From assembly GCA_031404815.1 (NCBI GenBank), contig JANNIH010000013.1, positions 45,196-109,195 on the forward strand: DNA of 64,000 nucleotides. Reading direction: 5' to 3'. Within the stretch, counting starts at the first letter, position 1. Each line of letters opens with the position of its first letter. The notes beneath the pieces were generated by a model that was not told the origin of the DNA, searched no databases, and worked only from the letters and a program-made list of their open reading frames with translations. Positions 1 through 64,000 of the stretch are shown here, in pieces. The stretch comes from Holophagales bacterium (GTDB lineage Bacteria; Acidobacteriota; Thermoanaerobaculia; Multivoradales; UBA5704). Both the position numbers and the translations under genes were made by a program.

Positions 1-6
1 CGGGCG

Positions 7-1683
7 TCACTGCAGGAACATGACGACGCGGATGTAATCGATGCTGAACACCGGGCGGAGGGTCATGGTGACCGCGACGATGCCGCGGATCTCTTGGTCG
101 CGCGTGGCCGAAACGCCGAGTTCGTAGGAGACCAGCATCTCGTCCTGCACCATCTGGGTGAGGAAGCCGTTGATCGCGGTACGCAACGCGCCACGCACCC
201 GCTCGTTGTTCAACCGGCCGATGAACGGATTGGCGGCAGAGCGCACACCGAACGAGGCGAAGTCGATGATCCGCCGCGTGGTGATCTGGCGAAACGCCGT
301 GTTGGTCGAGCTGGTGAGCCCCTGGACGATGCGGAGACCCTGGCGCTTTTCCAGAGCGAGCACCCGTGCCTTCACCATCTGTTCCAGCTCGGCGCGGGAG
401 AGGTCGTATTCGAGCCCACCTACGAAGAGCGTCTTGTTGGTCAAGGAGACATGCGCGGGCAGGCTCGACAGCAGGCCGGCCACCGCCGCCGCCGCGAACG
501 ACCCCGGCAGCGCCACATCGACCGGCGGCGAGGCCGCGCGATCGGCGGTCTTGATGCCGGGTGCCACGAAGATCACCCGATCGCTCGCGAGCGGATGGCC
601 CAAGGCCTTGGCGAGGAACGCGTCTTTGGTGGCGGCCGAGCCGCAACCGATCACGCCGATCCGGTTGCGTTGCACGAGATCCGACGAAGCGATCGCGCAA
701 TGGGCCGACAGCTCGTCGCCGAACGACTCGTCCTGGCCCGCCGCGACGATGATGTGGGCATCCTGGTTTTCGAGCAGGTCGAGGCCACCTTTGTAATCGG
801 CGCCGGCGGCACCATTACTGCCACCGACCAGGCGGTCGAAACTCGGGGTGAGGTCGAGGATCTCGTCGATGTGCGCGAGGTTTTCCACAGTGCCTTCGAC
901 CCACGCCGAGGTGGCGAGATCGCGGATCAGATCGCGCCCTGATACCACGGGGAAAACCTCTTTGGCTTCGCCGAGCCGGATCGTCACCTGCACCGCCTTG
1001 CTGCTGTCGGCCATGTAGGAGGCGATCAATTTGTCGCCCGCGGGAAGCGGGGCGTTCAACGTGACCGCACCGCTCGCGAGATCGACCACGACCTGGCCGG
1101 GATTCGGCACCACGGCTGTGTCATAGACGATTGCGAGCGGCCGATCGGAGCCGCCACCGCCCGGTCGAACGCGGATTCGGTTGCGCGAACTCTGGATCAC
1201 CAACTCGACCGCCATCTGCAACCCTTGAACGTCCTCGTCTTCGACGAACGCGTTCTCGGTCGCGGCCTCGATGCGCACTTCGAGATCGTTGCCCCAGGTG
1301 CCCGGGCTCTTGGCCACCAGCTTGACCGGCTGGCCGGAAGCGGAGGTGAGCACCCGCTCCGCGCGGGTCGCGAGGATGGTTCGAGCCGCGTCGTTGTCTT
1401 TCTCCGAGACGCGCACCGCGATCGCGGTCGTCGCGCCATGCTGGAACGCCAGCTCGAGCGCGCGGGTGAGGGTCAGCTCGTCCGCGGTCCCGCCCTGCCA
1501 GAGGTCGTACTCGCCGAAACGCGCGCGCGCCTCGGCGAAGCTTGCGAGGATGACCGGCTGATCGACCGGCCCTTTGCTCGCCGTCCCCACCACCCCGAGA
1601 TTGCCCACCGTGATCGCGGTCGGGACGATCAGTCCCTCGTCGCGAACTTCGATGGATACGCCTGGAAGCACTGTTTCGGCCAT
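7..1683 (-). CDS. Contractile tail sheath protein (phage/eCIS-type). 559 aa from ATG at 1681-1683. The upstream in-frame ORF extension to 1866 has no RBS.
   Basis: The C-terminus ...EIRGIVAVTMTLRPVFSIDYIRVVMFLQ matches the conserved sheath C-terminal fold. Length and composition are typical of sheaths. RBS AAGGAG lies 7 nt upstream of the ATG. The gene abuts the window edge, so the rest of the tail/CIS locus lies below coordinate 1. Confidence 0.75.
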   Translation of the reverse strand: MAETVLPGVSIEVRDEGLIVPTAITVGNLGVVGTASKGPVDQPVILASFAEARARFGEYDLWQGGTADELTLTRALELAFQHGATTAIAVRVSEKDNDAARTILATRAERVLTSASGQPVKLVAKSPGTWGNDLEVRIEAATENAFVEDEDVQGLQMAVELVIQSSRNRIRVRPGGGGSDRPLAIVYDTAVVPNPGQVVVDLASGAVTLNAPLPAGDKLIASYMADSSKAVQVTIRLGEAKEVFPVVSGRDLIRDLATSAWVEGTVENLAHIDEILDLTPSFDRLVGGSNGAAGADYKGGLDLLENQDAHIIVAAGQDESFGDELSAHCAIASSDLVQRNRIGVIGCGSAATKDAFLAKALGHPLASDRVIFVAPGIKTADRAASPPVDVALPGSFAAAAVAGLLSSLPAHVSLTNKTLFVGGLEYDLSRAELEQMVKARVLALEKRQGLRIVQGLTSSTNTAFRQITTRRIIDFASFGVRSAANPFIGRLNNERVRGALRTAINGFLTQMVQDEMLVSYELGVSATRDQEIRGIVAVTMTLRPVFSIDYIRVVMFLQ

Positions 1684-1726
1684 CTGAGATCTCCTTTCGG
1701 CCTGTTCTATTGAGAAAGCATCGGAA

Positions 1727-2761
1727 TCAAGCGCCGTGCGTGCGCAGGTAGAGCACCGCGGGATCGATCGCCCAGCCGGCAGCCGGCTGGGCGATCGAGA
1801 TCTCGAGGCGGTCGATCGATCGTGGAAGTGTGATTTCGGGGGAGAGTGCCAAGTCGCGCAGCGCATAGCGATCCGCGACCAGGTCGAGATCCCAGTCGCC
1901 CAGCTCGACCTCGTCGGTCGCTACGGCGAACAGCGCGAGAAAGTCGGCGAGCGTTGGCAAGGTCATCGAGGCGTGGGCCGAGGCCGCGAGATCGGTGAGC
2001 GAAGCGGCCACCGCCGGAGCGCCGAGCGCGCCGGTATAGGTGCGGGTGAGCGTCACCGCGACGGCGGGCGGCGCGCCGGGCAGGTAGGCGACGGCCGAGA
2101 AGCGGAGGAGGCGCCCCGGCCCGCGCAGCCGCAGCGTCGGCTGCCCTTCGCGGTCCCAACGAACGAGCGGGCCGGTGACCACCCAGGCCTCGTGGCCGCT
2201 CGGATCGAGCCCGGAGAACGGCGAATCGAGATCGGACTCGACCGGGATGCGAGAGATCAAACTCGCTGCGCCATCGACATCGCGGTAGCGGTATTCATAG
2301 AGCGCGCGGTACGAACCGGTGCGCCGAAAGCCGCCGGGCGAGGTCTCGGCGGGGGTGAGCGCACCCGGCTCGAAACGCAGGAACCCGAGCGCCCGCAGCT
2401 CTCGCCGACGGTCGAGCAACGCGGCATGCGCCGCGAGCAGGGCGGCATCCGCCCCTGCGGCATCCACCGCTTCCACCCCCACTTGGAGCCCCACGTCGAG
2501 ACGCCCCCCCTTGATCGTCGCGAACGACAATCCGCCAGGGTTCTCCAAGCCGACCAGGTTCGAAAGCCCCACCGATTTGGGTGTCGCCTCGGTCACGGAG
2601 ACCGTCGGCAAGGGCGCGGGCAGGCTTGCGAGCTGGGCCGAAACCCCGCCCACCAAACCGGCCAAAACATCCGCAAACAGCGGCGTCGCATTCCCAGGAA
2701 TCAGCACGGCCAGAGTCCTCCCCTTGGCGCATCCCAGAGTCGCGCTCATAAGTCCGGTCAC
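1727..2761 (-). CDS. Hypothetical protein co-transcribed upstream of the sheath (344 aa; GTG at 2761 or ATG at 2749).
   Basis: Long ORF on the same strand, 44 nt upstream of the sheath start. No family recognised by eye. Protein-like composition. Confidence 0.45.
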   Translation of the reverse strand: MTGLMSATLGCAKGRTLAVLIPGNATPLFADVLAGLVGGVSAQLASLPAPLPTVSVTEATPKSVGLSNLVGLENPGGLSFATIKGGRLDVGLQVGVEAVDAAGADAALLAAHAALLDRRRELRALGFLRFEPGALTPAETSPGGFRRTGSYRALYEYRYRDVDGAASLISRIPVESDLDSPFSGLDPSGHEAWVVTGPLVRWDREGQPTLRLRGPGRLLRFSAVAYLPGAPPAVAVTLTRTYTGALGAPAVAASLTDLAASAHASMTLPTLADFLALFAVATDEVELGDWDLDLVADRYALRDLALSPEITLPRSIDRLEISIAQPAAGWAIDPAVLYLRTHGA

Positions 2762-2847
2762 GGACCCGCGACTCTCGTGTTCGCTCAGAAGCTTGGGCGC
2801 CCCGGGGGGAGGATTTGTTACGGGGAGATTTGAAACCGTCGGCAGCC

Positions 2848-2882
2848 GGGGCGAACGGGCCCGACCGAACCGGCCGGGCCCC
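2848..2882. repeat. REP-like palindromic extragenic element, copy 1 (GGGCGAACGGGCCCGACCGAACCGGCCGGGCCC).
   Basis: Near-identical 33-35 bp element is also present at 8928-8962. Both copies sit in 3' intergenic spacers. Inverted repeat GGGCCCG/CGGGCCC. Confidence 0.5.
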
Positions 2883-2908
2883 GGCCAAGGAGGTGCCTCA
2901 ACCCCCTC

Positions 2909-3238
2909 TTACGGCGGGCAACCCTGGTTCATCCAGTTCTGGAACATCTGGATCTGCGCCGCCGTGAGGGGTGTGAGGGGCGGCGGCGGCATGGGGTTTC
3001 CGGGGTTGGAGATGCGGCCGTAGATAGTGGCGGCGTTCGCCAACACCGCCTCGTAGGAGGTGAGGTCGAAGCGCCACATCATCGGGCCTTGGAACTGTTT
3101 GAAGAGGGGCATGATGTCCGCCGCGAAAGAGACGGGGGCCGGCTGGGCCGAGGCGGCCGGGGCGGCCGGGGCGGATGCCGAAGCGGGGGCCGGTTGGGCT
3201 TTCCGGGCGGCGTGCCGGACCTGGATGGGTTGTCTCAT
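2909..3238 (-). CDS. Small hypothetical protein (109 aa; Ala/Pro-rich N-terminus, C-terminal ...NWMNQGCPP).
   Basis: Strong RBS AAGGAGAG 6-7 nt upstream of the ATG. Lies immediately downstream of, and on the same strand as, the sGDH-like gene. Confidence 0.5.
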   Translation of the reverse strand: MRQPIQVRHAARKAQPAPASASAPAAPAASAQPAPVSFAADIMPLFKQFQGPMMWRFDLTSYEAVLANAATIYGRISNPGNPMPPPPLTPLTAAQIQMFQNWMNQGCPP

Positions 3239-3259
3239 TGACTCTCCTTGTTAGACCTC

Positions 3260-4534
3260 TTACAGATCACGCAACGGGATTCGCCATAGGCCACCGGTGC
3301 CGGACTGCGCCGCCACTCCCCCGCCGGAGACCATTTCGAAGTCTCCGAAATCGAGGACGTAGGCTGCATCGCCGCGGACGCGGACGTCGATGGGACGGTG
3401 GCAGGGGTTCTCCCCTCCCAAGAGCACCGGGTGCAGCGACCAGTCGGTGGGATCGAGGCGGAGAATCGTCCGTCCAACCTTCGGCCCCGCCGGTCCGGTC
3501 ATCGGCCGTTCGTCTCCGAACAGCGCGACGAGAACCTGTCCTCTAAAGCGGCCGGCGTAGGCGGAAGCAGCTTCGGGAATCACGGCGAGCTTGGTGGCCG
3601 CCGCGTTGACCGCGAATTCGAAAAGCGGCTTCTCGGGCGGTGGCAGTTCCGCGTGGTTGCCCAGGAGCAGCTCGGGGGCCGGGCCGCGGGTTGGCTCGAA
3701 GCGTGGATCGGTGACCGGCACGCCGGCCACGAAATCGGGCCAGCCGTACCAGGCTCCCGGCTTCACTTCGAAGAGCACGTCCGGCGCGTTGCCGATCGGC
3801 CGACTGCCGCGATCGTCCGCGCCCTGGTCGGTCGCGAGAAGCCTGCCGTCGGGCAGGAACGCGAGGCCGTAGGCATTGCGCAGACCCCAGGCCACCAGCT
3901 CGAGATGCGAACCGTCGAGATCGCAGCGCAGGACCGCGGCGGTGCAGGGCACGCGGCCGGCGATGCGGTGGCCCGCCGCCGCGGCAACGCCGAAGGGGGA
4001 GAAGGCGCCCGTCCGGGCTCGGCTGTCGTCGGTTAAGTCCAGGGGATTCGCCGTCTCAGAGCTCCCGCCGACGAGGACGACATCGTAGCCCGGGACATCG
4101 CAGTCATGCGGCAGGCGGCCGAGCCAGCCGAGCTCGTAGGCGTCGAGACCGATGATGCCGCTGTTGGTCATCGCACCCTGACTGAACCAGAGCTTGCCGT
4201 CCGGCCCCACGACCGCCATGTTGGTGTGGTAGTTGCCGAGCCCGGGCAAGTCGTCGAGGATCGTGACTCTCTCGCCGCCCGGCGCCCACCGGCTGATCCG
4301 GCCAGGAGATCCGCCTTCGGAGATGTAGAAGACGCCATCGTGAAAGCAGAGGCCGTTGACCGGAAAGCGCAGGTCCGTGAGCAGCGTCTCGGTCGAGCCT
4401 CCGGAAACGCGCAGGATGCGCCCTCCGGGTTGCGCGCCGCCGAACGGCAGCCCGGATTCGGCGATCCAGGGCACGCCCTCGGCGTCGAAGGCGAGGCTGG
4501 TCGGAAAGTCGAGGCCCTGGACGACCTGTTCCAT
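3260..4534 (-). CDS. PQQ-dependent sugar dehydrogenase (glucose/sorbosone dehydrogenase, GSDH family).
   Basis: GSDH beta-propeller signatures: AYGLAFLPDGRLLATDQG, PWIAESG, GRILRV. Start ATG is about 4534 (MEQVVQGLDFP...). Confidence 0.7.
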   Translation of the reverse strand: MEQVVQGLDFPTSLAFDAEGVPWIAESGLPFGGAQPGGRILRVSGGSTETLLTDLRFPVNGLCFHDGVFYISEGGSPGRISRWAPGGERVTILDDLPGLGNYHTNMAVVGPDGKLWFSQGAMTNSGIIGLDAYELGWLGRLPHDCDVPGYDVVLVGGSSETANPLDLTDDSRARTGAFSPFGVAAAAGHRIAGRVPCTAAVLRCDLDGSHLELVAWGLRNAYGLAFLPDGRLLATDQGADDRGSRPIGNAPDVLFEVKPGAWYGWPDFVAGVPVTDPRFEPTRGPAPELLLGNHAELPPPEKPLFEFAVNAAATKLAVIPEAASAYAGRFRGQVLVALFGDERPMTGPAGPKVGRTILRLDPTDWSLHPVLLGGENPCHRPIDVRVRGDAAYVLDFGDFEMVSGGGVAAQSGTGGLWRIPLRDL

Positions 4535-4553
4535 ATCCCCTCGGGTCAAACCC

Positions 4554-5129
4554 TTAGCCCAAGTCTTTCCAGAAACGGATAGCCGCGAGCGCGACCAGAT
4601 AGGCGCCGGTGAGCGGCTCCGCCCATTCGGGAAGAAAGCGCCGCAGCCGCGCGGAGGTGTACAGCCCGACGCAGCCGAGCCCGCCGCTGATCCCACCGAT
4701 CAGGAGCGAGGAGACGACCACCGGATAGCCCAGCGAGCCGAGCCCCAAGCCAACGAAAAGGTTGTCGAACGAGAGCGAGAGCGGCAGCACGAGGAGCAGC
4801 AACCAGCCGGACGCGAAATTCTTGGTTACCGTCTCTTGGCGCCGCTCGCGCAGCGCCGCGAAGGTGATCAGGCCACCGCACAGGGCGAGGACCAGAGTGC
4901 CGATCGTTTCGGCCGGCGGACCGGCGATGCGCCGAACCAGGTTGCCAAGGCCGAAGCCGACGAGCGGCATGGCGGTCTCGCACAGCAAGAAAGAACCGGC
5001 GAGCGCGAGCCGGCGCCTTCGTCCCATGCGGACGAGCCCCAGGCCGGCCCCCACCTGGAGGTTGTCCAGGCCGGCCAGCAGCCCGAGGATGAGGACGGTC
5101 CCAAGCCCGGTCACGGCAGGAGTCTCAAC
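4554..5129 (-). CDS. MntP/YtaF-family membrane protein (putative Mn2+ efflux pump).
   Basis: Hydrophobic protein with two internal repeats carrying LDNL / SFDNLFVGLGLG motifs, typical of MntP. Probable GTG start near 5129. Confidence 0.45.
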   Translation of the reverse strand, partial: VETPAVTGLGTVLILGLLAGLDNLQVGAGLGLVRMGRRRRLALAGSFLLCETAMPLVGFGLGNLVRRIAGPPAETIGTLVLALCGGLITFAALRERRQETVTKNFASGWLLLLVLPLSLSFDNLFVGLGLGSLGYPVVVSSLLIGGISGGLGCVGLYTSARLRRFLPEWAEPLTGAYLVALAAIRFWKDLG

Positions 5130-6846
5130 TCTGCGGCAAGCCGTAGATGCGCAACAGGCCGCCGTTGCGGCCGTAGACCAGCGCGCCCGCCACGACATAG
5201 TCGCCCCACACCGCCGGCCCCATGCAGTAGCCGTAACCGCCGTTGTCGCCGCCGGTCTCCTCGCCGAGCTGGTCCTGCCAGAGCGGAGTACCGTCGGCGA
5301 CCGAAAACGCGTAGACCGTGATCATGGTGGTCGCCATGAACACCACGTCGTTGACCACCGCCGGAACGCTCAAGCCCGATTCGGTGGCGTTGGTGTACAT
5401 CGGCGGTCGGGCCTTCTGGTAGCGCTGCGGATCGTTGTCATCCAACGGCCAGGCGTCCGACAGATCGTCCCAGGAGAGGGCGCGCATGAACGGCGTCGTC
5501 TCGGTATCGATACCCGGTGCCAGCGGGTGATAATTGTTGCCGCCGAGGCCGACGAAGAGCCGCCCTGTCCCCGGATGAATCGCCGCGGTGCTGTAGGTCC
5601 CCGAGTAGTTTTCGCCCTTGTTCGCGTTCGCGTTCGACACCTCGTTCGGCACGCGGGGATTCATCACATTGTTGTTGGTCTCGTCTGCGGTGCCGTGCGG
5701 ATCGACGGTCGCGATCTGCCCGCCGTCGTTGTAGAACGGCAGCATCTGGCGCAGGGCGAGCGGCACGAGCGTCTGCGCGTCGAGCACCATGTACGAGCCG
5801 TTCTTGCAGCCAACCCCAACCCGCCGATGGCCCTGGGCGTCGGTCCACAGGGTGGGCGCGCCCCCCACGTCGACGTCGATGTCGGTCACCCGATAGCTGC
5901 TCTGCGGCGGGAACTGCACGAAGTTGATGAACGTTCCGGTGTCTGCGGCGAGCACGAGGAGGCCGTTCGAGGTCCCCAAGCTGGGCAGCTCGGAGTCCGG
6001 ACTCGGATTGCCCGTCGAGCAGTAGAGCCGCTTCAGTGTCTCGTCGTAAGCGATACCGGCCCACACCGAGCAGCCCTTGGTCACCGGCGGGCCGTCGAAC
6101 ACGGTGAAGCCGGCCGGCGGCGGACTACTCAGCGTTTCGGCCGGGAGCTGGTTCGGCTGGTTCGCCTGGTTCGCCTGGAACTGGCAGGTGCAGAAAATCC
6201 ACACCACGTCGCCGCTCGCCGCGTCGAGGCAGTAGACGAAGCTGTAGAGGAACGGGTTTTCCCCCTCGCCGAACCCGACGTAGAGCTTGCCATTGACGAC
6301 GACCGGCGACGACCAGCCGGCGGCCGGCGCCAGCCCCTGCTCGGCGCCCAGGTCGTTGGTCACCGGCTGGTTGTGCAGGGCATCCGCATAGCGCAGGTCG
6401 GTGACCCACAGCAGCTTCAGAGTGGCCTGATCGAGGCAGTAGATTTTGCCGTTGAAGGCGCTCCAGTAGACCCGCCCGCCGGTGACGCACGGCGTGCAGC
6501 CCATGCCGCAGAAGCCGTGCGTGTCGCGCTCCTCGGCCGGGATGTCCCAATGGAAGACCGCGGTGATCGCGCCGGTCTTGAGCTCGACTTTATAGAAGGA
6601 GCCGCCGTTGCTACCCACCGCCTCGTGGCTGTTGGCCGTCCCTACGTAGACGAAGCCGGCCACCACCGCCGGGGTCGACAGGATCGGGCCGTCCAGCTCG
6701 ACGTCCCAGAGCGTCGCGAGCGTGCCCACGTTGGCGCTGGTGATCGAGCTGCCGGTGACCAGCCCGCTGTGGGCCGGATCGCCGTGGAACATCCACCAGT
6801 CGGAGACCGGGGCGGGCGGTGAGGCCGTGGAGGAAGCTTGCGCCAT
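5125..6846 (-). CDS. PQQ-like beta-propeller repeat protein (573 aa).
   Basis: Repeated W/G-rich propeller blades (WMFHGDPAHSG, GRVYWSAFNGKIYCLD, GKLYVGFG...). ATG at 6846 preceded by RBS GAGGAG. Confidence 0.7.
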   Translation of the reverse strand: MAQASSTASPPAPVSDWWMFHGDPAHSGLVTGSSITSANVGTLATLWDVELDGPILSTPAVVAGFVYVGTANSHEAVGSNGGSFYKVELKTGAITAVFHWDIPAEERDTHGFCGMGCTPCVTGGRVYWSAFNGKIYCLDQATLKLLWVTDLRYADALHNQPVTNDLGAEQGLAPAAGWSSPVVVNGKLYVGFGEGENPFLYSFVYCLDAASGDVVWIFCTCQFQANQANQPNQLPAETLSSPPPAGFTVFDGPPVTKGCSVWAGIAYDETLKRLYCSTGNPSPDSELPSLGTSNGLLVLAADTGTFINFVQFPPQSSYRVTDIDVDVGGAPTLWTDAQGHRRVGVGCKNGSYMVLDAQTLVPLALRQMLPFYNDGGQIATVDPHGTADETNNNVMNPRVPNEVSNANANKGENYSGTYSTAAIHPGTGRLFVGLGGNNYHPLAPGIDTETTPFMRALSWDDLSDAWPLDDNDPQRYQKARPPMYTNATESGLSVPAVVNDVVFMATTMITVYAFSVADGTPLWQDQLGEETGGDNGGYGYCMGPAVWGDYVVAGALVYGRNGGLLRIYGLPQS

Positions 6847-6858
6847 CGAAATCTCTCC

Positions 6859-8247
6859 TCAGTGCGCGCTGCGCATCAGGGTCCAACTGAAATCGGCCTG
6901 GCCGGCCCGGTAGTGGCAGCTCATGCAGCTGTTACCCCCAGCGCCGGCCGCGTCGCTTTGCGACTGGAGGTAGGTTTCCATCACCGCGTTCGTCACCCCG
7001 TTCGCCGGGAACGCGCCGCCCGCATTCTGCGGATAGATGCCGCCGGCCTCCAAGGTCTTCCAATTCAACGGCTGGCTCGGCCACTGGGTGAGGACGAGTT
7101 GGTAGTACTGCCAGACCGTCTTGCCCATCAACTTTTGAAACTGCATATTGAGCGCCGCGGTGCTGTCCGGAATCGGATTGAAACGGGTGACCTGGACCGG
7201 CGTGCGATCCTTCAGCTTCTGGAGCGGCGCCGGACTGGGCGGCCGGTTGGCATAGCCGCCGACGGTCGGCGGCGCGCTCGTGCCGTTGTTGAACGAGTAG
7301 TGCGCGCCAAGCAGAGGATTCGCCCCGGGCACGTTGTCCACCTGCTCGAACGTGCTCCAGATCCATTGCGGAAACGCCGCAAGCTTCTGCGCGATGTGAA
7401 AACCCACCAGGCCGACCGTCTGCGCGCTGCACTGCTTGGTCAGCGGATCGTAGACCTGTGCCCTCACCGTATAGAAACGCCCCGGTTGGTCTTTCTTCGG
7501 GTCGATGATCTTCCAGCCCGCCTTGACCATCAGCGCCCCCTGGGTGCTCGGTGGTGCGCTCATCGGCATCGAGATCGGCTCCTTTTTCTCCAGGTTGGTC
7601 AACAGGTAGAGCCAGGATTTCAAATCGAGATCGCCGCCGCGGATGAACTCGTACTGTGCCTGGTTGAACCGGATCTCGTAGACCGCATACTGTTTCGACT
7701 GATCGATCAACGGATACGAGAACGCCTGCTTTTGGATCTCCACCACGCTGTCGCCTTTGGTATAGCGCACGAACACCTTCTGCCCCGCCGCCACTTGCGG
7801 GCAGACCCCGACCGAGCTGTTGGGAGCCTGCCAGGCGGCCGGCCGGCCGGTCCCCTGGTCGAATAGCTCGAAGTCCTCTTTGTAGGTCCCCCAGACGACC
7901 GGCGCGCCCTTCGCCGCGTTCAGAAAGACGGCCGGATCGCCTGGCTGTTTCGGCGTCCCCCGCGGACTGTTCGCCGCCGGCCAGGAGAGGGCGATGAACG
8001 ACTGCCAAGAGAAGCTGTCGAAAAACGGCCGCGCCTGTTCCGGGCTCGTCACACCCGATGGAATGATCACCGTGAGCGGCAGGTTGCCGCTGAGTGTCGG
8101 GCTTGGAGGTTGCGGTGGGGGTACGGGCTTTGGCGCCGGGGTGGGCGGCGAAGCCTGCCGGCCGAAGCCGGTGGTGGCGAGGAGGGTCGGCACCAGGGTG
8201 CAGAAGACCAAGAGCATCAGGGAACGAATCTTCGGCGCTACCGACAT
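6859..8247 (-). CDS. Secreted hypothetical protein with a single C-terminal heme-c motif (CMSCH).
   Basis: N-terminal signal-peptide-like segment MSVAPKIRSLMLLVFCTLVPTLLA. CxxCH lies 20 aa from the C-terminus. First gene of the PQQ operon. Confidence 0.55.
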   Translation of the reverse strand: MSVAPKIRSLMLLVFCTLVPTLLATTGFGRQASPPTPAPKPVPPPQPPSPTLSGNLPLTVIIPSGVTSPEQARPFFDSFSWQSFIALSWPAANSPRGTPKQPGDPAVFLNAAKGAPVVWGTYKEDFELFDQGTGRPAAWQAPNSSVGVCPQVAAGQKVFVRYTKGDSVVEIQKQAFSYPLIDQSKQYAVYEIRFNQAQYEFIRGGDLDLKSWLYLLTNLEKKEPISMPMSAPPSTQGALMVKAGWKIIDPKKDQPGRFYTVRAQVYDPLTKQCSAQTVGLVGFHIAQKLAAFPQWIWSTFEQVDNVPGANPLLGAHYSFNNGTSAPPTVGGYANRPPSPAPLQKLKDRTPVQVTRFNPIPDSTAALNMQFQKLMGKTVWQYYQLVLTQWPSQPLNWKTLEAGGIYPQNAGGAFPANGVTNAVMETYLQSQSDAAGAGGNSCMSCHYRAGQADFSWTLMRSAH

Positions 8248-8405
8248 CGTTTGGGACCTCCCGCGAATGAAAGAACGGTACCATACAACTACAGGATGTC
8301 GTCAACCATTGCGGTACCACCCGGAAAGGCCTGTCCCAGAGATCGCGAACTTGGCAATCCGATGGCGTACAATCACGAAACGACACACCGAAAGGGGAGG
8401 TAAGA

Positions 8406-8912
8406 ATGAGCAAGCACCACCATTCGATCGTGGGCACCTGGGCACTGGTCGAAGCCTGGGACATCGGTGACAATCCAAACGACCCGACTCAAAAGACCTA
8501 CCCCTGGGGCGATCCACCGGCGGGCTACTGGGTCTACGACAAAAGTGGCCATTTCAGCCTGATGATTTCCCAGAACCCGGCTCTGGCCATCCCCGCCGAC
8601 CCGTTTTCCGGCAATCCCCAGCCCAACTGGCTGAACCCCACCGCACCGTGGAACGTGCCCCACGATCTACTGATCGCCACGTTCGCCACAGCCAGTCCCT
8701 ATGCCTACTTCGGGACCTACACCGTCGAGATCGACGAACACGATCCCGACCAAGGCAAGATCCTGCACACGGTCGTTTCCGATGTGATGCGCGCCTACAC
8801 CGGCACCGTCCAAACCCGGCCGTTCCGGTTCGACGGACACGACTACCTGAACGTCGGCGTTCCGGGAACATCTCGGGGAAGTTACCTCAGGCGCCTGCAA
8901 CGACTGACGTGA
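8406..8912 (+). CDS. Lipocalin-like domain protein (168 aa).
   Basis: N-terminal SIVGTWALVEAWD motif is typical of the lipocalin-like family. RBS GGGGAGG upstream of the ATG. Confidence 0.5.
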   Translation: MSKHHHSIVGTWALVEAWDIGDNPNDPTQKTYPWGDPPAGYWVYDKSGHFSLMISQNPALAIPADPFSGNPQPNWLNPTAPWNVPHDLLIATFATASPYAYFGTYTVEIDEHDPDQGKILHTVVSDVMRAYTGTVQTRPFRFDGHDYLNVGVPGTSRGSYLRRLQRLT

Positions 8913-8927
8913 CGGCGAGCGGGGGTC

Positions 8928-8962
8928 CTCCCCAGGGCGAACGGGCCCGACCGAACCGGCCG
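8928..8962. repeat. REP-like palindromic extragenic element, copy 2.
   Basis: Matches 2848-2882 at more than 90%. Sits between convergent 3' ends, so it may act as a bidirectional terminator. Confidence 0.5.
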
Positions 8963-8990
8963 GGCCCTGGCACCTAACGGCTCACTCGCA

Positions 8991-9311
8991 CTACTGCCCC
9001 ATGAACTCGAGATCGAGCTCGACCGCAACGGGCGCCAGAGCGGGCGTCGCGTTCTCCGCGATCAGGAAATCCGCTGTTGCGGCGGGCGCGACCGCCGCGA
9101 ACAGGCCGCAGGTGTTCTGGGTCCAGAAGCAGCCGCAGGGGCCGCTGCTCTGACAGGTGGCGCCGGTGTAGCTTCCGGTGTCGACGCACTGGCGACAGAA
9201 CGGCCCCACCCTCTGGCACTGCTGATCGCAGGCCGAGGCGGCGTCGGCCAAACCGAGGCTGCCGACCGCGATGAGGGCGAAGAGAACGACGATGAAACGA
9301 TTCTTCGGCAT
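8991..9311 (-). CDS. Small secreted cysteine-rich protein (106 aa from MPKNRFIVVLFALIAV...).
   Basis: Signal peptide followed by eight Cys in about 50 aa (CDQQCQRVGPFCRQC...CQSSGPCGC...C). RBS GGGAGA upstream of the internal ATG at 9311. Confidence 0.4.
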   Translation of the reverse strand: MPKNRFIVVLFALIAVGSLGLADAASACDQQCQRVGPFCRQCVDTGSYTGATCQSSGPCGCFWTQNTCGLFAAVAPAATADFLIAENATPALAPVAVELDLEFMGQ

Positions 9312-9677
9312 GGGGATCTCCCGAGAAGCGATACGAAGAACATTCTCCGTACCATAACTTCTACGGAAAGCGGGTGCCGAATGTTTGAGACGCATCACCC
9401 GGCGCCCCAAGCCTCTTTCCAATACGATTTTGGAGCGTTGTCGGCATTACCACTTTTCGACCCCTTCCGTGTCTATAGGTTCAGCGCCACTGCATGCATT
9501 TTCCGGGCTAGGGGTGAATCGCGCGAACCGAGGGTTAGAGGTGATAGCGACCGCCTGACGGGTCGCCTACTCTGATCTTCGAACTGCCGATCCGAATAGG
9601 AGGAGAATCATGACGTGGAAAACGACGGCTTTCTATCATCAGAGAGCTGGGCCGCTTCCTCAGGGAAATGAAGTCCG

Positions 9678-10253
9678 TTGAGAGAAGCCACGATCACCCA
9701 ACTGCTCGTGCTGTGGAGCTCGGGAGACCGGGAGGCGGCGGAGCAGGTCCTCCCCTTGGTCTATGAAAAGCTGCGCAGCATCGCGTCCCGTCAGCTCCGC
9801 CTGGAGCGGGATGACCACACGCTTCAGCCAACCGCCATCGTGCATGAGGCCTACCTCCACCTGGTCGAGCAGGCGGGCCTGGATTGGCCGAGCCGGGCCC
9901 ACTTCTTCGCCTTCTCGGCGCGCCTGATCCGCCGCATCCTCGTCGACTATGCCCGACACCGGAACCGGGCCAAGCGGGGAGGTTTGAGCCGGAAGGTGAT
10001 GCTTCGCGAGATGGCGGACCTGGCGCTGGAGAAGAGTCCCGACCTGGTGGCCCTGGACGAGGCTCTCTCTGCCCTGGAAAAGGCCGATCCGCGCAAGGCG
10101 GCCGTCGTCGAGCTGAAGTTCTTCGGCGGGCTCACCCTCGACGAGATCGCCGAGCAGCTCGCGATTTCGCCCGAGACCGTGAGCCGCGAATGGCGCCGCG
10201 CCAGGGCCTGGCTCTACCGGGCGTTGCAGCCGAGCGCGGCGGCCAAAGCCTGA
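9678..10253 (+). CDS. ECF sigma-70 factor, TIGR02999-like subgroup (the type usually paired with Ser/Thr kinases). TTG start.
   Basis: ITQLLVLWSSGDREAAEQVLPLVYEKLRSIA is the hallmark N-terminus of this ECF group. Carries a sigma-4 HTH. Lies directly upstream of a Ser/Thr kinase. Confidence 0.8.
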   Translation: MREATITQLLVLWSSGDREAAEQVLPLVYEKLRSIASRQLRLERDDHTLQPTAIVHEAYLHLVEQAGLDWPSRAHFFAFSARLIRRILVDYARHRNRAKRGGLSRKVMLREMADLALEKSPDLVALDEALSALEKADPRKAAVVELKFFGGLTLDEIAEQLAISPETVSREWRRARAWLYRALQPSAAAKA

Positions 10254-10274
10254 TCCTCAAAGGAAGGAGGAGGA

Positions 10275-13028
10275 ATGGAACCCGAATGGAACGAGGTGGA
10301 CCGCCTGTTCGCGGAGGCCCTGGACCGCCCGACCGCGGAGCGGCCGGCCTTTCTCGACACCGCATGCGCCGGGGACGCCGCCCTCCGCGGTGAAGTGGAG
10401 CAGTTGCTCGCCGCCGATGCAGAGGGGTGCGGTTTTCTGGAGAGCCCGCCGGACGAGCTGCTGCGGCTGACCCTCGATGCCGATGAGGAAGGCGGCAGCC
10501 TCGGCCCGTACCGGCTGCTGCAAAAGATCGGCAGCGGCGGCATGGGGACCGTGTATCTCGCCCGCCGGGAGGACGAGCACTACCGGCGCGATGTCGCCAT
10601 CAAAGTGCTCCGCTCCGGCCTGGCCAGCACCCAGGCCGTCCACCGCTTCGTCGCCGAACGGCAGATCCTGGCCCGCCTGGAGCATCCCAACATCGCCCGT
10701 CTCTACGACGGCGGCAGCACGGACGACGGCCGCCCCTATCTCGTCATGGAGCTGGTCGATGGGCTGCCCGTCGACCAGTACTGCGACCACCACCGGCTGA
10801 CCCTCAACCGGCGCCTCCTGCTGTTCCAGAAGATCTGCGCCGCCGTCCAGTACGCCCACCAGAACCTGCTGGTCCACCGCGACCTCAAACCCGCCAACAT
10901 CCTGATCACTCCCGAGGGGGAGCCCAAACTGCTCGACTTCGGCATCGCAAAGCAGCTCGCACCGGAAGTGGACGACACCCTGCTCCATACCCGGATCGGG
11001 TTTCAGCTCCTGACCCCCCGCTACGCCAGCCCCGAACAGGTCCGGGGCACCGCGATCACCACGGCGAGCGACATCTACTCTCTCGGTGTCCTCCTCTACG
11101 AGATCCTGGCGGGCCGCAGCCCTTACCCGGCCTTGGTGGAGCCGCGGTACGAAATCGAGCGCGCCATTTGCGAAGAGGAGCCGGAACGCCCCAGCCTGGC
11201 CCTGTTCCGGCCGGGACCGCCGAGCGTGAAAGAGATCGCCGCGGCCCGCAAGCTGCTGCCTCAAGCCCTTGCCCACCGGCTGAGCGGCGATCTCGACAAC
11301 GTCGCCCTGATGGCGTTGCGCAAGGATCCCCGGCGACGGTACGGCTCGGCCGAACAGCTCTCCCGCGACCTGGAAAGGCATCTGCGGGACCTCCCCGTCA
11401 CCGCCCGCCCCGACACCCTGCGCTACCGGTCGCGGAAATTCGTGCGCCGCCACCGCGCGGCGGTCGCGGCGACGGCGGCCATGGTGCTGCTCGCGGCAGG
11501 CTTCATCGCGAGCCTGGTCGTCCGGGGGCGCCAGCTCAACCGGGAGCGCGACAAGGCCCGCTATGCGCTCTCCTTCCTGGTGGATACCTTCAAGCAGGCC
11601 GATCCGTATCACACCCAGGGAGAGAGGCTCACGGCCCGCGAGATCCTCGATCAAGGGGCGAGCCGCATCTCGCGCGAGCTCACCGGCCAGCCGGACGTGC
11701 AGGCGGCCGTGATGGACGCGATCGGCGTGGTCAATCTCGGCCTGGGACGCTACGATCAGGCCGAGCCGCTCCTCGCCCGCTCCCTGGCGCTGCGCCGGCA
11801 GGTGTCCGGTCCCAACTCTCTGGACGTGGCGGACAGCCTGGAGCACCTCGCCGAGCTGCGCAACGAGCGCTCCGACCGAACCGGCGCGGAAACGCACCTG
11901 CGGGAGGCTCTCGCCATCCGGCGGCTCCACCAGGGCGACAACGACCTGGCCGTGGCCAGGACCCTCAACCGGCTCGGAGCGACTCTCGTCGAACCAGGCG
12001 TCTCTCCCGAGGCCGCGCCAGCGATCGAGGCGATCCACCGGGAGGCCCTCACCATCGCCCGTCGCGCCGAACGGCCCGAGGGCCTCACCGTGGCCGAGAC
12101 CTTTTTCGCCCTCGCGCATCTGCAACAGGCCCAGGGGAGCTACGCCGAAGCGGAGAGACTCTTCAGGGAGGGGCTGGCCATCGAACGCAAAGCTCTGGGA
12201 GACCGGGACCCGCGGCTCTACCGCGACCAGGCAGAGCTCAGCGCGATCCTGCTCGATGCGGGCAAGCTCAAAGAGGCGGAGGCCGTCCTGCGGCCCTGCC
12301 TCGCGCGGCAACGGACGATCCTCAGCCGCGCGCATCCGGACCTGATGACCACGCTGAACAATCTGGCCGTGGTTCTCGACCAGCAGGGCCGGCACACCGA
12401 GGCGGAGGCCGTGCATCGCGAGCTGCTGGCCCTGGCGCACTCGACCTTTGGTTCTGCCCACTGGCGGGTGGCCACCGCCCTCGTCCACCTGGCATCGAAC
12501 CTCGAGGGCCAGGGCAGGGGCAAGGAAGCGAGCGCCCTGTTTGAACAGGGGCTGGAGATCCGGCGCCGGACGCTCGGCGAGAAGGACTGGCAGACGGGTC
12601 AGGTCCTGCTGCTCCTCGCCCAGGCCTACCGCAATGACGGACAGTTCCTCAAAGCGCTTGGGCTCGCGTTGGAGGCCCATGCGATTCTCGAAGCCGGGGA
12701 AGGGCCGGATCACCCCTACGTAGCGCATGCGCTGCGAGAGATCGGAAGAAACTATCTGCTCCAGGACCGCTTCACAGAGGCGGAGCCCTACCTGCGCCGC
12801 TCCCTGGAAATCCGACGCCAGAAGCTTGCAGCCCGCCATCCCGATCTCGCCAAGGCCGAGGTCTCTCTGGCGCGATGCCTGATCGGGCAGGGTCGCCCCG
12901 AGGAGGCGGTTGCTCTGCTGCGGGATGCACGGACCACCTTCATCGCGGTGTATGGGCAAGACCACGAACTCTCCCAGGTGCCCGGCGACCTGCTGGCCGA
13001 GATCGAGCGCGCCCGCGCCAAGCCGTAG
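10275..13028 (+). CDS. Ser/Thr protein kinase with C-terminal TPR repeats (917 aa).
   Basis: GSGGMGTVYLARR...AIK and HRDLKPANIL kinase motifs. TM helix and long TPR region. Strong RBS AAGGAGGAGGA. Confidence 0.85.
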   Translation: MEPEWNEVDRLFAEALDRPTAERPAFLDTACAGDAALRGEVEQLLAADAEGCGFLESPPDELLRLTLDADEEGGSLGPYRLLQKIGSGGMGTVYLARREDEHYRRDVAIKVLRSGLASTQAVHRFVAERQILARLEHPNIARLYDGGSTDDGRPYLVMELVDGLPVDQYCDHHRLTLNRRLLLFQKICAAVQYAHQNLLVHRDLKPANILITPEGEPKLLDFGIAKQLAPEVDDTLLHTRIGFQLLTPRYASPEQVRGTAITTASDIYSLGVLLYEILAGRSPYPALVEPRYEIERAICEEEPERPSLALFRPGPPSVKEIAAARKLLPQALAHRLSGDLDNVALMALRKDPRRRYGSAEQLSRDLERHLRDLPVTARPDTLRYRSRKFVRRHRAAVAATAAMVLLAAGFIASLVVRGRQLNRERDKARYALSFLVDTFKQADPYHTQGERLTAREILDQGASRISRELTGQPDVQAAVMDAIGVVNLGLGRYDQAEPLLARSLALRRQVSGPNSLDVADSLEHLAELRNERSDRTGAETHLREALAIRRLHQGDNDLAVARTLNRLGATLVEPGVSPEAAPAIEAIHREALTIARRAERPEGLTVAETFFALAHLQQAQGSYAEAERLFREGLAIERKALGDRDPRLYRDQAELSAILLDAGKLKEAEAVLRPCLARQRTILSRAHPDLMTTLNNLAVVLDQQGRHTEAEAVHRELLALAHSTFGSAHWRVATALVHLASNLEGQGRGKEASALFEQGLEIRRRTLGEKDWQTGQVLLLLAQAYRNDGQFLKALGLALEAHAILEAGEGPDHPYVAHALREIGRNYLLQDRFTEAEPYLRRSLEIRRQKLAARHPDLAKAEVSLARCLIGQGRPEEAVALLRDARTTFIAVYGQDHELSQVPGDLLAEIERARAKP

Positions 13029-13194
13029 CCGGGTGAAGACTCTGCCGCGCTATGGCGCTTAAGGCGGCCAGGGCATCTCGCGGGATCGGTTCGCCGCAAA
13101 GATCCTTGCTTCGCAGTGACGGACTTCGCCAAACGATCTCGCATCTCCCTGCAGTTCGCCCCTCTGGGGCGCCATACGCAAGGAGAACCGACCC

Positions 13195-15559
13195 ATGAGA
13201 AACACGAAGCTGTTAACTCTCGCCTGTCTGGCCGTCCTGGCGACCATGAATGCCGCCTCCGTCGCCGGGCAACCGACGGAATCGACCGCTCCACTGCGGC
13301 TTTACACCCTCGACAGCAACCCCCTCGAAAGGGCCGCGGAGGGGTCGAGAACCGACGAGCTCGTTCCGGACGCCGCCGAGGAGTTCGCCATCGACCTCGA
13401 CCCGCAGGCCGTCGCCGACAATCCGCCCTCATTCCTCCTCGATCTTCCCGACGGGCGCACCTTGAAGGCCGTCCGCACCCGCTTCGTCGAGTATCGGGAG
13501 GATTGGAAGAGCTGGGTCGGCTTCGCGCGCGAAGTCGGCAACAAGAAGTCCAAGGCCGGTTTCATCCATCTCGGATATCACGGCGAGCAGCTCACCGCGG
13601 TGATTGATTTAGCGGGCGAACGGTACCGGATCGTCGGCGGCTTCGAGGACAGCCATCGCCTGGTCCGGCTCTCCGATGAGAAGGGACCGCTGTCCTGCGC
13701 GTTCGACGACGCGCAGGGTCTTGGTAAGGCGATGCTCGCAGCCGAAAGCGCCGCCGAGACCGAGGCACCGACCGAGACCGAGGCCGCCGCGCTCACCGCC
13801 AACCGCGTCGATGTCCTCGCCGTCTACCCCAAGGCCTTCTTCAGCACGGGCGCCGCGGAAGAGTCGGGGCTCTTCACCTTCATTCAGGATTCGATCTCGC
13901 TGGCCAACACGGTGTTCGCGAACAGCCAGGTCGACACGAGCTACAACCTGGTCGGCATCGTGCCGATCAAAGGCGTCGCTCAGCCGTCGGGTGGTATCTT
14001 CAACGCCCTGACGTGGTTGAATGGCCTGCCCTCGGAGGTCACGACCCTGCGCAACGCCTTCGGCGCCGACGTGGTGACCATCTACGTCCCGTTTTCCTGG
14101 AATGCCAACAACTACTGCGGCGTCGCCAATCTGCCCCAGAACAACAACACGTTCCTCGCGCCCAGTGGCACGGTGAATGCGCCGATGGGTGACAAGGCGT
14201 TCACCGCCAACCGGAACGCCTGCGGCCAAGGCGATTTCACGCTGGGCCACGAGATCGGCCACAACTACGGCATGTACCACGGTGACCAAGCGGCATCCTC
14301 GCTGGCGATATACCCGTACGCCCGGGGCAAACTCATCACGGTGGGCGGGGTGACCAAGGCTACCGTCATGCACTGCGTCTGCCCGACGGGGGGTTGCTTC
14401 GTCGGGAGCGGCTCCACCTGCAACCGGATCCCCCACTTCTCCGATCCGAACATCTTCTACCTGGGAGTTGCGACAGGCATGGCCGACCGCAACAACGCCC
14501 TGGCGGCCCGGAATGCGACTCCGATCTACGCCGGCTTCAAGCCACAGAGCACGAACACTCCCCCCAACGCCAACTTCACCACCTCCTGCTCCGGCGGCAC
14601 CTGCACCTTCAACGCCGGCTCCTCGACCGACAACACCGCGCTCCCGTCGAACGGCTACTGGTGGGACTTCGGCGACGGCACTACGGGCACGGGCGTGAGC
14701 ACGAGCCACTTCTATCAGACCGCCGGCTCCTACCGGGTCCACCTGGTGGTGACCGACGGCAACGGGACGACCGGCCAGACCGATGTCGCGTGGGGCTCCG
14801 TCAACCCGTCGCCGCTCTATGAGGGCTACCACGACATCGCGAATTGCCGCGACATCTCCGGCTGGGCCTGGGACCAGGGAAGCCCCAACACTGCGGTCAA
14901 CGTCGACATCCATCGGGACGGCACCAAGGTCTCGACCGTGCTGGCGGGGCCTCTTCCGCCAGGATCTCCTGAACGCCGGCAAGGGGAACGGCTATCACGG
15001 CTTCGGCTACTTCCCGAACAGCACGTGGAAGGACGGCCAGTGGCACACGGCCACCATCAAGTACACCGGATCGGGCGCAAACCTGAGCACGACCCCCAGG
15101 AGCGTGATCTGTGCCGTGAGCTGCTTGCCCGGCCTGACGCCCACGGAGAACCTCGACACGGCGGGCATCGTCTACACCGTCGCGACGCAGTTCAGCTCAA
15201 CCCATTCCGGATTCCTCACACACCTTCGCTTCTACAGGGCGCCCGGAGAGACCGGTACCAACGTCGGCACGCTCTGGTCCAATAGCGGCACCCAGCTCGC
15301 GCAAGCGACCTTCCCCAGCAGCCCGACCTCGGGCTGGGTCGAGGTCACAATCTCGCCTGTGGCCATCACGGCGGGAACCCTCTACCGCGTCGGAGTCAAC
15401 ACCAACGTCCGGCAATCCAAGACCGGGTGCGGCATCGGCTCGGGCATCACGAACCAGGTCCTGACCGCCCACTCGGGATACTGGATCGCCGGCAACGGCG
15501 TCTTCCCGACCACTGGAAGTTGCAGCAACTTCTTCGTGGACGTGAAGTTCGATCTTTAA
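13195..15559 (+). CDS. Secreted M12B/reprolysin-like zinc metallopeptidase with PKD and C-terminal DUF4082-like domains. A +1 frameshift sits near 14945 (G-run), so this is either a sequencing error or a pseudogene.
   Basis: Signal peptide. HEIGHNYGMYHGD is a metzincin HExxHxxGxxH motif. PKD segment GYWWDFGDGTTGTGVSTSHFYQTAGSYRVHLVVTDGNGTTG. The frame then switches (STVLAG | GLFRQDLLNAGKGNGYHG...) and continues into a DUF4082-like segment (LRFYRAPGETGTNVGTLWSNSGTQLA...GWVEV). RBS AAGGAGAA. Confidence 0.6.
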
Positions 15560-15609
15560 AAGAATCGCTCTCGGTAAGGCCGGCCCTCTCCGGGCGAAAG
15601 GAGTACACC

Positions 15610-15783
15610 ATGGAGAAGAAGCAAGCGCAGAAGATATCCACCCTCACCCTGCGGACCGAAACCCTCCGCCGGCTCGACGATGCGCATCTGCCGGGAGTGG
15701 CCGGAGGAGGGAGGCTCCGCGTCCCCATCGGCTTCGCGAACGACACCACCCCGCTTTACGACGACGACACGACCGGCGGTTGA
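15610..15783 (+). CDS. GG-leader peptide, a putative RiPP/bacteriocin-type precursor (57 aa).
   Basis: MEKKQAQKISTLTLRTETLRRLDDAHLPGVAGGG + RLRVPIGFANDTTPLYDDDTTGG. The leader fits the K-rich LxLxxETLRxLxx...VxGG pattern of double-glycine natural-product precursors. RBS AAAGGAG. Confidence 0.4.
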   Translation: MEKKQAQKISTLTLRTETLRRLDDAHLPGVAGGGRLRVPIGFANDTTPLYDDDTTGG

Positions 15784-15946
15784 AACCCGCCGCGATGTGC
15801 CTCGGGATCGCCCTGCCGATCGGCAGGGTGCTTCCGAGGCGCACGTTCCCTAGGACCCTCCCTGCACCCACGCAAGAATATTCGCCTGATGGCATCGCCG
15901 ACCCGCGGCTCGGGCCGACTCGTATCATCATTGCGACCGAAACAAC

Positions 15947-15975
15947 GGGTGTGAGGCCGGCCGGTCCTCACACCC
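15947..15975. terminator. Perfect 10-bp-stem hairpin (GGGTGTGAGG-CCGGCCGGT-CCTCACACCC) between convergent genes.
   Basis: Perfect inverted repeat read directly. It is 3' to both 15610-15783 (+) and 16002-16388 (-). No U-tract, so if it terminates it is intrinsic-like but atypical. Confidence 0.35.
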
Positions 15976-16001
15976 GCGGCCATCAACAGGAAGGCGACGG
16001 C

Positions 16002-16388
16002 TTACCCGATCTCGACCGCCGGATCGGCCGGGCGCACCGTCTTCGCGGCTTGATCAGCTCGGCGGTTCCGGGGGCGGATCGGCGAGACTCGGAACTGCAC
16101 CAGGCGCTCGCTCTTCGTGCCGAGAATGGACTTGGTCACACCGCGCAGGCGACGCGCCATCTCGCGACCTTGAGTGATCATCTCCCGCAGATCCTGGGTG
16201 GCTTCCTGCCGCCTGGCCGTGCAGGAGTCCTGCCGTGCCTTCTGCGCCCGAACCCGCGCCAGGGCCGCCACCAGCGCCTCCCGCTGCGGCTGCGCCCCGG
16301 CCTGGACGCCCTCATTGTCGTTGGTCGCTTCGAGCAGCAGCTCCCAATCTCGAACGATGTCGGAAAAAGAACTGGGAATGGTCGCCAT
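16002..16388 (-). CDS. Hypothetical protein (128 aa from MATIPSSFSDIVRDW...).
   Basis: RBS GAGGAAGG precedes the internal ATG. No family recognised. Confidence 0.4.
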   Translation of the reverse strand: MATIPSSFSDIVRDWELLLEATNDNEGVQAGAQPQREALVAALARVRAQKARQDSCTARRQEATQDLREMITQGREMARRLRGVTKSILGTKSERLVQFRVSPIRPRNRRADQAAKTVRPADPAVEIG

Positions 16389-16594
16389 GATTCGCCATCC
16401 TTCCTCAATCGCGGCCGAACGCGGCGAGAGTGCCGCGCGGCCACGCCCCACGGGGCGCGAGAACGGTTCTACCAATCCAATTCCGGGAAATCTAGCTTTT
16501 CGGCCTCCAGAGCGAAAATAGTTCCCGGTCCCCGCGAAAACGAGCGATCGGCAGCGAGATCTGAAGGGTAGAGACCGATTTTTACGCCATCCGA

Positions 16595-17330
16595 AGCCAG
16601 CTCGCGACGGCTCCCAGCCAGCTCGCGACAGCTCCCATCTGGCTCGCAACGGTCGCCAGCCGGAGCGGAGCCGCCCAAGGTCTCTTTGAGCGTCTCGGAG
16701 CCGGTTCGCGACGTTCGCGAGCGAGATCGGAGAGACCGCGAGCGGGTTGCGAGCCTCTCCGATCGAGATGGGAGAGGCTCCGAGCTGGAGCGCAGCCTCC
16801 CCCAGCCGGCTCGGAGCCTTCCAAGGTAGGTTGGAGCCTCAGCGAGCCGGCTCGCGACCATCGCGAGCCGGCTCTCTGACCCCCAGATCTGGCTGCGAGC
16901 CGCTCCCATCCGGCTCGCGGAGTGTCCGAGCCCGCTCGGAACCGCTCAATAGGGGGGTGGGCGGCTGCGAGCCCGCTCGCGAAGGCTCAGAACCCGCTGC
17001 GAACCGCTCACAACCCGCTCGCAGTCGCTGCGAGCCGGCTCGGGGTCTCCCCCATCCGGATGGGAGAGGCTCAGAACCGGATGGGAACCGCTCAAATCGA
17101 GGTTGGGAGGTTGCGAGCGAGTTCGCGATGGCTCGCAGCCCGCTGGCAATCGCTCCGAGCGAGATGCAGACCGCGCCGAGCCCGCTCGGAATCGCTTCGA
17201 GCAAAGTGCCGACCGCGCCGAGTTGGATGCGACAGGCTTTAGTTGAGCCGCCGACGACCGCGAGCCGGCTTCGAGCCCTTGCGAGACTGAAGTCGCCGAG
17301 TGGGAACCGCGCTGCGAGGGGGCGACCCTC
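16595..17330. repeat. Degenerate tandem array of about 35 units of 21 bp (core CGCGAGCCGGCTCGCG, which is palindromic). Phase is strictly conserved with no indels.
   Basis: Manual segmentation shows every unit is exactly 21 nt and carries ...CCGGCTCGCGA...CGCTC... variants. The region is stop-free in several frames and yields only low-complexity heptad translations. No start codon with an RBS. Confidence 0.6.
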
Positions 17331-17359
17331 CTGACCCTCGATCTCGCCCTGGCCGCCAG

Positions 17360-17445
17360 CCACCCGACCGAGAATTGAAGATCGCGCGCAGGCGCGTGAA
17401 GGAGTTGCAAGATGGTTGATCTGAAGCACAACCCGATCCGGCAAA
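17360..17445 (+). repeat. Duplicated fragment of the higB 3' end and higA 5' end. About 95% identical to 18747-18822, with an orphan 12-codon higA start (MVDLKHNPIRQTT*).
   Basis: GAGAATTGAAGATCGCGCGCAGGCGCGTGAAGGAG..CAAGATGG.TGATCTGAAGCACA.CCCGATCCGGCA is shared, with 4 mismatches in about 75 nt. Confidence 0.6.
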
Positions 17446-17482
17446 CCACTTAAGTTAGGCCCCCCCCCCTGTGCAAGCTTCT

Positions 17483-18115
17483 TCAGCAGCAGCAGCACGG
17501 ACGCGCGGCCATTCCCCAGTGCGTGAGCTTGTTCTTGCCGATCACGGTCGCCTTTCCCGTCGCGACGTTGATGTCCACGAGCTCACCATTCGCGGTCGTC
17601 CCGTACAAACGGCAACCGAAGAAAGCCAAGCCGTAGACCGTGCTCAGCCCGGTGGAACCGATCAGGGTCGCCTGGTTCGTGGTGAGATTGATCTGCGCCA
17701 GGGACACCGAGCCTCCCGAATTCAACGCCCCAAAGAGAACGTCGTTCGAGTCGAAAGCCAGGTCGCCGCTGGAGGAAAGCCCGGGACCGTAGTTTCCTGG
17801 CACCGGCATTCCAGCTCCTGTGACCGGATTGAGCTTGACCAACTGAGTGGCGCCTGCGGCGTAGATCGTGCCGTCGGAGTGCACGGCCAGTCCGTTGGTC
17901 GTCGAACCCGTCGCGCCGACGACGGTCCCCTTTCCGGTATCGGGGTTGAGCTTCAAGAGTTGAGAGAAGCTCACCCCATACAAGGTCGGGCCATGAAACG
18001 CGATGTCCGTAACGTTGGCGATCGTCACCGGCCCGACGGCGTTCGGCGAAGCGGTCGCGGGATCGATGGTGTAGAGGGTGCTGGTCGGATCTACGACGTA
18101 GAGGCATTTGGACAT
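17483..18115 (-). CDS. Secreted beta-propeller (NHL-like) repeat protein ending in CCCC (210 aa).
   Basis: Repeated xGxLYxV/DG blades. RBS GGGGAGAA. The stop codon is followed directly by a G10/C10 homopolymer at 17460-17469. Confidence 0.5.
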   Translation of the reverse strand: MSKCLYVVDPTSTLYTIDPATASPNAVGPVTIANVTDIAFHGPTLYGVSFSQLLKLNPDTGKGTVVGATGSTTNGLAVHSDGTIYAAGATQLVKLNPVTGAGMPVPGNYGPGLSSSGDLAFDSNDVLFGALNSGGSVSLAQINLTTNQATLIGSTGLSTVYGLAFFGCRLYGTTANGELVDINVATGKATVIGKNKLTHWGMAARPCCCC

Positions 18116-18254
18116 GACGGGTTCTCCCCGAAGCGAGACCGGATGATTCCGACCTCGCTTGGGTATTCGCTTCGAGGGTCAGGATTCTGACTTTGCGACG
18201 CGACAGCCTCAATCGCGCTCTCTCTCGGTTCGGCTGGCACCTACTCGGGAACCA

Positions 18255-18449
18255 TCAGGCGGCGCTGCGGCGGCGAGGAATCGGACGGAGATCCTTCTCC
18301 GTACCGCCGATCCGGACCAGCCATGGTGCGCTTTCGAGAGCGATAAGCGCCTCCAAACCAGAACGAACGAGCGCGGTCTTCTCGCTGACGCCGGTCAGTT
18401 GCGCGGCCTGCTCCAGAAGCTGCTCGTCGATCTCCAGCGTCGTTCTCAT
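18255..18449 (-). CDS. vapB: VapB-type (MRTTLEIDEQLL...) antitoxin, orphan: no cognate PIN toxin gene.
   Basis: MRTTLEIDEQLLEQAAQLTGVSEKTALVRSGLEALI matches the VapB-family antitoxin. No PIN-domain ORF downstream on the same strand. Confidence 0.5.
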   Translation of the reverse strand: MRTTLEIDEQLLEQAAQLTGVSEKTALVRSGLEALIALESAPWLVRIGGTEKDLRPIPRRRSAA

Positions 18450-18509
18450 ATGCACATCCTCCGGGAGATCATCGACGATGGAAGGGAGCGCGCGATGGCA
18501 GACGCATCG

Positions 18510-18527
18510 GTTGCGGCCGGTTAGCGT
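18510..18527. promoter_or_regulatory. Inverted repeat GTTAGC-N6-GCTAAC, a putative autoregulatory operator immediately upstream of higB.
   Basis: Perfect 6-bp half-sites about 20 nt upstream of the higB start, which is the usual position of TA operators. Confidence 0.3.
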
Positions 18528-18545
18528 TTCTGCTAACTTCGAGGT

Positions 18546-18800
18546 GTGGCGTTTGAGATCGAGTACTTCCACGAGCGGATTCTCGCAGAGATTGAGGCGT
18601 GGCCTGTAGACGTTTTGGCGGACTACGCACGGCTCCTGGAGTTGCTGGCAGCCTACGGTCCCAGCCTGCGCCTGCCTCACTCGCGCGCTATGGGCAACGG
18701 CCTATTCGAGCTGCGGCCACGCGGTCGATCCGGTATCGGCCGAGCGAGAATTGAAGATCGCGCGCAGGCGCGTGAAGGAGCTCCAAGATGGCTGATCTGA
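18546..18800 (+). pseudogene. higB: HigB/Gp49-like (DUF891) RelE-superfamily toxin with an in-frame internal deletion of about 25 aa. It is missing the core between ...GIGRA and the C-terminal IE.RA.AR tail.
   Basis: The N-terminus FEIEYFHERILAEIE...LADYARLLELLAAYGPSLRLPHSRAMGNGLFELRPRGRSGIGRA is typical of this toxin family. The expected LY..VVLHAF.KK.QKTP segment is absent (84 aa versus about 105-110). GTG start. Confidence 0.5.
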
Positions 18801-19099
18801 AGCACAGCCCGATCCGGCACGATCATGAAGCCTTCTTGGCGAAAGCAAGACTTCGCAAAGGTTTCAGCGAAGCCTATGAAGCTCTCGATCTCGAGTACCA
18901 GGTCGTCGGCCAGCTGCTCAAGGCACGCGAACGCGCAGGACTGACTCAAGACGCGGTCGCCGAGCGGATGGGCACCACAAAGAGCGCGATCTCGCGTCTG
19001 GAATCTGCCGGGAAGCATGCGCCGTCTCTCTCGACGCTCCGGCGTTATGCCCAAGCCGTAGGCTGCGACATTCAGGTCAAGCTGGTACCGCAGAAGTGA
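18788..19099 (+). CDS. higA: HigA-type HTH (XRE) antitoxin.
   Basis: HTH segment LTQDAVAERMGTTKSAISRLES. Overlaps the higB stop. RBS GAAGGAG. Confidence 0.75.
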   Translation: MADLKHSPIRHDHEAFLAKARLRKGFSEAYEALDLEYQVVGQLLKARERAGLTQDAVAERMGTTKSAISRLESAGKHAPSLSTLRRYAQAVGCDIQVKLVPQK

Positions 19100-19172
19100 C
19101 GCTGGGCTCGCCTCCGCGGTCAATGAGCCTCGAGTTCCTGCCACGGTAGACGGGAGCCACAACGGAGCGCCA

Positions 19173-19470
19173 ATGCCTCTCGATCTCCAAGCCACCGCCG
19201 ATCTCAACCGCGACGCCATCGTTCGTCGGCTGCGAGAGAGCTACCCCGAAATCAATGCGCGTTTCGGGGTCCGGCGGATGGGGCTGTTCGGATCGTTTGC
19301 GAGCGACACGGCGAACGAAACCAGCGACGTGGATCTGATCGTCAATTTCGAGCGGCCCATCGGCCTGGGGTTCGTCGAGCTGGTCGAGTACCTGGAGACT
19401 CTCGGACGTTTCGGCGATCTCGGCCGCTACGAGTGCCGAGCTGGTGCTCGGCGTTCCCGGGGGTACTTAC
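19173..19470 (+). CDS. Nucleotidyltransferase (MNT-type, antitoxin of HEPN/MNT modules). The 3' end is uncertain: the reading frame runs on abnormally to 19682, and no HEPN partner is present.
   Basis: GLFGSFASDTANETSDVDLIVNF is the GS...DxD NTase motif. After ...VEYLETLGR the sequence no longer resembles MNT proteins and overlaps convergent brnA. Confidence 0.55.
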
Positions 19471-19721
19471 GCGGCTTGGGTTTTCCGCTTGCGAGCGGGG
19501 CGAGCGGTCTCGGCGGCGACATCCACCAGCAGACGGAGAGCCCTGTTGACCGCTTCGGAAGTCGGGAATGCCTTCGCTACATCAGGGTCCAGGACGGCGA
19601 TGTTGCTGTCGGCCATAACGCGTTCGTAGTACTTTCCCCGCACCCCCTCCCCGAGGGTCGCGAGATCGTATTCCGGGCGTAGCTCGTCCTCGGCTCTCTT
19701 AGTTGTTTTCTTGGTAGCCAT
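19467..19721 (-). CDS. BrnA-like antitoxin (84 aa).
   Basis: EYDLATLGEGVRGKYYER...LDPDVAKAFPTSEAVNRALR is the conserved core of BrnA-family antitoxins. Lies immediately downstream of a brnT remnant. Confidence 0.5.
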   Translation of the reverse strand: MATKKTTKRAEDELRPEYDLATLGEGVRGKYYERVMADSNIAVLDPDVAKAFPTSEAVNRALRLLVDVAAETARPARKRKTQAA

Positions 19722-19866
19722 GGCTTTCTCGTCTCGTGGTCAGCCTCGCCGGATCGGCAAACGTCAGAGCCAAGGGATCAAGGAACAGGGTCGCCGGCTC
19801 AGGGAAGGACACCCCATGTTTGCGGAGGTTGCTCGCCGCCTTTCTCCGGTCCCATTCGAAGAACAC
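19699..19866 (-). pseudogene. BrnT (DUF497) toxin remnant. Only the N-terminal roughly 50 aa remain (VFFEWDRRKAASNLRKHGVSFPEPATLFLDPLALTFADP...).
   Basis: FEWD..K...N..KHGVSF.E....F.DP is the BrnT N-terminal signature. The ORF stops after 55 codons inside the brnA start region, whereas full-length BrnT is about 90-100 aa. Confidence 0.45.
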
Positions 19867-20188
19867 CTTGCTATTGTAGCCCCAGAGGCCTCATCTCGAC
19901 GCCCGCGAACGCCTTAGCCAAAGCCGGCCACTTCGAGTGCCGAGCTTGTGCTTAAGCGGGTCGAGGTTCACGAGAGCGAACAGGAGCGGCACCTGGTCCA
20001 CCCGGGCGAGGAACTCACCGCGCCGGGGATCCTGCGCAATCCCGTGCCCGTAAATGCGCTCTTCGACCGCGGCTTCGGCTGACGAGATCTTCTCCGACTA
20101 GTGAGCGTCGCCCCCGGGGCGGCAGGCCTTTCGCCTTCCCGAGCCCAGAAGGCACCCGCCCGACGCCGAATACTCCGAAACTTTCTCC

Positions 20189-20440
20189 GTCGGGCACGAG
20201 ACATTTAGCGTCGGGCCGAAGAGAATCGACGTCGGGGTCGAGGGAATCTACGCCGGGTAGATAAGAACCCACGTCGGGTAGATAAGAACCCACGCCGGGT
20301 AGATGAGAATCGCAGCCGGGGTCGTGCCCATCGTCGTTGGGGTCGAGGTATTCTTCGATGAGCGCACAAGAATCTCCAGAGGGCGCACGATAATCTGCGC
20401 CGGGTTCGGGCGAATCGGCGGTTCGGGCGAAAGAATCGAC
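20189..20440. repeat. Second 21-bp-periodic degenerate tandem array (12 units; consensus GYCGGG-N6-7-AGAATC-NAC).
   Basis: Consecutive 21-nt units are gtcgggccgaagagaatcgac, gtcggggtcgagggaatctac, gccgggtagataagaacccac, gtcgggtagataagaacccac, gccgggtagatgagaatcgca, and so on. Lies 3' of the E2 gene. Confidence 0.55.
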
Positions 20441-20512
20441 GAAGCGCGTTCGAGTGCCCGCGGCCCGGCGTCGCCCCCGGGCCTTGGGAACCTGCCGGAA
20501 AGGGACGTTCGA

Positions 20513-21910
20513 TCAGAGGTACGGTTCGAGCTCGCCCCAGGTGTCTTCTTCGATCGTGCGCTTGATTTCCAGCATGAAACGGTCGGCGTCGGCTCCGTCG
20601 ACCAGGCGGTGGTCGTAGGTGATCGCGAGGTAGCACATGGTCTTGATCGCGATGTTGTCGTTGCCGTCTTGGTCGGTGATCACGATCGGGCGCTTTTCGA
20701 TCGCTCCGACGCCGAGGATGGCGACTTGGGGCTGGTTGATCACCGGGGTGCCGAACAGGCTGCCGAAGACTCCTGGGTTGGTGATCGTGAAGGTGCCGCC
20801 CGAGGCTTCTTCGGGCTTGAGCTTCTTGGTGCGGGCGCGGTCGGCGAGGTCGTTCGCACTCTTGGCGAGACCGACAAGCGAGAGCTGATCGGCTTTCTTG
20901 ATGACGGGCACGATCAGGCCGTGGCCGAGATCGACCGCCATGCCGAGGTTGATGTCCTTCTTGTAGACGATGTTCGTGCCGTCGATCGAGGCGTTCACCT
21001 GCTTGTAGGCCTTCAAACCGTTGACCACCGCCTTGAAGATGAACGGCATGAAGGTGAGCTTGGTCGCTTCCTTCTTGAAAAAGCCGTCCTTGGCGCGGGC
21101 ACGGAGCTTCGCGATCTTCGAGAAATCGACGTGGAACACCGTTGTCACGTGCGCCGAGGTCGCCTTCGAGTAGACCATGTGCGCCGCCGTGATCTGGCGA
21201 ATCTTGGACATCGGCTCGATCTCGACGTTGTCGTTCGGGCCATAGGCCGCGACGGAAAAGCCGCCGGTCGGACGCTGCGCGGGCGCGGTGGCTTGAGCCG
21301 GCGGAACCGGAGCCGCCGCGGCAGGTGCGGCCATCGGAGCCGCCGGAGCAGCCGGAACGGTAGGCGCCGCGGCGCCCGACTTCTTCGCTTCGACCACCGA
21401 CAGAATGTCGTCCTTGGTCACCCGGCCATGGGCGCCGCTGCCGGAGAGGGTTGAAATGTCGATCCCCTCCTGCGCCGCGATGTTGCGGACCAGCGGGCTC
21501 GAGAAGTTCCGCAGGCGATCCTCTTCGGTCGCGGGCGCACCTGCGCTCGGTGGGGTTGCAGCAACGGCGGCTACGGGGGCCGCTTCCGGCGCGACAGCCG
21601 CCGCAGGAACCGGTGTTGGTTCGGCGGCGGGAGCCGGAGCCGCTACAGGAGCAGCCGCGGCAGCCGGAGCGTCTGCGCCGCCGATCATCGCGACCACTTT
21701 ATTGACGGCGACGGTCTCACCCTCTTGATTCAGGATCTCGGTGAGCACGCCCGCGGCCGGACTCGGAATCTCCGCGTCGACCTTGTCGGTCGAAATTTCG
21801 AACAGCGGCTGGTCGCGTTCGACCTTGTCTCCCACCTTCACCAGCCACTTGGTGATCGTTCCCTCGGCGATCGACTCGCCCATCTGGGGCATCACGACTT
21901 CGGTTGCCAT
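20513..21910 (-). CDS. Dihydrolipoamide acyltransferase (E2) of a 2-oxoacid dehydrogenase complex.
   Basis: Lipoyl domain with ...EISTDKVDAEIPSP. Ala/Pro linker. Catalytic domain with DHRLVDGA. Confidence 0.9.
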   Translation of the reverse strand: MATEVVMPQMGESIAEGTITKWLVKVGDKVERDQPLFEISTDKVDAEIPSPAAGVLTEILNQEGETVAVNKVVAMIGGADAPAAAAAPVAAPAPAAEPTPVPAAAVAPEAAPVAAVAATPPSAGAPATEEDRLRNFSSPLVRNIAAQEGIDISTLSGSGAHGRVTKDDILSVVEAKKSGAAAPTVPAAPAAPMAAPAAAAPVPPAQATAPAQRPTGGFSVAAYGPNDNVEIEPMSKIRQITAAHMVYSKATSAHVTTVFHVDFSKIAKLRARAKDGFFKKEATKLTFMPFIFKAVVNGLKAYKQVNASIDGTNIVYKKDINLGMAVDLGHGLIVPVIKKADQLSLVGLAKSANDLADRARTKKLKPEEASGGTFTITNPGVFGSLFGTPVINQPQVAILGVGAIEKRPIVITDQDGNDNIAIKTMCYLAITYDHRLVDGADADRFMLEIKRTIEEDTWGELEPYL

Positions 21911-21965
21911 ATCCTTCTCCGTGTTATCTCGGCTCGATCTCGATCCAGGGTCGGCTCGGATGAAG

Positions 21966-22961
21966 CTAGTAGCGGAGCAGGTCGCGGACCTTCGCGACCA
22001 GCTTCTCGGCGTTGGGCAGGTAAAACTCTTCCATCGTTGGGCTGAACGGCACGGGGGTATCCGGGCAGCAGAAACGGGTCACCGGCGCGTCGAGGAAGCC
22101 GAAGGCCAGCTCGCCGATCCGTGCCGCCACCTCCCCCGCGACCGAACCGGTCGTCTGTTCCTCGGTCAAAACCAGCACCCGACTCGTCTTCTTGGCGGTC
22201 GCAAGGATCGCTTCCTGGTCGAGCGGCTTGATCGTGCGGAGGTCCAGAACCTCGATCTCGATGCCCTCGGCCTCGAGGAGTGCGGCGGCATCCAGAGCCA
22301 CATGGAGCATAGCACCGTAGGTGATGATCGACAGGTCACGGCCGGTGCGCGCCAGACGCGCCTTGCCGATCGGCACGATCCAGTCTCCCTCCGGCACCTC
22401 TTCCTTGATCCGCCGATAAAGGTACTTGTGCTCGAAGAAGAGCACCGGGTTCGGATCGCGGATCGCCGCACGGATCAGCCCCTTGGCATCGATCGCGCTC
22501 GATGGGGCGACGATCTTCAAGCCCGGCGTGTGCTGAAAGTAGCTCTCCGGGTTCTGGCTGTGAAACGCCGAACCGTGGATGTTGCCGCCCGACGGGCCGC
22601 GGATCACAATCGGCACGCTCTGGCCCCAGCGGTAGCGGCAGGTCGCGGCGAAGTTGATGATCTGGTTGTAGGCGCACGAGATGAAATCGATGAACTGCAT
22701 CTCGACGATCGGCCGGAGCCCCATCATCGAGGCGCCGATCGCCGCCCCCACCATGCCCGATTCCGAAATCGGCGTATCGATCACTCGCGACGGGCCGAAA
22801 TGGTCGAGGAAACCGGCCGTGACGCGGAACGCGCCGCCGTAGGTGCCGACATCCTGGCCGAGCAGGAAGACCCGCTCGTCCTTCTCCATCTCGTCCCACA
22901 TCCCCTGGCGGATCGCTTCGAGGTAGGTCTGGGTTGTCGTCGCTCGGGTTGGCGAGTTCAT
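21966..22961 (-). CDS. pdhB: 2-oxoacid (pyruvate/branched-chain) dehydrogenase E1 beta subunit.
   Basis: Transketolase-like beta subunit, 331 aa. Overlaps the E1 alpha stop. Confidence 0.9.
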   Translation of the reverse strand: MNSPTRATTTQTYLEAIRQGMWDEMEKDERVFLLGQDVGTYGGAFRVTAGFLDHFGPSRVIDTPISESGMVGAAIGASMMGLRPIVEMQFIDFISCAYNQIINFAATCRYRWGQSVPIVIRGPSGGNIHGSAFHSQNPESYFQHTPGLKIVAPSSAIDAKGLIRAAIRDPNPVLFFEHKYLYRRIKEEVPEGDWIVPIGKARLARTGRDLSIITYGAMLHVALDAAALLEAEGIEIEVLDLRTIKPLDQEAILATAKKTSRVLVLTEEQTTGSVAGEVAARIGELAFGFLDAPVTRFCCPDTPVPFSPTMEEFYLPNAEKLVAKVRDLLRY

Positions 22962-24073
22962 CGGGCACCTCCCCCAGTCTGCTCCCTCTGACCATTGACC
23001 GGTGGAACATCAGGCAAGATCGTTCCCAGCCCCGCGGCCGGATCCGGCTCGTAGACCCCTTCGAGCGCCCGCTCCGGCGGCGGCATCGGCGAGGCGAGCG
23101 CGAAATCGACTTCCGTATCGAGGCCGCGGTCGATCTCGGCGACGATATTCTGGAGATCCTCTCGGGTGGCGAGGCCGAACCCCAGCAGATGGCGCTCGAA
23201 GCGATCGATCGGGTCTTTCTTCCGCCACTGCTCGAACAGCTCAGGGGGCACGTAGCCGGCGTCATCGTGCTCGGCGTGCCCCTTCATGCGGAAGGTCTTC
23301 GCCTCGATCAGCGTCGGCCCACCGCCCCCGCGCGCGCGCTCGACCGCCTTCTTCGTCACCTCGTAGACCGCGAGGATGTCGTTGCCATCGACCATCTCGC
23401 CCGGTATGCCGTAGGCGGCGGCGCGCGCCACGATGTGCTTGATCTTCATCTGCCGCGCGGTCGGGGTCGAATAGGCGTAGCCGTTGTGCTCGGCGATCAG
23501 GACGAACGGCACGTCGAGCACCGCCGCGAGGTTCAACCCCTCGTGGAAGTCTCCCGTCGAGGTGCCGCCGTCGCCGATGTAAGTGAGGGCGACCAGTGGG
23601 CGCCCTTGCAGCTTCGCCGCGAGAGCCACCCCCGCCATCACCGGGATCACCGAGCCGAGCATCGAGATCGGGGCGACGATGCCGCGCGCCAGATCGCCGA
23701 AGTGGGTGTTGCCGTCCTTGCCGCCGGTGGGCGAGAGCCCGCGCGCCATGTACTGCATCATCACTTCGCGCGGTTGGACGCCGCGGACCAGCATCGAGCC
23801 CAGATTGCGGATCAGCGGCCCGATGAAATCCCCCGCTTCAAGAGCGTAGGCGGAACCGACCGCGGTCGCCTCCTGCCCCAGGCTGGTGTAGAGCCCACCC
23901 ACCACCTTGTTCTGGCGGTAGAGGTTACCGAGCCGCCCTTCGACCATCCGGGTCAAGCGGAGCAGCCGGTAGAGGTCGAGCTGGCGCTCGCGCGAGAGTT
24001 TCGTCTCCGCCAGGCGCTCGACCTCCGGAGCTTGCGGGTGGAGCGATCCGAACGATTTTCCAGTTGTGGACAT
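22958..24073 (-). CDS. pdhA: 2-oxoacid dehydrogenase E1 alpha subunit (TPP-dependent).
   Basis: TPP-binding GDGG...N motif region. The ATG at 24073 has RBS AAGGAG, whereas the ORF track starts at an upstream TTG. Confidence 0.9.
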   Translation of the reverse strand: MSTTGKSFGSLHPQAPEVERLAETKLSRERQLDLYRLLRLTRMVEGRLGNLYRQNKVVGGLYTSLGQEATAVGSAYALEAGDFIGPLIRNLGSMLVRGVQPREVMMQYMARGLSPTGGKDGNTHFGDLARGIVAPISMLGSVIPVMAGVALAAKLQGRPLVALTYIGDGGTSTGDFHEGLNLAAVLDVPFVLIAEHNGYAYSTPTARQMKIKHIVARAAAYGIPGEMVDGNDILAVYEVTKKAVERARGGGGPTLIEAKTFRMKGHAEHDDAGYVPPELFEQWRKKDPIDRFERHLLGFGLATREDLQNIVAEIDRGLDTEVDFALASPMPPPERALEGVYEPDPAAGLGTILPDVPPVNGQREQTGGGAR

Positions 24074-24091
24074 CGGCAAGCTCCTTCCGCC

Positions 24092-25495
24092 TTAAAAGTG
24101 GATCGCCTGGCCGTGGGCGGCGTGGGCCGCTTCCATCACCGCTTCCGACATCGTCGGGTGGGCGTGCATGGTGCGGAACAGCTCCTCGTCCGTCCCCTCC
24201 ATCTGGAGCGCCACGCACGCTTCGGCGATCAAGTCGGTCGCGTGGGCGCCGAGGATGTGGACGCCCAAGATCTCGTCGTACTTCTTGTCGCGAACCACTT
24301 TCACAAACCCTTCCGGCCGGCCGAGGATCGCCGCCTTGGCGAGCGCCGAGAGCGGGAACTTACCCACCGCGACATCGTAGCCGCGCTCCTTCGCCTTCGC
24401 TTCGGTGAGGCCCACACTCGCCACTTCCGGATCGCAATAGGTGCAGGAGGGGACCCGGTCGTAATTGATCGGCCGGACCGCGTGCCCCGCCATGTGCTCG
24501 GCGGCCAAGATGCCCTCCGCCGAGGCGACGTGCGCCAGCCACGGCGTGTTCACCACGTCGCCGATCGCATAGATGTGCGGCACGGTGGTCTGCATGAATT
24601 CGTTGATTTTGACGTAGCCACGCTCGATCTCGACCCCCAGCGCCTCGAACCCGAGATTCTCGGTCACCGGTTTGCGGCCGACCGCGACGAGCAGCATCTC
24701 GGCTTCGATCTGGTCCTTTTTGCCCCCTTCGAGGCGGAGCCGCACGCCCGTCTCGGTCTTCTCGCACGAGAGCATCTTGGTGCCGGTCATGATCTCGATC
24801 CCGCGCTTGCGAAGGATCTTTTCGAGGTCGGCCGAGACCTCTTCATCTTCGATCGGCAGGACGCGCGGCAACATCTCGATCAGAGTTACCTTGGTACCGA
24901 ACGAGGTGTAGATCGAAGCGAACTCGGTCCCCACCGCGCCCGCGCCGAGGACGATCAAACTCTGCGGCACCTTTTGCAGCTCCAAGATGTGGTCGGAGTT
25001 GAGCACCCGCTCGCCGTCGGCCGGGGCGATGGGGATATCGCGCGGCACCGAGCCGGTCCCGATCAGGATGTTCTTCGCCTCGTAGACCACGGTGCCATTG
25101 GCACCGGCCACCTCCACCTGGTTCGGACCGACCATGCGACCGAAGCCTTGGATGCCGGTCACCTTGTTCTTCTTGAACAGGAACTCGATACCGCGGGCGT
25201 TCTTGTCCACCACTTTGCGCTTGCGCTCTTGAGCGCGGCCGATGTCGAGTTTCGGTTCGCCGACGTCGATGCCGATCGCCCCCGCCTCCCGGATCTCGTC
25301 GAGTACTGACGCGGTATGGAGGAGCGCCTTGGTCGGGATGCAGCCGCGGTGCAGGCAGGTACCACCGAACTTCGGGTCCTTCTCGATCACCGCGACTCTG
25401 AGGCCCAACTGACCGGCGCGGATGCCGGCGACATAGCCGCCGGGGCCGCTGCCGAGGATGATCAGGTCGAAACTGTCTTGGGATTCGTGCGCCAT
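24092..25495 (-). CDS. lpdA: Dihydrolipoyl dehydrogenase (E3).
   Basis: GSGPGGYVAGIRAGQLG FAD-binding fold and the redox-active disulfide GTCLHRGCIPTK. Confidence 0.9.
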   Translation of the reverse strand: MAHESQDSFDLIILGSGPGGYVAGIRAGQLGLRVAVIEKDPKFGGTCLHRGCIPTKALLHTASVLDEIREAGAIGIDVGEPKLDIGRAQERKRKVVDKNARGIEFLFKKNKVTGIQGFGRMVGPNQVEVAGANGTVVYEAKNILIGTGSVPRDIPIAPADGERVLNSDHILELQKVPQSLIVLGAGAVGTEFASIYTSFGTKVTLIEMLPRVLPIEDEEVSADLEKILRKRGIEIMTGTKMLSCEKTETGVRLRLEGGKKDQIEAEMLLVAVGRKPVTENLGFEALGVEIERGYVKINEFMQTTVPHIYAIGDVVNTPWLAHVASAEGILAAEHMAGHAVRPINYDRVPSCTYCDPEVASVGLTEAKAKERGYDVAVGKFPLSALAKAAILGRPEGFVKVVRDKKYDEILGVHILGAHATDLIAEACVALQMEGTDEELFRTMHAHPTMSEAVMEAAHAAHGQAIHF

Positions 25496-25556
25496 GGGGT
25501 CTCCAGGGGTATCAGGAATGTCGAAATCGGGAATCTGGAATCGGAATGGCCGGCGG

Positions 25557-26408
25557 TTACGGCGCCGTCACCGGCTCGGCGCGGAAGCGCCCGGGACGGT
25601 CGGAGACCAGCCGCGCGAGCGGAGTTTCGGCGTCGTGCTCGAAGATGCAGAGCCAATGTTCTTCCGCGGCGCGCGGCAGCCATTTCTTCTTGTTCTCAAG
25701 GGTCGTCAGAGGATAGAGGTCGTAGCCCATGATCCAGGGGAGCGGCACGTGGGCGACGGTCGGGACCAGGTCGGCCCAGAAGACTCCGCACTGGCTCTCC
25801 CCTCCATCCAAGAGAACGATGCACATGTCCGCGTTATGCCCCGGGGTGCGCACCGCGCGGACGCCCGGCATCGGCACCGCTTCGTCGTCGAACAGCTCGA
25901 CGACTCCAGCTTCGAACAGCGGCTCCCAGTTGTCGGGAAAGTAGCTCGCCCGGTCGCGCTCGCTGGGGTTGCGGGCGTGCTCCACTTCTCCCCGGTTCAG
26001 CCAGTAGCGGGCGTTCGGGAAGGTCGGAACCACCCGCCCCTCGGGATTGCGGCGGGTGTTCCAGCCGGAATGGTCGAAATGGAGGTGCGAAAGGAGGACG
26101 TGGGTGACGTCGGTGAGATCGAATCCGGCCCTCCGGATCGATTCGGGCAGGCGGACGGCGTGGGGGTCCATGCCATAAATCTCGCCGAACTTCTCGTTGT
26201 GTTTGTCGCCGATGCCGGTGTCGATCAGGAGGAGGTCGCTCCCCCTCCGGACCAGCAGGCAGTTGGTCGCCATGCGGATCCGGTTGTCCTCGTCCGGCAC
26301 TTTGGCTTCGGCCCAGAGCGTCTTCGGCACCACCCCGAACATGGCTCCGCCGTCGAGGCGGCACTCTCCATCACCGACCAGGGTCAGCTCGAGGTCTCCA
26401 AGGCGCAT
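25557..26408 (-). CDS. MBL-fold metallo-hydrolase (283 aa from MRLGDLELTLVG...).
   Basis: HLHFDHSGW (HxHxDH) metallo-beta-lactamase motif. Confidence 0.7.
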   Translation of the reverse strand: MRLGDLELTLVGDGECRLDGGAMFGVVPKTLWAEAKVPDEDNRIRMATNCLLVRRGSDLLLIDTGIGDKHNEKFGEIYGMDPHAVRLPESIRRAGFDLTDVTHVLLSHLHFDHSGWNTRRNPEGRVVPTFPNARYWLNRGEVEHARNPSERDRASYFPDNWEPLFEAGVVELFDDEAVPMPGVRAVRTPGHNADMCIVLLDGGESQCGVFWADLVPTVAHVPLPWIMGYDLYPLTTLENKKKWLPRAAEEHWLCIFEHDAETPLARLVSDRPGRFRAEPVTAP

Positions 26409-26496
26409 CACGGGAGCGAATTTATAGCATAGAGCTTCGCTGCACCCAGGCCACGAGACCGGGCGCCGGAGGAGTGTCCGGCGCCCTCGCTTCAAC

Positions 26497-26682
26497 TTAG
26501 CGGCAGATGCAGACCGAAATCGGACCGCAGGAGTCGGTGCACTGGGCGGAGGTGGTACATACGGTAGGGTTGACGGTGCAGTTCGAGGTCGCTCCACCCG
26601 CAACCTCGAGCATGTCGAAGTTGTTCAGACGGCGCACGGTCTCTGCACTCAGGGCCAGTTTCTTGTCGCGCTTCGATTTCAT
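26497..26682 (-). CDS. GG-leader, Cys/Thr/Ser-rich RiPP-like precursor peptide (61 aa).
   Basis: MKSKRDKKLALSAETVRRLNNFDMLEVAGG | ATSNCTVNPTVCTTSAQCTDSCGPISVCICR. RBS AGGGGA. Same leader architecture as 15610-15783. Confidence 0.5.
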   Translation of the reverse strand: MKSKRDKKLALSAETVRRLNNFDMLEVAGGATSNCTVNPTVCTTSAQCTDSCGPISVCICR

Positions 26683-26816
26683 GGGCGGTCCCCTATTCGT
26701 TCGGAGGGCGAAGGATTTCGCCTTCTCGAAGAGATAGGCGTCATCTGGGGTGAAACCGAATCACGCGCCGTCCGCGGCGGCTCAGAACAGATTAGAATCT
26801 CTCCCGGGAGGTCCCC

Positions 26817-27032
26817 ATGGCGCTCCAGTTCGATGTCATCGTCGAAAAAGATTCCGACGGCTATTTCGTGGCTTCGGTCCCGGTCTTGCCGGGCTGTCAC
26901 ACCCAGGCGAGGTCCCTCGACGAGCTGATGGCGCGAATCCGAGAGGCTATCGAGCTTTGCCTCGAGGTCGAGGGAGCGCCGGGCGAGTCTCTGGACTTTG
27001 TTGGAGTCCAGCGGATCACGGTCGCCGCATGA
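26817..27032 (+). CDS. hicB: HicB-family antitoxin.
   Basis: UPF0150/HicB N-terminal fold (FDVIVEKDSDGYFVASVPVLPGCHTQARSLDE...). The ATGA overlap places the hicA start on its stop. Confidence 0.75.
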   Translation: MALQFDVIVEKDSDGYFVASVPVLPGCHTQARSLDELMARIREAIELCLEVEGAPGESLDFVGVQRITVAA

Positions 27033-27253
27033 CGACCTGGCCGAGCCTTTCGGGTAAGCAAGTGCTCGCCGCTCTCTCCCGAGTAGGTTTCGAGACCCTC
27101 CGCGTCAAAGGCAGTCACCACTTCCTGCGCCACCCCGACGGCCGATCCACGGTCGTCCCGGTTCACTCCAACGAAGCGATCGGACGTGGTCTCCTCGCCA
27201 AGATCCTGCGCGACTGCGACCTGAGCCGCGAGCGGTTTCGAGAGCCGCTCTGA
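27029..27253 (+). CDS. hicA: HicA-family mRNA interferase toxin.
   Basis: LSGKQVLAALSRVGFETLRVKGSHHFLRHPDGRSTVVPVH is the HicA (YcfA) signature. Confidence 0.75.
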   Translation: MTTWPSLSGKQVLAALSRVGFETLRVKGSHHFLRHPDGRSTVVPVHSNEAIGRGLLAKILRDCDLSRERFREPL

Positions 27254-27358
27254 GCGCGGCCCGCAAACGCCAATCCGATCGATTTGCCGGCTGAGCCGGC
27301 GGTTCGCCCTATACCGCCCGCCGGTCACGATCAGCCCACGCGCTTTTTGCCGACCATG

Positions 27359-28429
27359 TCAGGCCACCGTCACCCCATCGCACAGATAGACATCCTGGAT
27401 CGCCCGCAGCAGCGCGGCGCCTTCGGCCATCGGGCGTTGGAATGCCTTGCGGCCGGAGATCAGGCCGCTGCCGGCGGCGCGTTTGTTGATCACCGCGGTG
27501 CGCACGGCCTGGGAGAGATCGGCGGCACCCTGGGACTCTCCCCCTGAGTTGATCAGGCCGATCCGGCCAAGGTAGCAATTCGCGACCTGCCAGCGGTTCC
27601 AGTCGATCGGATGATCTTCGACCAGCTCGCCGTAGATCTTCGGGCTGGTCTTGCCAAAGCCGATCGCCGGATAGCCGCCGTTGGTGGTCGCGAGCTTCTG
27701 CTTGATGATGTCGGCCTGGATCGTCACGCCGAGGTGGTTCGCCTGGCCGGTCAGGTCGGCGGCGGTGTGGTAGTCCTTCCCGTCTTTGAGTTTGAACGCG
27801 CTGTTCCGGGTGTAGCACCAGAGCACGGTCGCCAGGCCCAGCTCGTGCGCGTGCCGAAACGCTTCGGAAATCTCGACGATCTCGCGCGCGGCGTCGTCCG
27901 AGCCGAAGTAGATGGTGGCGCCGATCGCGGCGGCGCCCATCTCCCAGGCCTGTTCGACCGAGCCGAACAGGATCTGCTCCGCCTTGTTCGGGTAGGTCAG
28001 CAGCTCGTTGTGGTTGATCTTGGCGATGAACGGGATCTTGTGCGCGTACTTGCGCGCCACCGCACCGAGCACGCCGACCGTCGAGGCGACCGCGTTGCAG
28101 CCCCCTTCGATCGCGAGCTTGACGATATTTTCCGGCTCCATATAGATCGGATTCGGCGCGAATGACGCCGCCGCCGAGTGCTCGATCCCTTGATCGACCG
28201 GCAAGATCGACAGGTACCCGGTGTTGGCGAGCCGGCCGGTGCCATAGAGCCGGCCGAGGTTGACCAGCACCTGGGTCTTCCGGTCCGAAAGCGCGAACGC
28301 GCGGTCGAGGTGGTCGGGACCGGGCAGGGTCAGCATCTCTTTCGGGATGCCCTTACAGGTAAAGGAGAGGAGGTCGTCCGCGTCGGCGCCTAAGTGGCCC
28401 GCGATTCCATCGATCGTCTGCAAGCTCAT
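27359..28429 (-). CDS. fbaB: Class I fructose-bisphosphate aldolase (FbaB/DhnA-type).
   Basis: Near-collinear with E. coli FbaB by eye ([15 protein letters not shown]..., [18 protein letters not shown]..., [13 protein letters not shown]). Confidence 0.85.
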
Positions 28430-28470
28430 GCGTCCCTCGTTCGAATAAGCGATCTCAGTTCCCGCGCATC

Positions 28471-29409
28471 CTACCGCGAGCCGGCCGGTGGCTCCACCGC
28501 CTGCCAGACGGCCTTGGAGACCGCCGCGATCGCCGCGTTGGCATCCTCCTCGCTGGGGTACCCTTCGGTGAGCACTACGAGGATGTACGGCTCTCGCCCC
28601 GCTGGGAAAATGATCGCCGCATCGTGGTGGACTCCGGTGATGTCGCCGGTCTTGTTCGCGACCCGCGTACCGGGGGGGAGCCCCGCGGGGATCTTCTCTT
28701 TGAACTCTTGGCCCTCGAGGATCTCGATCATCGCGGCGCTCGCGGCGGGCGAGACCGCCTTCCGCTCGGCGATCGCGCGGAGGATGACCGCGAGATCGTA
28801 GGCGGTCGTCGAGTTGATCAGGCCCGCGGCGAACGCCTTCTCGTCCTCCACTCCGCGCAGCACTTCGATGTCATTTGCCCCAAGCGCCCTCATCTCGGCG
28901 GTCACGCGCTGCGCACCGAGCAGCTCGATCAACAGGTTGGTCGACAGGTTCGAGCTGCGCTGGATCATCCGTCGCGCGAGCTCGGTCACCGGCCGGCTCT
29001 CCCCTACGGACAAGTAGAGCCCCGGATCGCCGTCCTCCCCCTGCTCCAGGGTGAACGGCGAGCCATCCACCAGGCTCTTGAACTCGTTGCGTACGGTGAC
29101 CGGTCGATCCAACGTCAACTCGCCCCGATCGATCGCCCGATAGAGTTCGACCAACACCGGCACCTTCATGGTGCTCGCCGCGTGGAAGCGGCGATGCTCG
29201 TCGCGCCCTGCCTCCTCCCCTGTGGCCAGGCCGTAAAACGATACCGCGGTGATCCCTAAAGCCCCGGCCAAGGCGCTCTCGATCGCGGCGGAGACCCCCG
29301 TCATCGGGGGGTTGGCCGCTTCTCCGGCGGGCCTCGATGCGGGCGGCCCGGTCGCAGTGCAGGCGGTGGCGAGCAGGATTCCTCCGAGCGACAGCAGGCG
29401 TCGCGTCAT
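28471..29409 (-). CDS. Class A beta-lactamase-family serine hydrolase with signal peptide (lipoprotein-like).
   Basis: STMK (SxxK) motif, an SDN-like segment, and KTG (ANKTGDITG). ATG at 29409 with RBS GGAGGG. Confidence 0.75.
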
Positions 29410-29519
29410 CTTTTGAGCCCTCCGGTGTCTGGCCGGACGATAACACCGTGAAGGCACCACCAAGCGGGTCCACTCACCCGCTCTCTTAAAGGTCGGCCTC
29501 TTCGCGGTAAAGTCCACCC

Positions 29520-30998
29520 ATGAAATCCAACGGCCACTCCTCTCGCGAGCGTCTGCAGTCGATCGCCCATCGCGTCATGCTCGAGCGCGGCCTTGAGCCG
29601 GACTTTCCCTCCGCGGCCCTTAACCAGGTCGCAATGTTGCGCGGTCCCGCGAATGCGGACGACACGGCGGGTGTCCGAGATCTGCGCGATCGGCTCTGGT
29701 GCTCGATCGACAACGACGATTCGCGCGACCTCGACCAGCTGACGGTCGGCGAGAAGCTCCCGGCGGGTGGCGTCCGCCTGCTGATCGCGATCGCCGACGT
29801 CGATGCCCTGGTACCGGCCGGCAGCCCGGTCGATCGGCATGCGTACGCCAACACCACCTCGGTCTATACCGCGGCGCGGATCTTTCCGATGCTGCCGGAG
29901 CGGCTTTCGACCGACCTCACCTCGTTGAACGAGGGGGAAGAGCGGCTCGCGGTGGTGGTTTCGATCGATCTCGACGCTCGGGGCAAGATCGGCGCCTCCG
30001 ACGTATACCGCGGCCGGGTGGAGAACCGCGCGAAACTCGCCTATGGCGCGGTCGCCGCCTGGCTCGAAGGGACCGGGCCGCTGCCGGAAGCCGCCGCCGC
30101 GGTGCCCGGTTTGCCTGAAAACTTGAAGCTGCAGGACCGGGCGACGCAACAGCTCCGCACGCTGCGGGCGGCAAGCGGCGCGCTGTCGCTCGAATCGATC
30201 GAAGCGCGGCCGGTGTTCGACCACGACCGTCTGCGCGACCTCGAAGCGCAGGAGAAGAACCGGGCCAAAGAGCTGATCGAGGACTGCATGATCGCGGCGA
30301 ACGGGGTCACCGCGCGCTTCTTGGACGGGCACGGCTATGCCTCGCTCCGCCGGGTGGTGCGGGTGCCGAAACGTTGGAGCCGGATTGTCGACCTGGCCCG
30401 AGGCTTCCGCGTCAAGCTGCCCGATGAACCCGACCACCGCGCGCTCTCCCGGTTTCTCGACGCCCGCCGAGAGGCCGATCTGGAGGGCTTTCCCGAGATC
30501 TCACTCTCCGTGGTCAAGCTGCTCGGCTCGGGCGAGTACGCGGTCGATCTGCCGGGCGAAGACCCTCCGGGCCACTTCGGTCTCGCGGTGCGCGACTACG
30601 CTCATTCGACCGCGCCGAACCGTCGCTTCCCCGACCTGATCACCCAACGGCTGCTGAAGGCCGCATTCCTGGGCGCTCCCTCACCCTACTCGGTACCCGA
30701 CCTCGAAGCGCTGGCGCGTCAATGCACGAAGAAAGAGGACGACGCGAGCAAAGTCGAGCGCCAGGTCCGCAAATCGGCTGCGGCTCTGCTCCTCTCCGAC
30801 CGAATCGGCCAGACGTTCGACGCGATCGTCACCGGTGCCTCGGAAAAAGGCACTTGGGTGCGCGTCTTCCATCCTCCGGTCGAAGGGCGGCTGGAGCGCG
30901 GCCATGAGGGTCTGGATGTCGGCGACCGTCTGCGCGTCCGCCTGCTCGACACCGATGTCGAGAGGGGATTCATCGATTTCGCGAGAATCGACGGCTGA
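29520..30998 (+). CDS. RNB-domain 3'-5' exoribonuclease (RNase II/R family, short form).
   Basis: RNB catalytic-region motifs (DLD...DDAL-like, VYTAARIFPMLP) and a C-terminal S1-like domain. Confidence 0.7.
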   Translation: MKSNGHSSRERLQSIAHRVMLERGLEPDFPSAALNQVAMLRGPANADDTAGVRDLRDRLWCSIDNDDSRDLDQLTVGEKLPAGGVRLLIAIADVDALVPAGSPVDRHAYANTTSVYTAARIFPMLPERLSTDLTSLNEGEERLAVVVSIDLDARGKIGASDVYRGRVENRAKLAYGAVAAWLEGTGPLPEAAAAVPGLPENLKLQDRATQQLRTLRAASGALSLESIEARPVFDHDRLRDLEAQEKNRAKELIEDCMIAANGVTARFLDGHGYASLRRVVRVPKRWSRIVDLARGFRVKLPDEPDHRALSRFLDARREADLEGFPEISLSVVKLLGSGEYAVDLPGEDPPGHFGLAVRDYAHSTAPNRRFPDLITQRLLKAAFLGAPSPYSVPDLEALARQCTKKEDDASKVERQVRKSAAALLLSDRIGQTFDAIVTGASEKGTWVRVFHPPVEGRLERGHEGLDVGDRLRVRLLDTDVERGFIDFARIDG

Positions 30999-31061
30999 AC
31001 CGGGAGGACCGGGACGCCCCCTTGCCGGGTAGACCGGAAGGGGGCAAGAGGACTGCGATTT

Positions 31062-31622
31062 TTACGCCGCGCCGCGCGACTTGACCGGTAGTTTGACCGG
31101 TAGTTTGACCGGATAACCGAGCGCGAGCAGCTGCTCGCAAAGCACCATCTGACAACGACCGACCACCTTGCGGATGCTCGACGGGCGGTAGTCGAGCTGG
31201 GCTGCGACCTCTCCCGGGCGCATGCCCATGCCGTAGCGGAGGCGGAGCAGGTCGCGACAGCGCGGCGAGAGCTGGTCGAGAGCCCGGGCGAGATCACGGC
31301 GGAGGGCTATTTTCTCTTGCGCCGGGGCTTGCGGCTCGGCCAGCAGGTCGAGGATCGCCGCATCGACCGACTCGGCGAGCTGACGGCGGGCACCGCGCCA
31401 ATGCATCACGCAGCGCCACTTGAGGGTTCCGATCAACCAGGCTTCGGGGCACTCGACCTCGTCCCAGCGTTGCAGCAGGATGACCAGCGAATCTTGAATC
31501 AGATCCTCGGCGTCTTGGGCCGAGACGCGATAGCGGCGCAACACCCGTTCGATCTTCGGGCGCAGCGAAGGGAGCAGATCGGCAAAGGAGTCCGCGTAGA
31601 GGGTTCTGGCGAGCGGTGTCAT
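31062..31622 (-). CDS. ECF sigma-70 factor. The C-terminus carries PVKLPVKLPVK, encoded by a 12-nt tandem repeat at 31070-31105.
   Basis: Sigma-2 region (DLIQDSLVILLQRW) and sigma-4 HTH. Confidence 0.7.
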   Translation of the reverse strand: MTPLARTLYADSFADLLPSLRPKIERVLRRYRVSAQDAEDLIQDSLVILLQRWDEVECPEAWLIGTLKWRCVMHWRGARRQLAESVDAAILDLLAEPQAPAQEKIALRRDLARALDQLSPRCRDLLRLRYGMGMRPGEVAAQLDYRPSSIRKVVGRCQMVLCEQLLALGYPVKLPVKLPVKSRGAA

Positions 31623-32087
31623 GCGAGGTCGGTTCCTCCGAGCTTTCGGTTCAAGGCCTTACGGCCCGGGAGGGAGCGCCACCGGCAGGCTTTTACAGTG
31701 CAGCAAAGTCTCGAGCGTCGAAGGGTTCGCCAACGCGTTCTCCCGGCGACGTACCCAGAGAACGTGGGGTCTGCCAAGCCTTGTCTTCACTGGTGGAAGC
31801 CTTGTGCTGCGGAGCGTACTCCAGATGACCGAGAGGCGACAATCTACGATCGTTTCGGGGCGACCCGATGAACCGCTTTCTGTCGGCCTCCGCGCGGGGA
31901 GACCCGGGCTTTCACCCGGGGTTCGAAGCCCCGTCTTTGACCCCCGGTGTCCTGGCCGGAAAGCCGAAGCGGAACGGACCTGCGCAGTCTACTCCAAAAA
32001 ATTGGCGATCAACCCTGTCAATTTTTGACCAGTGACCGCGAAACGACGCGCGATGAAATCCTCACCCCCCTGATATTCTTCCCCACC

Positions 32088-33272
32088 ATGCTGCGACGCC
32101 TCTCCCTCACCACCGCCGGCGAGAGCCATGGCCCAGGCCTGACCGCGATCCTCACCGGTCTGCCTGCCGGGCTGCCGATCGATTTCGACCTGCTCGCCCG
32201 CGATCTGGCGCGGCGGCAGCACGGCTTCGGCCGCGGGCGCCGGATGGCGATCGAGCACGATCGCGCCGAGCTTCGCGCCGGGGTGCGCGGCGGCGAGACG
32301 ATCGGCGGCCCGGTCGCCCTCTGGATCGAGAACCGCGATTGGGTGAACTGGCAGCAGGTGATGGGCATCGAGGCGGTCGATCCGCACCGGGCCGAGCTGC
32401 GGCGGATCAAAAGCCCGCGCCCCGGTCATGTCGATCTTCCCGGTGGCCAGAAATATGACCGCCGCGATCTGCGCGACGTGCTCGAACGGGCGTCCGCGCG
32501 CGAGACCGCCGCCCGGGTCGCGGCCGGTGCCCTGGCCAAGATGCTGCTCGGCGCGCTCGGGATCGAGATCCGTAGCGGCGTCCGCTCGTTGGGGCCGATC
32601 GGCACCGATCGGGCAACCCCCGATTGGGAAGATCTGCTCGGGGTGGACGACAGCTCGCCCTTGCGCGCGATCGACCGGGCGCTCGAACCCGAGATGATCC
32701 GGCTGGTCGAGGAGGCCAAGGACCTTGGGGAGACGCTGGGCGGCGCGGTCACCGTGATCGCCCGCGGCGTGCCGGTAGGCCTCGGTTCCTACGTGCAGTG
32801 GAGCGACAAGCTCGACGGTCGGCTGGCCCAGGCGGTGCTCTCGGTCCACGCGATCAAAGCGGTCGAGATCGGCGGCGGGATCGAGGCGAGCCGCGGCTTC
32901 GGCAGCACCGCCCACGATCCGATCGAGATCGAAAACGGGAGGTTCGTCCGCCCGACCAATCGCGCCGGCGGCCTGGAAGGGGGGGTCACCAACGGCGAGG
33001 ACGTGGTGATCACGGCCTACAAGAAACCGATTGCGACGCTACGCAAAGGGCTCCCTTCGGTCGATCTCGACACCCTGGAAGCGGCGCCCTCCCAATACGA
33101 GCGGAGCGATGTGACCGCGCTCCCGGCGGCCGGCGTGATCGTCGAGGCGATGGTCGCCCTGGTCCTCGCCGACGCGCTACTCGAGAAGCTCGGCGGCGAC
33201 TCGCTCGCCGAGGTCAAAGCCCACGCCCTAGCCACTAGAGCCCTCCAGGAACGTTGGTCGAACCGCAGTTGA
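32088..33272 (+). CDS. aroC: Chorismate synthase.
   Basis: MLRRLSLTTAGESHGPGLTAILTGLPAGL..., GRSSARETAARVAAGA and the G-rich C-terminal half are typical of AroC. Confidence 0.85.
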   Translation: MLRRLSLTTAGESHGPGLTAILTGLPAGLPIDFDLLARDLARRQHGFGRGRRMAIEHDRAELRAGVRGGETIGGPVALWIENRDWVNWQQVMGIEAVDPHRAELRRIKSPRPGHVDLPGGQKYDRRDLRDVLERASARETAARVAAGALAKMLLGALGIEIRSGVRSLGPIGTDRATPDWEDLLGVDDSSPLRAIDRALEPEMIRLVEEAKDLGETLGGAVTVIARGVPVGLGSYVQWSDKLDGRLAQAVLSVHAIKAVEIGGGIEASRGFGSTAHDPIEIENGRFVRPTNRAGGLEGGVTNGEDVVITAYKKPIATLRKGLPSVDLDTLEAAPSQYERSDVTALPAAGVIVEAMVALVLADALLEKLGGDSLAEVKAHALATRALQERWSNRS

Positions 33273-33311
33273 ACGGGTGCTCCTGCACTCAACCGGCCCG
33301 GGCGCGTATAC

Positions 33312-33746
33312 TTGGCCCCACCGAACCCACCGACCAGGGGTGGGCGGAGACACCGAAAGGAGACGATCATCAGCGCGAGAGTGTTCGTCGGCAATCTCAG
33401 TGACTACACGACACAGGGCGATCTTCAGACGCTGTTTGCCGAGGCCGGCGAGGTGGTCGAGGTCTTCCTGCCCACCGACCGCGCCACCGGCCGGCCGCGC
33501 GGATTCGCCTTCATCGAGTTCGGCGACGACGGCCAAGCGGCCGCGGCGATCGAAAAGTTCGAAGGGCACGAGCTGGAAGGGCGCAAGATTCGGGTGACCG
33601 AGGCCGAAGATCGGCGCAGCGGACCTCCCTCCGGATTCTCCGGAGGAGGGGGTGGCGGCGGCGGATTTGGTCCCCCCGCAGCCAAGAATCGCCCCAAGCC
33701 TAAGGGCAGCCGGCGCAACCTCCGCGGTCGCAAGCGGAGTCTCTAG
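33312..33746 (+). CDS. RRM-type RNA-binding protein with Gly-rich tail. The true start is probably near 33378, a non-ATG codon after RBS AAAGGAGA.
   Basis: RNP-2 VFVGNL and RNP-1 RGFAFIEF motifs. GGGGGGGG tail. Confidence 0.65.
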   Translation: MAPPNPPTRGGRRHRKETIISARVFVGNLSDYTTQGDLQTLFAEAGEVVEVFLPTDRATGRPRGFAFIEFGDDGQAAAAIEKFEGHELEGRKIRVTEAEDRRSGPPSGFSGGGGGGGGFGPPAAKNRPKPKGSRRNLRGRKRSL

Positions 33747-33823
33747 GGCGAAGGGGTAGGCAAGCGAACGGAGCGGGCCTCTGAACCCCGCTCCGCCGCG
33801 AGCATCTTCCTCTCCGCCGGACG

Positions 33824-34708
33824 TCAGCGGGTGCCCGCGAGCCGCAGCAGCGTCCCCAGCGTGTACAAAACGCCGGCCGCTCCGGCCGCGAGCGCCACCA
33901 CCAGCACCTGAAGCAACCAGAGAATCGCCGTCGCCCCCGCCCAGACGGCGAGCCAGACCGCAAGCCAGAGGGCACCGAGCACGGCGAGCGGACTCAAGAG
34001 AACGAACCCGAGCGACACCGCCGGGCGCTTCCCGGGAGTCTGCCACCCACGTCTCAGGGCAGCCACCAGACGGCCGAACCACCTGAGCCCGGCGCTTGCC
34101 CAAGCCTTCCGCCAGTACGCCAGGCCGCTCGCCTCGACCACCAGCTCCGCCACGCCGAAAAGGCTCGCAGGGTCCGGCGGATGCTCTTCCCCTCCAGAAC
34201 AGGAACGGCAGTGCATCTCGAACCGGCTCGCCCTCTTCCCGGCCTGCACGTATGCGTCGGTTTCGAGCGGATGCCCTTCGTAGAGAAACCGATTCGCCGC
34301 CGCACAAGCCAGATAGAGAATCGGAAACGGGCGCACCAAGCCGAGCCCCCAACCGCCGAGCGCGTCTTGGATCTGCAGCGCATGAAACGCCTCGTGAACC
34401 AGCAGGCCGAGCCCGTGCACCGTGTCCGGTCGAAACGATCCGCGGCGTACAAAGATCGAGACGTTCCGCACCCCGAACGTCGCGGGCAGGGTGATCGCCT
34501 GGTACGGCCCCATTTTAAGCAGGTGAGGCATGCCGAGGTGAAAAGTCACGCGCGCCAGATCGAGCCGTGGATAGACCTCCCGAAGCACCGCGAGCAGTTC
34601 GGAACTCGCCGCCACCCGCGGCGGAAACGTCCAACGCCAGACCGCGCGCGCAGCGACAAGCAGCCGCTCGCCGAGGGGTGGGCGAAGACGCGCGCGGGTT
34701 CTCGACAC
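33824..34708 (-). CDS. DUF4157 (HExxH, eCIS-associated-type domain) protein with C-terminal TM helices.
   Basis: ...VTFHLG...YQAITLPATFGVRNVSIFVRRGSFRPDTVHGLGLLVHEAFHALQ matches the DUF4157 core (LLAHELTHVVQ-type). Last gene of the KS-halogenase operon. Confidence 0.5.
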   Translation of the reverse strand: MSRTRARLRPPLGERLLVAARAVWRWTFPPRVAASSELLAVLREVYPRLDLARVTFHLGMPHLLKMGPYQAITLPATFGVRNVSIFVRRGSFRPDTVHGLGLLVHEAFHALQIQDALGGWGLGLVRPFPILYLACAAANRFLYEGHPLETDAYVQAGKRASRFEMHCRSCSGGEEHPPDPASLFGVAELVVEASGLAYWRKAWASAGLRWFGRLVAALRRGWQTPGKRPAVSLGFVLLSPLAVLGALWLAVWLAVWAGATAILWLLQVLVVALAAGAAGVLYTLGTLLRLAGTR

Positions 34709-34757
34709 GTGCGCGACGATATCGTACGGCGTGAATCAGAGCCGGGGAAAACCCTCC

Positions 34758-36185
34758 CTACGCCTCCGGCACGAACGTAGCGTGGAAGCAGAGGTGCTGC
34801 GCTTCCGGAAACCGCACCCGCGCGCGCGGGCCGGCGGCGACGTTCCAGGCGTCGAAGAGCGCGAGATCCGTGGTACCCCGGGCGGCGTCGAACAGCGGGC
34901 AGAGGAGGACCCCCTCTTTCTCCCGGTCGGGATCGGGGACCACCACCGGCTCGGCGGCCGGGTAGACCCCGGCGGGCGCGGTCCAGAGATCGCGCGGCCC
35001 ACCCGTTTCAGTCCAATCGAGATGGACGAGCTGATCGAAAAATTTCCGCCCTTTCCTGCCGGTGGTCGAAACACCGAGCACCCAGACGTCGTCGATCGGC
35101 CGGGCGAAGCGGCGCGGGTCGATCGCCGGAAAATCGGGCGCTCCTTCGTAGGATGAGGCCCGGCGTTCGACCACGGCGCCCCAACCGAGATCGACGCTTA
35201 GGCGGACCAGGCGACCGGGCGAAACATCGACGAACAGATCGGGGAGCGGTTGATACTGATCGTAGACCGGCCGGTCGAGCTCGATCAGATCGAGAGTCAG
35301 TCGATCGCCCTGGTCCCAGGCGTTCGCGAGATGCAGACAATAGCCGCCATCGAGCGGGATCGTCATCACGCCCTCCCCAGTCGCCCGCTCGACCACCACG
35401 AGCCGGCTCCCCAGCTCTTCGCGCCAGACCAGGCAATCCTGGAGCGACTTAGGCCCCGCGAGCAGCGGCGCGATCTCGATCACGTAGGGCGACAGGTGAA
35501 AGATGCAGAAGCGCTCCGAGACCGCGAAATCGTGGAGCACCGCGGGTCGGTCGATCGGGATCCGACGGCGCAGCGCGAGCGCGCCGTCCGCGCCGAAGCG
35601 ATAGAGCGTGACACTCGGTTGCGCCCCGGCGAACGAAGCGCCGAAATGGATCAGCTCTCCCGTGTGCGGATCGAGCTTCGGATGGGCGGCGAGCGGCGAC
35701 AGCGCGTTCAGCCTGCCGCCAAACGTGTACTCGCCCCGAGTCTTAAGCGTTTCGGGATCGAGGTCGTAGGGCAGCCCCTGCTCGCCGCTCGCGAGCAGCC
35801 GGCCCTGCCAAGGAATGACGCTCACGTTGGCGGGTGAAGCGAGCGCCACGCCGCGGATCAGACCGTCGCCGGGAAACGCGGTGCCGAAGGCCCGGTAGAT
35901 CGCGCGCCCTGCCGCCACCTCCTCGCGCCGCTTGGCGGTCGCGACGTGGCGCGCGGTCGCCCGCGGCGCCGCCCCCCCCTCGAACCGGACCGAGACGACG
36001 CGGCCGTCGCCGTCGAGCCAATGGCGATACGAGAGATCGGCACGGCCGAAGCTCGCCGGCCCGTTTGCGATCCAACAGCCCGAGAGGTAGCCGGGCAGCT
36101 CCCCAGCCACTTCGAGCTCGACCGCATCTATCTCCCCCGGCTCGGTCGCGAAAGCCGTTTCGATCCCCGGGGCAAAGTCGTTCAT
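34758..36185 (-). CDS. Carotenoid/stilbene cleavage oxygenase (RPE65/CCO family).
   Basis: CCO-family layout with conserved His-containing blades (HWLDGDG, FHLSPYV, CLHLANAW...). Start MNDFAPGIETAF. Confidence 0.7.
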   Translation of the reverse strand: MNDFAPGIETAFATEPGEIDAVELEVAGELPGYLSGCWIANGPASFGRADLSYRHWLDGDGRVVSVRFEGGAAPRATARHVATAKRREEVAAGRAIYRAFGTAFPGDGLIRGVALASPANVSVIPWQGRLLASGEQGLPYDLDPETLKTRGEYTFGGRLNALSPLAAHPKLDPHTGELIHFGASFAGAQPSVTLYRFGADGALALRRRIPIDRPAVLHDFAVSERFCIFHLSPYVIEIAPLLAGPKSLQDCLVWREELGSRLVVVERATGEGVMTIPLDGGYCLHLANAWDQGDRLTLDLIELDRPVYDQYQPLPDLFVDVSPGRLVRLSVDLGWGAVVERRASSYEGAPDFPAIDPRRFARPIDDVWVLGVSTTGRKGRKFFDQLVHLDWTETGGPRDLWTAPAGVYPAAEPVVVPDPDREKEGVLLCPLFDAARGTTDLALFDAWNVAAGPRARVRFPEAQHLCFHATFVPEA

Positions 36186-36204
36186 CGGGAACGTTCCCTC
36201 CGCC

Positions 36205-38001
36205 TCAAGCGACCGCGAGAGCCGGGACAGGCTCCAGCGTCGGTTCGGGCACCGCGGAGCGGCTCGACACAGGGCTTGGCGCACCGAGCGCCCGGCGGAG
36301 AATCATCGGATCGAAGCCCCACTCCATCTCTCCGGGAATCGCGCGCGCCTCGTCCCAGGCCGCTCCGAGCGCCACCGGATCGAAACGGAGATGTTCGAGG
36401 TCGATCCGCTCCACGAACGCGCGGCTCGAGAAGACCTCTGCGGTGCCGAGCACCGTCGAGGCCACTTGGGCCACCGTGTAGCGCGCCTGGATCTCAAGCG
36501 ATGAGAGCGCCCGGTCGAGCACGCCGCGCGCCTCGACCGGGTGGAGGCCGATCTTGTAGAACGACTGCTCCGCTTCGCGCAAGGGCCCGATCGACGGAAA
36601 GTCGAAGAAGATCGGCGCCCTGGGCGCAGGCAGACCCGCGGTCAATTTCCAGCGCTGGAACTCGGCGAGGAAGGTCTGCAACCCCAGATTCCACGGCCCG
36701 AGCTTGGCGAACCGGCGCAGAAACGAGGGGAGGAAGATCGGGTCGGTGAACAGGTCGTTGATGAACGGAAAGACATAGAAATTGAAGTAGATCGACAGCT
36801 CCCATGCGTAGCGGAGGGTGAACGCCTCCTGGTCACCGAGCGTGTTGTACGACAGCAGGTAGCTCGGCACGTACGCCTCGTAGAGACCGCGGGCGAGCGT
36901 TTCGTACAAGCGCACCTTGGTCGCGAGCAGCCCACCATCTGTGGTGCGGATCGCGTCGGTGATCAACGTGTTGTGGACCGCGATCAGGTCGCCCCCCGGG
37001 CTGTAGAGCGGATCGGAGAATCGGCACGCCTCGCCGGTGAGCGCCCACCGCTCGTTCGACAAGGTCTGCCGGCAGTCGTGGGCGAAGCTCACGAAACCGG
37101 AACCGTCGAAGATCTTCCGTTGCGGCAGGTCGCGGGCGAAGAGCGGAAACTCACGGCAGATCCAGGCCACCAGCTTCTCCGGGCTGGACACCTCGGCGCG
37201 GTGGATCTTTTGGGAGTCGTAGACCAAGCCGAGGCTGGTCTTGCCGTGCAGCGGGATGACCCAGAACCAGAAACCGTCGCCGCAGAAGTGGTTGGTGGCC
37301 AAGAAGGTCGGCATGTGGCCGAGCGCCGCGCGGTCCGGGCGCTTGCGGATCTCTCCCGCCGACAGATCGGTGAGCTTCTCAGGATCGAGCAACCCTTCGA
37401 CCCAGAAGAACGAGGTGCCATGGCGGATCGGGCTCTCGGCCAGCAGGCCGAGCTTCTTGGCCAGGAAGCGCCGACGCCCCGACGCATCGACCACCCAGCG
37501 CGCTCGTCCCTCGACCCGCTCGCCGTCGGCCGCGGTGTAGCTGAACTCGTGGCGCGCGTCGCCGGCCCCCATTTCGACTTCCAGCCCCGAGATCGGAGCG
37601 GCCAGGGTGAAGCGCGGATCGGCCGCATTCACCCGCAGCAACTCGGCCTCCAGGAGGTTCCGGTCGAGCTGGTAGGTCGCGATGTTCGAGACCGATTTGA
37701 TGTACGACTGGCTGTACCCCTCAGCGCGATCTTCGAGGCCCGGCACTTTCCACCAGAAGCGGAGGTTGTACTTCAAGTAGTGCTGCCGCAGCAGATGCTC
37801 TTCCAACTCGAGCACGCGCGAAAAGTAATAGCCGGAGACCTGCACCGTCGCCTCGCCCACCTTCTGCTTCTCGGGCGGCACCGCTCGACGATCGACCAGG
37901 TGGACCGAAGGGACGCCTTCTAGCAACAGCTGGCGAGCGAGCGACAGGCCGGCGAGACCGGCCCCGACGATCAGGACGTCGCAGTCGAGGGTTCGTGTCA
38001 T
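36205..38001 (-). CDS. Flavin-dependent halogenase (tryptophan-halogenase family).
   Basis: GAGLAGLSLA FAD fold plus the diagnostic GDGFWFWVIP (WxWxIP) motif. Confidence 0.75.
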   Translation of the reverse strand: MTRTLDCDVLIVGAGLAGLSLARQLLLEGVPSVHLVDRRAVPPEKQKVGEATVQVSGYYFSRVLELEEHLLRQHYLKYNLRFWWKVPGLEDRAEGYSQSYIKSVSNIATYQLDRNLLEAELLRVNAADPRFTLAAPISGLEVEMGAGDARHEFSYTAADGERVEGRARWVVDASGRRRFLAKKLGLLAESPIRHGTSFFWVEGLLDPEKLTDLSAGEIRKRPDRAALGHMPTFLATNHFCGDGFWFWVIPLHGKTSLGLVYDSQKIHRAEVSSPEKLVAWICREFPLFARDLPQRKIFDGSGFVSFAHDCRQTLSNERWALTGEACRFSDPLYSPGGDLIAVHNTLITDAIRTTDGGLLATKVRLYETLARGLYEAYVPSYLLSYNTLGDQEAFTLRYAWELSIYFNFYVFPFINDLFTDPIFLPSFLRRFAKLGPWNLGLQTFLAEFQRWKLTAGLPAPRAPIFFDFPSIGPLREAEQSFYKIGLHPVEARGVLDRALSSLEIQARYTVAQVASTVLGTAEVFSSRAFVERIDLEHLRFDPVALGAAWDEARAIPGEMEWGFDPMILRRALGAPSPVSSRSAVPEPTLEPVPALAVA

Positions 38002-38053
38002 GGCGGTCCCTTTCTGCTCGAACCCCTTGAGGAGGAGTCCGAGGGCAAGTTCG

Positions 38054-39292
38054 TTACGCGTCGGGCGCCCCGACCAACAGCGCCATCACCGGTCCGTCGG
38101 CCGAGACCGAGGTCGCGAGCGCGAGCGCGCCGGGCCGCACGGAGATCTGTTGCACCGCAGCCGAAACGCCGCCGAGCGGGAATCCGTCGTCGGTCGCTTC
38201 GAGCCCGATGACCCCCGGTAGACGCCCGTCGGCCAAGGAAGCGATCAGACTCATCACTTGGAACACGCCAGAGGCCCCGAGAGCTTCCCCCAACCTCGAT
38301 TTGATCGCGGCGACCGGTAGATCCAACCCGTTACCCGAGCCGCTCTCAAGCCCCCGGGCGATCCCCGCGGCCTCGAACCGGTCGAGATCGCGCGCACCGC
38401 TCGCGCCGGAACCGACGCAACAGAGGTCGGCGCGCAAGGCGCCGCGATCCGCGAAAGCGGCGTCGATCGCCCGTGCGAGCGCGCCGGCCAGATCCTCGCT
38501 CCGGTCCGGCGCGAACGCCGCGCCGCTCCCCGCGATCCGCGCCAAGACCGTGGCACCACGCGCCGCCGCCACCTCGGCCGCTTCGAGCACCAGCAACCCC
38601 GCCCCTTCCGCAGGCACAAAACCGGTGCGCCGTCGGTCGAACGGAATTGAGACTCCCCCAAGGCCGGCGAGCCGCCCGGCGCGCGAATAGGCGAGCGCCG
38701 ATTCGAAGCAGAGCTCCTCCACCCCACCCGCGAGCACCACATCGGTCTGGCCGGTGCGGATCAGGTCGGCGGCGTAGGCGATCGCCTGAAGCCCGGAAGT
38801 CTCCCCGCCGCCGAGTGTCGAGTTGACTCCGGAGAAGCCGTGCCAGATCGCCGCCTGGCCGGCTGCGGCGTTGATCACACTGTTGGCGAAATCGAACGGG
38901 GAGACGTAGTTCGGTCCGAGCTTCAAGCCGCGGCGGTCGAACTCGGCGATCGTGTGCATGCTGCAGTAGGTCGTGCCGACCACCAGCGACAGCTCGCGCC
39001 CGCCGCGCGCCTCAGGGCTCCAGCCGGAATGTTCGAGCGCGCGGGTGGCCGCCGAGATCAACAGCCGCGAGGTCCGGTCGAGCGGCCGCAGGTTCCGGTC
39101 GCCCAAATAGCGTTCCGGCTCGAACGGCCGGATCTCGCCGCCCACCTGGGTCGTGAGCAGGCTCGAATCGAACAACTCGATCGGGCCGATCCCGCTCTGC
39201 CCGCCGAGCAGCGCCTCGTGCACCGCGCCCAACTCGTCGCCGAGCGGCGAAAGCAGGCCGATCCCGGTGACCACGACCGCGCGCTCAGACAC
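38054..39292 (-). CDS. Ketosynthase-like protein lacking the active-site Cys (chain-length-factor-like, KS-beta).
   Basis: Thiolase fold. Where KS-alpha has TACAAG this protein has GGETSG, with Cys replaced by Glu. Translationally coupled to KS-alpha. Confidence 0.65.
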   Translation of the reverse strand: MSERAVVVTGIGLLSPLGDELGAVHEALLGGQSGIGPIELFDSSLLTTQVGGEIRPFEPERYLGDRNLRPLDRTSRLLISAATRALEHSGWSPEARGGRELSLVVGTTYCSMHTIAEFDRRGLKLGPNYVSPFDFANSVINAAAGQAAIWHGFSGVNSTLGGGETSGLQAIAYAADLIRTGQTDVVLAGGVEELCFESALAYSRAGRLAGLGGVSIPFDRRRTGFVPAEGAGLLVLEAAEVAAARGATVLARIAGSGAAFAPDRSEDLAGALARAIDAAFADRGALRADLCCVGSGASGARDLDRFEAAGIARGLESGSGNGLDLPVAAIKSRLGEALGASGVFQVMSLIASLADGRLPGVIGLEATDDGFPLGGVSAAVQQISVRPGALALATSVSADGPVMALLVGAPDA

Positions 39293-40535
39293 GAGGCCTC
39301 CGGAAGATCACCGAGGCGTTGTTGCCGCCGAACGCGTAGGCGTTGTTCATCGCGACCGAAACCGGAATCTGGCGCGCCTGGTTCGGCACGCAATCGAGAT
39401 CGCATTCCGGATCGCTCTCCTCGAAGTTCATGGTCGGTGGGATCCACCCCTCGTGGATCGCGAGCGCACAGACCGCCGCCTCGATCGCCGACGCCGCGCC
39501 CATCGTGTGGCCGATCATCGACTTGATCGAGCTGATCGGCACCCGGGACCCGCGCCCGAACACCCGGTGCACCGCGAGCGTCTCCAGCTTGTCGTTGGTG
39601 GGCGTCCCGGTGCCGTGGGCGCTCACGTAGGAGACCTCTTCCGCGGACAGACCGCCCGCGGCGAGCGCCCGCTCCATCGCCCGCGCCGGTCCGTCCCCTT
39701 CCGGGTGCGCCGCGGTCATGTGGTGGGCGTCGCACGATAAGCCGTAGCCGGCGATCTCGGCGTAGATCCGGGCGCCGCGCGCGATCGCCCGCTCGGTCGG
39801 TTCGAGCACAATCACGCCCGCCCCTTCGCCCGGGATCATTCCCTTCCGTCCCTTGGCGAACGGACGGACGACGTCCGGCGCGATCGCGCCTAGTTTCGCG
39901 AAACCGGTGTACGTGATGCGCGAGAACGCGTCCGCCCCTCCGGCGATCATCAGATCAGCCCGGCCGGCCCGGAGCAGATCGACGGCGTGGGCGATCGCGT
40001 AGTTGCCCGCGGCGCAGGCGGTCGGGATCATCTGGTTCGGCCCCGCGAACCCGAGTTCGGAGGCGACATTGGCCGCGATCAGATGGCACGGATAGCGGCC
40101 GGCCAGCTCGCCCCCCAGCTCGCCGAGCCGGTCGCCGAGCATCAGGTTGTCCAGGTGCTCGATCTCCAGCGGCTCGCCGGAGGTCGTGCCAAACGCGACC
40201 CCGACGCGCTCCGACCGTTCGAGGGGCATGGGCGCCAAATCGACCCCTGCGTCGGCGAGCGCCAGACGGGCCGCTGCGATCGCGAGCTGGGACGCGCGCC
40301 CCATCGAATCGACCCGGAGCCGGCGGACCCAGGCGGTCGGGTCGAAATCCGGCACCTCGGCCCCCAGGTGCGCCGAGTGGCGCGAGGTGTCGAATGAAGA
40401 GACCGGCCGGAACCCCGAGCGCCCGGCCAGGAGGCCGGGCCAAACCGTTTCGTGGCCCGAACCGATCGGGGTGACCAGCCCGAGCCCGGTGACGGCGATC
40501 GCGGTCGTCCGGCGTTCTCCCGCGCTCGACCTCAC
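39285..40535 (-). CDS. Beta-ketoacyl synthase (KS-alpha) with intact Cys-His-His.
   Basis: IPTACAAGNYAIAHA active site. HGTGT and GHT..AAS motifs present. Confidence 0.8.
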   Translation of the reverse strand: MRSSAGERRTTAIAVTGLGLVTPIGSGHETVWPGLLAGRSGFRPVSSFDTSRHSAHLGAEVPDFDPTAWVRRLRVDSMGRASQLAIAAARLALADAGVDLAPMPLERSERVGVAFGTTSGEPLEIEHLDNLMLGDRLGELGGELAGRYPCHLIAANVASELGFAGPNQMIPTACAAGNYAIAHAVDLLRAGRADLMIAGGADAFSRITYTGFAKLGAIAPDVVRPFAKGRKGMIPGEGAGVIVLEPTERAIARGARIYAEIAGYGLSCDAHHMTAAHPEGDGPARAMERALAAGGLSAEEVSYVSAHGTGTPTNDKLETLAVHRVFGRGSRVPISSIKSMIGHTMGAASAIEAAVCALAIHEGWIPPTMNFEESDPECDLDCVPNQARQIPVSVAMNNAYAFGGNNASVIFRRPRV

Positions 40536-40794
40536 GCCGAGACCGGCGCCAACTCGGCGAGTCGCGTCTCGACCAGATCGACCATCTGCGGCAGGGTGGC
40601 CAGCTCCTTGTAACGCTCGTCAGGAAGATTGAGTTGGAACGAGTAATCGACATCGACGCCTATCTCGAGCAGCGACAGCGAGTCGAGCGACAAGTCGTCG
40701 CGCAGCGAATCTTCGTCGCCGATCTTCTCGCGCTTCAAGCCGGCGACGTTCGCGATGATTTCCTTGATCTTTTCGCGGATCTCGATTCTTTCCA
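40532..40794 (-). CDS. Acyl carrier protein.
   Basis: LSLDSLSLLEIGV phosphopantetheine-attachment motif. RBS AGGAGGAA. ATGA overlap with KS. Confidence 0.75.
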
Positions 40795-41016
40795 TGACTT
40801 CCTCCTGGTTGCCCGGTCGCACCCCGTTTGCCGGCGAATCCTAGGCCTCTTCCGCTCGGAAGTGAATCTTCTCTAGCGTCGGAAGGTCCTTTGAAATAAG
40901 GACTTGCGCGTCTCGTCCCCAAAATTTCACCATCCCGCCAGAGAGAGGCTCCGGGGCGGCGCGAAGCGTTACACGCACCCCGCTATCCGGGAAATCTCGG
41001 TTCAGGACCCAAGGGC

Positions 41017-41898
41017 TCAAACCAAAAGAATGAGGGCGACCCCCGCGGCCATCAACACCACCGCGACAAGTTTGCGCAACGTAATCGCCTCAGCGAACGC
41101 CAGGCGTCCGATCAGGAGTGCGAACAGATTGCCGATCGCCCGCTTGAGCGTCTCGACGACCCTCACCGACACCGTCTGGAGCGCCGCGAGCTGAGCACCG
41201 AGCGCGAGCGCGGAGACCACGAGCGCCGCCAGAAACAGCCCCGGCGACCGGCGCAGCTCGAAGAGTTGGTGGAGCTCGCGGCGCTGGGCCAAGATCAGCA
41301 GAGCCGCCAACGCGACACCAAGATTCAACACCAAGGCGTGCAGCGGCGGGTGCGAATGGGACACCGCGAGCTTGTCGAGAGGGATGGTGAGCGACCAGCA
41401 GAGGGCGGTGCCCGCCATCAGCCAGAATCCGCGCCGGGCGAGCATCGAGCGCAAGCTCCACCTCCGCCCGCCGCTCGGCGCTTGGAGGGCAAGAGCACCG
41501 ATCACCACCAGCGCGATCCCGCAGCCGTCAGACACGGACGGCCGCTCGCCGAGCAGGGGGATCGCCATCACCGAAGCGAACGCCGGGGTGAGCGAAAGGA
41601 GCGGCACCGCAACCGACAGTTCGGCCGTGCGCAGCGCTTCGAGGAACAACAGATTCGCCACCACGTTCAGGGCGACCGAGCCGAGCGCGGGAGCCCAGTA
41701 GCCCTCAGCCGTTATGAAACCACCCTGCAGGTACGCCCAGAGCGCGAACGGGGGCGCCGACGCGAGGCAGAGCGCAGCCATCAGCGGCAACGGGCCGAAC
41801 TCGCGCGACAGGAGCTTCCTCAACAGGTCGAATCCCGCCCACGAGAGCGCCGAGACCATCACGAGGGCGAGCGAGCCGGCGGCGATTCCATCCATCAT
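41017..41898 (-). CDS. EamA/DMT-family transporter.
   Basis: Ten predicted TM helices with two EamA-like halves. Confidence 0.6.
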   Translation of the reverse strand: MMDGIAAGSLALVMVSALSWAGFDLLRKLLSREFGPLPLMAALCLASAPPFALWAYLQGGFITAEGYWAPALGSVALNVVANLLFLEALRTAELSVAVPLLSLTPAFASVMAIPLLGERPSVSDGCGIALVVIGALALQAPSGGRRWSLRSMLARRGFWLMAGTALCWSLTIPLDKLAVSHSHPPLHALVLNLGVALAALLILAQRRELHQLFELRRSPGLFLAALVVSALALGAQLAALQTVSVRVVETLKRAIGNLFALLIGRLAFAEAITLRKLVAVVLMAAGVALILLV

Positions 41899-42038
41899 GA
41901 CTGCAGGGGGGCTCCTCGAAAAAGGACGTGCGACTCTACCGCGGAACCGCCCGCCGGTCGGCCACCTGGTATCGTGCGGCAGCCGTGTCCTCCACTTGCC
42001 CAGAAGCCAGAACCACCGATCCCCCGGCCATTCCCCCG

Positions 42039-42959
42039 ATGCCGTTCGTGCTCGGCGTCGGCCGCTCCGGCACCACGATGCTGCGCCTGATGCTCGACGC
42101 GCACTCCCGGCTCGCGATCCCGCCCGAGACCGGTTTTTCCGAGGAGATCGAGCGCCGCATGTCGGCGGGAGTGTCGCTCGCCGAGGCGGCGCTCGGCGCC
42201 ATCTCCGACTGCGACAACGCTCAGAGCTTTGGCCTCGCCGCGGACGACCTGGCGCGCGCGTTCGCCCACCTCCCGCCCGGCGACCGGTACGGCACCGGGG
42301 TTGGACTCGCTCTGCGCGCGTTCTACCGCCTCTATGCCGAAACCCAAGGGAAGCCGCGCGCGGGAGACAAGACGCCGATCCACACCGGCCACATCACGCG
42401 CCTCGCGCGTTACCTACCGGAGGCGCGCTTCATCCACTTGATCCGCGACGGCCGCGATGTCGCGGCGTCGATCCGCGATCTCTGGTTCGCCCCCAGCCGC
42501 GAGTTGGGCGCCTTGGCCCTTTGGTGGCGGGAAACTATCGAGGCGGCGCGGCGCCAGGCGAGCGATCTACCGGCCGGCACCTACCTCGAAGTGCGCTACG
42601 AAGAGCTGGTCGCGCATCCCGCCGCAGAACTCCAACGGATTTGCGCGTTCGCCGATCTGCCGTTCGAACCCGAGATGCTCGACTTCCACGCCCGCGCCCC
42701 GGCACGCCTCGCCGAAATGCAGACGGTTCGCGGGCAAGACGGCCGGGTGGTGATCACCGACGAGGAGCGACGCCACCAGCACCGGCTGACCACCGAGCCG
42801 CCCCGCACCGAACGGATCGGCCGCTTCCGCAGCGTCCTTACCCACCGAGAGATAGCGAAGTTCGAAGCGGAAGGCGGCACCTTTCTGCGGGACCTCGGCT
42901 ACCCGCTGGTCACCAGCTCTTGGGCGCGGCTTCGGGCGCGCATCTCCCGTTCGAGATAA
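42039..42959 (+). CDS. Sulfotransferase (Stf0-like family).
   Basis: PAPS-binding loop FVLGVGRSGTTML. RDGRDV motif. Confidence 0.65.
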   Translation: MPFVLGVGRSGTTMLRLMLDAHSRLAIPPETGFSEEIERRMSAGVSLAEAALGAISDCDNAQSFGLAADDLARAFAHLPPGDRYGTGVGLALRAFYRLYAETQGKPRAGDKTPIHTGHITRLARYLPEARFIHLIRDGRDVAASIRDLWFAPSRELGALALWWRETIEAARRQASDLPAGTYLEVRYEELVAHPAAELQRICAFADLPFEPEMLDFHARAPARLAEMQTVRGQDGRVVITDEERRHQHRLTTEPPRTERIGRFRSVLTHREIAKFEAEGGTFLRDLGYPLVTSSWARLRARISRSR

Positions 42960-44485
42960 TCGCGCAGCGGCGCAACGTGCAGCGCCTGGTCGTGCCACTC
43001 ACCGAACAGGTGCTCGAGCATGTGGTGCTCGGAGAGCTTCTCGCCGGCGCGGAAATGGCGGACCACGGGGTGGAGGAAGAAGCTCTCCTCCGCCGCTTCC
43101 GGGTCGGGACGGCGAACGACGTTGAACGGGTCACCCTCCGTTGTACCGAACTCCAGGGTGACGACGTAGCAGTCGGAGTTTCGATCCAGCGCGATCTCCC
43201 GCAGGTAGTCCACCGGCATCTCTTCGAGCCTGCGCCCTTCGATCCCTTCTTTCGGCAGCACGAAGATCTCGGCCAAGTAACCGAACATCTGCCAGAGGGC
43301 CGAAGTCTGGTTGATGCGCGTAAGAATCGCTCGCGAGAGCCCATCCGGCGTGGCGGCAAACGGCGCCACGGGCCAGGGATTCCCTTCGTAACGCTCCTCC
43401 AAGATGCGATGGAGGGCGCGGCAGTTGTAGCGGAAGCCGTGGATGAACCCGGACGTGATCTTCTTGAAGTCGCGCATCTGCATGAGGCCGCCCGCGATGT
43501 AGAGATCGGGGATGTTGACCGATTCCCAGGCGCTCGTCTGGTCCGGAAAGCGATCTTGGATCGCGAGCTTCGGCCGGCAGCTCGCATCGAAAATCGAGTC
43601 GTCGAAGCGGAAGCCGGTGCAGGCGATCACCCGGTCGTAGATCAGCGCCTCCTGCTCCTGGTGGGCGTGGGTGTAGGTGACTTTGACTTGGAACTTACCA
43701 TCCTCGCGCTTCTCGATGCACTGGATCGAACAATCGAGCACGGCGTTCTGCGATTTCAGCTGGTAGGTGTCGAGCAGGTTGTTGTTGACCGCGCGCAGGT
43801 GGCCCACATGGTGGGTGCGCCAGGCGAATTGGACCGGCCGGGGGCTCGCGATGTGGATGATCGCCGCGCGCGACACCAGATGGTCGGCGGTCTCGAAACC
43901 GGAGTTCCCTTTGCCGATGATCAACACCCGCTGGTTGCGAAACTCCTCGCGGTCGAGCGAGACATCGACATAGTTGTCCGCCAAATCGATGCCCGGAATG
44001 TCAGGAACGAAGGGGCGCGAGATGCCGGTCGCGACGATCAGCCGCCGGGCCGCGAAGGTTTCGCCCGCCGCGGTTTCGACCTGGAAGCGACCGTCGCGTG
44101 ACACCCGGGTCGCCCGCGCGCCGTAGCGGATACGCAGCGCGAAGCGCTCGGCGAACTCTTCGAGGTAGCGCACCATGAGGTCGGCGTGCGGGAAGAAGTC
44201 TAGGCTGTAGTTTTTGAACAGTAGCTCCGAGTCGTCGCTGAGCAGCGAGTTCCAGTCGAAGCGGAGGTTGACCTCCGGATCGTCGTAGCCGGTAAACACC
44301 TTGTTGTTCGAGATCAGTTGGCGATGGCGCGGAAAACGCCGGAAGAAGTCTCCGGCGCCCGCAGCCGCTTCGAGGATCAGATAGTCCCGCCCGGCGCGCT
44401 CGAGGAAGTAGCCCAGCTGAAGGCCCGCCGGGCCGGCACCAAGGATCAGATAGTCGACCAGGACGGACGCTTCGGGCTGGTTCAT
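42899..44485 (-). CDS. FAD/NAD(P)-binding oxidoreductase (flavin monooxygenase-like).
   Basis: Two Rossmann motifs: YLILGAGPAGL and VLIIGKGNSGFE. RBS GAGAGGAG. Confidence 0.65.
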   Translation of the reverse strand: MNQPEASVLVDYLILGAGPAGLQLGYFLERAGRDYLILEAAAGAGDFFRRFPRHRQLISNNKVFTGYDDPEVNLRFDWNSLLSDDSELLFKNYSLDFFPHADLMVRYLEEFAERFALRIRYGARATRVSRDGRFQVETAAGETFAARRLIVATGISRPFVPDIPGIDLADNYVDVSLDREEFRNQRVLIIGKGNSGFETADHLVSRAAIIHIASPRPVQFAWRTHHVGHLRAVNNNLLDTYQLKSQNAVLDCSIQCIEKREDGKFQVKVTYTHAHQEQEALIYDRVIACTGFRFDDSIFDASCRPKLAIQDRFPDQTSAWESVNIPDLYIAGGLMQMRDFKKITSGFIHGFRYNCRALHRILEERYEGNPWPVAPFAATPDGLSRAILTRINQTSALWQMFGYLAEIFVLPKEGIEGRRLEEMPVDYLREIALDRNSDCYVVTLEFGTTEGDPFNVVRRPDPEAAEESFFLHPVVRHFRAGEKLSEHHMLEHLFGEWHDQALHVAPLRDYLEREMRARSRAQELVTSG

Positions 44486-44632
44486 TGGAGCTCCTCTCGT
44501 TGGCTTCGGTGGAAGGTGCGGCCTCGAGTTCTCGCCCGAACATGAGACCTCCCAAAGCTGGTGGTGCTCGCGGGGGTCTCTAGGGGTCCACGTTTGGACA
44601 AGTCGGTTGGAATCGAACCGCACTCAGCGCAC

Positions 44633-45295
44633 TCAGCCAGGGAAGCGCCTGGCGAGCCAGGCCTCGACCTCCTCCGGATGGAAGCCGAACGGCCCGGTTT
44701 TCCCCTTGTAGACGAGGGTCTTTTTTTCGTCGATCACGTAGATCCGTTCCGGCCAGCCGGCGTAGGCGGCATCGGCCGGATTGGTGATGTCATCGACCAG
44801 GAGGGGAATCGGAAAGCGAAAACGGCGCACCATGTCGTTGGCGATCGCCACGCGCGCCGCCGTGCTCTTAGGCTGCGGGTAGCAGACGCCCTCTTTCTCG
44901 TTGCTCTCCATTTGCCACTCGTCGGTCGGATGGGCTTCGCGGATGTAGACCGCAACGAACGTCGCGCGGTCCCTATAGCGGCGGTACATCTGGCTCAGGC
45001 GCTCGACCGAGCGCCGGAACGGCGGTCAGGTGTAGCTGCCGAAGATAAGAACGAGCGGTCTCTCCCCCATCCGTTCGCTTAACCGAACGCGGGTGCGGCC
45101 GTCGAGCGCCAAGAGCGAGACATCCGGCGCCCGGTCGCCTATTTCAAGCGCGCCTTCCTGCCGCGTGTCGTAGCGCAGCATCCCCCAGACGTTGCTCGGA
45201 CCGATGGTGACCAACGCCCAGGTGGCGGCGCCGACCATGGCAACACCCAACACGAGGCCGGCCCAACGGAGAGTTCTCGTCAAAACGGTTTTCAT
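44633..45295 (-). CDS. Iodothyronine-deiodinase-like selenoprotein. The in-frame TGA at 45026-45028 reads as selenocysteine in the FGSYT-U-PPF active-site motif.
   Basis: The two track ORFs (45026-45295 and 44633-44989) are in the same frame. Their junction reads PLVLIFGSYT-TGA-PPFRRS...FVAVYIREAHPTDEW, which is collinear with the deiodinase FGS.TUP.F...YI.EAH..DGW core. N-terminal TM anchor. A SECIS-like hairpin sits 11 nt downstream. Confidence 0.65.
44998..45015 (-). other. SECIS-like hairpin (GGCGCUC-GGUC-GAGCGCC) beginning 11 nt 3' of the UGA.
   Basis: Perfect 7-bp GC stem with a GGUC apical loop, at the spacing bacterial SECIS elements use. Confidence 0.5.
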
Positions 45296-45491
45296 GGCGG
45301 CTCCTTCGCACCCTCGTTTCCCCGCGTGTCAACGAGTGCGGGCAAGACCCTTTTAGGCGTCCGCGCGCACTCTCTTTCAATAGGGGTGCGCGCACCGCGC
45401 ACTCGGGGGACGTTTCGGAGCGAGCCATCGAGCGCTCGGACTCAGAGTTACCCTCTCGCCTTGGACCCAAAGGGTCCGAAAGGAGTCACAG

Positions 45492-45788
45492 ATGTCTAAA
45501 CTGTCGCTCGCCTTCCTCGCCGTGCTCTTCCTCGTCGTGCCGGCAATCAGCCGAGCAGCGTCCTACTGCGAAAAAGACTTTTACAGCGACGCGACCTACA
45601 CGAACTTGGTGGGCGGCCGAACCACCAACTGCCAAGGGCAGACTTACTCCTGGGGTGTTGTGACCGCTTTTAAGCTCGGTGGCTGCGAGCCCTGCGGCGG
45701 TGCCGCGGTCTCTCTTTCGACCCAAGAGTCCGGAACGGCGAAACCGCTGGACCTCGCCCCCGCCGCCTGCCTGGCGCCGATTCGCTGA
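45492..45788 (+). CDS. Small secreted Cys-containing hypothetical protein (98 aa).
   Basis: Signal peptide MSKLSLAFLAVLFLVVPAISRAAS. RBS AAAGGAG. Confidence 0.45.
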   Translation: MSKLSLAFLAVLFLVVPAISRAASYCEKDFYSDATYTNLVGGRTTNCQGQTYSWGVVTAFKLGGCEPCGGAAVSLSTQESGTAKPLDLAPAACLAPIR

Positions 45789-45862
45789 GCCTGTGAAGAA
45801 CCAGGGGCGACGTCAACCGTGCCGTCGCCCCGACCTTCGCACTTCGTTTCTCGTTGGCCCAC

Positions 45863-46822
45863 CTACGATCCGTGCGGTTCCCCTTCCGGCACCGGGCGGA
45901 GCCGGGCGCTCTCTTTCGATTCGACCCAGGTCTTGACCAGCGTGGCGGCCAAGATCACCGCTCCTCCGGCGAGCGACCAGGCGCTCGGCTGTTCGTGGTG
46001 GACGAGCCAGGCCCAGATCGGATTGAGCACCGGTTCGAGGAAGAGCAGAAGCGATGTCTCGAACGCCGGGACATGGCGGATCGCCTTGGTCAGGAAGACG
46101 TAGGCGAAGCCGATCTGAAAAATACCCAGGTAGGAGACCACCGCGAGATCGACCCCACCGATGCGGGAGATCGGCAACGCGAGCGGCAGGCAGACCAGGC
46201 AGGCGAATGCGTTTCCCCAGAGCGTCGCCGAAGCGGGAGAACCCGCGCCCGCCACCCCACTTGCGGACTCCCCCGGGCGGCTGAGCACGCGCAGCCCCAT
46301 CACCGTGAGCGCCCAGAACAGGCCAGAGGAGAGCGCCAGGATGTTGCCCAGGAGTGGCCGCGGTGCGGTGGCCGAAGCCGGGTCGAGCCCGATGAAGAAG
46401 AGGCTTAGCCCCAAGCCCAGCAGGGCCACGAAATAGAGGTCGCGCCGCTTCACCCGCTCGTCGAGCAGCCAGGGGCCGAGCAGCAGGACGTAGAGCGGCG
46501 CGGTCGATTGAAGGAAGATCGAACTCGCCGCCGTGGTCATCTTGTTGGAGAGCACGAACAGGATCATCGTCGTCGCGTGCGCGGCCGACACCAAGAGGGT
46601 CGCTCGGGTCGGCCGTCGGCGCGCCGCCGGGAGCATCAGAAAGAGCGCCACGGTCGCGATGCCGGCGCGGAAACAGGCGACCTGCCAACCGGAGAGCGAG
46701 GCCGCTTTGATCGCGGCGCCGCCAGTTGAAAACAGGGCGGCCGCAGCGAGCACGCCGAGCCGACCGGTGAGTGCGGTTCTTTGAACGGAGGGGAGGGCGG
46801 CTTGCTGTGCGGCGAGTGACAT
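45863..46822 (-). CDS. EamA/DMT-family transporter.
   Basis: Ten TM helices. Start MSLAAQQAALPSV. Confidence 0.65.
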   Translation of the reverse strand: MSLAAQQAALPSVQRTALTGRLGVLAAAALFSTGGAAIKAASLSGWQVACFRAGIATVALFLMLPAARRRPTRATLLVSAAHATTMILFVLSNKMTTAASSIFLQSTAPLYVLLLGPWLLDERVKRRDLYFVALLGLGLSLFFIGLDPASATAPRPLLGNILALSSGLFWALTVMGLRVLSRPGESASGVAGAGSPASATLWGNAFACLVCLPLALPISRIGGVDLAVVSYLGIFQIGFAYVFLTKAIRHVPAFETSLLLFLEPVLNPIWAWLVHHEQPSAWSLAGGAVILAATLVKTWVESKESARLRPVPEGEPHGS

Positions 46823-47042
46823 CGCGCGGCATTGTATGCCGGGGCCGGCCGCGGCAAATCTGACGTTCGCTGCCACCGGCGCCGACGTGCCCGTCACCTT
46901 ATTGACTCTTGCCAATATCTAGATCGACAGGCAGAATAGGCGGCGACTCGTGGTTGATCTCGCCGTTCGTGCCACCCGGTGATGGCCTCCTGCCGGGAGA
47001 GCTTTTGGAGTCGAAATTTCTTTTTGCCGGAAGGAGACACGC

Positions 47043-48569
47043 ATGCGACCTGCCACCTCCCTCGCGCCGGGGTTCTTCGGTCTGACGCGCTCGGCTCCAA
47101 ACGCCGAGCTGCTCGGCCGGGTGACCCACCCGAGCCTCCGCGCCCTTCGGGCCGCGCGCTCCGATCGCCCGCTCGCCGAGGCGCTCGAAGCCCACGCGCA
47201 GGCACAAGAGCCACAGGCCGGCGTTGTGCTCACCCCCGAGCAGCGCCTGCTCGGGCGGATCTCGTTCGGCCCCACGAGCGCGGATCACGCCCGGATGCGC
47301 CAAATCGGCTACACCGCCTACCTCGAAGAGCAGCTCGCCTACACCCGGCTGGATGATTCGGAACTCGAAAACGCGCTCACCGCGGCGTTCCCGACGCTCT
47401 CGATGACCCCTGCCGAGCTGTATTTCGGCGACAACTTCGACCTCACCTATGAGCTGCCGATCGCCGCGATCTACCGCGCGATCTACAGCAAGCGGCAACT
47501 GTTCGAAACCATGGTCAACTTCTGGACCGACCATTTCAACATCGACCTCGGGGGCGACACCGCCCACTTCTTGAAGCATGTCGATGAGCGCGACGTGATC
47601 CGCAAGCACGCGCTGGGGAAGTTCCCCGATCTGCTGCGGGCGAGCTCGAAGAGCCCGGCGATGCTCACCTACCTCTCGAACGACTCGAACTACGCCGACT
47701 ATCCGAACGAGAACTACGCCCGCGAGGTGATGGAACTCCATTCGCTCGGCGCCGACCAGGGGTACACCCAGATCGACGTGCGCGAGCTCGCCCGCTGCCT
47801 GACCGGATGGTTCATCGTCTACGAGGAGGACGTGAACAACTTCGGCAAGTTCAAGTTCGAGCCCGACGCCCACGACAATGGCGCGAAGCGGGTGATCGGG
47901 TTGGCCATCCCCGCGGGCGGCGGCGTCACCGATGGCGAGAAGGTGATCAACCGCCTGGCGCTCCACCCGAACACCGCCAAATACATCGCGAGGAAGCTGC
48001 TGATCTACTTCTGGGGCTACGAACCGCCGCAGAACTACGTCAACCGGGTGGCCACGGTCTTCCGAAACACCGGCGGCGATATCAAGGCGATGCTGCGCAC
48101 GATCCTCCAGCGGAGCTGGATCGAAAACGCCACTCCGAAGCTCAAGCGGCCGTTCCACTACGCGGCCTCCGCCGTGCGCGCGACGTTCGGCGCGGTCGAC
48201 GAGCCCGGTCCGCTGTTCGACCACCTCGCGGACTCGGGCCAGCTCCCCTATTACTGGTCGCCGCCGAACGGCTATCCGGACACCCGCGTCTACTGGTCGG
48301 GATTCCTGCGCAATCGGTGGAACTTCTCGCTCGATATGGCGGCCACGGACTCGCTCGGCATCCGACTCGACCTGGACGCATTTCTGGGCCTCAGCCTTTC
48401 TCCGCAGGCGCTCACCACGCGGATCAACGCGCTGGTCGCCAACGGCAAACTCGCCCCGATCACCCAGAATGCCGTGCGCGATTTTCTCCGCGCCGGCTCC
48501 CGCACCACCGGGCGCGTCCGCGAAGCGCTCGGCCTCGCCCTCGCTTCGCCCGATTTTCAGGAATTCTGA
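47043..48569 (+). CDS. DUF1800-family protein.
   Basis: Typical DUF1800 length and motifs (...HSLGADQGYTQ..., WFIVYEEDVNNFGKFKF...). Always paired with DUF1501. RBS GGAAGGAGA. Confidence 0.7.
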   Translation: MRPATSLAPGFFGLTRSAPNAELLGRVTHPSLRALRAARSDRPLAEALEAHAQAQEPQAGVVLTPEQRLLGRISFGPTSADHARMRQIGYTAYLEEQLAYTRLDDSELENALTAAFPTLSMTPAELYFGDNFDLTYELPIAAIYRAIYSKRQLFETMVNFWTDHFNIDLGGDTAHFLKHVDERDVIRKHALGKFPDLLRASSKSPAMLTYLSNDSNYADYPNENYAREVMELHSLGADQGYTQIDVRELARCLTGWFIVYEEDVNNFGKFKFEPDAHDNGAKRVIGLAIPAGGGVTDGEKVINRLALHPNTAKYIARKLLIYFWGYEPPQNYVNRVATVFRNTGGDIKAMLRTILQRSWIENATPKLKRPFHYAASAVRATFGAVDEPGPLFDHLADSGQLPYYWSPPNGYPDTRVYWSGFLRNRWNFSLDMAATDSLGIRLDLDAFLGLSLSPQALTTRINALVANGKLAPITQNAVRDFLRAGSRTTGRVREALGLALASPDFQEF

Positions 48570-48597
48570 TCGCCCGCGCCGGCGAGGAGACCCGTTC

Positions 48598-49890
48598 ATG
48601 AGCTCGCATGAAGAGAAGAAGGGTTGCACGGAATTCCATCAGCTGTCTCGGCGCCGGTTCCTCGGCCTGTCGGCCGGAGCGCTGGCCGCGACGGCGGTCC
48701 CCGCCTGGTTGCCCAAAGTCGCATTCGCCACCACCGGTGGCTCGCGCGATGTCCTGGTTTCGATCTTCCTGCGCGGCGGCGCCGACGGCCTCACCCTCAT
48801 CGTGCCGCACGGCGAGAATGCCTACTACGACCTGCGGCCGACGCTCGCGATCCCCCGCCCGGGGAGCGGACCCACCTCTGCGATCGATCTCGACGGCTTC
48901 TTCGGGCTGCCGCCTGCGATGAGCGCGCTTAAAGAAGCGTACGACGACGAGGTACTCCTGTTCGTCCACGCGACCGGCCTGCCCGATCCGACCCGCTCTC
49001 ACTTCTCTGCCATGTACTTTATGGAGGTTGGCCGGCCTTCGCCCCCGACCTCGCTCTTCTCCGGTTGGCTGGGCCGCCACCTCGCGACCACCCCGGCCGC
49101 CTCTCCCGGTGCGCCGCTGCGCGCCCTCGGCCTTGGCTACGGCTTGCCGCGCAGCCTGGTGGGCGCCCCCCAAACCGTGCCGGTGCGCGACCTGGGTAAC
49201 GTCGGCCTGGCGGGGGACGAGGATCTCGCACCCGGGCGCCGCAGGGCGCTCGACAGCATGTACGCGGCGGCGACCGACAGTCTGCTCAAGGCGTCGGCGA
49301 GCAACACGACGCGGACCATCGACCTGCTTGAGCAGATCGACTTCGCCGGCTATCAGCCGGCCGGCGGCGCGGAGTACCCGGACGACGAGTTCGGCAACGC
49401 GCTTAAATCGACCGCGGCGCTGATCAAAGCGCAGGTGGGGGTCGAAGCGGCGACGATCGATCTCTCCGGCTGGGACAGCCATGAAGAGATGGGCGCGATC
49501 GACGGCGATCTGGCCGCGTTGATGACCAGCCTGTCGCGCGGCCTCGCGGCATTCCACAAAGACCTGTTCACCAGCGGTTTCGACCGGGTGGTGGTGACCG
49601 TCCAGTCGGAGTTCGGCCGCAACGCGAACGAAAACGCGAGCCGCGGCACCGACCATGGCCATGGCGGCGCGATGATCGTGCTCGGCGGCCAGGTGGCGGG
49701 CGGCCGGGTGCTCGCCGACTGGCCCGGATTGGCCCCCGAACAACTCTACGAAGAGCAAGATCTCCAGATCACGATCGACTACCGCGACGTGCTCGCCGAG
49801 ATTTTGGAGAAGCGGCTCGGCAATACGAACCTTGCCGCGGTCTTCCCCGATCCGGCCTACACCCCGAGCTTCAAGGGTGTGATTCGGTAG
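48598..49890 (+). CDS. DUF1501-family protein with Tat signal.
   Basis: RRRFLGLSAGALAA twin-arginine motif. ...TDHGHGG... sulfatase-like core. Confidence 0.75.
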   Translation: MSSHEEKKGCTEFHQLSRRRFLGLSAGALAATAVPAWLPKVAFATTGGSRDVLVSIFLRGGADGLTLIVPHGENAYYDLRPTLAIPRPGSGPTSAIDLDGFFGLPPAMSALKEAYDDEVLLFVHATGLPDPTRSHFSAMYFMEVGRPSPPTSLFSGWLGRHLATTPAASPGAPLRALGLGYGLPRSLVGAPQTVPVRDLGNVGLAGDEDLAPGRRRALDSMYAAATDSLLKASASNTTRTIDLLEQIDFAGYQPAGGAEYPDDEFGNALKSTAALIKAQVGVEAATIDLSGWDSHEEMGAIDGDLAALMTSLSRGLAAFHKDLFTSGFDRVVVTVQSEFGRNANENASRGTDHGHGGAMIVLGGQVAGGRVLADWPGLAPEQLYEEQDLQITIDYRDVLAEILEKRLGNTNLAAVFPDPAYTPSFKGVIR

Positions 49891-50836
49891 CCGGAGCCGA
49901 CGGTTTCCGCACGTACAGGCCGTCCCACTCCGATTCCCAGGTCACCCCTTTGTCACTCGACTTCTCGATGTACTGACGGACGCGGTCCGGTCCGAGCGGG
50001 GTGTAGGTCATTCGGTAGCGCGTCGAAACCCCGTCCGCGCCGACGGCGTCACGCGTGAACTGGACCGAATTGCCTACCGCCGCGCCGAACCAGTCCTGGA
50101 CATCTCCCTGGCTGTCGACATAGCGCTGGGTCCACGCTTTGGTGGCGGAGGACCAGGCGCTCAAGCTCTGGCCGAAATAATCGCCGTTGTTGTGCTTGTA
50201 ATCTTCGTGGATCGCGCAGCCGCCGAGCACCGAAGTGATCCGGCTGGCCGCGGACGAATTCCCCGCCGGGGCCTGCACGTCCCAGTCACCGAGCCAAAAG
50301 GAGAGCTGCTTGTACTCCGGAAACACGGAGCAAGGATCGGCCTTCGCGCGGACCGCGGCGATCGCCTGCACGAAGCGTGGGTCGCTCCGGAGCGACTCGA
50401 AATCCGGGTTTTTCTCCATTGTCGACAGGCCGGCAAAACCGAGCTTGACCGCCTTTTCGAGCTCTACCAGCGCCTCTTCGCGCTTTGCCAAGCGGGAGAG
50501 CACTCGGGATTTCCGGGCCGCAATGAGAATTGGGTCGTAGCCTGCTCCGCCCGACTGGGCATAAGCGTCGGCGGCCGGCTGCCAGTGACCGAGTTCGTGA
50601 TGCGCGGCGCCGAGGGCAAACCAGGCATCGGCGTTCTTCGGGTTGGCTGCCACGATCGCAGAATACGCCTCGACCGCACCGGCCCAATCCTTGGCCGCCA
50701 ACAGCGCCGCCGCGCGGGCGACCGGATCGCTCGCCGTCGCCGTTTCTTCCGCCGCGCCAGCCCGATCAGGAGCGAGCATCTGCCCCACCCAAATCAAGGC
50801 CAGCGCCCCGATCGCCCCTCTCCACCTCCTGCTCAT
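49871..50836 (-). CDS. Secreted TPR-repeat protein.
   Basis: Signal peptide followed by TPR-like helices (NADAWFALGAAHHELGHW...). Confidence 0.5.
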   Translation of the reverse strand: MSRRWRGAIGALALIWVGQMLAPDRAGAAEETATASDPVARAAALLAAKDWAGAVEAYSAIVAANPKNADAWFALGAAHHELGHWQPAADAYAQSGGAGYDPILIAARKSRVLSRLAKREEALVELEKAVKLGFAGLSTMEKNPDFESLRSDPRFVQAIAAVRAKADPCSVFPEYKQLSFWLGDWDVQAPAGNSSAASRITSVLGGCAIHEDYKHNNGDYFGQSLSAWSSATKAWTQRYVDSQGDVQDWFGAAVGNSVQFTRDAVGADGVSTRYRMTYTPLGPDRVRQYIEKSSDKGVTWESEWDGLYVRKPSAPATESHP

Positions 50837-50927
50837 CGAACGTCCGCTCCTGCCGACCATCGAGAACCTCCTGATTCGCGTTTGACATGCTTGCACTCTA
50901 TCAAACCTAGCGCTTGCGCCGACGCGC

Positions 50928-53264
50928 TTAGTGGACTTCTTTGGGTGCTCCCGGCAGGTCGAGCCGAATCCGCCCGTCGGCACCGAACCGGAGCCGGATC
51001 AGGCCGTCGCGATCGGTGCGCAGCACCTGTAGGTTCCGCGCGGCGAGACGCTCCAGCACCTCGGACGAAGGGTGGTAGTAGGGATTCTTCGGCCCGACCG
51101 AGATGACCGCCCAGCGCGGCTGGACGACATCGAGCAAGAACCCGGCCGAAGAGGTTCGGCTGCCGTGGTGGGCGACTTTGAGCACATCGGCGCGCAGGCG
51201 CTCCTCCGGCTGGTCGAGCAGCCGGATCTCCCCCACCCTTTCGACATCTCCGGTGAGCAACACCCGCCGGCCGAAGGCCTCGGCCGAAAGGATCAACGAG
51301 CGCTCGTTCTCGGCCGACTTCGCCCGTAGGACCTCCTCGCGCGTCGGCCCGAGGACCGAGAGGCGCCAACGTCCGACCCGGCCGGAGGCTCCCGCCACGA
51401 ACGTGCGCACCCGCGCCCCCGGCACCGCGAACAGCTCCCCGGCGCAACCCGTCGCGGGCCACCCGGGCGCGGTCCAGATCTCCCTGACGTGCAGGTACGA
51501 CGACAGATCGACCAGCCCCTGGCAGTGATCGGTATCCGGGTGGGTCATTACCACCGCATCGAGCCGCCGCACCCCCTCCGCGAGCAGGGCGGGGAGCAGC
51601 ACCCTCCCGCCCAGATCGCCTCGGCGCCAGCCACCGCCATCGATCAAAATCGCCCGTTCTCGATCGCGCAGCAGAATCGCATCCCCCTGGCCGACGTCGA
51701 GAAGCGCGAGCGTCGGTTCGGTCCCGCCGGGTCGGTGCGCGCCGACGGCAAATCCGCCGAGCGCCAGAGCGCTCCCGAGAGCCAACAGAAAGCGACGCCT
51801 GCGCGCCATCCGCCGGTCCGGAACGAGCGCCAGAAGACCCATTCCAACGGCCAACAAAACGGCGACGCCGAAACCGGCCGCTACCGGAACCGCCGGTCTT
51901 AGGCCGCCCGGAATCCGCGCCGGCCAGCCGAGCGGCGCCGCAAGCGCATCGAGCCCAGGCAGCGTCGCCGCGGCGAGACCGGGCGCCCAACAGGCGAGCC
52001 CCAGCCAGACGAAGCAGGCGGCCAGCGCGAACGCCGCCCACGGAATCGCAATCAGGTTGAGGACAAACGAGGCAGGCGCGAGCAGGTGAAACGCCGGCAG
52101 CGCCCAGGGAAGAGTCGCCACTTCCGCCCCGGCGCTCGCCGCGAGAGCTCTCCGCAACCAGGGGGTGGCCGAGAGCGGCCCACGGTTCCAAGCCTGCTCG
52201 AAGCGGGGCGCGAGCGCCAGCAGCCCGACCGTCGCGGACATCGAGAGGGCAAAGGAGAGGTCGAGCACCAGATCCGGCCGGCTCGCAACCGCGAGCAGCA
52301 GCGCGAGCCCGAGCCCGTTCTTGGCCGCCGGAGGGCGCTCGAACGCGAGAGCCGCCAGGGCCAACAACCCCATGACCGAAGCGCGCACGAGGGCGGGGAG
52401 CGGCCCCGCAACCATTAGATACGCGGCGACCGCTCCGGCCGCGAGCAGCAGCCGGACCCCGCGCGGCAGCCACCTGCCAGCCAAGCCACCGAGCAGGAAG
52501 ACGAGGGTCGCGGCAAGGCCCACATGCACCCCGGAGACCGACAGGAGATGGAACAGACCGGTCCAGCGCAATCCCCGTTTCCACGCCGGCTCGATGCGCG
52601 AAGCATCGCCCAGCACGAACGCGCGAACCAACGCCTTGCCCGCGCTCTCCGGCCCGGCCGCCTCGATCCGCCGCTCGAGCGCCCGCCGCCATCTCCCCGA
52701 AGCCTCGCCAAGCGCTCCCGGCGGCCGTTCGATCTCCAGAAATACGCGGCTCTTGAGCGAGATTCGCCAGCCACCCGGCTCGCTCGGAGCCGCATTGGCG
52801 AACGGCGCCGAGCGCCTCAGGTACCCCTCCACCCGAACCCGAGAGCCGAGCTCCGGCGGCTCCCCTGTTCCCGGAATCCGCAACCGCGCCGCGAACCGGG
52901 CCGAGGCGGAGCGCCCAGCCTGCGCGAAGCGTTCGACTTCGAAAAGAGCCTCCCATCCGTCGTCGTCGTCCGCGGTCCAATGCCCGGCGATCTTGCCCGA
53001 GAGAACCACCGGCCGGTCCGAATCGATCGACTGCTCGGCCCGGCCGGGCAAGGAGTAGAAGAGCGTCGCGACCAGGGCCCCCGCCCCGACCGCCGCGACG
53101 AGCACTCCCACCTGGCGACGTAGAGCCAGCCCCAAGGCGATGAGGGCGAACAAGAGGGGAACGGACAGGCGCACTGAGAACAGCGCAAACAGCGCCCCCG
53201 CGGTCAACGCGAGAGCCGGGGCGAAGAGAGGGGCGGGCGGGGCCGATCGGTCTTTGGATTTCAT
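50928..53264 (-). CDS. comEC: DNA internalization competence protein ComEC/Rec2.
   Basis: Polytopic N-terminal domain plus C-terminal MBL domain (LLDVGQGDAILL...HPDTDH). Confidence 0.8.
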   Translation of the reverse strand: MKSKDRSAPPAPLFAPALALTAGALFALFSVRLSVPLLFALIALGLALRRQVGVLVAAVGAGALVATLFYSLPGRAEQSIDSDRPVVLSGKIAGHWTADDDDGWEALFEVERFAQAGRSASARFAARLRIPGTGEPPELGSRVRVEGYLRRSAPFANAAPSEPGGWRISLKSRVFLEIERPPGALGEASGRWRRALERRIEAAGPESAGKALVRAFVLGDASRIEPAWKRGLRWTGLFHLLSVSGVHVGLAATLVFLLGGLAGRWLPRGVRLLLAAGAVAAYLMVAGPLPALVRASVMGLLALAALAFERPPAAKNGLGLALLLAVASRPDLVLDLSFALSMSATVGLLALAPRFEQAWNRGPLSATPWLRRALAASAGAEVATLPWALPAFHLLAPASFVLNLIAIPWAAFALAACFVWLGLACWAPGLAAATLPGLDALAAPLGWPARIPGGLRPAVPVAAGFGVAVLLAVGMGLLALVPDRRMARRRRFLLALGSALALGGFAVGAHRPGGTEPTLALLDVGQGDAILLRDRERAILIDGGGWRRGDLGGRVLLPALLAEGVRRLDAVVMTHPDTDHCQGLVDLSSYLHVREIWTAPGWPATGCAGELFAVPGARVRTFVAGASGRVGRWRLSVLGPTREEVLRAKSAENERSLILSAEAFGRRVLLTGDVERVGEIRLLDQPEERLRADVLKVAHHGSRTSSAGFLLDVVQPRWAVISVGPKNPYYHPSSEVLERLAARNLQVLRTDRDGLIRLRFGADGRIRLDLPGAPKEVH

Positions 53265-53297
53265 GCCCCCCTTAGACGCGAACGGGGGGCGCCAACC

Positions 53298-54623
53298 TTA
53301 CAGTTGCCCGCGGATGAGCGGCGCGATCAGGCGGTACCACCAGAGCTTTCTCACCTTCGCTTTGGACGCCCCCGGGAAGCGCTCGTTCGATCCCTCCGGC
53401 ATTCCCCGCTCGTCGATTCGCCACGAGCTTCTAAGGTGGGTGGCCATGATCCGTTCTTCGGCGGAGGCGAGCTCCGGGCTGTCGATCAGAACGGCGAGCT
53501 CCGAGTTCAGGTGCTCGGAGCGCGGATCGATGTTGAACGAACCGACGATCAGCCAACGCCCGTCGATCACCGCGACTTTGGAGTGCAAGCTCTCCGGCCC
53601 GCGGTACTCCCAGAGCTCGACGCCGCTTGTGACCAGCCGGCGCTTGCCGCCGACGTAGCCGGCCTGCGCCCAAAGGTTGTCGGTGGTGGCGAGCGAGTTG
53701 GTGAGGATGCGCACCTTCACCCCTTTTTCGAGCGCGCGCGTCAATCCGCGGCGGAACGCGCGGGTGGGGATCAGATAGGGCGATTCGATGGCGATCGACT
53801 CGCGCGCCGAATCCAAGCGCGCGAACAGCTCCGCTCCGACCCCGCGCGTCGGGTCCTTGCGGCCGATCGGATCGTGAAGAAAGCGGAGGTTAGGAACCTC
53901 GATCGGCGCATCGAGAAGCGGAATGGCGGAGAGGCGGGCGGCGCCGATCCGCCGGTCGAGCCAGGCCTGGTAGCCGTCGAGCCGAAGAGCAGCTGCGGCC
54001 TTCGCCGCGGCGGACGCGGTGCGTCTTCTTTTCTTCACGTGGTGGCTCTGCCAGAGCGAGAGAAAGTAGTCGCGCGCGTGGGCCCCGAGCGCACCGCGGA
54101 CTTCGACGTCGCAATCGAGGTAGTTGCGCCGGCCGAGCTGGCTCGGACCGAAGCCGAAGTAGGGGCTCTCGATGTTGCGCCCTCCGGCGATCAACACCTC
54201 AGCGTCGACCACCACGAGCTTGTCGTGCAGCCGGCGGGTCAGCCAATGGAGGTTGCCCCAACCGAACGGATGGTAAGTGCGGATCTCGACCCCCTCGTCC
54301 ATCAGGTGGGCCTGAACCGCCGCCGGGATCTTGTTCCACTGGTCATCGACCAGGAGCTTGACCGCGACACCGCGTCGCGCCGCGTTCCGGAGCAGGGAGA
54401 GCGCGCTCAAGGTGAACGGATCGTCGCCCACGATGAACGACGAGGCGAGGATCTCGGAGCGCGCGCCGAGCACGACTTCTACCCGCGAAGCCGCCGCTTC
54501 GAGCTCGGTATCGAGCAGGCGAACCCCGTCCCCCCGGGCCGGGTGGGTGCCCGCCAGCAACCCGGCAACGACCAGGGCGAAACGGCAGGCGGAGGTCGGT
54601 TGGGAGCGCGAGAAAATGGCCAC
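53298..54623 (-). CDS. Phospholipase D / cardiolipin-synthase-family protein (two HKD motifs). GTG start.
   Basis: HDKLVVVDAEVLIAGGRNI and HSKVAVIDGRWLIVGSFNIDPRS. Confidence 0.75.
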   Translation of the reverse strand: MAIFSRSQPTSACRFALVVAGLLAGTHPARGDGVRLLDTELEAAASRVEVVLGARSEILASSFIVGDDPFTLSALSLLRNAARRGVAVKLLVDDQWNKIPAAVQAHLMDEGVEIRTYHPFGWGNLHWLTRRLHDKLVVVDAEVLIAGGRNIESPYFGFGPSQLGRRNYLDCDVEVRGALGAHARDYFLSLWQSHHVKKRRRTASAAAKAAAALRLDGYQAWLDRRIGAARLSAIPLLDAPIEVPNLRFLHDPIGRKDPTRGVGAELFARLDSARESIAIESPYLIPTRAFRRGLTRALEKGVKVRILTNSLATTDNLWAQAGYVGGKRRLVTSGVELWEYRGPESLHSKVAVIDGRWLIVGSFNIDPRSEHLNSELAVLIDSPELASAEERIMATHLRSSWRIDERGMPEGSNERFPGASKAKVRKLWWYRLIAPLIRGQL

Positions 54624-54672
54624 GGGCGGCGCAGTCTACGACGGCTTGGCCCCTCGACCTTCCGCCCCCGCC

Positions 54673-55983
54673 CTATCCTCGAGAAATCTGCGCGCTCACC
54701 TCTCGCAGCAGGGCGAGCGTGGCCTGATCGTGCTGGGCCGCCTCGCCAAGCAGGCGGAGCGCAGCGAGCGCCTCGGGGCGGACCTTGTGCGATTGGAAGG
54801 CGACGAACATCTCTTCAACACTTGTGCGAACCTGCCGGGTTTCGCCCTGTGCCAACCAGATCGCAGCGAGGTCGAGGGTCACCAGGGCGCTCTCGTAGGA
54901 GAGGCCGAGGTTTGTGTACTCGCTCCGCGCCGCGCGGAGGAAGGTCTCGGCCCGAGCGAGATGACCGCGCCCGACCTCGATCTTGCCCTCCAGCCACCGG
55001 AGCTTGACGAGATCGATCGCGCCGCCCAACGCCGCGTAGAGCGGTCGGGCCTGCCGGATCAGCCGCGCGGCACCTCCCGGATTTCCGAGCTCGAAAAGGT
55101 AATAGATCAGGTTGTGGTACGCCGCGAGCAGCAGTGCGGGCTCGCGCTTGGCGGAAATCTGCGTGAGCCCCTCCTCGAGCAAGGCGGCCGCGGTCGCAAA
55201 GTCCTGGCGCCTGCCCGCGACCAACCCGCGAAGGATCGCCGCCCGGCCGGCGAGGTGCGTCTCGCCGAGATGGAGGTAAGCCCGATAGGCCTGGGCAAAG
55301 AGCGCATCGGCAGCGGGAAGATCCCGCGCGTCCTTCAGGAATGCCGCCGCGATCTCGGTCGCCGCGGCGGTTTCGAGCAGACCCACATCGCCCTTCTCGC
55401 CGATCGCCGCAGTGATGCCGAGCGCCCGCTCGGCGCGGGAGTGGAAGCCGCGGATCCGATGGGCGTTCGCGATCTCGGCCCAGATTTGATGGTGAAGCCG
55501 AGCGGTCTCGCCGGAGGAATCGGCCGGGGAGAGCTGCGAAGCGTGGCTCCAGGCGACCGAGACCAGTGCGAGCATGGCGTACGGGTCTTCGTGCCGAAGC
55601 TTCCGCGCCTGGTCCAGGGCCAGCTCCGAGCGCGCCCGGGAGAGCGCGGACGAACAGGGAATGTGGACCGGCGAGAGGCCTTTCCACTCCCGCTCCGCCT
55701 GGGAGCGCGCGGCCGCCTTCTGCTCCGCCCTGCGGAACACCGATCGGTCGCCGTTGCGCCGGCCGAACTCGACGACGTTTTGGGCCGGCGGCGCACCTTT
55801 CGCCGAGCGCTCGGCTGCGACGATCGCCTCTGCGAGATCGGCCATGCGTTCCCGACAAAGGGAGCAACCGGCGATGAAATGATCGAGGATCGCGCGCCGT
55901 GCGGGGCGATCCTCTGGGGCGGCGAGCCGACCGCCGAGAAAGGCGGCCAAGACTGCCGGGTCGAGGTGAGGGGTATCGATCAT
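54673..55983 (-). CDS. Putative anti-sigma factor / regulator with an N-terminal zf-HC2 (H-x3-C-x2-C) and C-terminal helical repeats.
   Basis: HFIAGCSLCRERM motif. No sigma factor is adjacent. Confidence 0.45.
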   Translation of the reverse strand: MIDTPHLDPAVLAAFLGGRLAAPEDRPARRAILDHFIAGCSLCRERMADLAEAIVAAERSAKGAPPAQNVVEFGRRNGDRSVFRRAEQKAAARSQAEREWKGLSPVHIPCSSALSRARSELALDQARKLRHEDPYAMLALVSVAWSHASQLSPADSSGETARLHHQIWAEIANAHRIRGFHSRAERALGITAAIGEKGDVGLLETAAATEIAAAFLKDARDLPAADALFAQAYRAYLHLGETHLAGRAAILRGLVAGRRQDFATAAALLEEGLTQISAKREPALLLAAYHNLIYYLFELGNPGGAARLIRQARPLYAALGGAIDLVKLRWLEGKIEVGRGHLARAETFLRAARSEYTNLGLSYESALVTLDLAAIWLAQGETRQVRTSVEEMFVAFQSHKVRPEALAALRLLGEAAQHDQATLALLREVSAQISRG

Positions 55984-56103
55984 CCGTCATCCTGCCAAAT
56001 ACAACTCGAGCGGTTCGACGGAAGTTACGCCGAACCGCCCTCCTTACGCAACTTCAGATTGTCACACAACTCCCCCTTGTCTCGCGATAGGGAAAATGGA
56101 GAC

Positions 56104-56348
56104 TCAGCGCCCACCGAGCGGATCGATCTCCACCCCCTTGTCGCCAACGGCGGCGAGCGCGGACGGCAAACTCTGCCAGAGCTCGACCACGCGCCGGGAA
56201 GCCGAGGCGAGCCAGCCCCAGGGCGCGAACGCCGACCTTCCTCCCCCCGGGAGCGCTGCGGAATGGCTCGGTACGGCGATCCAGAAACAGAGGATGACCA
56301 CGGTGGCGACAGCGGTGAAGCGACCGGCGGTTGCAGGCGCTCTCGACA
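56104..56348 (-). CDS. Small single-TM protein (81 aa).
   Basis: RBS GAGGGA precedes the ATG. Hydrophobic helix FTAVATVVILCFWIAV. Confidence 0.3.
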
Positions 56349-56480
56349 TGACACGTCCCTCGATCCCACGGGACGGGCCGGGTGCCGGGATGACCCCCGC
56401 GCCCGCGGGGGCAACGCACAGGCGTTGCAATTCTGGAGATAAGCATCGCAAGGATCGGCCCGCTCTTGTACAGTCTCGAC

Positions 56481-56951
56481 ATGCGCGACGGCGATCACGA
56501 CCGCTCTTTCGGGCTTTTGGAGCCGCTGCTTCAATCTTTTGGCGCGGCTCGCCCGGAAATCGATCGCGAGACCGGCCGGCCCATCCGCGAAATCGAGCGC
56601 ATCTTGACGGGAAAGGCCGAACCCGAGATGCGGCGCCTGCTCGGGTCCCTCGGGGCGCTCAACATCGAACCCCGGGCATTTCTCGAATCGATCTTCGCCG
56701 CGGTCTCCCCAGAAACCGACGAAACACCGCAGAATCCGGTCCGCCTTCGGTTCGAGAGCCGGCTCGCCGCCCTTGAGGTTCCGGCCGAACCGCCCGGTCG
56801 GCTGAATCATCGCTCCCTAGAGACCCCAGGGGAGGGTGCCGATCGCGACCTGGCTCTGAGGCTCGAGCGGAGGGTGGCGGCCGGCATCGAGAGCCGGCTG
56901 GCCGAGCTCGGTTTGGCTCCTGCGGCCGCCTCGGGCGACGACGATCGGTGA
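56481..56951 (+). CDS. Hypothetical protein.
   Basis: ORF translationally coupled (ATGA) to the downstream membrane protein. Confidence 0.35.
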   Translation: MRDGDHDRSFGLLEPLLQSFGAARPEIDRETGRPIREIERILTGKAEPEMRRLLGSLGALNIEPRAFLESIFAAVSPETDETPQNPVRLRFESRLAALEVPAEPPGRLNHRSLETPGEGADRDLALRLERRVAAGIESRLAELGLAPAAASGDDDR

Positions 56952-58723
56952 TTCAGTCCGGGACGATCCCCAAACCCGAGCGAGACGGGACGCCGCTCCC
57001 TCGGCCGGGGCTCCGGCCGAGGCTTTGGCCGGCCTTCGGATCGGCGCTCCTCGGCGCGCTCTGGGTCGCGCCACTCTGGCTGGTCCGTTTCCTGCCGATG
57101 GTCGACTATCCGCAGCAACTCGCAGCGGCGTCGATCCTCCGCTTCTATGAGGACCCAGCCCGGGCCCTGCGGCAGACCTACGAAATCGTACTGCTGCGTC
57201 CCCAGGGGCTGTTCGAGATGATCACCGCGGGCTTCGGGTTTGTGCTTCCGATCGAGGCCGCCGGCAAGCTCGTGGTCGCGCTCTCCCTGCTCGCCGTGCC
57301 ACTCGCCGTGGCTCTCGCCTGCCGCCGAACCGGCCGGCCGGCCTGGTACGCGCTGCTCGCCCTCGCGGTCACCTACAACCACGCCTTCACTTGGGGGTTT
57401 GTCGACAACCTCCTCGCCTATCCTCTCGTTCTGGTCGGGGTCGTCCTCGCGGACCGGTGCTTCGAGCGGCCGTTCGTTGGGAGATCGTGGGCGCTCCTCG
57501 CCGCGCTCGGCCTGTTGTTCTACACGGTCCACCTTGAGTTCCTGCTCATCTTTGCCGGCGCGATGGCTTGGTTCGCGCTGGTGCGCCGCCCACCCATTTT
57601 CCGGCTTGCGCTATGGCTCTCCCCTCTCTTGCCAGGGCTTCTCCTCGGCGTCGGGGTCCTCTCTTGGGCGCACCTTCATGCCGCAGAGGTGATGACCGGC
57701 TACCAGCAGGTTCTGGCTGCGGAACCGGCCCGGTTCGCGCCGCTCGCCGTGCGCACCGCCAACATCCCCGCCATCCTCTTCTCCGGCGGAGCGGACGACC
57801 TGCGCCTGCCCTTGACCGCGCTATTCTTCGGCGCGATCCTGCTACTCACCGTTAGGCGCGTTCCGCCCGATCACGGGAGCCTTGAGAGCGGCCTGCCCTT
57901 GGTTCGGACCCGGTATCTCTCTTTGGCCGCTTGGATCGCTCTCCTGTTCTTCACCCTTCCCAACATCGCGAGCGGATACCTGGTCTCGGACCGACTGCTC
58001 CCCTTGGCGGTGATGCTCGCGATCCCTGGCCTACCCTGCCCCCCTCCGGCCTCACGCCGACTCCGCCTGGCAGCTCTCTTGACCTTCGGGCTGCTCGCCC
58101 TCCAGCTGCTGCGGACGGCGACCGGCTGTTTGGACTTTGCGTCCGAAGTCAACGGATTGGGTGAGCTGATTGACCCGACCGAGCCGGGGCAATCGTTGGC
58201 CGGCCTGATCTACGAGCCCGGCGGCGAGCTCGGAGCGGACGGCTGGGAGGAGCCACCACTGCTGATCCACACGCCGGCCTACTACCAAGTCCAAAAGGGC
58301 GGTCGAATCCACTTCTCGTTCCTCCAATTCTTCAACTCGCCCGTGGCCTACCGCAAGGGGCAGAACGAGGACGACGCCCTCTTGGCCGAGTGGGACGAAT
58401 GGAACCCGCAGCGGTTCGTCGATCTGCGGCACGGCCCCCACTACCAATACTTCTTGGTGCGGGGCGGAGCGGAGCGCCTACCCGCCGCGTTCGGCCCGAA
58501 CCTCGCGCAGATGAAGGTCCAGCGGGCCGGGCGCTGGTTTTTGGTGGAGCGACCGCCGCGTTCCGAGGAACGGCGGCCGGTCCCAACCGCGCTTTCCACT
58601 CGGGTGCCTCCTCCGGCCCCCGCCTCGGTGTATCGTCTCCCACATGCCTCACCGATCGATCCTGACCGAGAGCCCGAGACCGGGACTCATGCTCACCACG
58701 CGCGAAGAGTTCGCCGCCCTTGA
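56948..58723 (+). CDS. Polytopic integral membrane protein (about 12 TM), hypothetical.
   Basis: Long hydrophobic N-terminal two-thirds with a soluble C-terminal domain. Confidence 0.5.
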   Translation: MIQSGTIPKPERDGTPLPRPGLRPRLWPAFGSALLGALWVAPLWLVRFLPMVDYPQQLAAASILRFYEDPARALRQTYEIVLLRPQGLFEMITAGFGFVLPIEAAGKLVVALSLLAVPLAVALACRRTGRPAWYALLALAVTYNHAFTWGFVDNLLAYPLVLVGVVLADRCFERPFVGRSWALLAALGLLFYTVHLEFLLIFAGAMAWFALVRRPPIFRLALWLSPLLPGLLLGVGVLSWAHLHAAEVMTGYQQVLAAEPARFAPLAVRTANIPAILFSGGADDLRLPLTALFFGAILLLTVRRVPPDHGSLESGLPLVRTRYLSLAAWIALLFFTLPNIASGYLVSDRLLPLAVMLAIPGLPCPPPASRRLRLAALLTFGLLALQLLRTATGCLDFASEVNGLGELIDPTEPGQSLAGLIYEPGGELGADGWEEPPLLIHTPAYYQVQKGGRIHFSFLQFFNSPVAYRKGQNEDDALLAEWDEWNPQRFVDLRHGPHYQYFLVRGGAERLPAAFGPNLAQMKVQRAGRWFLVERPPRSEERRPVPTALSTRVPPPAPASVYRLPHASPIDPDREPETGTHAHHARRVRRP

Positions 58724-59978
58724 CGCGGCGGACCCGCTTCGGTTCCACCGTGAGCGGTTCGTCCTGCCGGCAGGCCTGATCTATCTCGACGGCAACTCGC
58801 TCGGCGCGCTGCCGAAGGTGACGGCGGAGCGGGTCAGGAAGGCGATCGAGGAGGAGTGGGGGCGCGACCTGATCCGGAGTTGGAACAGTGCCGGCTGGAT
58901 CGACTTGCCCCTCGCAGTCGGCGACAAGATCGGCCGGCTGATCGGCGCCGCACCGGCCGAGACGGTGGTCGCCGACTCGACCTCGATCAACCTCTTTAAG
59001 GTGCTCGCGGCGGCGCTCGCGCTCCGCCCAGGGCGGCGGCGGATCGTGTCGCAGCGCGACAACTTCCCCACCGAACTCTACATCGCCCAAGGGCTCACCG
59101 GCCTGCTCGGGGGCGACTACGAGCTCACCCTGCTCGACGACGACCCGAGCGTCGAGGCGATCGAGAGCGCGCTCGCGGCGGGCGGCGGCGGTGACTCCGG
59201 TGACTCCGGTGACTCTAACATCGCGGTCCTCTTACTCACCCACGTCAACTACCGGACCGGGCGCCTGCACGACATCGAGCGGCTCTCGGCCGCAGCGCAT
59301 CGCGCGGGCGCCCTGGTGGTCTGGGATCTCGCGCACACCGCCGGGGCGATCCCGGTCGATCTGAATGCCGCCGACGCCGATTTCGCGGTCGGCTGCGGCT
59401 ACAAGTATCTGAACGGCGGCCCGGGGGCGCCCGCCTTCCTCTGGGTTGCCGCGCGCCACCAAGAGGTGTTCGCGCAGCCGCTCTCCGGCTGGCTCGGCCA
59501 TGAGGCGCCGTTCGATTTCGACCCGACCTACCGGCCCGCGCCGGGCATCTCCCGCTATCTGTGCGGCACCCCGCCGGTCCTCTCGATGACCGCGCTCGAC
59601 TGCGGGGTGGAGAGCGTGCTCGCCGCGGACCTCCAAGCGCTGCGCCAAAAATCGATGCGCCTCACCGACCTGTTTATCGAGTTGGTCGAGGCGCGCGTCG
59701 GTTCGGCTTCCGGTCTCACCCTCGCCTCACCCCGAAACGCGCTGGAGCGCGGCTCGCAGGTGAGCTTCCGCCACCGCCAAGGGTACGCGGTCATGCAGGC
59801 ACTGATCGCGCGCGGGGTGATCGGCGATTTTCGTGCGCCCGATATCCTTCGCTTCGGTTTCGCGCCGCTCTACCTGCGCTACGTCGATGTCTGGGATGCC
59901 GCCGAGGCACTCGGCGATCTGCTCCGCACCGGCGCCTGGGATCGCCCCGTACACCACCAGCGCGCGGCGGTGACTTAA
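58689..59978 (+). CDS. kynU: Kynureninase.
   Basis: [13 protein letters not shown]..., [15 protein letters not shown]-enzyme motifs. N-terminus collinear with bacterial KynU. Confidence 0.85.
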
Positions 59979-59983
59979 AAGTG

Positions 59984-60862
59984 CCGTCCGACCGAAAGGC
60001 CTCCGAACCGTTGAGCCACATTCCAACCCCCACCGATCCGAGCGGCCGCCTGGGCGGCGCCCTCACCGACTTCGAAAAGCGGATGAGCTACGGCGACTAT
60101 CTGGCCCTCGACCAGATCCTCGACGCCCAGCATCCCCGTTCGGAAGACCCCAACGAATTGCTGTTCATCATCCAGCACCAGACCAGCGAGCTGTGGATCA
60201 AGCTGATGCTCCACGAGCTGGAGCAGGCGCTGGCTTGGATCCGCGGCGACCAGCTGCCCCCCGCCTTCAAATGCCTCGCGCGGGTGTCGCGCATCTTCGA
60301 GCAGCTGGTCCAATCCTGGAGCGTGCTCGCCACCCTCACGCCTTCCGAATACGCCCGCATCCGCCCGCACCTCGGCCATTCGAGCGGCTTTCAATCGTGG
60401 CAATACCGTCTGGTCGAGTTCTATCTCGGCAACAAGAGCGCGGTGCTCGTCGGGCCGCACACCCATCGCCCCGATCTGGTGGAGATCCTTGAGCGGGCGC
60501 TCGCCGCCCCGTCGCTCTACGACGAGGCGATCCGCCTGCTCGCCCGGCGCGGGTTCGCGATCGACCCGGCCGTCCTTGAACGCGACGTAGCGCTCCCCCA
60601 CACCTCAAACCCGAGTGTCGAAGAGGCATGGCTCACCATCTACCGCAACAGCGGTGAATACTTCGAACTCTACGAGCTGTCCGAGGAGTTGGTCGATCTG
60701 GAGGATACGTTCCTGCAATGGCGTTTCCGCCACATGGTGACGGTCTCGCGGATCATCGGCGCGAAACCCGGCACGGGCGGCACCGAAGGGGTGCCCTACC
60801 TGCGCCGGGTGCTCGAAACCCGACTCTTTCCCGAACTCTGGCAGGCGCGGTCGGAGCTGTAA
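59984..60862 (+). CDS. kynA: Tryptophan 2,3-dioxygenase. GTG start 5 nt after the kynU stop.
   Basis: [31 protein letters not shown] and WRFRHM..V.R.IG.K.GTGG are TDO signatures. N-terminal length matches Xanthomonas-type TDO. Confidence 0.85.
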
Positions 60863-61012
60863 ACCGGGAAACGGCGGATCGGCAAGACCCGAATCGAGGA
60901 GGTGGACCGCGGTCGAGGAGGCTTTGTTGAGTTCCGAGGCGTGGGCTTCGTAGTTGAACGCGCACGCGATCAGTACGTCGAAATCCGCATCGACTGCCTC
61001 GCGCGCCACCGA

Positions 61013-61315
61013 CTATTCTTGCCGCTCGCGCCAGTAGTCCGGTTTGCGTCGATGGTGGGCGACAGCCAAGATCGTTACAACGCTCCCCACGACGTCGTAG
61101 AACACGGAGTAGGGGAATCGTCGCAGGATGTACTTTCGGTTTCCTTCGTCGTCCGCCGGCCAGGTCAACGGCGCCGTTGCGATTCGATCGACCGCATCGA
61201 AGACCTCGCTTCGAAACGCGTCCGCCGCGAGAGGGTTGCGTTCGCGGTACCAGAGATAAGCGTCGCCGATCTCGTCCTCTGCGGCGGGGGCGAACTCGGC
61301 GACAAACTCAATCAC
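61013..61315 (-). CDS. parE: ParE/RelE-family toxin. GTG start overlaps the antitoxin stop.
   Basis: ...RRFPYSVFYDVVGSVVTILAVAHHRRKPDYW. Confidence 0.7.
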   Translation of the reverse strand: MIEFVAEFAPAAEDEIGDAYLWYRERNPLAADAFRSEVFDAVDRIATAPLTWPADDEGNRKYILRRFPYSVFYDVVGSVVTILAVAHHRRKPDYWRERQE

Positions 61316-61539
61316 AGGGCGTTCAGCCGGGCGCGGACTTGGTCCCAAGGCACCGCGCGCACAACCCCCGAGCGAAGCTCGCTCTTGCGCTTGCGGATCT
61401 CGGCAGCCCAGGCCTCGGTCACCGAGTCGTCACCATCGAGACTGTCGAGACTGTCCATCAACAAGAGCGCCACCGCGGACCTCTCGTCCGGTGCGAGCTC
61501 TAGAGCTTCGTCGATGAGGCGATCAACGCGCGCGTTCAT
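61312..61539 (-). CDS. Addiction-module antitoxin (TIGR02574-like, partner of ParE).
   Basis: ...EAWAAEIRKRKSELRSGVVRAVPWDQVRARL is the conserved C-terminus of this antitoxin family. Confidence 0.65.
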   Translation of the reverse strand: MNARVDRLIDEALELAPDERSAVALLLMDSLDSLDGDDSVTEAWAAEIRKRKSELRSGVVRAVPWDQVRARLNAL

Positions 61540-61618
61540 TTCTGGAGTCTAACAGTCTTCGCCGCGAGCGAGGGGCACCCAGTGATCCGGTCGAGGAGGC
61601 TGATCATGGCAGGCAAAT

Positions 61619-64000
61619 CTAGGCCGTGGGCCTTGGAGGTGTCAACTTAGAGGCGAGCCTTCCAGCCATAACAACAATCGCGTCGCCGAACCTGGGTGTC
61701 TGCGCGAGGTCCTCGGCAAGGGGATTGATGAACACTTTTGGGTTCTCTAAGAATGCAGACGAGCGCGCGTACTCGGCAGCGATCTGCGGCGCGCTCACGT
61801 GTTCCAAGAAGCCTTCGCGCGAGAACACCTTCGCAGCCATCTTGCGCACCTCGGCGTCGGGATCCCGGAAGAATGGCGTCAAGGTGGCGATTGCCTCCGT
61901 CGCGATTCCCTCACCGGAGCACGCCACTGCCGCCACAGCGGCCACTCCACGGCGTTGGGAAGGGTTTCCGGTCTGGCATTGGCGCAATAACCCTCCGAGT
62001 CGCCCATCGAAAAGCCAGGCAGCGGCTATCAATTCGGCCCCCAACTGGGCAGCAGCGGCCACGTCGCTCGCGATCATGCGATGGAGGAGCGGTTCGAGGG
62101 CGTTCAGCTGTTCGCGCCAGACCCGGTCAACGAACCGACGCGCCTCCGAGGAGGCGAGCACACGGTCGTCTTCGTGGTCGCTGGCGGCCAGGAAAAGCTC
62201 GATTGCGGTCTGGGGGTCGTCAATGAGCAGCTGCCTCGCAGCGGCCTGGACTGCAACGCGTACCGCACCGTTAGGGTCTCCCGAAGCAACTTGAAATGCC
62301 CGCAAACGCCTTACCCGTAGCGCGTGATCCACCAGGGAAAGTGCTGCCAAGGCGGAAATCCACTCGATCGCCCGATCGGCGTGATCGCTCGCATTGAGCG
62401 CTATGAGGGTCGTGGCGGCGACTCGATCCTGTTGCGTTGACGCGCCTAACCGCTGGACGATCGCCAAGGCGGCGAAAGGCGATGCCTTGGCGAGTTCCTC
62501 GCCCGCCGCACCCAATCCGCTCACCACAACCTCTTCAAGTGGATGCCAGGTGAAGTAATCGCCAGACTCTGCCCGCCGCGCCGCCGCTTCGCCGATCCCG
62601 CCCAACAGCGGCAGGTAGAGATCGCAGGCTTCCTGCGGACACGCCTTGAAGGCAGCGCCGATAGCCTTCAATTGGTCGTCGTGAACCAGGTCCTGCATCG
62701 TTGCCTGGTCTTCTTTGGAGGGCTCCTCGAAGCGCCCGAGCGCTCCCTCCACGATCGCATGCACGAGCCTCAGCGCCTTTGAAGGCGCGCTCTCGACCAG
62801 AGGTTCGAGCATCAAGCCGAGTTGCGGGGCCGCCTCCCAGGGATGAGACCGGGCCAGCTTCAGCCGCTCCTCGAAAATTGAGGGTGAGTCGGTGGCGACA
62901 TCGTGGGGCAGCAGTCGGGCGATCTCTCTTGAAGCGTAGCCAGTCTCGCGGAGCACTGGGAGCGCGATCGCAGCGATCATGTCTCCCAACTGCTCGCTGC
63001 AGGAACCAAGGACCCCCAAAGCCATAGAGCGCAAGGCCGAATTCGAAGAGCGCAACCAGGGCGACACCAGACCTCTTTCAAGGATGGCCCGCGTCCATAG
63101 CGGCGAATAGGCGAGCAGGTGTTGCGAGAGATACTCGGTCAGCTCACCGGCCTGCAGAACTTCCACGACAAGATCAACTTCGGCGGTGAGAGGATCGTCC
63201 ACTTGGCGCAGCACTTGAACGGCCAAGTGGCGAAGATGGAATCGGATGTCGGAAGAGCTGAGCAGCTCAGCCATCGCTTGGACATACGTGGAAGGGTCAT
63301 CGTCCCGCAGCATCTGGAGCACCTGGCGCACCTGCTCGCGGCGAAAGAGGGACTGGTCACCCTCGAGCCATTGAAGGATTTTTGTCCCTTCAGCGAGGAT
63401 CTTCGAGACGACCCGCTGCGCGATCAGGTAATCGGCGTGTGCTTGGTGGGCGAATCGGACCCGTCCGCCTTGCTGCTGCAACAAGCCGAGGGACAGTAGC
63501 GCCTCGGCGGCCACAGTGTGTGAGTTCAACAGAACGCGAGGTGCGTCGAGCCGACGCTCCCGGTCGAGATAAGACACTAGCTGATCGAGCAGAGCGTTCA
63601 CGTCGGCGTCGCGGAGGCCACGCTCTATCCGCACTGCCTTGCGTTGTTGCTCCCAGTACGCCCGCAGGAGGTGGGTGCGACTGGCGAAATGCAGCGGTGG
63701 CTCCGACCGCCGAGCGATATCCACCCACAGGGCGAGGGTGAAAGCGTTGCGCAGCATCTGGCGAGGACAGCTTGGCGCCGATCCGCAACCGCTTCGAGGC
63801 AGGCGAGGGGATCGGCGAGAAGGCCGAGCTTGTCAGTACTGAACGCCTTCAGGTCGCAATCCGGGCGCTCGAGGTCCAAACGCAGCGGCAGGAACGGCAC
63901 CTGACGCTCCCTCAGTTCACGACAGACTTCCAGCAGGACGCCGGATTTACCACTTCCAGCTCCACCGGCGATCAGGATCACACCTGCGGGCGGGTCGTCC
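61619..64000 (-). CDS. Large P-loop NTPase (STAND/AAA-like) with a long helical-repeat C-terminal region. Partial, since the N-terminus lies beyond the window. It has an apparent frameshift near 63740-63757.
   Basis: Walker A LIAGGAGSGKSGVLLE at 63900-63950 in one frame. A downstream 712-aa Ala/Leu-rich repeat region sits in another frame, and the two overlap over about 130 nt. Confidence 0.45.

Follow-up and report, generated by a model that had tools for sequence, protein, structure and literature searches.

ECF43 sigma factors act through phosphorylation by a kinase; their region 2.2 is devoid of the acidic DAED motif and carries a phospho-acceptor threonine in a STTA or QTTA sequence (PMC8999054, PMC13147305). 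Described pairs of such a sigma factor with a Hanks kinase are EcfK-PknS from Xanthomonas citri and EcfP-PknT from Vibrio parahaemolyticus, whose known regulons are the T6SS and polymyxin resistance. To our knowledge, very few ECF43-type sigma/kinase pairs have an established input signal or regulon. Another group of described systems is that of the PCAT/AMS peptides (ComC, class II bacteriocins, LahT substrates), in which a leader of ~33 residues ending in Gly-Gly, with hydrophobic residues at -4, -7, -12 and -15 and no Sec signal, precedes a short released peptide. The groove of the C39 protease docks leader residues -4, -7 and -12 (PMC6363468). Class I LanA leaders from Bacteroidetes follow the pattern LxLxKx5L...GG (PMC7268733), and RaxX from Xanthomonas is a GG-leader precursor of 60 residues that RaxST sulfates and RaxB exports (bioRxiv 10.1101/442517, PMC6637879). 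In the literature searched, we found no description linking GG-leader peptides with ECF43-type sigma/kinase pairs.

We analyzed a stretch of 64,000 nucleotides from a Holophagales bacterium, called the window hereafter, in which a small gene coding for such a peptide lies downstream of a sigma factor gene and a kinase gene (Table 1). All the evidence comes from sequence and gene context in MAG and metagenome contigs. We propose, with moderate confidence, that this gene encodes a GG-leader peptide which would be controlled by the sigma factor and the kinase, cleaved and exported, and would act outside the cell.

Table 1. Features of the peptide locus and of the second leader-bearing peptide; positions are those of the window.
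Feature	Positions	Strand	Description
ECF sigma factor	9678-10253	+	191 aa; TIGR02999 / PF07638 type, ECF43-like
Hanks-type Ser/Thr kinase	10275-13028	+	917 aa; Pfam Pkinase and TPR_12/TPR_10
Promoter-like motif	13117-13147	+	TGACGGACTT-N13-CGCATCTC; 48 nt 5' of the metallopeptidase ATG
Secreted metallopeptidase	13195-15559	+	Signal peptide, M12B/reprolysin-like HExxH domain, PKD, DUF4082
Ribosome-binding site (RBS)	15598-15603	+	AAGGAG, six bases 5' of the ATG; from sequence
Peptide gene	15610-15783	+	57 aa, MEKKQAQKISTLTLRTETLRRLDDAHLPGVAGGGRLRVPIGFANDTTPLYDDDTTGG, and stop codon
Leader	15610-15708	+	Residues 1-33, MEKKQAQKISTLTLRTETLRRLDDAHLPGVAGG; predicted cleavage after G32-G33
Predicted released peptide	15709-15783	+	Residues 34-57, GRLRVPIGFANDTTPLYDDDTTGG, and stop codon; Cys-free, net charge -2
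GC-rich hairpin	15792-15846	+	Directly 3' of the peptide stop codon; no U tract
Peptide 2	26497-26682	-	61 aa, Cys-rich, double-glycine leader; separate family and genomic context

An earlier note on this DNA had pointed to the small ORF and to its good RBS, and the coordinates, the translation and the position of the AAGGAG were all borne out. A single-sequence search returned 15 close homologues conserved over their full length, a profile search ~175 homologue clusters, and an exhaustive HMM search among 1.84 billion representative proteins 68 matches, ~40 of which are full length. Short as the ORF is, in a genome at 66% GC where chance ORFs are many, and devoid of a Pfam match, one would suspect a spurious reading frame in high-GC intergenic DNA. 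There is virtually no chance that this suspicion is right, and the conservation data have already ruled it out: start codon, reading frame and stop codon are shared by the ~175 homologue clusters, and the AGGAG of the RBS keeps its position across the family in an alignment of the upstream DNA. Moreover, among 29 gene copies from ten loci, pS exceeds pN in inter-locus pairs (0.50 versus 0.27), dN/dS is 0.2-0.55 in most pairs involving the window gene, and paralogues form tandem arrays that hold 2 to 12 copies per locus, with as many as 12 near-identical ones. We conclude that the small ORF is a genuine gene, coding and conserved.

The peptides belong to an undescribed family of Acidobacteria, whose named carriers are Thermoanaerobaculia (Acidobacteriota) wherever the sources give a name. 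Because the family is rare and the patterns required an exact match, scans found it at only one locus in genome contigs and at three in metagenome contigs. Pfam gave no match for the window peptide, peptide 2 or six relatives, and a profile search against PDB sequences returned nothing meaningful for the peptide. Four relatives (P0120, P0136, P0172 and P0174) carry the precomputed Pfam label PF28317.1, of which we found no mention in the literature searched.

The N-terminal part of the peptide reads as a double-glycine leader of the PCAT, export type. Like the leaders of PCAT/AMS peptides, it comprises ~33 residues ending in Gly-Gly, has no Sec signal and precedes a short peptide. If cleavage occurs after G33, then V30, L27, L22 and L19 fall at -4, -7, -12 and -15, and the family columns at these hydrophobic docking positions are 77-96% conserved; at the GG site itself, the first column is G in 96% of the sequences and the second G in 84% or A in 12%. 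The window leader also fits the pattern LxLx(K/T)x5L...GG. The double-glycine leader of the earlier note is thus upheld by the GG site, the spaced hydrophobic residues and this pattern. Unlike in PCAT/AMS peptides, Glu at -8 is not conserved: the ComA-type consensus (L-12 x3 E-8 L-7) is not followed at this position, which is His26 in the window peptide and E (33%), Q (28%) or K (13%) in the family. Further differences are the lack of a nearby C39/ABC gene and a cargo that is acidic, devoid of Cys and almost without variation across the family.

The sole leader model matched is NCBIfam NF038153 (lant_leader_L1a), with 16.8 bits versus a cutoff of 22; its positions 2-32 of 32 align to residues 3-33 and end at G32-G33. 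This model also matches 69 of 108 relatives at E<=0.01 (1.7e-8 for the best of them). The NHLP, Nif11 and TIGR04149 models gave no match to either window peptide at E<=10, and TIGR04149 matched only 2 of the 108 relatives, weakly. The search of leader models suggested by the earlier note therefore gave a match, below cutoff, to a class I lanthipeptide model, and none to the three models named there; paralogous ORFs bearing the leader are abundant. The outcome that the earlier note had named as refuting did not occur. The same type of leader precedes unrelated Cys-rich cores in other peptides, as expected of a generic export or recognition signal.

The earlier note had also related the leader to that of a second, Cys-rich precursor. 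Peptide 2 does share it, since it scores 20.8 bits on NF038153 (cutoff 22) and an HMM of the first family matches its leader region at E=7e-5. Relatives of peptide 2 are named 'class I lanthipeptide' by PGAP. Its surroundings are syntenic in relatives, with a DeoC aldolase gene on one side and an MBL-fold gene plus a 2-oxoacid dehydrogenase operon on the other. No copy of the promoter-like motif described below accompanies peptide 2, and neither LanB nor LanC is encoded within 10 kb of it. We consider peptide 2 a better candidate for the class I lanthipeptide label than the first window peptide. As side observations, the MBL gene and an E3/E1a/E1b/E2 operon lie on one side of peptide 2, opposite the DeoC gene, in the window and in L016, L017 and L018, the peptide 2 gene is duplicated in tandem in L016 and L017, and a HicAB pair is inserted beside it in the lineage of the window. 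Between the two peptide loci we noted an island (16600-20200) rich in genes of toxin-antitoxin type: VapB, a DUF4394-like gene, and an HTH gene paired with a nucleotidyltransferase gene.

We observed a further class of GG-leader peptides, of the form MKKNKTK..QKRK.RRLSLNRETI...ARGG followed by a short Cys-containing core, at L006 2510-2677(-) and 6309-6485(-), L010 3787-3975(-), and L022 2642-2866(-) and 5888-6103(-). These genes are convergent and lie directly after kinases, namely three of the PD40 type and two upstream kinase-like genes, and have no copy of the TGACGGACTT motif.

The predicted released peptide is acidic (net charge -2) and Cys-free, in agreement with the earlier note. Cores across the family are 22-26 residues long, their net charge lies between -2 and -3, and R[IL][RW]xPxG[FY]xDDTTPIY is a nearly invariant motif in them. 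Among 147 full-length members, the conservation of the columns after GG is R 92%, P 99%, G 97%, D 81%, D 84%, T 95%, T 85%, P 94%, I 76% and Y 87%. Judging from this alignment, the "core" is not a variable cargo. The earlier note had seen the peptide as one of several dispersed substrates; a generic substrate with an arbitrary core is not supported by these data, in which conservation of the Cys-free core equals or exceeds that of the leader. An AlphaFold model with 108 sequences was confident for residues 41-50 only, where a small hairpin appears, which is weak evidence. Three relatives (P0041, P0052 and P0074) contain two core units in one precursor, so that processing between the cores is implied.

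Our Pfam scan of the window covered nearly all ORFs longer than 200 aa and the called genes of 16.5-36.7 kb (~45 ORFs/genes), ORFs in 59.9-64 kb being inspected by eye only; no C39 peptidase, ABC exporter, LanB/C/M, radical-SAM, YcaO or ATP-grasp protein was found, consistent with what the earlier note had reported. We then compared nine independent loci with upstream DNA (window/L001, L006, L007, L010, L012, L014, L020, L021 and L022). Within ~10 kb of the peptide in these loci (less at contig ends), no C39/ABC exporter and no LanB/LanC is encoded either. Any exporter or protease must thus act in trans, and on this point the earlier note, which had suggested processing by a system encoded elsewhere, is supported.

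This brings us to the possibility, favored by the earlier note, that the peptide is a RiPP precursor and one of several dispersed substrates, whose leader would recruit remote enzymes, for example a LanB dehydrating the Thr-Thr pair, before cleavage at GG. The leader is indeed homologous to lant_leader_L1a, 'class I lanthipeptide' is the PGAP name for relatives of peptide 2, both Thr of the TT pair are invariant, and RiPPs are typically encoded as multi-core precursors or in gene arrays, as seen here. A close described comparison is with class I lanthipeptides (NF038153; pinensin-type in Bacteroidetes), with which the window peptide shares a homologous leader, the LxLx(K/T)x5L motif and the GG end. 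However, Cys is present in only 2 of ~140 family cores, so that thioether rings are impossible in all the others; the NF038153 score is below the cutoff of the model; LanB/C/M, rSAM, YcaO and ATP-grasp genes are absent from the 64 kb and from ~10 kb (less at contig ends) of the nine loci; and its near invariance sets the core apart from most RiPP cargo. We therefore regard a RiPP precursor as rather unlikely. The window peptide itself is not a lanthipeptide, because its core has no Cys and LanB/LanC genes are missing from the window and the nine loci. Graspetides (microviridin, marinostatin, and the multi-core plesiocin or chryseoviridin) were considered as well, since their cores are likewise rich in Thr and Asp, some relatives of our peptide are likewise multi-core, and a protease gene adjoins in some loci. 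They were rejected: unlike in graspetide systems, no ATP-grasp domain was detected in any scanned gene of the window or of the nine loci.

The conserved tyrosine of the core calls for another comparison. Like RaxX, the precursor has ~60 residues and a GG leader, its Tyr lies beside acidic residues, and the released peptide is conserved, as for a signal rather than a toxin. One could imagine that the Tyr of PIYDD is sulfated by a PAPS-dependent sulfotransferase and that the peptide is exported through a GG-dependent transporter. Supporting this idea, the Tyr is 87% conserved and flanked by Asp, and the window encodes a PF13469 sulfotransferase (41928-42959). Yet this gene, the nearest of its kind, is 26 kb away in an unrelated-looking cluster, with NoeE as its best, weak NCBIfam match; no sulfotransferase is found near the peptide in any of the nine loci; no PCAT gene is adjacent, unlike in the RaxX-RaxST-RaxB system; and the core does not resemble RaxX or PSY in sequence. 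We thus set a RaxX-type peptide aside as very improbable. The region that contains the sulfotransferase gene (36205-44623) also encodes a FAD oxidoreductase, an RPE65-like oxygenase, two ketosynthase-like proteins, an EamA transporter and a flavin monooxygenase, and looks like a small-molecule biosynthetic cluster.

The earlier note had overlooked the most informative neighbors, namely the ECF sigma factor, the Ser/Thr kinase and the promoter-like motif shared between loci. By sequence, the two regulators match an ECF43-type sigma/PknS-type kinase module. The sigma factor scores 208 bits on NCBIfam TIGR02999 (cutoff 126), a family that, with PF07638, we take to be equivalent to the ECF43 group. 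Its region 2.2 reads HTLQPTAIVHEAY, in which the acidic DAED motif is absent and the Thr is kept; this region is QPTA in the window and QATA in L010, L012 and L021. The kinase gene begins 21 nt after the sigma stop codon. The kinase displays an N-terminal extension of 78 aa, a kinase domain at residues 79-358, a single hydrophobic transmembrane segment (AAVAATAAMVLLAAGFIASLVV, from sequence) and then a C-terminal TPR region of ~500 aa. Its best PDB match is 9EED, the structure of PknS 1-364 (E=2.5e-55), and the match spans query residues 4-370, N-terminal extension included. The module therefore resembles EcfK-PknS and EcfP-PknT in its TIGR02999 sigma factor, with QPTA replacing DAED, and in its kinase with an N-terminal extension, a transmembrane helix and C-terminal TPRs, PknS being the best PDB match. 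It differs from them in that the linked genes are those of GG-leader peptides and of DUF4082 secreted proteins. At the edge of the window, ~8 kb from the sigma/kinase pair, a gene for a phage tail sheath-like protein (7-1866(-); Phage_sheath_1, Phage_sheath_1C) may be part of a contractile injection system.

A gene for a transmembrane Hanks Ser/Thr kinase lies directly upstream of the peptide gene or array in all nine loci. Depending on the locus, the C-terminal domain of the kinase is TPR or PD40. A TIGR02999/PF07638 sigma gene is present 5' of the kinase in the window, L010, L012, L014 and L021. In L020 (6717-7150), the sigma gene located 5' of the kinase is truncated to 39 aa, and an ORF built from VSRTG[AI]D repeats lies 5' of it. 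That kinases with differing sensor domains precede a single peptide family counts against the explanation that we prefer.

The constant proximity of a kinase raises the question of whether the peptide could be its intracellular substrate or partner, phosphorylated on DDTTP or modulating the kinase or the sigma factor, and never exported. Besides the adjacency in nine loci out of nine, this would be in line with the invariant Thr-Thr-Pro flanked by Asp, with a weak similarity of the kinase to the kinase domains of class III/IV lanthionine synthetases, and with ECF43 systems having no known anti-sigma factor. The N-terminal half of the peptide is, however, an export-type GG leader common to unrelated Cys-rich cargo, and arrays of 10-12 copies would be odd for a stoichiometric regulator. 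As to the LanL/LanKC similarity, it is generic to kinase domains (80 bits versus a cutoff of 650) and no lyase gene accompanies it. Such an intracellular role thus seems improbable to us.

The promoter-like motif provides the second element for our proposal that the peptide gene is an output of the module. The window contains one exact match, versus 0.05 expected at up to 3 mismatches. In nine loci, the motif occurs at a set distance before peptide and DUF4082 genes: its onset is 67-69 nt 5' of the ATG in peptide genes with their own copy, with the exception of the first gene of the L006 array (126 nt), and 69-89 nt 5' of the genes of DUF4082 operons. Within the motif, TGACGGA and CGCA..TC are invariant, while the sequence 5' of it and its flanks are unconserved. 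The spacing of GGAC...CATC is compatible with ECF-type -35 and -10 elements; the link with the neighboring sigma factor is suggested by position only. The motif is absent 5' of the sigma and kinase genes themselves, and a sigma-70 promoter scan was uninformative. A short GCCC...GGGC stem-loop is also seen between motif and RBS, at 13155-13175 in the window and in the equivalent 5' UTRs of most loci.

In the window, the peptidase and peptide genes most likely form one transcription unit, since the only copy of the motif precedes the peptidase, the 50-nt spacer between the two genes is motif-free and the hairpin follows the peptide. The predicted RNA fold of the hairpin has an energy of -46 kcal/mol (z=-5.6), and none of 200 shuffles was as stable; in L014, each of the two peptide genes is followed by the hairpin sequence as well. 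The hairpin probably serves to terminate transcription or to stabilize the mRNA 3' end, though a simple scan for intrinsic terminators does not call it. Rfam reports no RNA family in 12900-16100.

The PKD/DUF4082 metallopeptidase that the earlier note had placed upstream of the peptide was confirmed by Pfam, which finds Reprolysin-like (M12B), PKD and DUF4082 domains, with the qualification that, in the window, an extra G near 14946 puts its gene out of frame. From tblastn and DNA alignment, the otherwise identical Logan contig L001 encodes an intact metallopeptidase (787-aa ORF), and the frameshift reflects either an error of assembly or the recent decay of the gene into a pseudogene. Relative to L001, the site (14941-14947) shows the extra G in a G-run and one adjacent substitution. 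Five loci out of nine encode a secreted DUF4082 protein next to the peptide; the N-terminal domain of this protein is M12B-like, M10-like or without a Pfam match. Single-sequence AlphaFold gave no usable model of the DUF4082 region (pLDDT 40.7).

Taken together, the adjacency of kinase and sigma factor and the motif shared with DUF4082 genes make the peptide look like a signalling output rather than a typical antibiotic precursor. Our proposal is that the adjacent ECF43-like sigma factor controls the peptide gene as part of its regulon. The extracytoplasmic TPR domain of the PknS-like kinase would sense a signal, and the kinase would phosphorylate the sigma factor and thereby switch it on. Transcription would then begin at the promoter-like motif and, in the window, yield one mRNA for peptidase and peptide ending at the hairpin. 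A C39 peptidase/ABC exporter encoded elsewhere would cut after Gly32-Gly33 and export the peptide, which, as an effector or a signal, would act extracellularly together with the secreted DUF4082 proteins under the same control. Besides the differing sensor domains, several observations count against this proposal: no C39/ABC exporter was found in the window or within ~10 kb (less at contig ends) of the nine loci, the motif does not precede the sigma and kinase genes, position -8 of the leader is His instead of Glu, the NF038153 score is below cutoff, and the peptidase gene is frameshifted in the window. We favor an abundant secreted effector over a trace signal because of the arrays of up to 12 near-identical copies and of the co-regulated secreted proteases.

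On the same basis, one would also wonder whether the core peptide could be the extracellular ligand of the TPR or PD40 domain of the kinase, in an autocrine or quorum-type loop through phosphorylation of the sigma factor; in a variant of this hypothesis, the kinase would phosphorylate the invariant DDTTP motif of the peptide. We judge such a ligand to be unlikely. If true, this would give ECF43-associated Hanks kinases their first identified class of natural ligand.

The family offers a compact and recurrent candidate regulon, in which GG-leader peptides and DUF4082 exoproteins lie behind one sharply conserved promoter-like motif. With it, the specificity of the sigma factor, signalling by the kinase and the function of the peptide become open to direct tests in a phylum that has been little studied. 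The family further shows that, in Acidobacteria, a leader under the annotation "class I lanthipeptide" serves a Cys-free and nearly invariant cargo; genome-mining pipelines would miss or mislabel such genes.

Follow-up and report, generated by a model that had tools for sequence, protein, structure and literature searches.

Between two minus-strand genes in the window (the whole 64-kb stretch of Acidobacteriota DNA analysed here) lies about 0.7 kb of intergenic DNA that a sequence-only reading had described as degenerate 21-bp repeats in perfect phase, raising the question of whether such a tract is a decayed gene, a structured RNA or a series of sites on the double helix. Autocorrelation, the check proposed with that reading, confirms the period, with a value of 0.49 at lag 21 (z = 13 against shuffles) and z = 11 at lag 42. 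Wrap-around alignment against a cyclic profile divides ~16597–17306 into 34 units with a mean length of 20.9 bp and a between-unit identity of ~50%. The intergenic position and the low identity between units were thus described correctly, whereas the claim of perfect phase with no indel does not hold, as four units are 20 bp long. The array is reproduced at 98.7% identity in an independent MAG assembly (L003), which excludes an assembly artefact. Elsewhere in the 64-kb window, copies of the array or of its core occur at chance level. The array and its parts are as follows.

16597–17306, no strand: degenerate 21-bp array of 34 units, 30 of 21 bp and four of 20 bp (autocorrelation and cyclic-profile parse)
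17307–17330, no strand: degenerate distal tail of the array (alignments A2 and A6; identities by segment)
16681–16700, no strand: short unit 1, 20 bp, which with its neighbour unit holds the landmark CAAAGAGACCTTGG on the gene strand (cyclic-profile parse)
16806–16825, no strand: short unit 2, 20 bp, landmark CTACCTTGGA, invariant in all five sequences of alignment A2
16931–16950, no strand: short unit 3, 20 bp, gene-strand landmark CCCCCCTATTGAGCGG
17098–17117, no strand: short unit 4, 20 bp, gene-strand landmark CCTCGATTTGAGCGG

The strongest spectral line of the array lies at 10.43 bp rather than at 21 bp, and a line at 10.39–10.49 bp is the strongest in 12 of 14 arrays, these 14 being the ones whose half-period line has a power of ~4 or more. 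The basic repeat is therefore ~10.4 bp long with the dyad core AGCnnGCT, of which strong and weak copies alternate to give the 21-bp unit, and the dyad axes are spaced 10.5 bp apart. Column conservation identifies this same dyad as the conserved core of the units, and the array consensus is dyad-symmetric with z = 4.4, a score reached in none of 1,000 column permutations. A dyad-symmetric consensus is also found in 10 of 18 array types, and some arrays lack it (e.g., L015, L040 and L057). The earlier statement that most units carry halves of CGCGAGCCGGCTCGCG was overstated, as this 16-mer occurs only four times at ≤2 mismatches and the core is the shorter AGCnnGCT. The same reading had judged that the tract is neither a slippage microsatellite nor CRISPR, and we agree: a CRISPR array was rejected because the units are contiguous, each being a diverged copy of one 21-mer, with no constant repeat and unique spacers. 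The 10.4-bp sub-period, the phase slips and the partner gene described below had been missed by that reading.

The 20-bp units are kept in orthologs, which show no gap at short unit 1, and young homogeneous arrays are exactly 21 bp in period. Because of the 20-bp units, further autocorrelation peaks appear at 62/63, 83/84, 104, 125 and 146. Nucleosome-like wrapping, considered on account of the 146/125-bp higher-order spacing, was rejected, as this spacing is simply that of the 20-bp units. Across the whole array, the short units may hold successive sites in phase with a helix of 10.4 bp per turn; ancestry together with deletion bias could account for them.

The gene adjoining the array on its low-coordinate side and the elements around it make up a self-contained module, listed here in the order in which they follow the array.

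16521–16541, minus strand: hairpin resembling a terminator, with TATTTTC after it, in the interval from array to promoter-like site (weak, with one site against 1.2 expected by chance)
16466–16494, minus strand: inferred promoter-like element TAGATT, 17 nt, TAGAAC, conserved in the close subfamily (alignment A4)
16413–16458, minus strand: conserved 5′ leader, predicted to form two hairpins, GCGCCCC-GUG-GGGGCGU and GGCCGCGCGGC-ACUCUC-GCCGCGUUCGGCC
16398–16404, minus strand: RBS GGAAGGA of the partner gene
16002–16388, minus strand: partner gene for a 128-aa basic, all-helical protein (ORF with an exact match in public assemblies)
15947–15975, minus strand: conserved hairpin of terminator type, GGGTGTGAGG...CCTCACACCC, on the 3′ side of the gene (alignment A3)

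The array ends ~100 bp ahead of the conserved promoter-like element, for which the family pattern is TCGATT-N17-TAnAAn and a strict sigma-70 scan calls no promoter. At the terminator-like hairpin upstream of it, ACTAT(T/C)TTC is conserved among close relatives. The leader, which has no Rfam match, is ~90% identical in relatives whose proteins are only 73% identical. Homology to modules in other genomic contexts begins at ~17290 and stops at ~15914, where synteny with L003 also ends. The 128-aa protein has a pI of 10.9 and an Arg-rich tail, and its family has a median pI of 9.9 and a median net charge of +6. An AF2 model (pLDDT 89) consists of one helix plus a second of 60 residues, with no β strand, and a predicted helix of this length would be typical of a coiled-coil oligomer. 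No meaningful match to the protein was found in Pfam, NCBIfam, PADLOC or by PDB sequence profile, the model has no structural neighbour in the PDB, and no HTH, RHH or other DNA-binding fold is recognisable. The family, which is unannotated, comprises >1,000 sequence clusters; neither tblastn against plasmids and phages nor scanning of viral contigs returned a match, and the 64-kb window holds no further family gene.

Relatives of the 128-aa protein occur in unrelated chromosomal neighbourhoods, including a chromosomal core setting beside plsX-fabD-rpmF (L007), each with a 700–900-bp array of 21-bp period directly upstream. Among loci fetched from genomes and metagenomes, strict array detection finds an upstream array at 13 of 14 loci with at least 58% protein identity, at 10 of 21 with 48–57% and at 5 of 26 with 38–47%. 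Below 48% identity, strict detection finds no array in many members; the distant member L092 does have one upstream. As controls, the same detection gives 2 of 67 downstream and 3 of 45 far upstream, and two arrays at lag 20 and none at lag 22. The module is present in several diverged copies per genome in Thermoanaerobaculia/Holophagales-type Acidobacteriota, and other branches retain the period with units of another sequence, frequently palindromic, as do three paralogs within SMAG_U4328 (L009, L012 and L013; e.g., CCGAAGAtaTCTTCGG and GGACCTGGGTC). That unit type tracks protein clade is expected from co-inheritance alone. The literature searched contains no description of such arrays in Acidobacteria.

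The array is non-coding. The sequence-only reading had offered a decayed heptad-repeat coding sequence as one of two explanations, and in either form, decayed or intact elsewhere and frameshifted here, this idea is now barely credible. The period is indeed a multiple of three, and the tract is open in several frames as had been noted, with long stop-free frames on both strands that reach 207–228 codons in arrays. But GC by codon position is flat across all 18 arrays (e.g., 0.70/0.70/0.66), in sharp contrast to the strong skew of adjacent CDS (~0.7/0.45/0.85), and the four units that are one base short, conserved in orthologs, interrupt every frame. The units are moreover dyad-symmetric, the sequence is reproduced by the independent assembly, and Pfam searches of six-frame ORFs of the array return no match. 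An intact heptad-repeat gene at homologous loci had been named as the finding that would speak for coding; in assemblies with gene calls shown, no ORF spans the array. A structured RNA, that is, a non-coding RNA or 5′ leader of ~34 hairpins serving as a CsrB-like sponge or as a ToxI-like antitoxin acting on the downstream protein, appears improbable, even though folding of either strand is better than in shuffles (z = −6.8 and −5.4) and the succession of tandem repeats, weak terminator-like hairpin and small protein gene, in a locus surrounded by TA genes, resembles type III TA loci. Good folding that is equal on both strands is a trivial result of a dyad-symmetric repeat, and three tests show no sign of hairpin selection on the array: G-T and A-C mismatches number 113 and 132, with no enrichment of wobble pairs and no strand asymmetry; unit-by-unit compensation is absent within arrays (z = −0.1 for the window array); and there is no covariation among 8 orthologs, with 79.2% paired against 78.7% in shuffles. 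One long specific hairpin was likewise rejected, since the many inverted-repeat pairs have differing centres, as expected of any periodic dyad repeat. Rfam 15 gives no match in the window at gathering score and only chance hits in 16300–17600 (E ≥ 0.48). Furthermore, an RNA function gives no reason for the mean period to match the helical repeat of DNA, the conserved promoter-like element is placed downstream of the array, and in one case (L023) the array sits 3′ of a distant paralog. Repeats of the toxI type are 34–40 nt long, few and near-identical, and act as folded RNA, unlike the 50%-identical units here; the elongated all-helical protein with no PADLOC or Pfam match also differs from ToxN/AbiQ.

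At the level of DNA, the reading we favour, with a probability of roughly 45%, is that the array is a phased track of putative protein-binding sites on double-stranded DNA, probably for the module's own protein. This retains the other explanation offered earlier, a site array for a dimeric DNA-binding protein, to which the dyad consensus, the helical period, whole-unit indels, core conservation, the lack of hairpin selection and the gene linkage all point; the accompanying label "centromere/iteron-like" stands as an analogy, with no partition or replication protein nearby. Orthologous arrays align position by position at 71–79% identity, against 36–42% in non-homologous flank, and their indels are all of 21, 42 or 63 bp, i.e., whole units. 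The most informative columns of AGCnnGCT (A7, C9 and T14) are also the most conserved between orthologs (0.80–0.87 versus 0.60–0.70). Identity at fourfold-degenerate sites is 69–73%, so close to that of the array that selection per position must be weak. Such near-synonymous divergence would suit a near-neutral satellite, in which a replication or recombination bias makes 21-bp arrays and this one, functionless, hitch-hikes beside a small gene. Lag-21 regions number 51 in 587 kb of the lineage compared with 1–5 for other lags, and several such arrays, located close by in those genomes, are built of unrelated units and lack a family gene nearby; hence the period may reflect a lineage-wide process rather than the 128-aa protein. 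Array length also varies, one relative (L095) having lost most of its array, and all four phase slips are deletions, as deletion bias would give. We nevertheless consider a satellite unlikely: the position of the array persists to ~40% protein identity while the unit sequence is wholly replaced, core columns are conserved above the others, indels are restricted to whole units, dyad symmetry recurs in independent unit types, and in the closest pair the array differs by 1.3% while the adjacent CDS differs by 4.4%. Less probable again, in our estimate, is a generic DNA-structural element, either DNA that is intrinsically curved, sensitive to supercoiling or prone to form cruciforms, or a loading track for a nucleoid-associated protein of general function whose gene lies elsewhere; it would insulate neighbouring transcription units or separate them topologically. 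It would fit the 10.4-bp periodicity, the intergenic placement of the arrays (similar ones with other units adjoin unrelated genes) and an adjacent protein without a DNA-binding fold. A generic binder, however, leaves the branch-specific units and the tight linkage to one gene family unexplained, the array has a GC content of 67–70% and no A-tracts of the classical-curvature kind, and selection for cruciforms is hard to square with arms that do not compensate each other.

For the favoured protein-coated track, the module, i.e., array, promoter-like site and leader, gene for a basic, putatively coiled-coil protein of 128 aa, and terminator, suggests a simple mechanism. The array would present the 8-bp dyad AGCnnGCT in ~68 weak copies, one helical turn (~10.4 bp) apart, so that all face one side of the duplex. 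A protein acting as a dimer or oligomer, most probably the one that the module encodes, would bind cooperatively along that face, and the resulting extended nucleoprotein filament would abut the promoter of its own gene, autoregulate the gene and possibly also serve as a chromosomal landmark, like the operator- or centromere-like repeats of plasmid partition systems. Against this mechanism count the lack of a recognisable DNA-binding fold in the 128-aa protein, the many members below 48% identity in which strict detection finds no array, and the constancy of the protein's most invariant residues, which stay the same between branches with different units and so cannot alone explain a change in specificity. 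A bolder version, which we hold to be doubtful, makes array and gene a new class of self-sufficient nucleoprotein element on Acidobacteriota chromosomes: the small coiled-coil protein, despite lacking a classical DNA-binding fold, would form a polymer on one side of as much as 0.9 kb of DNA and recognise one weak dyad in each turn, paralog-specific unit codes would provide each chromosome with several non-cross-reacting, addressable landmarks for pairing, anchoring, condensation or segregation with no partition NTPase, and the other 21-bp arrays would be further members with other binders.

Phased arrays that precede or overlap the promoter from which their binder is expressed are an established design (PMC5016525). 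In type II parC/ParR systems, ten 11-bp iterons flank the promoter in R1 and contiguous tandem repeats are found in pSK41, and cooperative binding of ParR covers the array, wraps its DNA and leads to autorepression at the promoter (PMC5016525). The present locus likewise has repeats of ~1–2 helical turns upstream of the promoter-like site of a small-protein gene, and shares the order of array, promoter-like site and gene for a small basic protein. In contrast to type II partition, the Pfam-annotated neighbours in the five contexts examined include no gene for a ParM-like, actin-like, ParA, tubulin-like or any further NTPase. The array is ~7-fold longer than parC, with ~68 half-sites, and the 128-aa protein, all-helical in the AF2 model (pLDDT 89), has neither the ribbon-helix-helix fold of ParR nor a Pfam match. 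The module is chromosomal and multicopy and is absent from plasmid, phage and viral collections, unlike plasmid parC. It also differs from type I ParABS, as the protein has no ParB domain and no ParA/ParB neighbours in the five contexts. The sopC and other type Ia centromeres place short inverted repeats inside longer tandem iterons, at one locus by the partition genes (PMC5016525). Here, similarly, every unit is built around a dyad core, with less conservation outside it. The sopC centromere has 12 nearly identical 43-bp units, whereas the present array has 34 units of 21 bp that are ~50% identical, with no SopA/SopB homologs.

In replication iterons, direct repeats ~two helical turns apart lie beside the gene of an autoregulating binder. 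The spacing is shared here, but no Rep or winged-helix protein is present, the units number 34 as against 3–9, and the setting is chromosomal core regions. No AT-rich unwinding element is seen in the 16–17-kb region, which is 67% GC, and DnaA boxes are absent from the surroundings of the array; TTWTNCACA is matched just once in the window, at 881. In the Omega/parS1-3 system of pSM19035, arrays of 7–10 short iterons overlap promoters, and the small Omega dimer binds direct and inverted iterons as a protein helix around the DNA, with iteron number tuning affinity (PMC5016525). The present family also mixes dyad-type with direct-type units; the period is 10.4/21 bp rather than 7 bp, and neither a ribbon-helix-helix protein nor the ParA-type ATPase delta was found here. 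REP/BIME elements, which can occur in clusters, are imperfect palindromes of high GC content located between genes (PMC3733652), and the array resembles them in its GC-rich intergenic palindromes. REP/BIME sequences, however, are dispersed in high copy, carry conserved GTAG/CGTC tags and go with a RAYT transposase, whereas here there is one strictly phased array per module, the rest of the 64 kb contains the core no more often than chance predicts, and an HUH transposase is absent.

If the array is indeed a protein-coated track, it would be, with its ~68 half-sites, far larger than similar plasmid centromeres or operator arrays, and its partner would belong to an unannotated family of >1,000 sequence clusters with no known fold relative. 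The track would be chromosomal and exist as several diverged copies in a soil lineage that is abundant yet little studied, offering a directly testable entry to how Acidobacteriota organise or mark their large (8–9 Mb) chromosomes and an example of how array and binder shift specificity jointly.

Short-read assemblies are interrupted at the array of the window, and several related contigs start inside or just upstream of theirs; because of such breaks, elements of this kind are probably under-represented in MAGs. The toxin-antitoxin genes that flank the array, and the duplicated TA fragment beside it, had been recognised from the letters alone, and alignment bears this out, with 17361–17443 matching 18740–18819 at 93–94%.

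The 21-bp repeat array at 16597-17306 is flanked by two minus-strand genes:

17483-18115, minus strand: DUF4394-like gene, 210 aa
16002-16388, minus strand: 128-aa gene, without a Pfam match

The 21-bp period proposed in the sequence-only reading is real, as unbiased autocorrelation yields an identity of 0.49 at lag 21, where z against shuffles is 13, and still z = 11 when the lag is doubled to 42. Past lag 42, the peaks shift to 62/63, 83/84, 104, 125 and 146. Alignment to a cyclic 21-column profile, with which a run in gene orientation agrees, parses 16597-17306 into 34 units with a mean length of 20.9 bp, and the drift of the peaks is explained by four units of 20 bp:

16681-16700: 20-bp unit
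16806-16825: 20-bp unit
16931-16950: 20-bp unit
17098-17117: 20-bp unit

The same four units contradict the "perfect phase" without any indel that had been described, an observation otherwise largely right. Exact matches of its proteins assign the window to a soil metagenome or MAG, and short-read contigs break at the array edges (window 17375 and 16549). The independent assembly L003 reproduces the array at 98.7% identity, so the phase slips are not sequencing errors. Because unit identity is only about 50%, Tandem Repeats Finder recovers fragments of the array only. The 16-bp palindrome of the sequence-only reading occurs four times at ≤2 mismatches, and column statistics define the core as AGCnnGCT and show a weaker version of it half a unit further on. 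Dyad axes are spaced 10.5 bp along the array, and the strongest line of its spectrum, at 10.43 bp, exceeds that near 21 bp. The 20-bp units are spaced 125 or 146 bp (6 or 7 units) in several branches, namely in the window and in the related loci L009-L011, L013, L052 and L053, a recurrence that accounts for the mean half-period of 10.4 bp; this spacing may result from adjustment to the DNA helical repeat or from deletions passed on by descent.

Relatives of the 128-aa gene with 95%, 83% and 73% identity reside on contigs of different neighbourhoods. Contig L003 has synteny in common with the window, the L004 copy adjoins a SNIPE/T5orf172 nuclease and a CHAT protein, and the L007 copy adjoins plsX-fabD-rpmF and a UPF0175/DUF3368 pair; in all three, a gap of 700-1000 bp upstream of the gene holds a 21-bp array, and gaps of 600-1000 bp recur in four more close relatives. 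Searching the family alignment against one genome per species and JGI metagenomes yielded 83 further loci, whose titled genome records are all Thermoanaerobaculia, Holophagales or unclassified Acidobacteriota. Several genomes carry multiple copies, as in the MAG SMAG_U4328, with one copy on each of four contigs. Under a strict call (lag-21 identity > 0.5 within a 126-bp window), upstream arrays are present in 13/14 loci at ≥58% protein identity, 10/21 at 48-57%, 5/26 at 38-47% and 0/13 below 38%, against control counts of 2/67 downstream and 3/45 far upstream, and of 2 at lag 20 and 0 at lag 22. This threshold undercounts arrays: L017 falls below it, yet contains 600 bp of intergenic DNA with degenerate CCGGAAG/CTTCCGG motifs. 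An exhaustive profile search also found a distant family member with an upstream array of 16 units. Our key result, drawn from these sequence comparisons, is that the array and the 128-aa gene constitute a conserved two-part module.

Several related metagenome and MAG contigs (L014, L015, L018, L020, L051 and L054) begin within or just upstream of their own arrays, and most of the array is apparently missing from L095, where it could have been truly deleted or collapsed during assembly. In L023, a distant paralog of the family (5177-5580, minus strand; motifs QQASLTAAKQEVSKRL and GNRSEKLAEF) is convergent to a family gene, and both genes have a 21-bp array of the CTGACCnnGGTCAG type on their 3' side, showing that arrays are not invariably upstream.

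Homology between contexts starts at about 17290 and stops about 90 nt beyond the stop codon, past a conserved hairpin; synteny with L003, from a 98%-identical genome, likewise breaks at about 15914. The array is separated from the gene first by a weak terminator-like hairpin, then by a promoter-like element and then by a leader; the mapped parts, including the hairpin past the stop codon, are:

16466-16494: promoter-like element of the form TCGATT-N17-TAnAAn, conserved among close-subfamily members
16413-16458, minus strand: two predicted hairpins in a leader of about 75 nt
15947-15975: conserved hairpin 3' of the gene

We infer that the element at 16466-16494 is the gene's promoter; if so, the array lies outside the mRNA. 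The leader is about 90% conserved where protein identity is only 73%, and its segment 16413-16458 has no match in Rfam; it may function as an operator or as a cis-acting RNA regulator.

The protein family comprises 1041 representatives at E ≤ 0.001 among 50%-identity clusters, nearly all of 110-160 aa. Sampled members are all "hypothetical" and lack any Pfam domain, and the named relatives of the 128-aa protein are hypothetical proteins of Thermoanaerobaculia. An AF2 model built with 117 sequences (pLDDT 89) contains a helix at 8-24, a single 60-residue helix at 30-89, a short helix at 94-99 that includes GxxxERLVQF, the motif with the highest conservation, and a disordered tail rich in Arg; a Foldseek search found no neighbour in the PDB. 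The family is basic, with a median pI of 9.9 and a net charge of +6. This predicted profile agrees with an oligomeric, nucleic-acid-binding coiled-coil protein, but includes no recognised DNA-binding fold.

We considered whether the array acts as coding sequence, RNA or duplex DNA. The alternative of a decayed heptad-repeat gene is rejected: the three codon positions differ little in GC across the array (0.71/0.70/0.67, against 0.65/0.47/0.82 in neighbouring genes) and likewise in 17 related arrays set against their adjacent coding sequences, and array translations have no Pfam match. Stop-free frames are common in the arrays, as one would expect of a GC-rich repeat with a unit that by chance carries no stop in a given frame. 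The array has no Rfam match either. Each strand folds more stably than shuffled sequence does (z = -6.8 and -5.4), the two to an equal degree, as expected of any dyad-symmetric repeat, and three independent tests for hairpin selection are negative. Among 386 local near-palindromes from 27 arrays, there is no G-U-type excess (113 G-T against 132 A-C mismatches), wobble pairs making up 35% of non-Watson-Crick pairs against 33% expected at random. Arms do not compensate unit by unit within arrays (window z = -0.1; 23 arrays mostly |z| < 2), and column composition wholly accounts for arm-to-arm complementarity, so that palindromy is a feature of the consensus, without restoration in individual units. 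Across eight orthologs, the six best window hairpins show no covariation (79.2% of cells paired versus 78.7% shuffled), and several hairpin pairs are disrupted in six of the eight sequences. The window consensus is itself dyad-symmetric (z = 4.4), as are 10/18 array types at roughly 1% significance, and among the 14 arrays whose half-period line is strong, 12 have a dominant period of 10.39-10.49 bp, matching the helical repeat of B-DNA. Dyad symmetry and helical period thus point to duplex DNA as the probable functional form.

Arrays from other contexts align unit by unit to that of the window at 79%, 73% and 71% identity, against 36-42% for the non-homologous left flank, and orthologs keep the four 20-bp units and the landmarks CTACCTTGGA, GACCTTGG and TTTGAGCGG. 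In other branches of the family, the 21-bp period is kept with quite different units:

L013, L050, L053: unit type CCGAAGAtaTCTTCGG
L012, L052: unit type GGACCTGGGTC
L033, L038: unit type CGCGACCnnGGTCG
L092: unit type GGGGnG-N4-CnCCCC

Three unit types coexist in SMAG_U4328 (L009, L012 and L013), and in some arrays, such as that of L015, the half-units are direct rather than inverted. Branch-specific units are consistent with a protein and its site changing specificity together, although co-inheritance alone predicts the same. Between window 16002-16388 and its L003 counterpart (6001-6387), where the genomes are 97-99% identical around the locus, the coding sequence has diverged by 4.4%, the array by 1.3% and the spacer plus leader by 0; the six amino-acid changes fall mostly in the C-terminal tail, and this excess may mean that selection on the protein is relaxed or diversifying.

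Taken together, the best-supported reading is that the array comprises helically phased weak dyad sites on duplex DNA that would be cooperatively bound by protein; period, dyad consensus and linkage to the gene lend indirect support to the binding-site array suggested from sequence. The module's own product would be the obvious candidate binder, and a cooperative filament would then assemble beside the gene's own promoter. We hold this mechanism with moderate confidence. The strongest competing explanation is a near-neutral satellite, in line with the abundance of other 21-bp arrays (51 periodic regions at lag 21 in 587 kb, versus 1-5 at other lags of 18-30), which reveals a general preference for such arrays in this lineage, and with an overall array divergence close to what fourfold-degenerate sites of the neighbouring coding sequence show (69-73% identity there). 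However, the array persists through complete turnover of unit sequence, indels among eight orthologs are all whole-unit (21, 42 or 63 bp), and core columns A7, C9 and T14 are clearly better conserved between orthologs, at 0.80-0.87 versus about 0.60-0.70 for other columns.

A repeat array beside the gene's promoter resembles the plasmid systems parC/ParR, omega/parS and sopC, whose arrays are bound cooperatively by proteins beside their own promoter (PMC5016525). By every protein criterion, however, the module falls outside these systems: its protein has neither an RHH nor a ParB fold, none of the five module contexts examined contains a ParM, ParA or TubZ partition NTPase gene, and no family member occurs in plasmid, phage or viral collections. 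The module also failed defining tests of iteron replicons, type III TA loci, CRISPR and REP/BIME. The literature searched holds no description of the module, which we regard as apparently undescribed; its kind, a phased repeat array plus cognate small protein, is already known.

Further 21-bp arrays beside unrelated genes (L004 2490-2846, L025 389-660, L036 1-252 and L023 4793-5107) have quite different units, mostly dyad-containing and highly homogeneous, e.g., GACCAGAACAGTGGTGATCTG repeated 17 times. A second, unrelated 21-bp array of about 13 units, 3 kb away in the window (20150-20440; also L003 2072-2442), has the consensus ACGCCGGGTAGATAAGAACCC without dyad symmetry and is placed between a BrnT/BrnA-like TA pair and the 3' end of an E2 acyltransferase gene. 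The stretch 17361-17498 contains a TA junction duplicate (17361-17443, 93-94% identical to 18740-18819), then a C10 run (17461-17470) and lastly a (GCA)4 tract, through which the DUF4394-like protein ends in Cys-Cys-Cys-Cys. The window differs from an otherwise identical short-read contig by one additional C at 14946 and a base substitution at 14941, splitting a 787-aa M12B-like metallopeptidase/PKD/DUF4082 gene into ORFs 13195-15285 and 14783-15559, probably through an assembly error or strain frameshift. Directly after this gene, a 57-aa plus-strand ORF (15610-15783), annotated in the public assembly, has a sequence (MEKKQAQKISTLTLRTETLRRLDDAHLPGVAGGG...) resembling a leader peptide with a terminal glycine run, and its product may be a RiPP-type precursor.

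What the first reader, a model, noticed from the sequence alone, without database searches (positions are those of the whole stretch)
17360..19953. Toxin-antitoxin graveyard: four antitoxins intact, every cognate toxin missing, deleted or truncated
Within 2.5 kb four modules show the same fate. (1) A VapB-like antitoxin with no PIN toxin. (2) A HigB/Gp49-like toxin keeping its N- and C-termini but missing about 25 core residues, next to an intact HigA with a GTTAGC-N6-GCTAAC operator. (3) An MNT nucleotidyltransferase whose 3' end is scrambled and which has no HEPN partner. (4) A BrnT toxin cut to about 55 aa abutting an intact BrnA-like antitoxin. In addition the higB-3'/higA-5' junction (about 75 nt, 95% identical) is duplicated 1.3 kb upstream at 17370-17445. 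A 22-nt motif (CGAGTGCCGAGCTNGTGCT) is shared between the MNT tail (19428) and a fragment at 19931. This is the pattern expected from toxin loss under antitoxin retention (anti-addiction), or from repeated illegitimate recombination at a hotspot.
Basis: partly seen in the sequence, partly recalled or inferred. Interest (0 to 1): 0.6.

Follow-up and report, generated by a model that had tools for sequence, protein, structure and literature searches.

The report
Decaying toxin-antitoxin islet, toxins lost first
A 2.6-kb stretch next to a core metabolic gene of an uncultured Thermoanaerobaculia bacterium holds four toxin-antitoxin modules whose toxins have all been deleted or broken, and sister strains still carry intact or further-decayed versions; this is a clear but ordinary case of the known way these modules erode.

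Summary
Window 17361-19952 holds four modules.

- **vapB:** an orphan with no PIN gene or PIN remnant.
- **higB:** it carries a 77-nt frameshifting internal deletion, next to an intact higA and a conserved GTTAGC-N6-GCTAAC palindrome.
- **mntA:** it is homologous to its 109-codon family only up to codon 77, and it has no hepT.
- **brnT:** it has an in-frame 37-codon internal deletion and overlaps an intact BrnT-linked antitoxin gene.

Both repeats exist (80 nt at 94%; 28 nt at 25/28).

Independent assemblies confirm the junctions and show different states. Two sister assemblies keep an intact 108-aa higB. One sister strain has also lost brnT' and half of brnA. A related species has intact mntA-hepT at the same spot, directly 3' of the E2 gene.

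"Four antitoxins intact" is overstated. MntA is itself truncated, and the window's VapB carries substitutions at near-invariant positions.

The best reading is neutral, toxin-first erosion of a toxin-antitoxin (TA) islet at a high-turnover synteny breakpoint, not selected antitoxin retention. This process has already been described, for example in Photorhabdus (Belot et al. 2026). Interest is low to moderate.

Two things remain unexplained: 21-nt-period arrays flank the islet, and junctions recur at one small hairpin.

The parts
17361..17443 (+). Isolated fragment of a second higBA copy: the last 16 codons of higB plus the first about 10 codons of higA (copy 1 of the 80-nt repeat)
   Evidence: It is 94% identical to 18740-18819 and 93% identical to the intact higBA of L003 and L004. 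It sits at the same place in the independent assembly L004.
17461..17470 (.). Poly-C tract: C10 here, C8 in sister strain L004
   Evidence: Direct reading and comparison. C10 is also present in Logan contig L179.
17483..18115 (-). DUF4394-like beta-propeller gene, 210 aa, intact. It is not a TA gene but occupies the position where vapC would be.
   Evidence: PF14339 E 3e-9. Stand-alone homologs of 202-214 aa align end to end. Against L004 there are 12 nt differences but only 1 aa difference.
18255..18449 (-). Orphan vapB antitoxin gene, 64 aa. The ORF is intact but it carries non-conservative changes at family-invariant positions 42-47.
   Evidence: PF09957 E 7e-15. No PIN remnant. Substitution analysis.
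18520..18537 (.). GTTAGC-N6-GCTAAC palindrome, 8 nt upstream of the higB start; likely the HigA operator
   Evidence: It is unique in the window. The same arms, with a different spacer, sit at the same distance from the start of a distant higBA in an unrelated context (L176 1477-1494).
18546..18795 (+). higB pseudogene. Codons 1-67 run from 18546 to about 18745, the 77-nt deletion junction is at 18740-18746, and the last 16 codons plus the stop (18745-18795) are now out of frame.
   Evidence: Gp49 profile positions 2-54 of 90. The family is 108 aa and 25 codons are missing. Comparison with intact L003 and L004. The junction is present in L179.
18788..19099 (+). higA antitoxin gene, 103 aa, Xre-type HTH, intact
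   Evidence: HTH_3 E 3e-14. L003 and L004 have a 103-aa ortholog that differs at 2 residues.
19173..19403 (+). Truncated mntA (MNT nucleotidyltransferase antitoxin of a type VII MNT-HepT module): codons 1-77 of 109. The ORF then reads through unrelated sequence to 19682.
   Evidence: NTP_transf_2 positions 8-44 of 93. Family alignment. Nucleotide and protein homology to L015 both end at 19403.
19401..19463 (.). 63-nt element downstream of brnA. It contains the hairpin GCCGAGC-TGGT-GCTCGGC (19435-19452) and copy A1 of the 28-nt repeat (19421-19448).
   Evidence: An 86% paralog lies at L001 14-73. L001 diverges from the window inside the hairpin at 19445, and contigs L002 and L003 end there.
19467..19721 (-).
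   Evidence: 4563 homologs of 75-100 aa with no Pfam domain. Homologs overlap a full-length brnT in L005 and L011.
19699..19866 (-). brnT remnant: 39 N-terminal and 16 C-terminal codons, with an in-frame 111-nt deletion (junction 19749|19750)
   Evidence: BrnT profile positions 1-36 of 77. Alignment with the 92-aa and 95-aa BrnT of L005 and L011. The same allele is in L001 and L002.
19925..19952 (.). Copy A2 of the 28-nt repeat. It holds only the left arm of the hairpin and lies upstream of the brnT promoter.
   Evidence: In L004 the two copies differ at one position, as derived from the differences listed.
16570..17300 (.). Left flanking array of about 35 units with a 21-nt period, many containing CGAGCCSGCTCG; function unknown
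   Evidence: No gene was called here in L004.
20098..20497 (.). Right flanking array of about 14-19 units with a 21-nt period (GAAYCNACGYCGGG...); function unknown
   Evidence: L001 has one unit fewer.
20513..21910 (-). 2-oxoacid dehydrogenase E2 gene. It is the conserved right-hand anchor of the islet, and synteny with relatives ends at its 3' end.

Best explanation
This is a small chromosomal toxin-antitoxin islet caught while it erodes. It has no function as a unit.

Four minimal TA operons (vapBC, higBA, mntA-hepT and brnT with its antitoxin) accumulated in a high-turnover spot directly 3' of the E2 gene of a branched-chain-type 2-oxoacid dehydrogenase operon, in an uncultured Thermoanaerobaculia (Acidobacteriota) lineage. 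They are now being lost through small deletions with little or no microhomology and through larger illegitimate deletions.

A cell can lose a toxin at any time, but it can lose an antitoxin only after the toxin is dead. Toxins therefore disappear first and antitoxin genes persist for a while as orphans. That order of loss, not selection for the antitoxins, produces the pattern.

Shown:
- the exact lesions in each module;
- the intact or more decayed states in sister genomes;
- the breakdown of synteny at this point.

Inferred:
- the remaining antitoxins are probably still transcribed from their own promoters, with HigA repressing through the conserved palindrome, but they neutralise nothing locally;
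- the 83-nt higBA fragment is the remnant of a second higBA copy.
For: **Lesions.**
- higB lacks 77 nt, which is 25 codons plus a frameshift.
- brnT lacks 111 nt in frame.
- mntA ends at codon 77 of 109 and hepT is absent.
- vapC is absent without a trace, although about 90% of evaluable vapB relatives have a PIN-size ORF directly after vapB (two sampled are PIN).

**Different states in close relatives.**
- L003 and L004 (98-99.7% identical) have an intact 108-aa higB.
- L004 has separately lost 252 nt covering brnT' and the 5' half of brnA.
- L001 has a different neighbour beyond brnA.
- L015 (86% identical in the E2-E1 region) has intact mntA (109 aa) and hepT (116 aa) directly 3' of E2.

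**Relaxed constraint on an orphan.** Between the window and L004, VapB shows 4 non-synonymous of 6 differences. The neighbouring DUF4394-like gene shows 1 of 12 (Fisher p = 0.02). The window's residues at VapB positions 42, 43, 45 and 47 are seen in 0-2 of 80 relatives.

**High-turnover spot.** Genes upstream of E2 are syntenic in dozens of relatives, but nothing on the islet side is shared.

**Not an artefact.** The junctions are reproduced in L004, L003, L002, L001 and L179.

[quoted passage not shown] Orphan antitoxins are abundant (PMC7192599).
Against: brnA and its surroundings (19445-19796) are identical between the window and L001, although those two differ by about 1.5-2% elsewhere. 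This could reflect selection or recent exchange rather than neutral drift.

Three antitoxin ORFs keep their promoters, their start contexts and their overlaps with the toxin remnants. That is also what selection for antitoxin expression would give.

The sample sizes for the substitution tests are tiny. The four VapB changes lie within six codons, so they could be a single mutational or conversion event.

No expression or activity data exist.
Confidence: 0.8

Rival explanations
1. Selected antitoxin retention (anti-addiction or anti-defence immunity). The orphan VapB, HigA and BrnT-linked antitoxin are kept because they neutralise homologous toxins brought in by plasmids, phages or paralogous modules. 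Losing the cognate toxins removes the cost and keeps the protection.
For: Three antitoxin ORFs are full length and keep their upstream signals. The higBA palindrome is conserved. Both toxin lesions leave the toxin-antitoxin overlap untouched. brnA is identical in strains that differ by about 2% elsewhere. The concept is established for ccd (PMC2654758) and has been proposed for orphan antitoxins (PMC7192599).
Against: MntA, which is also an antitoxin, is truncated. The window's VapB has lost near-invariant residues in its C-terminal part. Strain L004 has deleted half of brnA. The higB deletion is strain-specific and recent, so the intact higA is uninformative. Small deletions inside a 280-330-nt gene are internal by default, so the preserved overlaps need no selective explanation.
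Confidence: 0.1
2. A site-directed exchange mechanism. Minimal TA operons are moved in and out at defined short sequences (the GCCGAGC-N4-GCTCGGC hairpin, the CACCCGACCGAG site in higB, and the flanking 21-nt arrays) by an unrecognised recombinase or by hairpin-induced replication errors. The truncations would be by-products of imprecise cassette exchange.
For: Three independent discontinuities fall within about 5 nt of each other in the hairpin loop: the end of repeat copy A2, the point where L001 diverges, and the window junction. The brnT'-brnA unit is bracketed by 28-nt direct repeats. The left end of the higBA fragment (L003 position 430) lies 3-9 nt from the right end of the 77-nt higB deletion (L003 433-439). 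In L015, mntA-hepT is bracketed by two 91%-identical copies of the E2 3' end.
Against: No integrase, transposase or other recombinase domain appears among the genes called across window 15.9-29.9 kb. The GTTAGG next to the higBA fragment is GATAGG in L004. The hairpin motif occurs only here in the window. The hairpin element is not significantly similar to the arrays. The coincidences are few, roughly a 5% chance for the higB one. Contig ends at the hairpin may only reflect branching in assembly graphs.
Confidence: 0.06
3. An assembly artefact. The truncations and repeats come from chimeric joins in a metagenome assembly of mixed strains.
For: Short contigs from other assemblies break at the repeats (L002, L003 and L179 end in the 28-nt or 80-nt repeats). 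Strain mixtures clearly exist, since intact and deleted higB alleles occur in sibling runs.
Against: The 50-kb NCBI MAG contig L004 reproduces the gene order, the higBA fragment, the poly-C junction and the mntA'/brnA junction. L179 contains the exact 77-nt deletion junction. L001 and L002 contain the brnT deletion. An assembler cannot create a 77-nt deletion from a 5-of-6-nt repeat.
Confidence: 0.03

Closest known systems
Chromosomal TA islets and their two-step erosion (Belot, Payelleville, Jurenas, Rocha, Van Melderen 2026, Photorhabdus; PMC13617665). Earlier: decay of ccdO157 in E. coli (Mine et al. 2009, cited in PMC2654758).
   Same: Several type II TA modules cluster in a small spot of high gene turnover with no mobile-element genes nearby. 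Loss occurs through small deletions, truncations or complete deletion. Toxin inactivation comes before antitoxin loss. Closely related genomes show different states.
   Different: The phylum is different (uncultured Thermoanaerobaculia, Acidobacteriota). All four adjacent modules are toxin-dead at once. One module is a type VII MNT-HepT pair. The islet is flanked by unexplained 21-nt-period arrays. No experimental validation exists here.
HigBA modules of the Gp49/DUF891 (PF05973) toxin plus Xre-HTH antitoxin type
   Same: The gene order is toxin first, with the higA start overlapping the higB stop. The antitoxin has an HTH_3 domain. A palindrome sits just upstream of the toxin start.
   Different: The toxin here has lost 77 nt (profile positions 55-90 are no longer in frame), so the module is not functional as a TA pair. 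An extra 83-nt fragment of a second copy lies 1.3 kb upstream.
Type VII MntA-HepT (MNT-HEPN) modules
   Same: The N-terminal 77 residues, including the GS...DVD nucleotidyltransferase motif, are 82% identical to an MntA whose HepT partner is intact at the same genomic position in a related species (L015).
   Different: The last 32 codons of mntA and the whole of hepT are missing. The ORF runs on into antisense brnA sequence.
BrnT/BrnA type II module (Brucella abortus prototype; PF04365 toxin)
   Same: The first 39 residues match the BrnT profile. The gene order is toxin first, with a 23-nt overlap, as in full-length relatives (L005, L011).
   Different: The toxin lacks its central 37 residues. 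The partner protein matches no Pfam family, including the canonical BrnA model. It belongs to a large unannotated family of 4563 homologs that is linked to BrnT.
Anti-addiction modules and orphan antitoxins (Saavedra De Bast et al. 2008, via PMC2654758; Klebsiella orphan antitoxins, PMC7192599)
   Same: Antitoxin genes persist without a working cognate toxin.
   Different: There is no evidence here that they are maintained by selection. One is truncated, one is degenerating, and one is deleted in a sister strain.

Membership tests
VapB antitoxin (PF09957) of vapBC | Match to the family profile above the curated cut-off | tested here: met
   55.1 bits against a cut-off of 23.4; E 6.9e-15
VapB antitoxin (PF09957) of vapBC | A PIN-domain toxin gene immediately downstream | tested here: not met
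   Only 139 nt separate vapB from an unrelated gene. tblastn with 63 partner proteins finds nothing nearby. The two sampled partner ORFs of relatives are PIN domains.
VapB antitoxin (PF09957) of vapBC | Family-conserved residues in the C-terminal segment (positions 42-47: K/R-R-L-A-K/R-L) | tested here: not met
   The window has P-W-L-V-R-I and sister strain L004 has R-R-L-D-R-L. Tallies come from 80 relatives.
HigB, Gp49/DUF891 toxin (PF05973) | Full-length match to the 90-position profile in one frame | tested here: not met
   Only positions 2-54 match. The intact allele P0001 matches positions 2-90. The window has a 77-nt deletion.
HigA, Xre-type antitoxin of higBA | An HTH_3 domain, a gene directly after and overlapping higB, and a palindrome in the promoter region | tested here: met
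   HTH_3 at 53.4 bits. The ATG overlaps the higB stop (direct reading). The palindrome is conserved in L176. DNA binding was not tested.
Type VII MntA-HepT | A full-length MNT nucleotidyltransferase (about 109 aa) with the GSx(n)DxD motif | tested here: not met
   The motif is present (GSFASDTANETSDVD) but homology stops at residue 77. NCBIfam MntA scores 25 bits against a cut-off of 60.
Type VII MntA-HepT | An adjacent HepT/HEPN toxin gene | tested here: not met
   No tblastn hit in the window. The gene is present and intact in L015 and L012.
BrnT toxin (PF04365) | Full-length match to the 77-position profile | tested here: not met
   Positions 1-36 only. The full-length relative matches 1-77. 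The window has a 37-codon in-frame deletion.
BrnA antitoxin (canonical Pfam BrnA family) | Sequence match to the family | tested here: not met
   No Pfam, NCBIfam or PDB sequence match. The antitoxin role is inferred only from the conserved overlap with brnT in L005 and L011.
Eroding chromosomal TA islet (model of PMC13617665) | Several TA modules clustered in a spot of high gene turnover, without adjacent mobile-element genes | tested here: met
   Four modules lie within 2.6 kb. Synteny is lost on this side of E2. Strain-level indels are present. No recombinase domain is found among the neighbouring genes.
Eroding chromosomal TA islet (model of PMC13617665) | Toxin inactivation precedes antitoxin loss | tested here: met
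   The window has dead higB and brnT next to intact antitoxin genes. L004 shows the next step, with brnA also deleted.
Integron cassette array | An IntI integrase and attC sites bounding each cassette | tested here: not met
   No integrase appears among the called genes of window 15.9-29.9 kb. The only GTTAGGC next to a module is not conserved in L004. No systematic attC model search was run.

The most novel reading that the evidence does not exclude
The module boundaries may not be random. Minimal TA operons in this lineage could be exchanged at short structured sites, namely the GCCGAGC-N4-GCTCGGC hairpin and perhaps the flanking 21-nt-period arrays. The agent would be an unrecognised recombination or replication-slippage mechanism anchored at the 3' end of the E2 gene, and the toxin truncations would be scars of imprecise exchange.
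Probability: 0.06. Interest if true: 0.6.

Novelty: new member of a known kind. Interest (0 to 1): 0.3.

Why it matters
This is a compact, base-resolved natural example of how chromosomal toxin-antitoxin modules die. Before, during and after states are all available in near-identical strains of an uncultured Acidobacteriota lineage.

It supports the view that orphan antitoxins are mostly transient leftovers of toxin-first decay, not selected immunity genes. It also shows that the process described in Gammaproteobacteria operates in a distant phylum.

It does not open a new question. Its practical value is as an annotation warning: these ORFs would be called as TA genes, and the read-through mntA' ORF of 150-169 aa is an artefact of truncation. 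It is also a pointer to two unexplained sequence features nearby.

Tried and rejected
**Hidden remnants.**
- I looked for remnants in the unassigned stretches 19867-20215 and 18116-18254 by six-frame Pfam scans at E up to 10. Nothing credible came up.
- Two tblastn searches of the plasmid collection found no match.
- Rfam at E up to 1 over 15500-21000 gave two chance-level hits.
- The promoter and terminator consensus scan found nothing above the shuffle expectation.

**Hairpin element versus arrays.** I tested whether the 63-nt hairpin element or the flanking arrays are homologous to the 21-nt array that follows hepT in L012. Local alignment scores are within the range of shuffles, so only the period is shared.

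**Integron idea.** I considered an integron-like cassette array because GTTAGGC sits next to the higBA fragment. I rejected it: there is no integrase, and the site is not conserved in L004.

**Gene conversion.** I considered that the 77-nt deletion arose by gene conversion from the upstream fragment. The window's copy 2 does share 3 of its 4 local differences with copy 1. However, the pattern is patchy and the junction contains no flank sequence from copy 1, so this remains unresolved.

**DUF4394-like gene.** I considered that it might also be a fragment. I rejected this because stand-alone homologs of the same length exist.

**Look-ups that failed.** Exact-sequence look-ups of the window's HigA and of the 84-aa HigB' product found nothing on record.

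**Failed script.** A fuzzy-regex scan timed out and was replaced by blastn-short.

Full report
**What is there.** The window is GC-rich (62-70%). It comes from an uncultured Thermoanaerobaculia (Acidobacteriota) bacterium. The nearest E2 relatives are all MAGs of that class. Near-identical contigs exist in NCBI MAGs GCA_031396975.1 and GCA_031400485.1 and in Logan assemblies of runs SRR20217199 and SRR20217202.

Between 17361 and 19952 I find, in order:
- an 83-nt fragment of a higBA junction (17361-17443);
- a C10 tract (17461-17470);
- an intact DUF4394-like gene (17483-18115, minus strand);
- vapB (18255-18449, minus strand);
- a palindrome (18520-18537);
- a broken higB (18546-18795) and an intact higA (18788-19099);
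- a truncated mntA (19173-19403);
- a 63-nt hairpin element (19401-19463);
- a BrnT-linked antitoxin-like gene (19467-19721, minus strand);
- a brnT remnant (19699-19866, minus strand);
- a 28-nt repeat copy (19925-19952).

These assignments rest.

**Checking each claim against full-length families.**

*HigB.* Nearly all of the best 120 homologs are 108 aa. The alignment shows the window lacks exactly 25 residues, FYCF...TPD. A Logan contig (L003) and a 50-kb MAG contig (L004) are 98-99.7% identical to the window here and carry an intact 108-aa higB. Relative to them, the window lacks 77 nt between an imperfect 6-nt repeat (CCGAGC/CCGACC). The remaining C-terminal codons are therefore out of frame. 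A Logan contig from SRR20217199 (L179) is 100% identical to window 17375-18774 and contains the deletion junction, so real reads carry this allele.

*BrnT.* A relative with 85% identity over the retained residues is 92 aa and overlaps its antitoxin gene by 23 nt (L005). The window has the same overlap but lacks 111 nt (37 codons) in frame. This allele is also in L001 and L002.

*MNT.* The family is 109 aa. Both protein and nucleotide homology to the closest full-length gene stop at codon 77, position 19403. It belongs to a 63-nt element that follows brnA and has an 86% paralog elsewhere (L001 14-73). No HepT remnant is detectable.

*VapB.* In 80 metagenomic loci with 61-85% identical VapB, 63 have a 114-125-aa ORF starting at the vapB stop. 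Ten are cut by a contig end and seven lack such an ORF. Two sampled partners are PIN domains. None of the partners detects anything near vapB in the window.

**Antitoxins are not all intact.** In MNT-HepT systems the nucleotidyltransferase is the antitoxin. This is established knowledge of type VII systems, and the NCBIfam model name agrees. Here that gene is truncated.

The window's VapB differs from that of strain L004 at four residues within six codons. At those positions the window has P, W, V and I, where 80 relatives have K/R (80/80), R (77/80), A (76/80) and L (79/80).

Between the same two strains, the adjacent DUF4394-like gene has 12 nucleotide differences but one amino-acid change. 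VapB has 4 amino-acid changes from 6 nucleotide differences (Fisher p = 0.02). That is what relaxed constraint on an orphan looks like, although the numbers are small.

**Comparison across genomes.**
- L004 has the same gene order, the same 83-nt fragment and the same mntA'/brnA junction. It has a C8 tract instead of C10, an intact higB, and a separate 252-nt deletion that removes all of brnT' and the 5' half of brnA.
- L001 shares brnT'-brnA but diverges from the window inside the hairpin at 19445.
- In a related species (L015/L016, 86% identical across the E2 and E1 genes), an intact mntA (109 aa) and hepT (116 aa) lie directly 3' of E2. They are bracketed by two 91%-identical copies of the last 325 nt of the E2 region.
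- In 80 genomes with an E2 ortholog, the genes upstream of E2 (E1 beta, lipoamide dehydrogenase, a metallo-beta-lactamase-fold gene) are syntenic. None of the islet genes, and none of the window's genes to the left of the islet, is found beside E2, apart from one weak kinase hit.

The 3' end of E2 is therefore a synteny breakpoint and a variable spot. The window and L004 also differ to the left of 15914.

An intact hicBA pair lies 7 kb away at 26817-27253, so toxin loss is local and not genome-wide.

**Interpretation.** The simplest account is toxin-first erosion of a TA islet in a permissive, high-turnover region. Small deletions of 77, 111 and 252 nt and larger ones (vapC; mntA 3' end plus hepT) occur independently in different strains. 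Toxins can be lost at any time, but antitoxins only afterwards. A snapshot therefore shows dead toxins beside living antitoxins (the window) and, later, dead antitoxins too (brnA in L004, mntA in all strains, a degenerating vapB).

This is the model proposed for Photorhabdus chromosomes. There, TA systems cluster in small spots with high turnover, often without mobile-element genes, and decay in two steps with the toxin first (PMC13617665). Orphan antitoxins are likewise common in Klebsiella (PMC7192599).

The anti-addiction idea (PMC2654758) cannot be excluded for HigA or the BrnT-linked protein, but the data give it no specific support. The internal position of the two toxin deletions needs no selective explanation, because small deletions within a 280-330-nt gene are internal by default.

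The palindrome upstream of higB is probably the HigA operator. The same arms occur at the same distance from the start of an 86%-identical higB in an unrelated genomic context. Binding is inferred, not shown.

**What remains unexplained.**
1. The brnT'-brnA unit is flanked by 28-nt direct repeats. Three discontinuities fall within about 5 nt of each other in the loop of the GCCGAGC-N4-GCTCGGC hairpin: the end of copy A2, the divergence point of L001, and the contig ends of L002 and L003.
2. The left end of the 83-nt higBA fragment lies 3-9 nt from the right end of the 77-nt deletion.
3. Within the 80-nt repeat, the window's higBA differs from L003 and L004 at 4 sites, against 5 in the flanking about 990 nt. 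Three of those four sites match the upstream fragment. This suggests exchange between copies, but the pattern is patchy.
4. The islet is flanked by arrays with a 21-nt period (16570-17300 and 20098-20497). Arrays of the same period but unrelated unit sequence occur in other Thermoanaerobaculia loci, one of them immediately after an intact hepT. No gene is called in them, and no Rfam family matches.

These points leave a small probability that boundaries are set by a site- or structure-directed process.

**Verdict.** The "graveyard" description is right. The selective interpretation is not supported. The phenomenon is already known. Novelty: a new instance of a known kind. Interest: 0.3.

Noticed in passing
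window 16570-17300 and 20098-20497; also L012 3700-3950, L022 11656-12223, L033 9808-10207: Long tandem arrays with a strict 21-nt period flank the TA islet on both sides. The left array has about 35 units, many with the palindrome CGAGCCSGCTCG. The right array has about 14-19 units (GAAYCNACGYCGGG...) and differs by one unit between strains. Arrays of the same period but unrelated unit sequence occur in other Thermoanaerobaculia loci, one directly after an intact hepT. No gene is called in them, there is no Rfam match, and alignment scores between arrays are no better than shuffles.
   Followed up: partly
window 19435-19452 (hairpin) within 19401-19463; L001 14-73: A 63-nt element with a perfect 7-bp hairpin lies downstream of brnA and has an 86% paralog in another contig. 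Three independent sequence discontinuities and two contig ends fall inside its loop. It may be a fragile or recombinogenic site, or the pattern may only reflect branching in assembly graphs.
   Followed up: partly
window 17461-17470: A homopolymer C10 tract lies 13 nt beyond the stop of the DUF4394-like gene. It is C8 in sister strain L004 and C10 in Logan contig L179, so its length varies between strains.
   Followed up: partly
L015 1508-1832 and 2862-3187 (also L015 828-871): In a related species, the intact mntA-hepT pair is bracketed by two 91%-identical copies of the E2 gene's last about 275 nt plus its terminator hairpin. A further 44-nt internal E2 piece lies upstream. This suggests acquisition by recombination anchored in the flanking core gene.
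   Followed up: partly
window 18740-18819 versus 17364-17443 and L003/L004: Within the 80-nt repeat the window differs from the otherwise 99.5%-identical L003 and L004 at 4 sites, and 3 of them match the upstream fragment. This is a possible gene-conversion mosaic between the two copies. It changes HigA residues 6 and 7 (H/S against Y/N).
   Followed up: partly
window 26817-27253: An apparently intact hicB (71 aa) and hicA (74 aa) pair lies 7 kb from the islet and is present in L004 with the same Pfam calls. Not every toxin in the neighbourhood is dead.
   Followed up: partly
window 15914 (L004 1273); hairpin at about 15945-15975: The window and the 98%-identical strain L004 lose all similarity to the left of 15914, next to a GC-rich hairpin downstream of the 128-aa hypothetical gene (16002-16388, minus strand). 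This is another strain-level breakpoint, so the variable region extends beyond the TA islet.
   Followed up: no
window 15610-15783 and 13195-15559: A 57-aa ORF (MEKKQAQKISTLTLRTETLRRLDDAHLPGVAGGG...) resembles a double-glycine leader peptide precursor. It follows a large secreted-protease-like gene that appears split between two overlapping frames (13195-15285 and 14783-15559). That split could be a frameshift or a sequencing error.
   Followed up: no
L001 1-255 and 2024-2134: In MAG contig JANNPY010001131.1 the E2 gene is homologous to the window only from position 21234 onward and is called as a 270-aa product. Unrelated sequence precedes it. Beyond brnA, a different ORF start (MNEAHVAWRT...) replaces mntA'. 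This is either further rearrangement in that strain or a chimeric short contig.
   Followed up: no
window 19445-19796: This 352-nt stretch, covering brnA and part of brnT', is identical between the window and L001, although the two differ by 1.5-2% elsewhere, including in the E2 gene. That hints at recent exchange of this module between strains.
   Followed up: partly

Follow-up and report, generated by a model that had tools for sequence, protein, structure and literature searches.

The locus examined here raises a simple question: what is a peptide with the appearance of a lanthipeptide precursor doing at a site where no lanthipeptide enzyme is encoded? The gene lies in a 64,000-nucleotide stretch of DNA (the window) from a Holophagales bacterium (Acidobacteriota; Thermoanaerobaculia). 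It occupies positions 26497..26682 of the minus strand, with an ATG start at 26682-26680, 61 codons and a TAA stop at 26499-26497; translation of the same interval on the plus strand is meaningless. The 61-residue product, MKSKRDKKLALSAETVRRLNNFDMLEVAGG followed by ATSNCTVNPTVCTTSAQCTDSCGPISVCICR, divides into a leader (residues 1-30; 26593..26682, minus strand), which carries an L9-x-L11-x-x-E14...L19 motif and a cleavage site at G29-G30, and a core (residues 31-61; 26500..26592, minus strand), in which a variable N-terminal half is joined to an invariant CT[DE]SCGP[IL]SVCIC block. An earlier sequence-only reading had described this open reading frame as a leader plus a core of 31 residues with six Cys and 10 Ser/Thr, and this is exactly what is found, on the minus strand. 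The core cysteines are spaced C-x6-C-x5-C-x3-C-x5-C-x-C, and Ser/Thr residues, the donors to which such Cys acceptors would be joined, are conserved one to six residues N-terminal to every one of them (T32/S33-C35, T36-C42, T44/S45-C48, T49/S51-C52 and S56-C58/C60). No Pfam family matches the precursor even at E<=10, and, as checked by eye, the spacing and sequence of the core fit neither an inhibitor-cystine-knot nor the nisin or mersacidin lipid II motifs. The window holds a second reading frame with a double-glycine leader (15611-15783, plus strand, 57 aa); the resemblance between the two leaders that had been pointed out earlier is genuine, LxLxxETLRRL...VAGG being common to both, and the core of this second peptide is free of Cys.

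We begin with the evidence that this short reading frame is a gene. A search of 5.8 billion proteins yields 16 precursor homologues with 69-100% identity, and all those with a named source come from Thermoanaerobaculia (Acidobacteriota) MAGs or metagenomes. The window sequence itself matches GCA_031396975.1. In the alignment of the family the six cysteines are invariant and T32, S33, T36, T44, S45, T49, S51 and S56 are conserved; the C-terminal core block does not vary, and variation is found in the stretches between the first three cysteines. Nei-Gojobori estimates from 11 orthologues and paralogues follow the same pattern: dN/dS is 0.36 for the whole gene (dS 0.70), 0.29 for the leader, 0.59 for the N-terminal half of the core and 0.16 for its C-terminal 13 residues (dS 0.34), with dS between 0.34 and 0.8 across these estimates. 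Absence of purifying selection had been named beforehand as the result on which the sequence-only reading would fall; the comparison was made, and with dN/dS of 0.16-0.59 by region the gene came through it. The 16 homologues, the conserved synteny described below and the purifying selection together make the reading frame more than a chance occurrence. The precursor is a real gene, with purifying selection acting on its protein.

To what kind of precursor does it belong? The NCBIfam model NF038153 (lant_leader_L1a, a class I lanthipeptide leader) scores the window peptide at 20.8 bits, 1.2 bits below its curated cutoff of 22 (E about 3.3e-4), and matches all 16 family members at E<=0.01, with a best E of 1.3e-7. 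Two siblings, P0008 and P0015, are already named 'class I lanthipeptide' by PGAP. The leader conforms to the pattern LxLxKx5L...GG, in use among Gram-negative class I systems, reading L9-A-L11-S-A13-(ETVRR)-L19 ... G29-G30, with Ala instead of Lys at the fifth motif position, where most relatives have K, R, A or S. The LxLxKx5L-GG leader has been described for class I LanAs of Bacteroidetes, the clusters of which often encode a C39 protease (Walker et al., PMC7268733). The likeness to these and to the NF038153 LanAs extends to the L-x-L-x-x-E-T-x-R-x-L string with GG about 10 residues further on, and to a core of 20-45 residues in which Cys and Thr/Ser abound; canonical clusters of this kind rely on a C39-ABC transporter, not on a LanP protease. 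The window peptide differs in its host, which is an acidobacterium of the Thermoanaerobaculia and not a member of Bacteroidota, in its score below the cutoff, and in its setting, since no LanB, LanC or LanT lies within at least 26 kb in one direction and at least 37 kb in the other. The model PF28317 (Lant_leader_dom) has a weak precomputed match only on two distant relatives, P0026 and the peptide at locus L020. We regard the gene as a probable class I LanA of the LxLxKx5L-GG leader subtype, located apart from its enzymes; we speak of probable membership because no LanB/LanC/LanT clustering is seen here and because of the 1.2-bit shortfall.

Pfam searches of coding-like and long open reading frames, together with tblastn searches using LanB, LanC and LanT, detect no LanB, LanC or LanT/C39 transporter in the 64-kb window, and no HlyD gene is present there either; the earlier remark that no canonical RiPP enzyme stands among the neighbours of the precursor thus extends to the window as a whole. 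The locus likewise holds no PCAT or immunity gene, and a modifying enzyme is missing from it in seven of eight distinct genomic contexts. The combination of LanB and LanC with a precursor is not seen in the window, LanC adjoining members of the family proper only in one relative (locus L008), and a C39-peptidase LanT, also lacking in the window, is present in the clusters at two other loci, L025 and L026.

What can be said of lanthipeptide enzymes elsewhere in the Thermoanaerobaculia? Locus L025 is a canonical class I cluster, with a LanB of 1092 aa (PF04738 and PF14028), a C39-ABC LanT, an HlyD-like gene, a precursor, a LanC and a LytTR/His-kinase pair; its precursor, MKKSRKLVLHRETLHSMDLRGVAGG..., has the same leader type as the window peptide. 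The same core set (LanB, LanT-C39, HlyD-like gene, precursor and LanC) recurs at L026. At L008 (GCA_044226625.1), a LanC gene (438 aa, PF05147) comes directly after two family members and one further GG-leader peptide of another kind (core FWSIPTHCPDDYPDC...), and is itself followed by the MBL-fold hydrolase gene that also adjoins the window precursor. It is clear from this arrangement that genomes, and indeed single loci, harbour both precursors of this kind and lanthipeptide enzymes. The only close orthologue of the L008 LanC, 54% identical, stands beside an FWSIPTHC-type peptide at the unrelated locus L020, and a scan of genome contigs with the L008 protein recovered nothing beyond that protein. 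In both places the LanC is thus primarily tied to the FWSIPTHC-type peptide, so its adjacency to the family in L008 may be an accident of insertion. The L020 LanC (HXU34620) and the family peptide P0015 (HXU31384) probably belong to the same MAG, given that they come from the same samples and the same NCBI accession block. A further case is P0019 (...CSGDSVCIC...), the nearest outgroup to the core, which abuts a LanC gene at L031; a second GG-leader peptide flanks that LanC, and the 10.7-kb contig holds no LanB. The motifs GVAHG, WCYG and CHG, which we take to correspond to the catalytic His and the Zn ligands of NisC, are kept in all six LanCs examined.

Precursors and enzymes are found in several combinations: LanC with precursors and no LanB at L008, L020 and L031, and LanB with LanC at L028, where neither a precursor nor a LanT lies less than 10 kb away. 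LanB itself is strikingly conserved, with 58-84% identity among many MAGs of the Thermoanaerobaculia, and no LanB from a precursor-bearing MAG is seen among the 18 accession-bearing LanB matches, as judged by accession blocks, or the two further matches. Dispersed organisation being common in the Thermoanaerobaculia, maturation in trans is plausible. The sequence-only reading had proposed a lanthipeptide-like precursor with a GG leader that is possibly an orphan substrate, and that proposal is favoured by the NF038153 match, by the occurrence of the same leader type in LanB/LanC/LanT clusters, by the LanC genes adjacent to peptides at L008 and L031 and by the enzyme-free window. That the gene encodes a stand-alone class I-type LanA modified in trans is, to judge from these comparisons, a rather likely account, and the one we prefer.

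Could the peptide instead function unmodified? It might be a disulfide-rich secreted peptide, bacteriocin- or signal-like, in which the GG leader serves cleavage and export by a peptidase-ABC transporter and nothing more, with three disulfides forming outside the cytoplasm. The six invariant cysteines are an even number, which permits three disulfides, no modifying enzyme accompanies the locus in seven of its eight contexts, and GG leaders are common, too, to unmodified class II bacteriocins (PMC7268733). The transporter that this account calls for is, however, no more in evidence at the locus than the enzymes are, PCAT being absent as well, and the wider family speaks against it. When 1.84 billion cluster representatives are searched exhaustively with a profile, 342 relatives emerge at E<=1e-3, most of them 50-75 aa long with the same leader and Cys/Thr/Ser-rich cores. 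Of 144 representative relatives, 68 have an odd number of Cys and 76 an even one, and the short paralogue found at the syntenic locus in L022 has five; this lack of preference for even numbers argues against a disulfide-based family. In the same sample Ser plus Thr equal or exceed Cys in 142 peptides and 98% of the cysteines have a Ser/Thr two to seven residues upstream, statistics that involve some circularity, the core having been part of the search profile; peptides matched through the leader alone also have one to six Cys, preceded by Thr/Ser. The conservation of Ser/Thr ahead of each Cys, which includes a Ser51 kept in L015 despite a TCC->AGC codon change, and the LanC neighbours at L008 and L031 point the same way. 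AF2 on the 16-sequence alignment predicts no confident autonomous fold (pLDDT 56), let alone a compact one; this is weak evidence, compatible with a RiPP precursor. We consider an unmodified disulfide peptide unlikely.

A second possibility is that the precursor is a relic, left behind when a LanB/LanC cluster was lost and no longer matured in this genome. The enzyme-free window would fit such a history, as would two features of the surroundings: the LanB-LanC pair of L028 fills the slot between RNase II and chorismate synthase, a slot that in the window lies 3 kb from the precursor and holds only an ECF sigma gene, and only one paralogue is left here, where several relatives have two or three. 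Against it, purifying selection has been at work across at least eight genomes at dS up to about 1, every copy is free of frameshifts and stops, and conservation extends to the leader and its cleavage site as well as to the 5' region and the terminator hairpin, so we give the relic little credence.

The flanking elements deserve a fuller description. Upstream alignments of 13 paralogues and orthologues delimit a 5' region conserved among the copies at the syntenic locus (26683..26765, minus strand), in which there follow, from 5' to 3', a box CGTGATTCGGTTT (26753-26765), a box GACGCCTATC (26733-26742), a small hairpin GGCGAA-ATCC-TTCGCC (26704-26727) and an SD-like AGGGGA (26689-26694) 6 nt upstream of the ATG, all on the minus strand. 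Pairing in the small hairpin is maintained by compensatory changes, for example GGACGA/TCGTCC in L009b, and the region is a candidate functional element; a promoter scan detects no sigma-70 consensus in it, and Rfam returns chance-level matches only, with no family matched. On the other side of the gene, 10 nt after the stop, is a GC-rich, terminator-like hairpin with a 10-bp stem GGGCGCCGGA/UCCGGCGCCC (26461..26486, minus strand), the fold of 26400-26500 on this strand having a free energy of -42.9 kcal/mol (z = -2.4). An equivalent 10-12-bp hairpin stands 8-11 nt past the stop in almost every one of 13 precursor genes compared, that of L015 being weaker, and its stems differ in sequence among paralogues with pairing kept. 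It has no U-tract and is therefore missed by a simple terminator scan. Directly past it comes a box, TGCTATAAAT (26420..26429, minus strand), which marks the boundary of the hydrolase gene, 11 nt upstream of the ATG of the latter at 26408; this box is conserved in L009, L012 and L022, persists in L008, where the LanC gene that has been inserted ends with its stop codon within the box, and is a candidate promoter of the hydrolase. From the hairpin and the box we infer a monocistronic transcript for the precursor and a separate promoter for the hydrolase gene. The copies of the precursor at the syntenic locus are self-contained cassettes.

The Cys-rich core also invites comparison with substrates of radical-SAM/SPASM enzymes, whether ranthipeptides, sactipeptides or RiPPs of the TIGR04149 type, in which an enzyme acting in trans would install Cys thioethers. 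TIGR04149 (GG_sam_targ_CFB) does find sub-threshold leader matches in four of the 16 family members (best E 6e-4), the window peptide having no match; NF038153, by comparison, matches all 16 and does so more strongly. No radical-SAM gene occurs among those reading frames of the window that were examined, nor in the 10 kb flanking the family loci, so that the pairing of a TIGR04149 leader with a nearby rSAM-SPASM maturase is not seen, and the only RiPP enzyme found beside these peptides is LanC. The ranthipeptide label in the sequence-only reading accordingly finds no support, and maturation by a radical-SAM enzyme appears highly improbable.

There remain the neighbours of the gene, which are those that had been named earlier. 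Downstream on the same strand is the MBL-fold hydrolase (25557-26408, minus strand; PF00753, E 7e-14), with an HLHFDH metal motif; among NCBIfam models it comes closest to the YtnP lactonase family, and its closest kin are YtnP/AidB lactonases and structures resembling methyl-parathion hydrolase. Upstream, on the opposite (plus) strand, are hicB (26817-27032) and hicA (27029-27253). Every locus with enough flanking DNA shows the same backbone, namely a class A beta-lactamase, a DeoC aldolase, a variable islet, one to three precursors, the hydrolase, lpdA, E1-alpha, E1-beta and E2, the homologues always being placed between the DeoC aldolase and the MBL-lpdA-E1-E2 genes. The encoded proteins are close to those of the window (DeoC 93-96%, or 81% on the short L024 fragment; lpdA 85-95%; MBL 80-89%), and a metagenome scan with the peptide alignment returned three loci. 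For two more distant peptides the view is short: the contig of P0017, the closest outgroup, stops 127 bp past the gene, and that of P0026 is only 3.4 kb. Precursors at the locus are of two paralogue types, 'a' ending in ...CTESCGPISVCIC[GA] and 'b' in ...CTDSCGPISVCICR, and the window has only 'b'. The islet contains hicBA, a dual-specificity phosphatase or other reading frames; as relatives have the phosphatase or other genes in place of hicBA, a role for the toxin-antitoxin pair is rejected.

The sequence-only reading had left room for maturation by unconventional partners, and a dedicated role of the hydrolase in maturation, immunity or degradation of the peptide would accord with the presence of one or more peptides immediately upstream of it on its own strand in every recovered locus, and with the mere 11 nt between the L008 LanC stop and its start. 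All these genomes are close relatives, however, so that adjacency is expected from synteny alone and carries little functional weight; other reading frames, among them what looks like a gene of 199 aa on the other strand, intervene between peptide and hydrolase in L024; the hydrolase has its own promoter-like box, kept even after the LanC insertion, beyond a terminator-like hairpin that follows nearly every precursor; and it is a member of the conserved lpdA-E1-E2 backbone and of the YtnP/MPH small-molecule lactonase family, which has no known RiPP role, all of which makes a dedicated partnership very improbable. We judge the hydrolase and hicBA to be neighbours, not partners.

How, then, would a stand-alone class I-type LanA be matured in trans? 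The 61-aa peptide would be translated from its own monocistronic transcript, and its leader would be bound by a LanB encoded elsewhere in the genome. This LanB, a glutamyl-tRNA-dependent dehydratase, would convert some of the eight conserved Ser/Thr residues to dehydroalanine or dehydrobutyrine, to which a zinc-dependent LanC cyclase would add the thiols of the six invariant cysteines, so that as many as six (methyl)lanthionine rings could form, with T32/S33, T36, T44/S45, T49/S51 and S56 as plausible donors. Cleavage after Gly29-Gly30 and export of the 31-residue product would then fall to a LanT-type ABC transporter that carries a C39 peptidase domain. The presence of such enzymes in this genome, their acceptance of the peptide, the ring pattern and any biological activity are presumed here. 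The functional core is probably a compact system of overlapping rings formed by the invariant C-terminal CTDSCGPISVCIC, and the variable N-terminal rings would diversify between paralogues.

Among characterised products, pinensin is the one lanthipeptide isolated from the Bacteroidetes phylum according to PMC7268733. The core block of the present family contains neither the nisin-type lipid II motif SxxxCTP(G/S)C nor the mersacidin-type TxTxEC (motifs as given in PMC7268733). Within the Thermoanaerobaculia themselves, the production of lanthionine-containing RiPPs from Cys-rich cores has been shown experimentally (ThaA/ThaM, PMC13083261): the Cys-rich precursors ThaA and TheA are associated with a class II LanM and with a GMC oxidoreductase that makes thiazoles (PMC13083261). 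ThaA and TheA resemble the window peptide in layout, a leader followed by a C-terminal Cys-rich core, and come from the same bacterial class, but a LanM is at work in their clusters, together with a GMC oxidase whose target is a Gly-Cys motif, whereas the window gene has neither enzyme nearby and its peptide has no G-C dipeptide.

The arrangement as such recalls the prochlorosins (ProcA/ProcM), class II lanthipeptides of marine picocyanobacteria, in which one enzyme set serves many precursors, some of them encoded far from the synthetase gene, and the precursors have a conserved leader ending in GG and hypervariable cores (PMC10783134). In the Thermoanaerobaculia, too, precursors, LanC-only modules and LanB-LanC pairs lie at separate loci. 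The parallel has its limits, for the prochlorosins depend on a single bifunctional LanM and on Nif11-type leaders, whereas the candidate LanB and LanC are separate here; modification in trans is in our case a proposal; and the C-terminal half of the core is invariant, not hypervariable. It is nevertheless tempting to ask whether the Thermoanaerobaculia have a counterpart of the prochlorosins built on LanB and LanC: a system dispersed over the genome and common to the whole class, with a LanB, several LanCs and a precursor that is passed on vertically. We put this forward tentatively, as a conjecture that is more likely to fail than to hold.

The gene itself is of an expected type and belongs to a known family, siblings having already been labelled by the NCBI pipeline; what is unusual is its enzyme-free location. 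Class I parts in Acidobacteriota can be scattered over the chromosome, with precursors alone, LanC together with precursors, or LanB and LanC without precursors. Cluster-based genome mining anchors on enzymes and is therefore expected to miss precursors such as this one; with parts dispersed in this way, 'BGC' counts underestimate product diversity, and the pairing of enzymes with substrates needs genome-wide work. The peptide, a conserved six-Cys product with an invariant C-terminal motif and a variable N-terminal half, is a reasonable candidate for heterologous co-expression. If the dispersed system exists, one strongly conserved LanB would dehydrate many scattered precursors that share a leader, and several LanCs, some of them 'solo' beside particular precursors, would set the ring topology. 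The precursor cassette, passed on at a core-genome site with its unvarying C-terminal ring region and a conserved 5'-UTR hairpin of its own, would then have a physiological role throughout the lineage, in signalling, metal handling or the envelope, and not that of a strain-specific antibiotic.

The precursor gene (26497-26682, minus strand) is preceded by a conserved 5'-UTR hairpin, GGCGAA-ATCC-TTCGCC (26704-26727, minus strand), which lies ~25 nt 5' of the start codon and shows compensatory substitutions. The hairpin is also present 5' of precursor paralogues at the syntenic locus (L001, L008, L009, L012 and L022), and two conserved boxes are found further upstream of it. Within this 5' region there is neither a sigma-70 consensus nor a match to an Rfam family; the hairpin may regulate or stabilise the mRNA, as an element peculiar to these cassettes.

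The leader type of the precursor recurs in a second GG-leader ORF of the window (15611-15783, plus strand; 57 aa, MEKKQAQKISTLTLRTETLRRLDDAHLPGVAGG|GRLRVPIGFANDTTPLYDDDTTGG), which has a good RBS and gave no match in Pfam or NCBIfam. As its core, rich in Asp and Thr, contains no Cys, a lanthipeptide identity is impossible. Upstream of it lie, in this order, an ECF sigma factor gene (9678-10253), one for a Ser/Thr kinase-TPR protein (10275-13028) and one for a reprolysin-like metalloprotease that has a PKD domain (13195-15285). That both window peptides have this GG leader type suggests that it serves in exporting peptides of more than one class.

A small biosynthetic gene set on the minus strand (36205-40822) comprises genes for a FAD-dependent halogenase-like protein (36205-38001), two ketosynthase-like proteins (38054-39292 and 39285-40535) and an acyl carrier protein (40532-40822), followed by EamA transporters and a flavin monooxygenase (42899-44623). 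The set resembles a type II PKS-like or aryl-polyene-like locus and appears to have no relation to the precursor peptide. Close by, a 118 aa deiodinase-like ORF (44633-44989, minus strand) has a match to the iodothyronine deiodinase family (PF00837, E 4.5e-23) that covers the family's C-terminal half; its product is a thioredoxin-fold protein, unusual in bacteria, and the ORF may be truncated or selenoprotein-related.

L028 belongs to a more distant MAG of Thermoanaerobaculia (GCA_037024655.1). At 8482-15997 of L028, RNase II and chorismate synthase flank a LanB-LanC pair, and neither a precursor nor a LanT lies within 10 kb. The sole occupant of the corresponding slot in the window (29520-33272), 3 kb from the precursor, is an ECF sigma gene (31062-31622). 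This arrangement may have arisen by chance, or it may be what is left of an ancestral cluster. Genes for eCIS_core and PAAR proteins are also found near this pair; at the window edge, a phage tail-sheath-like gene (7-1866, minus strand; PF04984/PF17482) may be part of a contractile injection system or a prophage. Small ORFs near the L028 pair (2631-2858, plus strand) and near the precursor locus L024 (1662-1967, plus strand) have a hydrophobic, signal-peptide-like N-terminus and a Cys-rich C-terminus (e.g. ...CFAFGICKACTPTTAKPCLVVQCGTHRTENCGSCTANC...), and are Cys-rich small proteins of another kind than the precursors.

Solo LanCs, with Zn and catalytic motifs intact, occur in three differing contexts, each beside its own GG-leader Cys-rich precursors: precursor-family locus L008 (10336-11989), separate locus L020 (9724-11583) and L031 (2338-4055), the contig of the nearest outgroup peptide. 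No LanB was found near them within the available 8-10 kb, and a conserved peptide, FWSIPTHCPDDYPDC..., accompanies LanC in both L008 and L020. Across Thermoanaerobaculia MAGs, LanB is unusually conserved (58-84% identity over ~1090 aa; matches P0290-P0409), while the accompanying LanCs are merely 38-54% identical. These identities hint that LanB is long-standing and vertically inherited in Thermoanaerobaculia.
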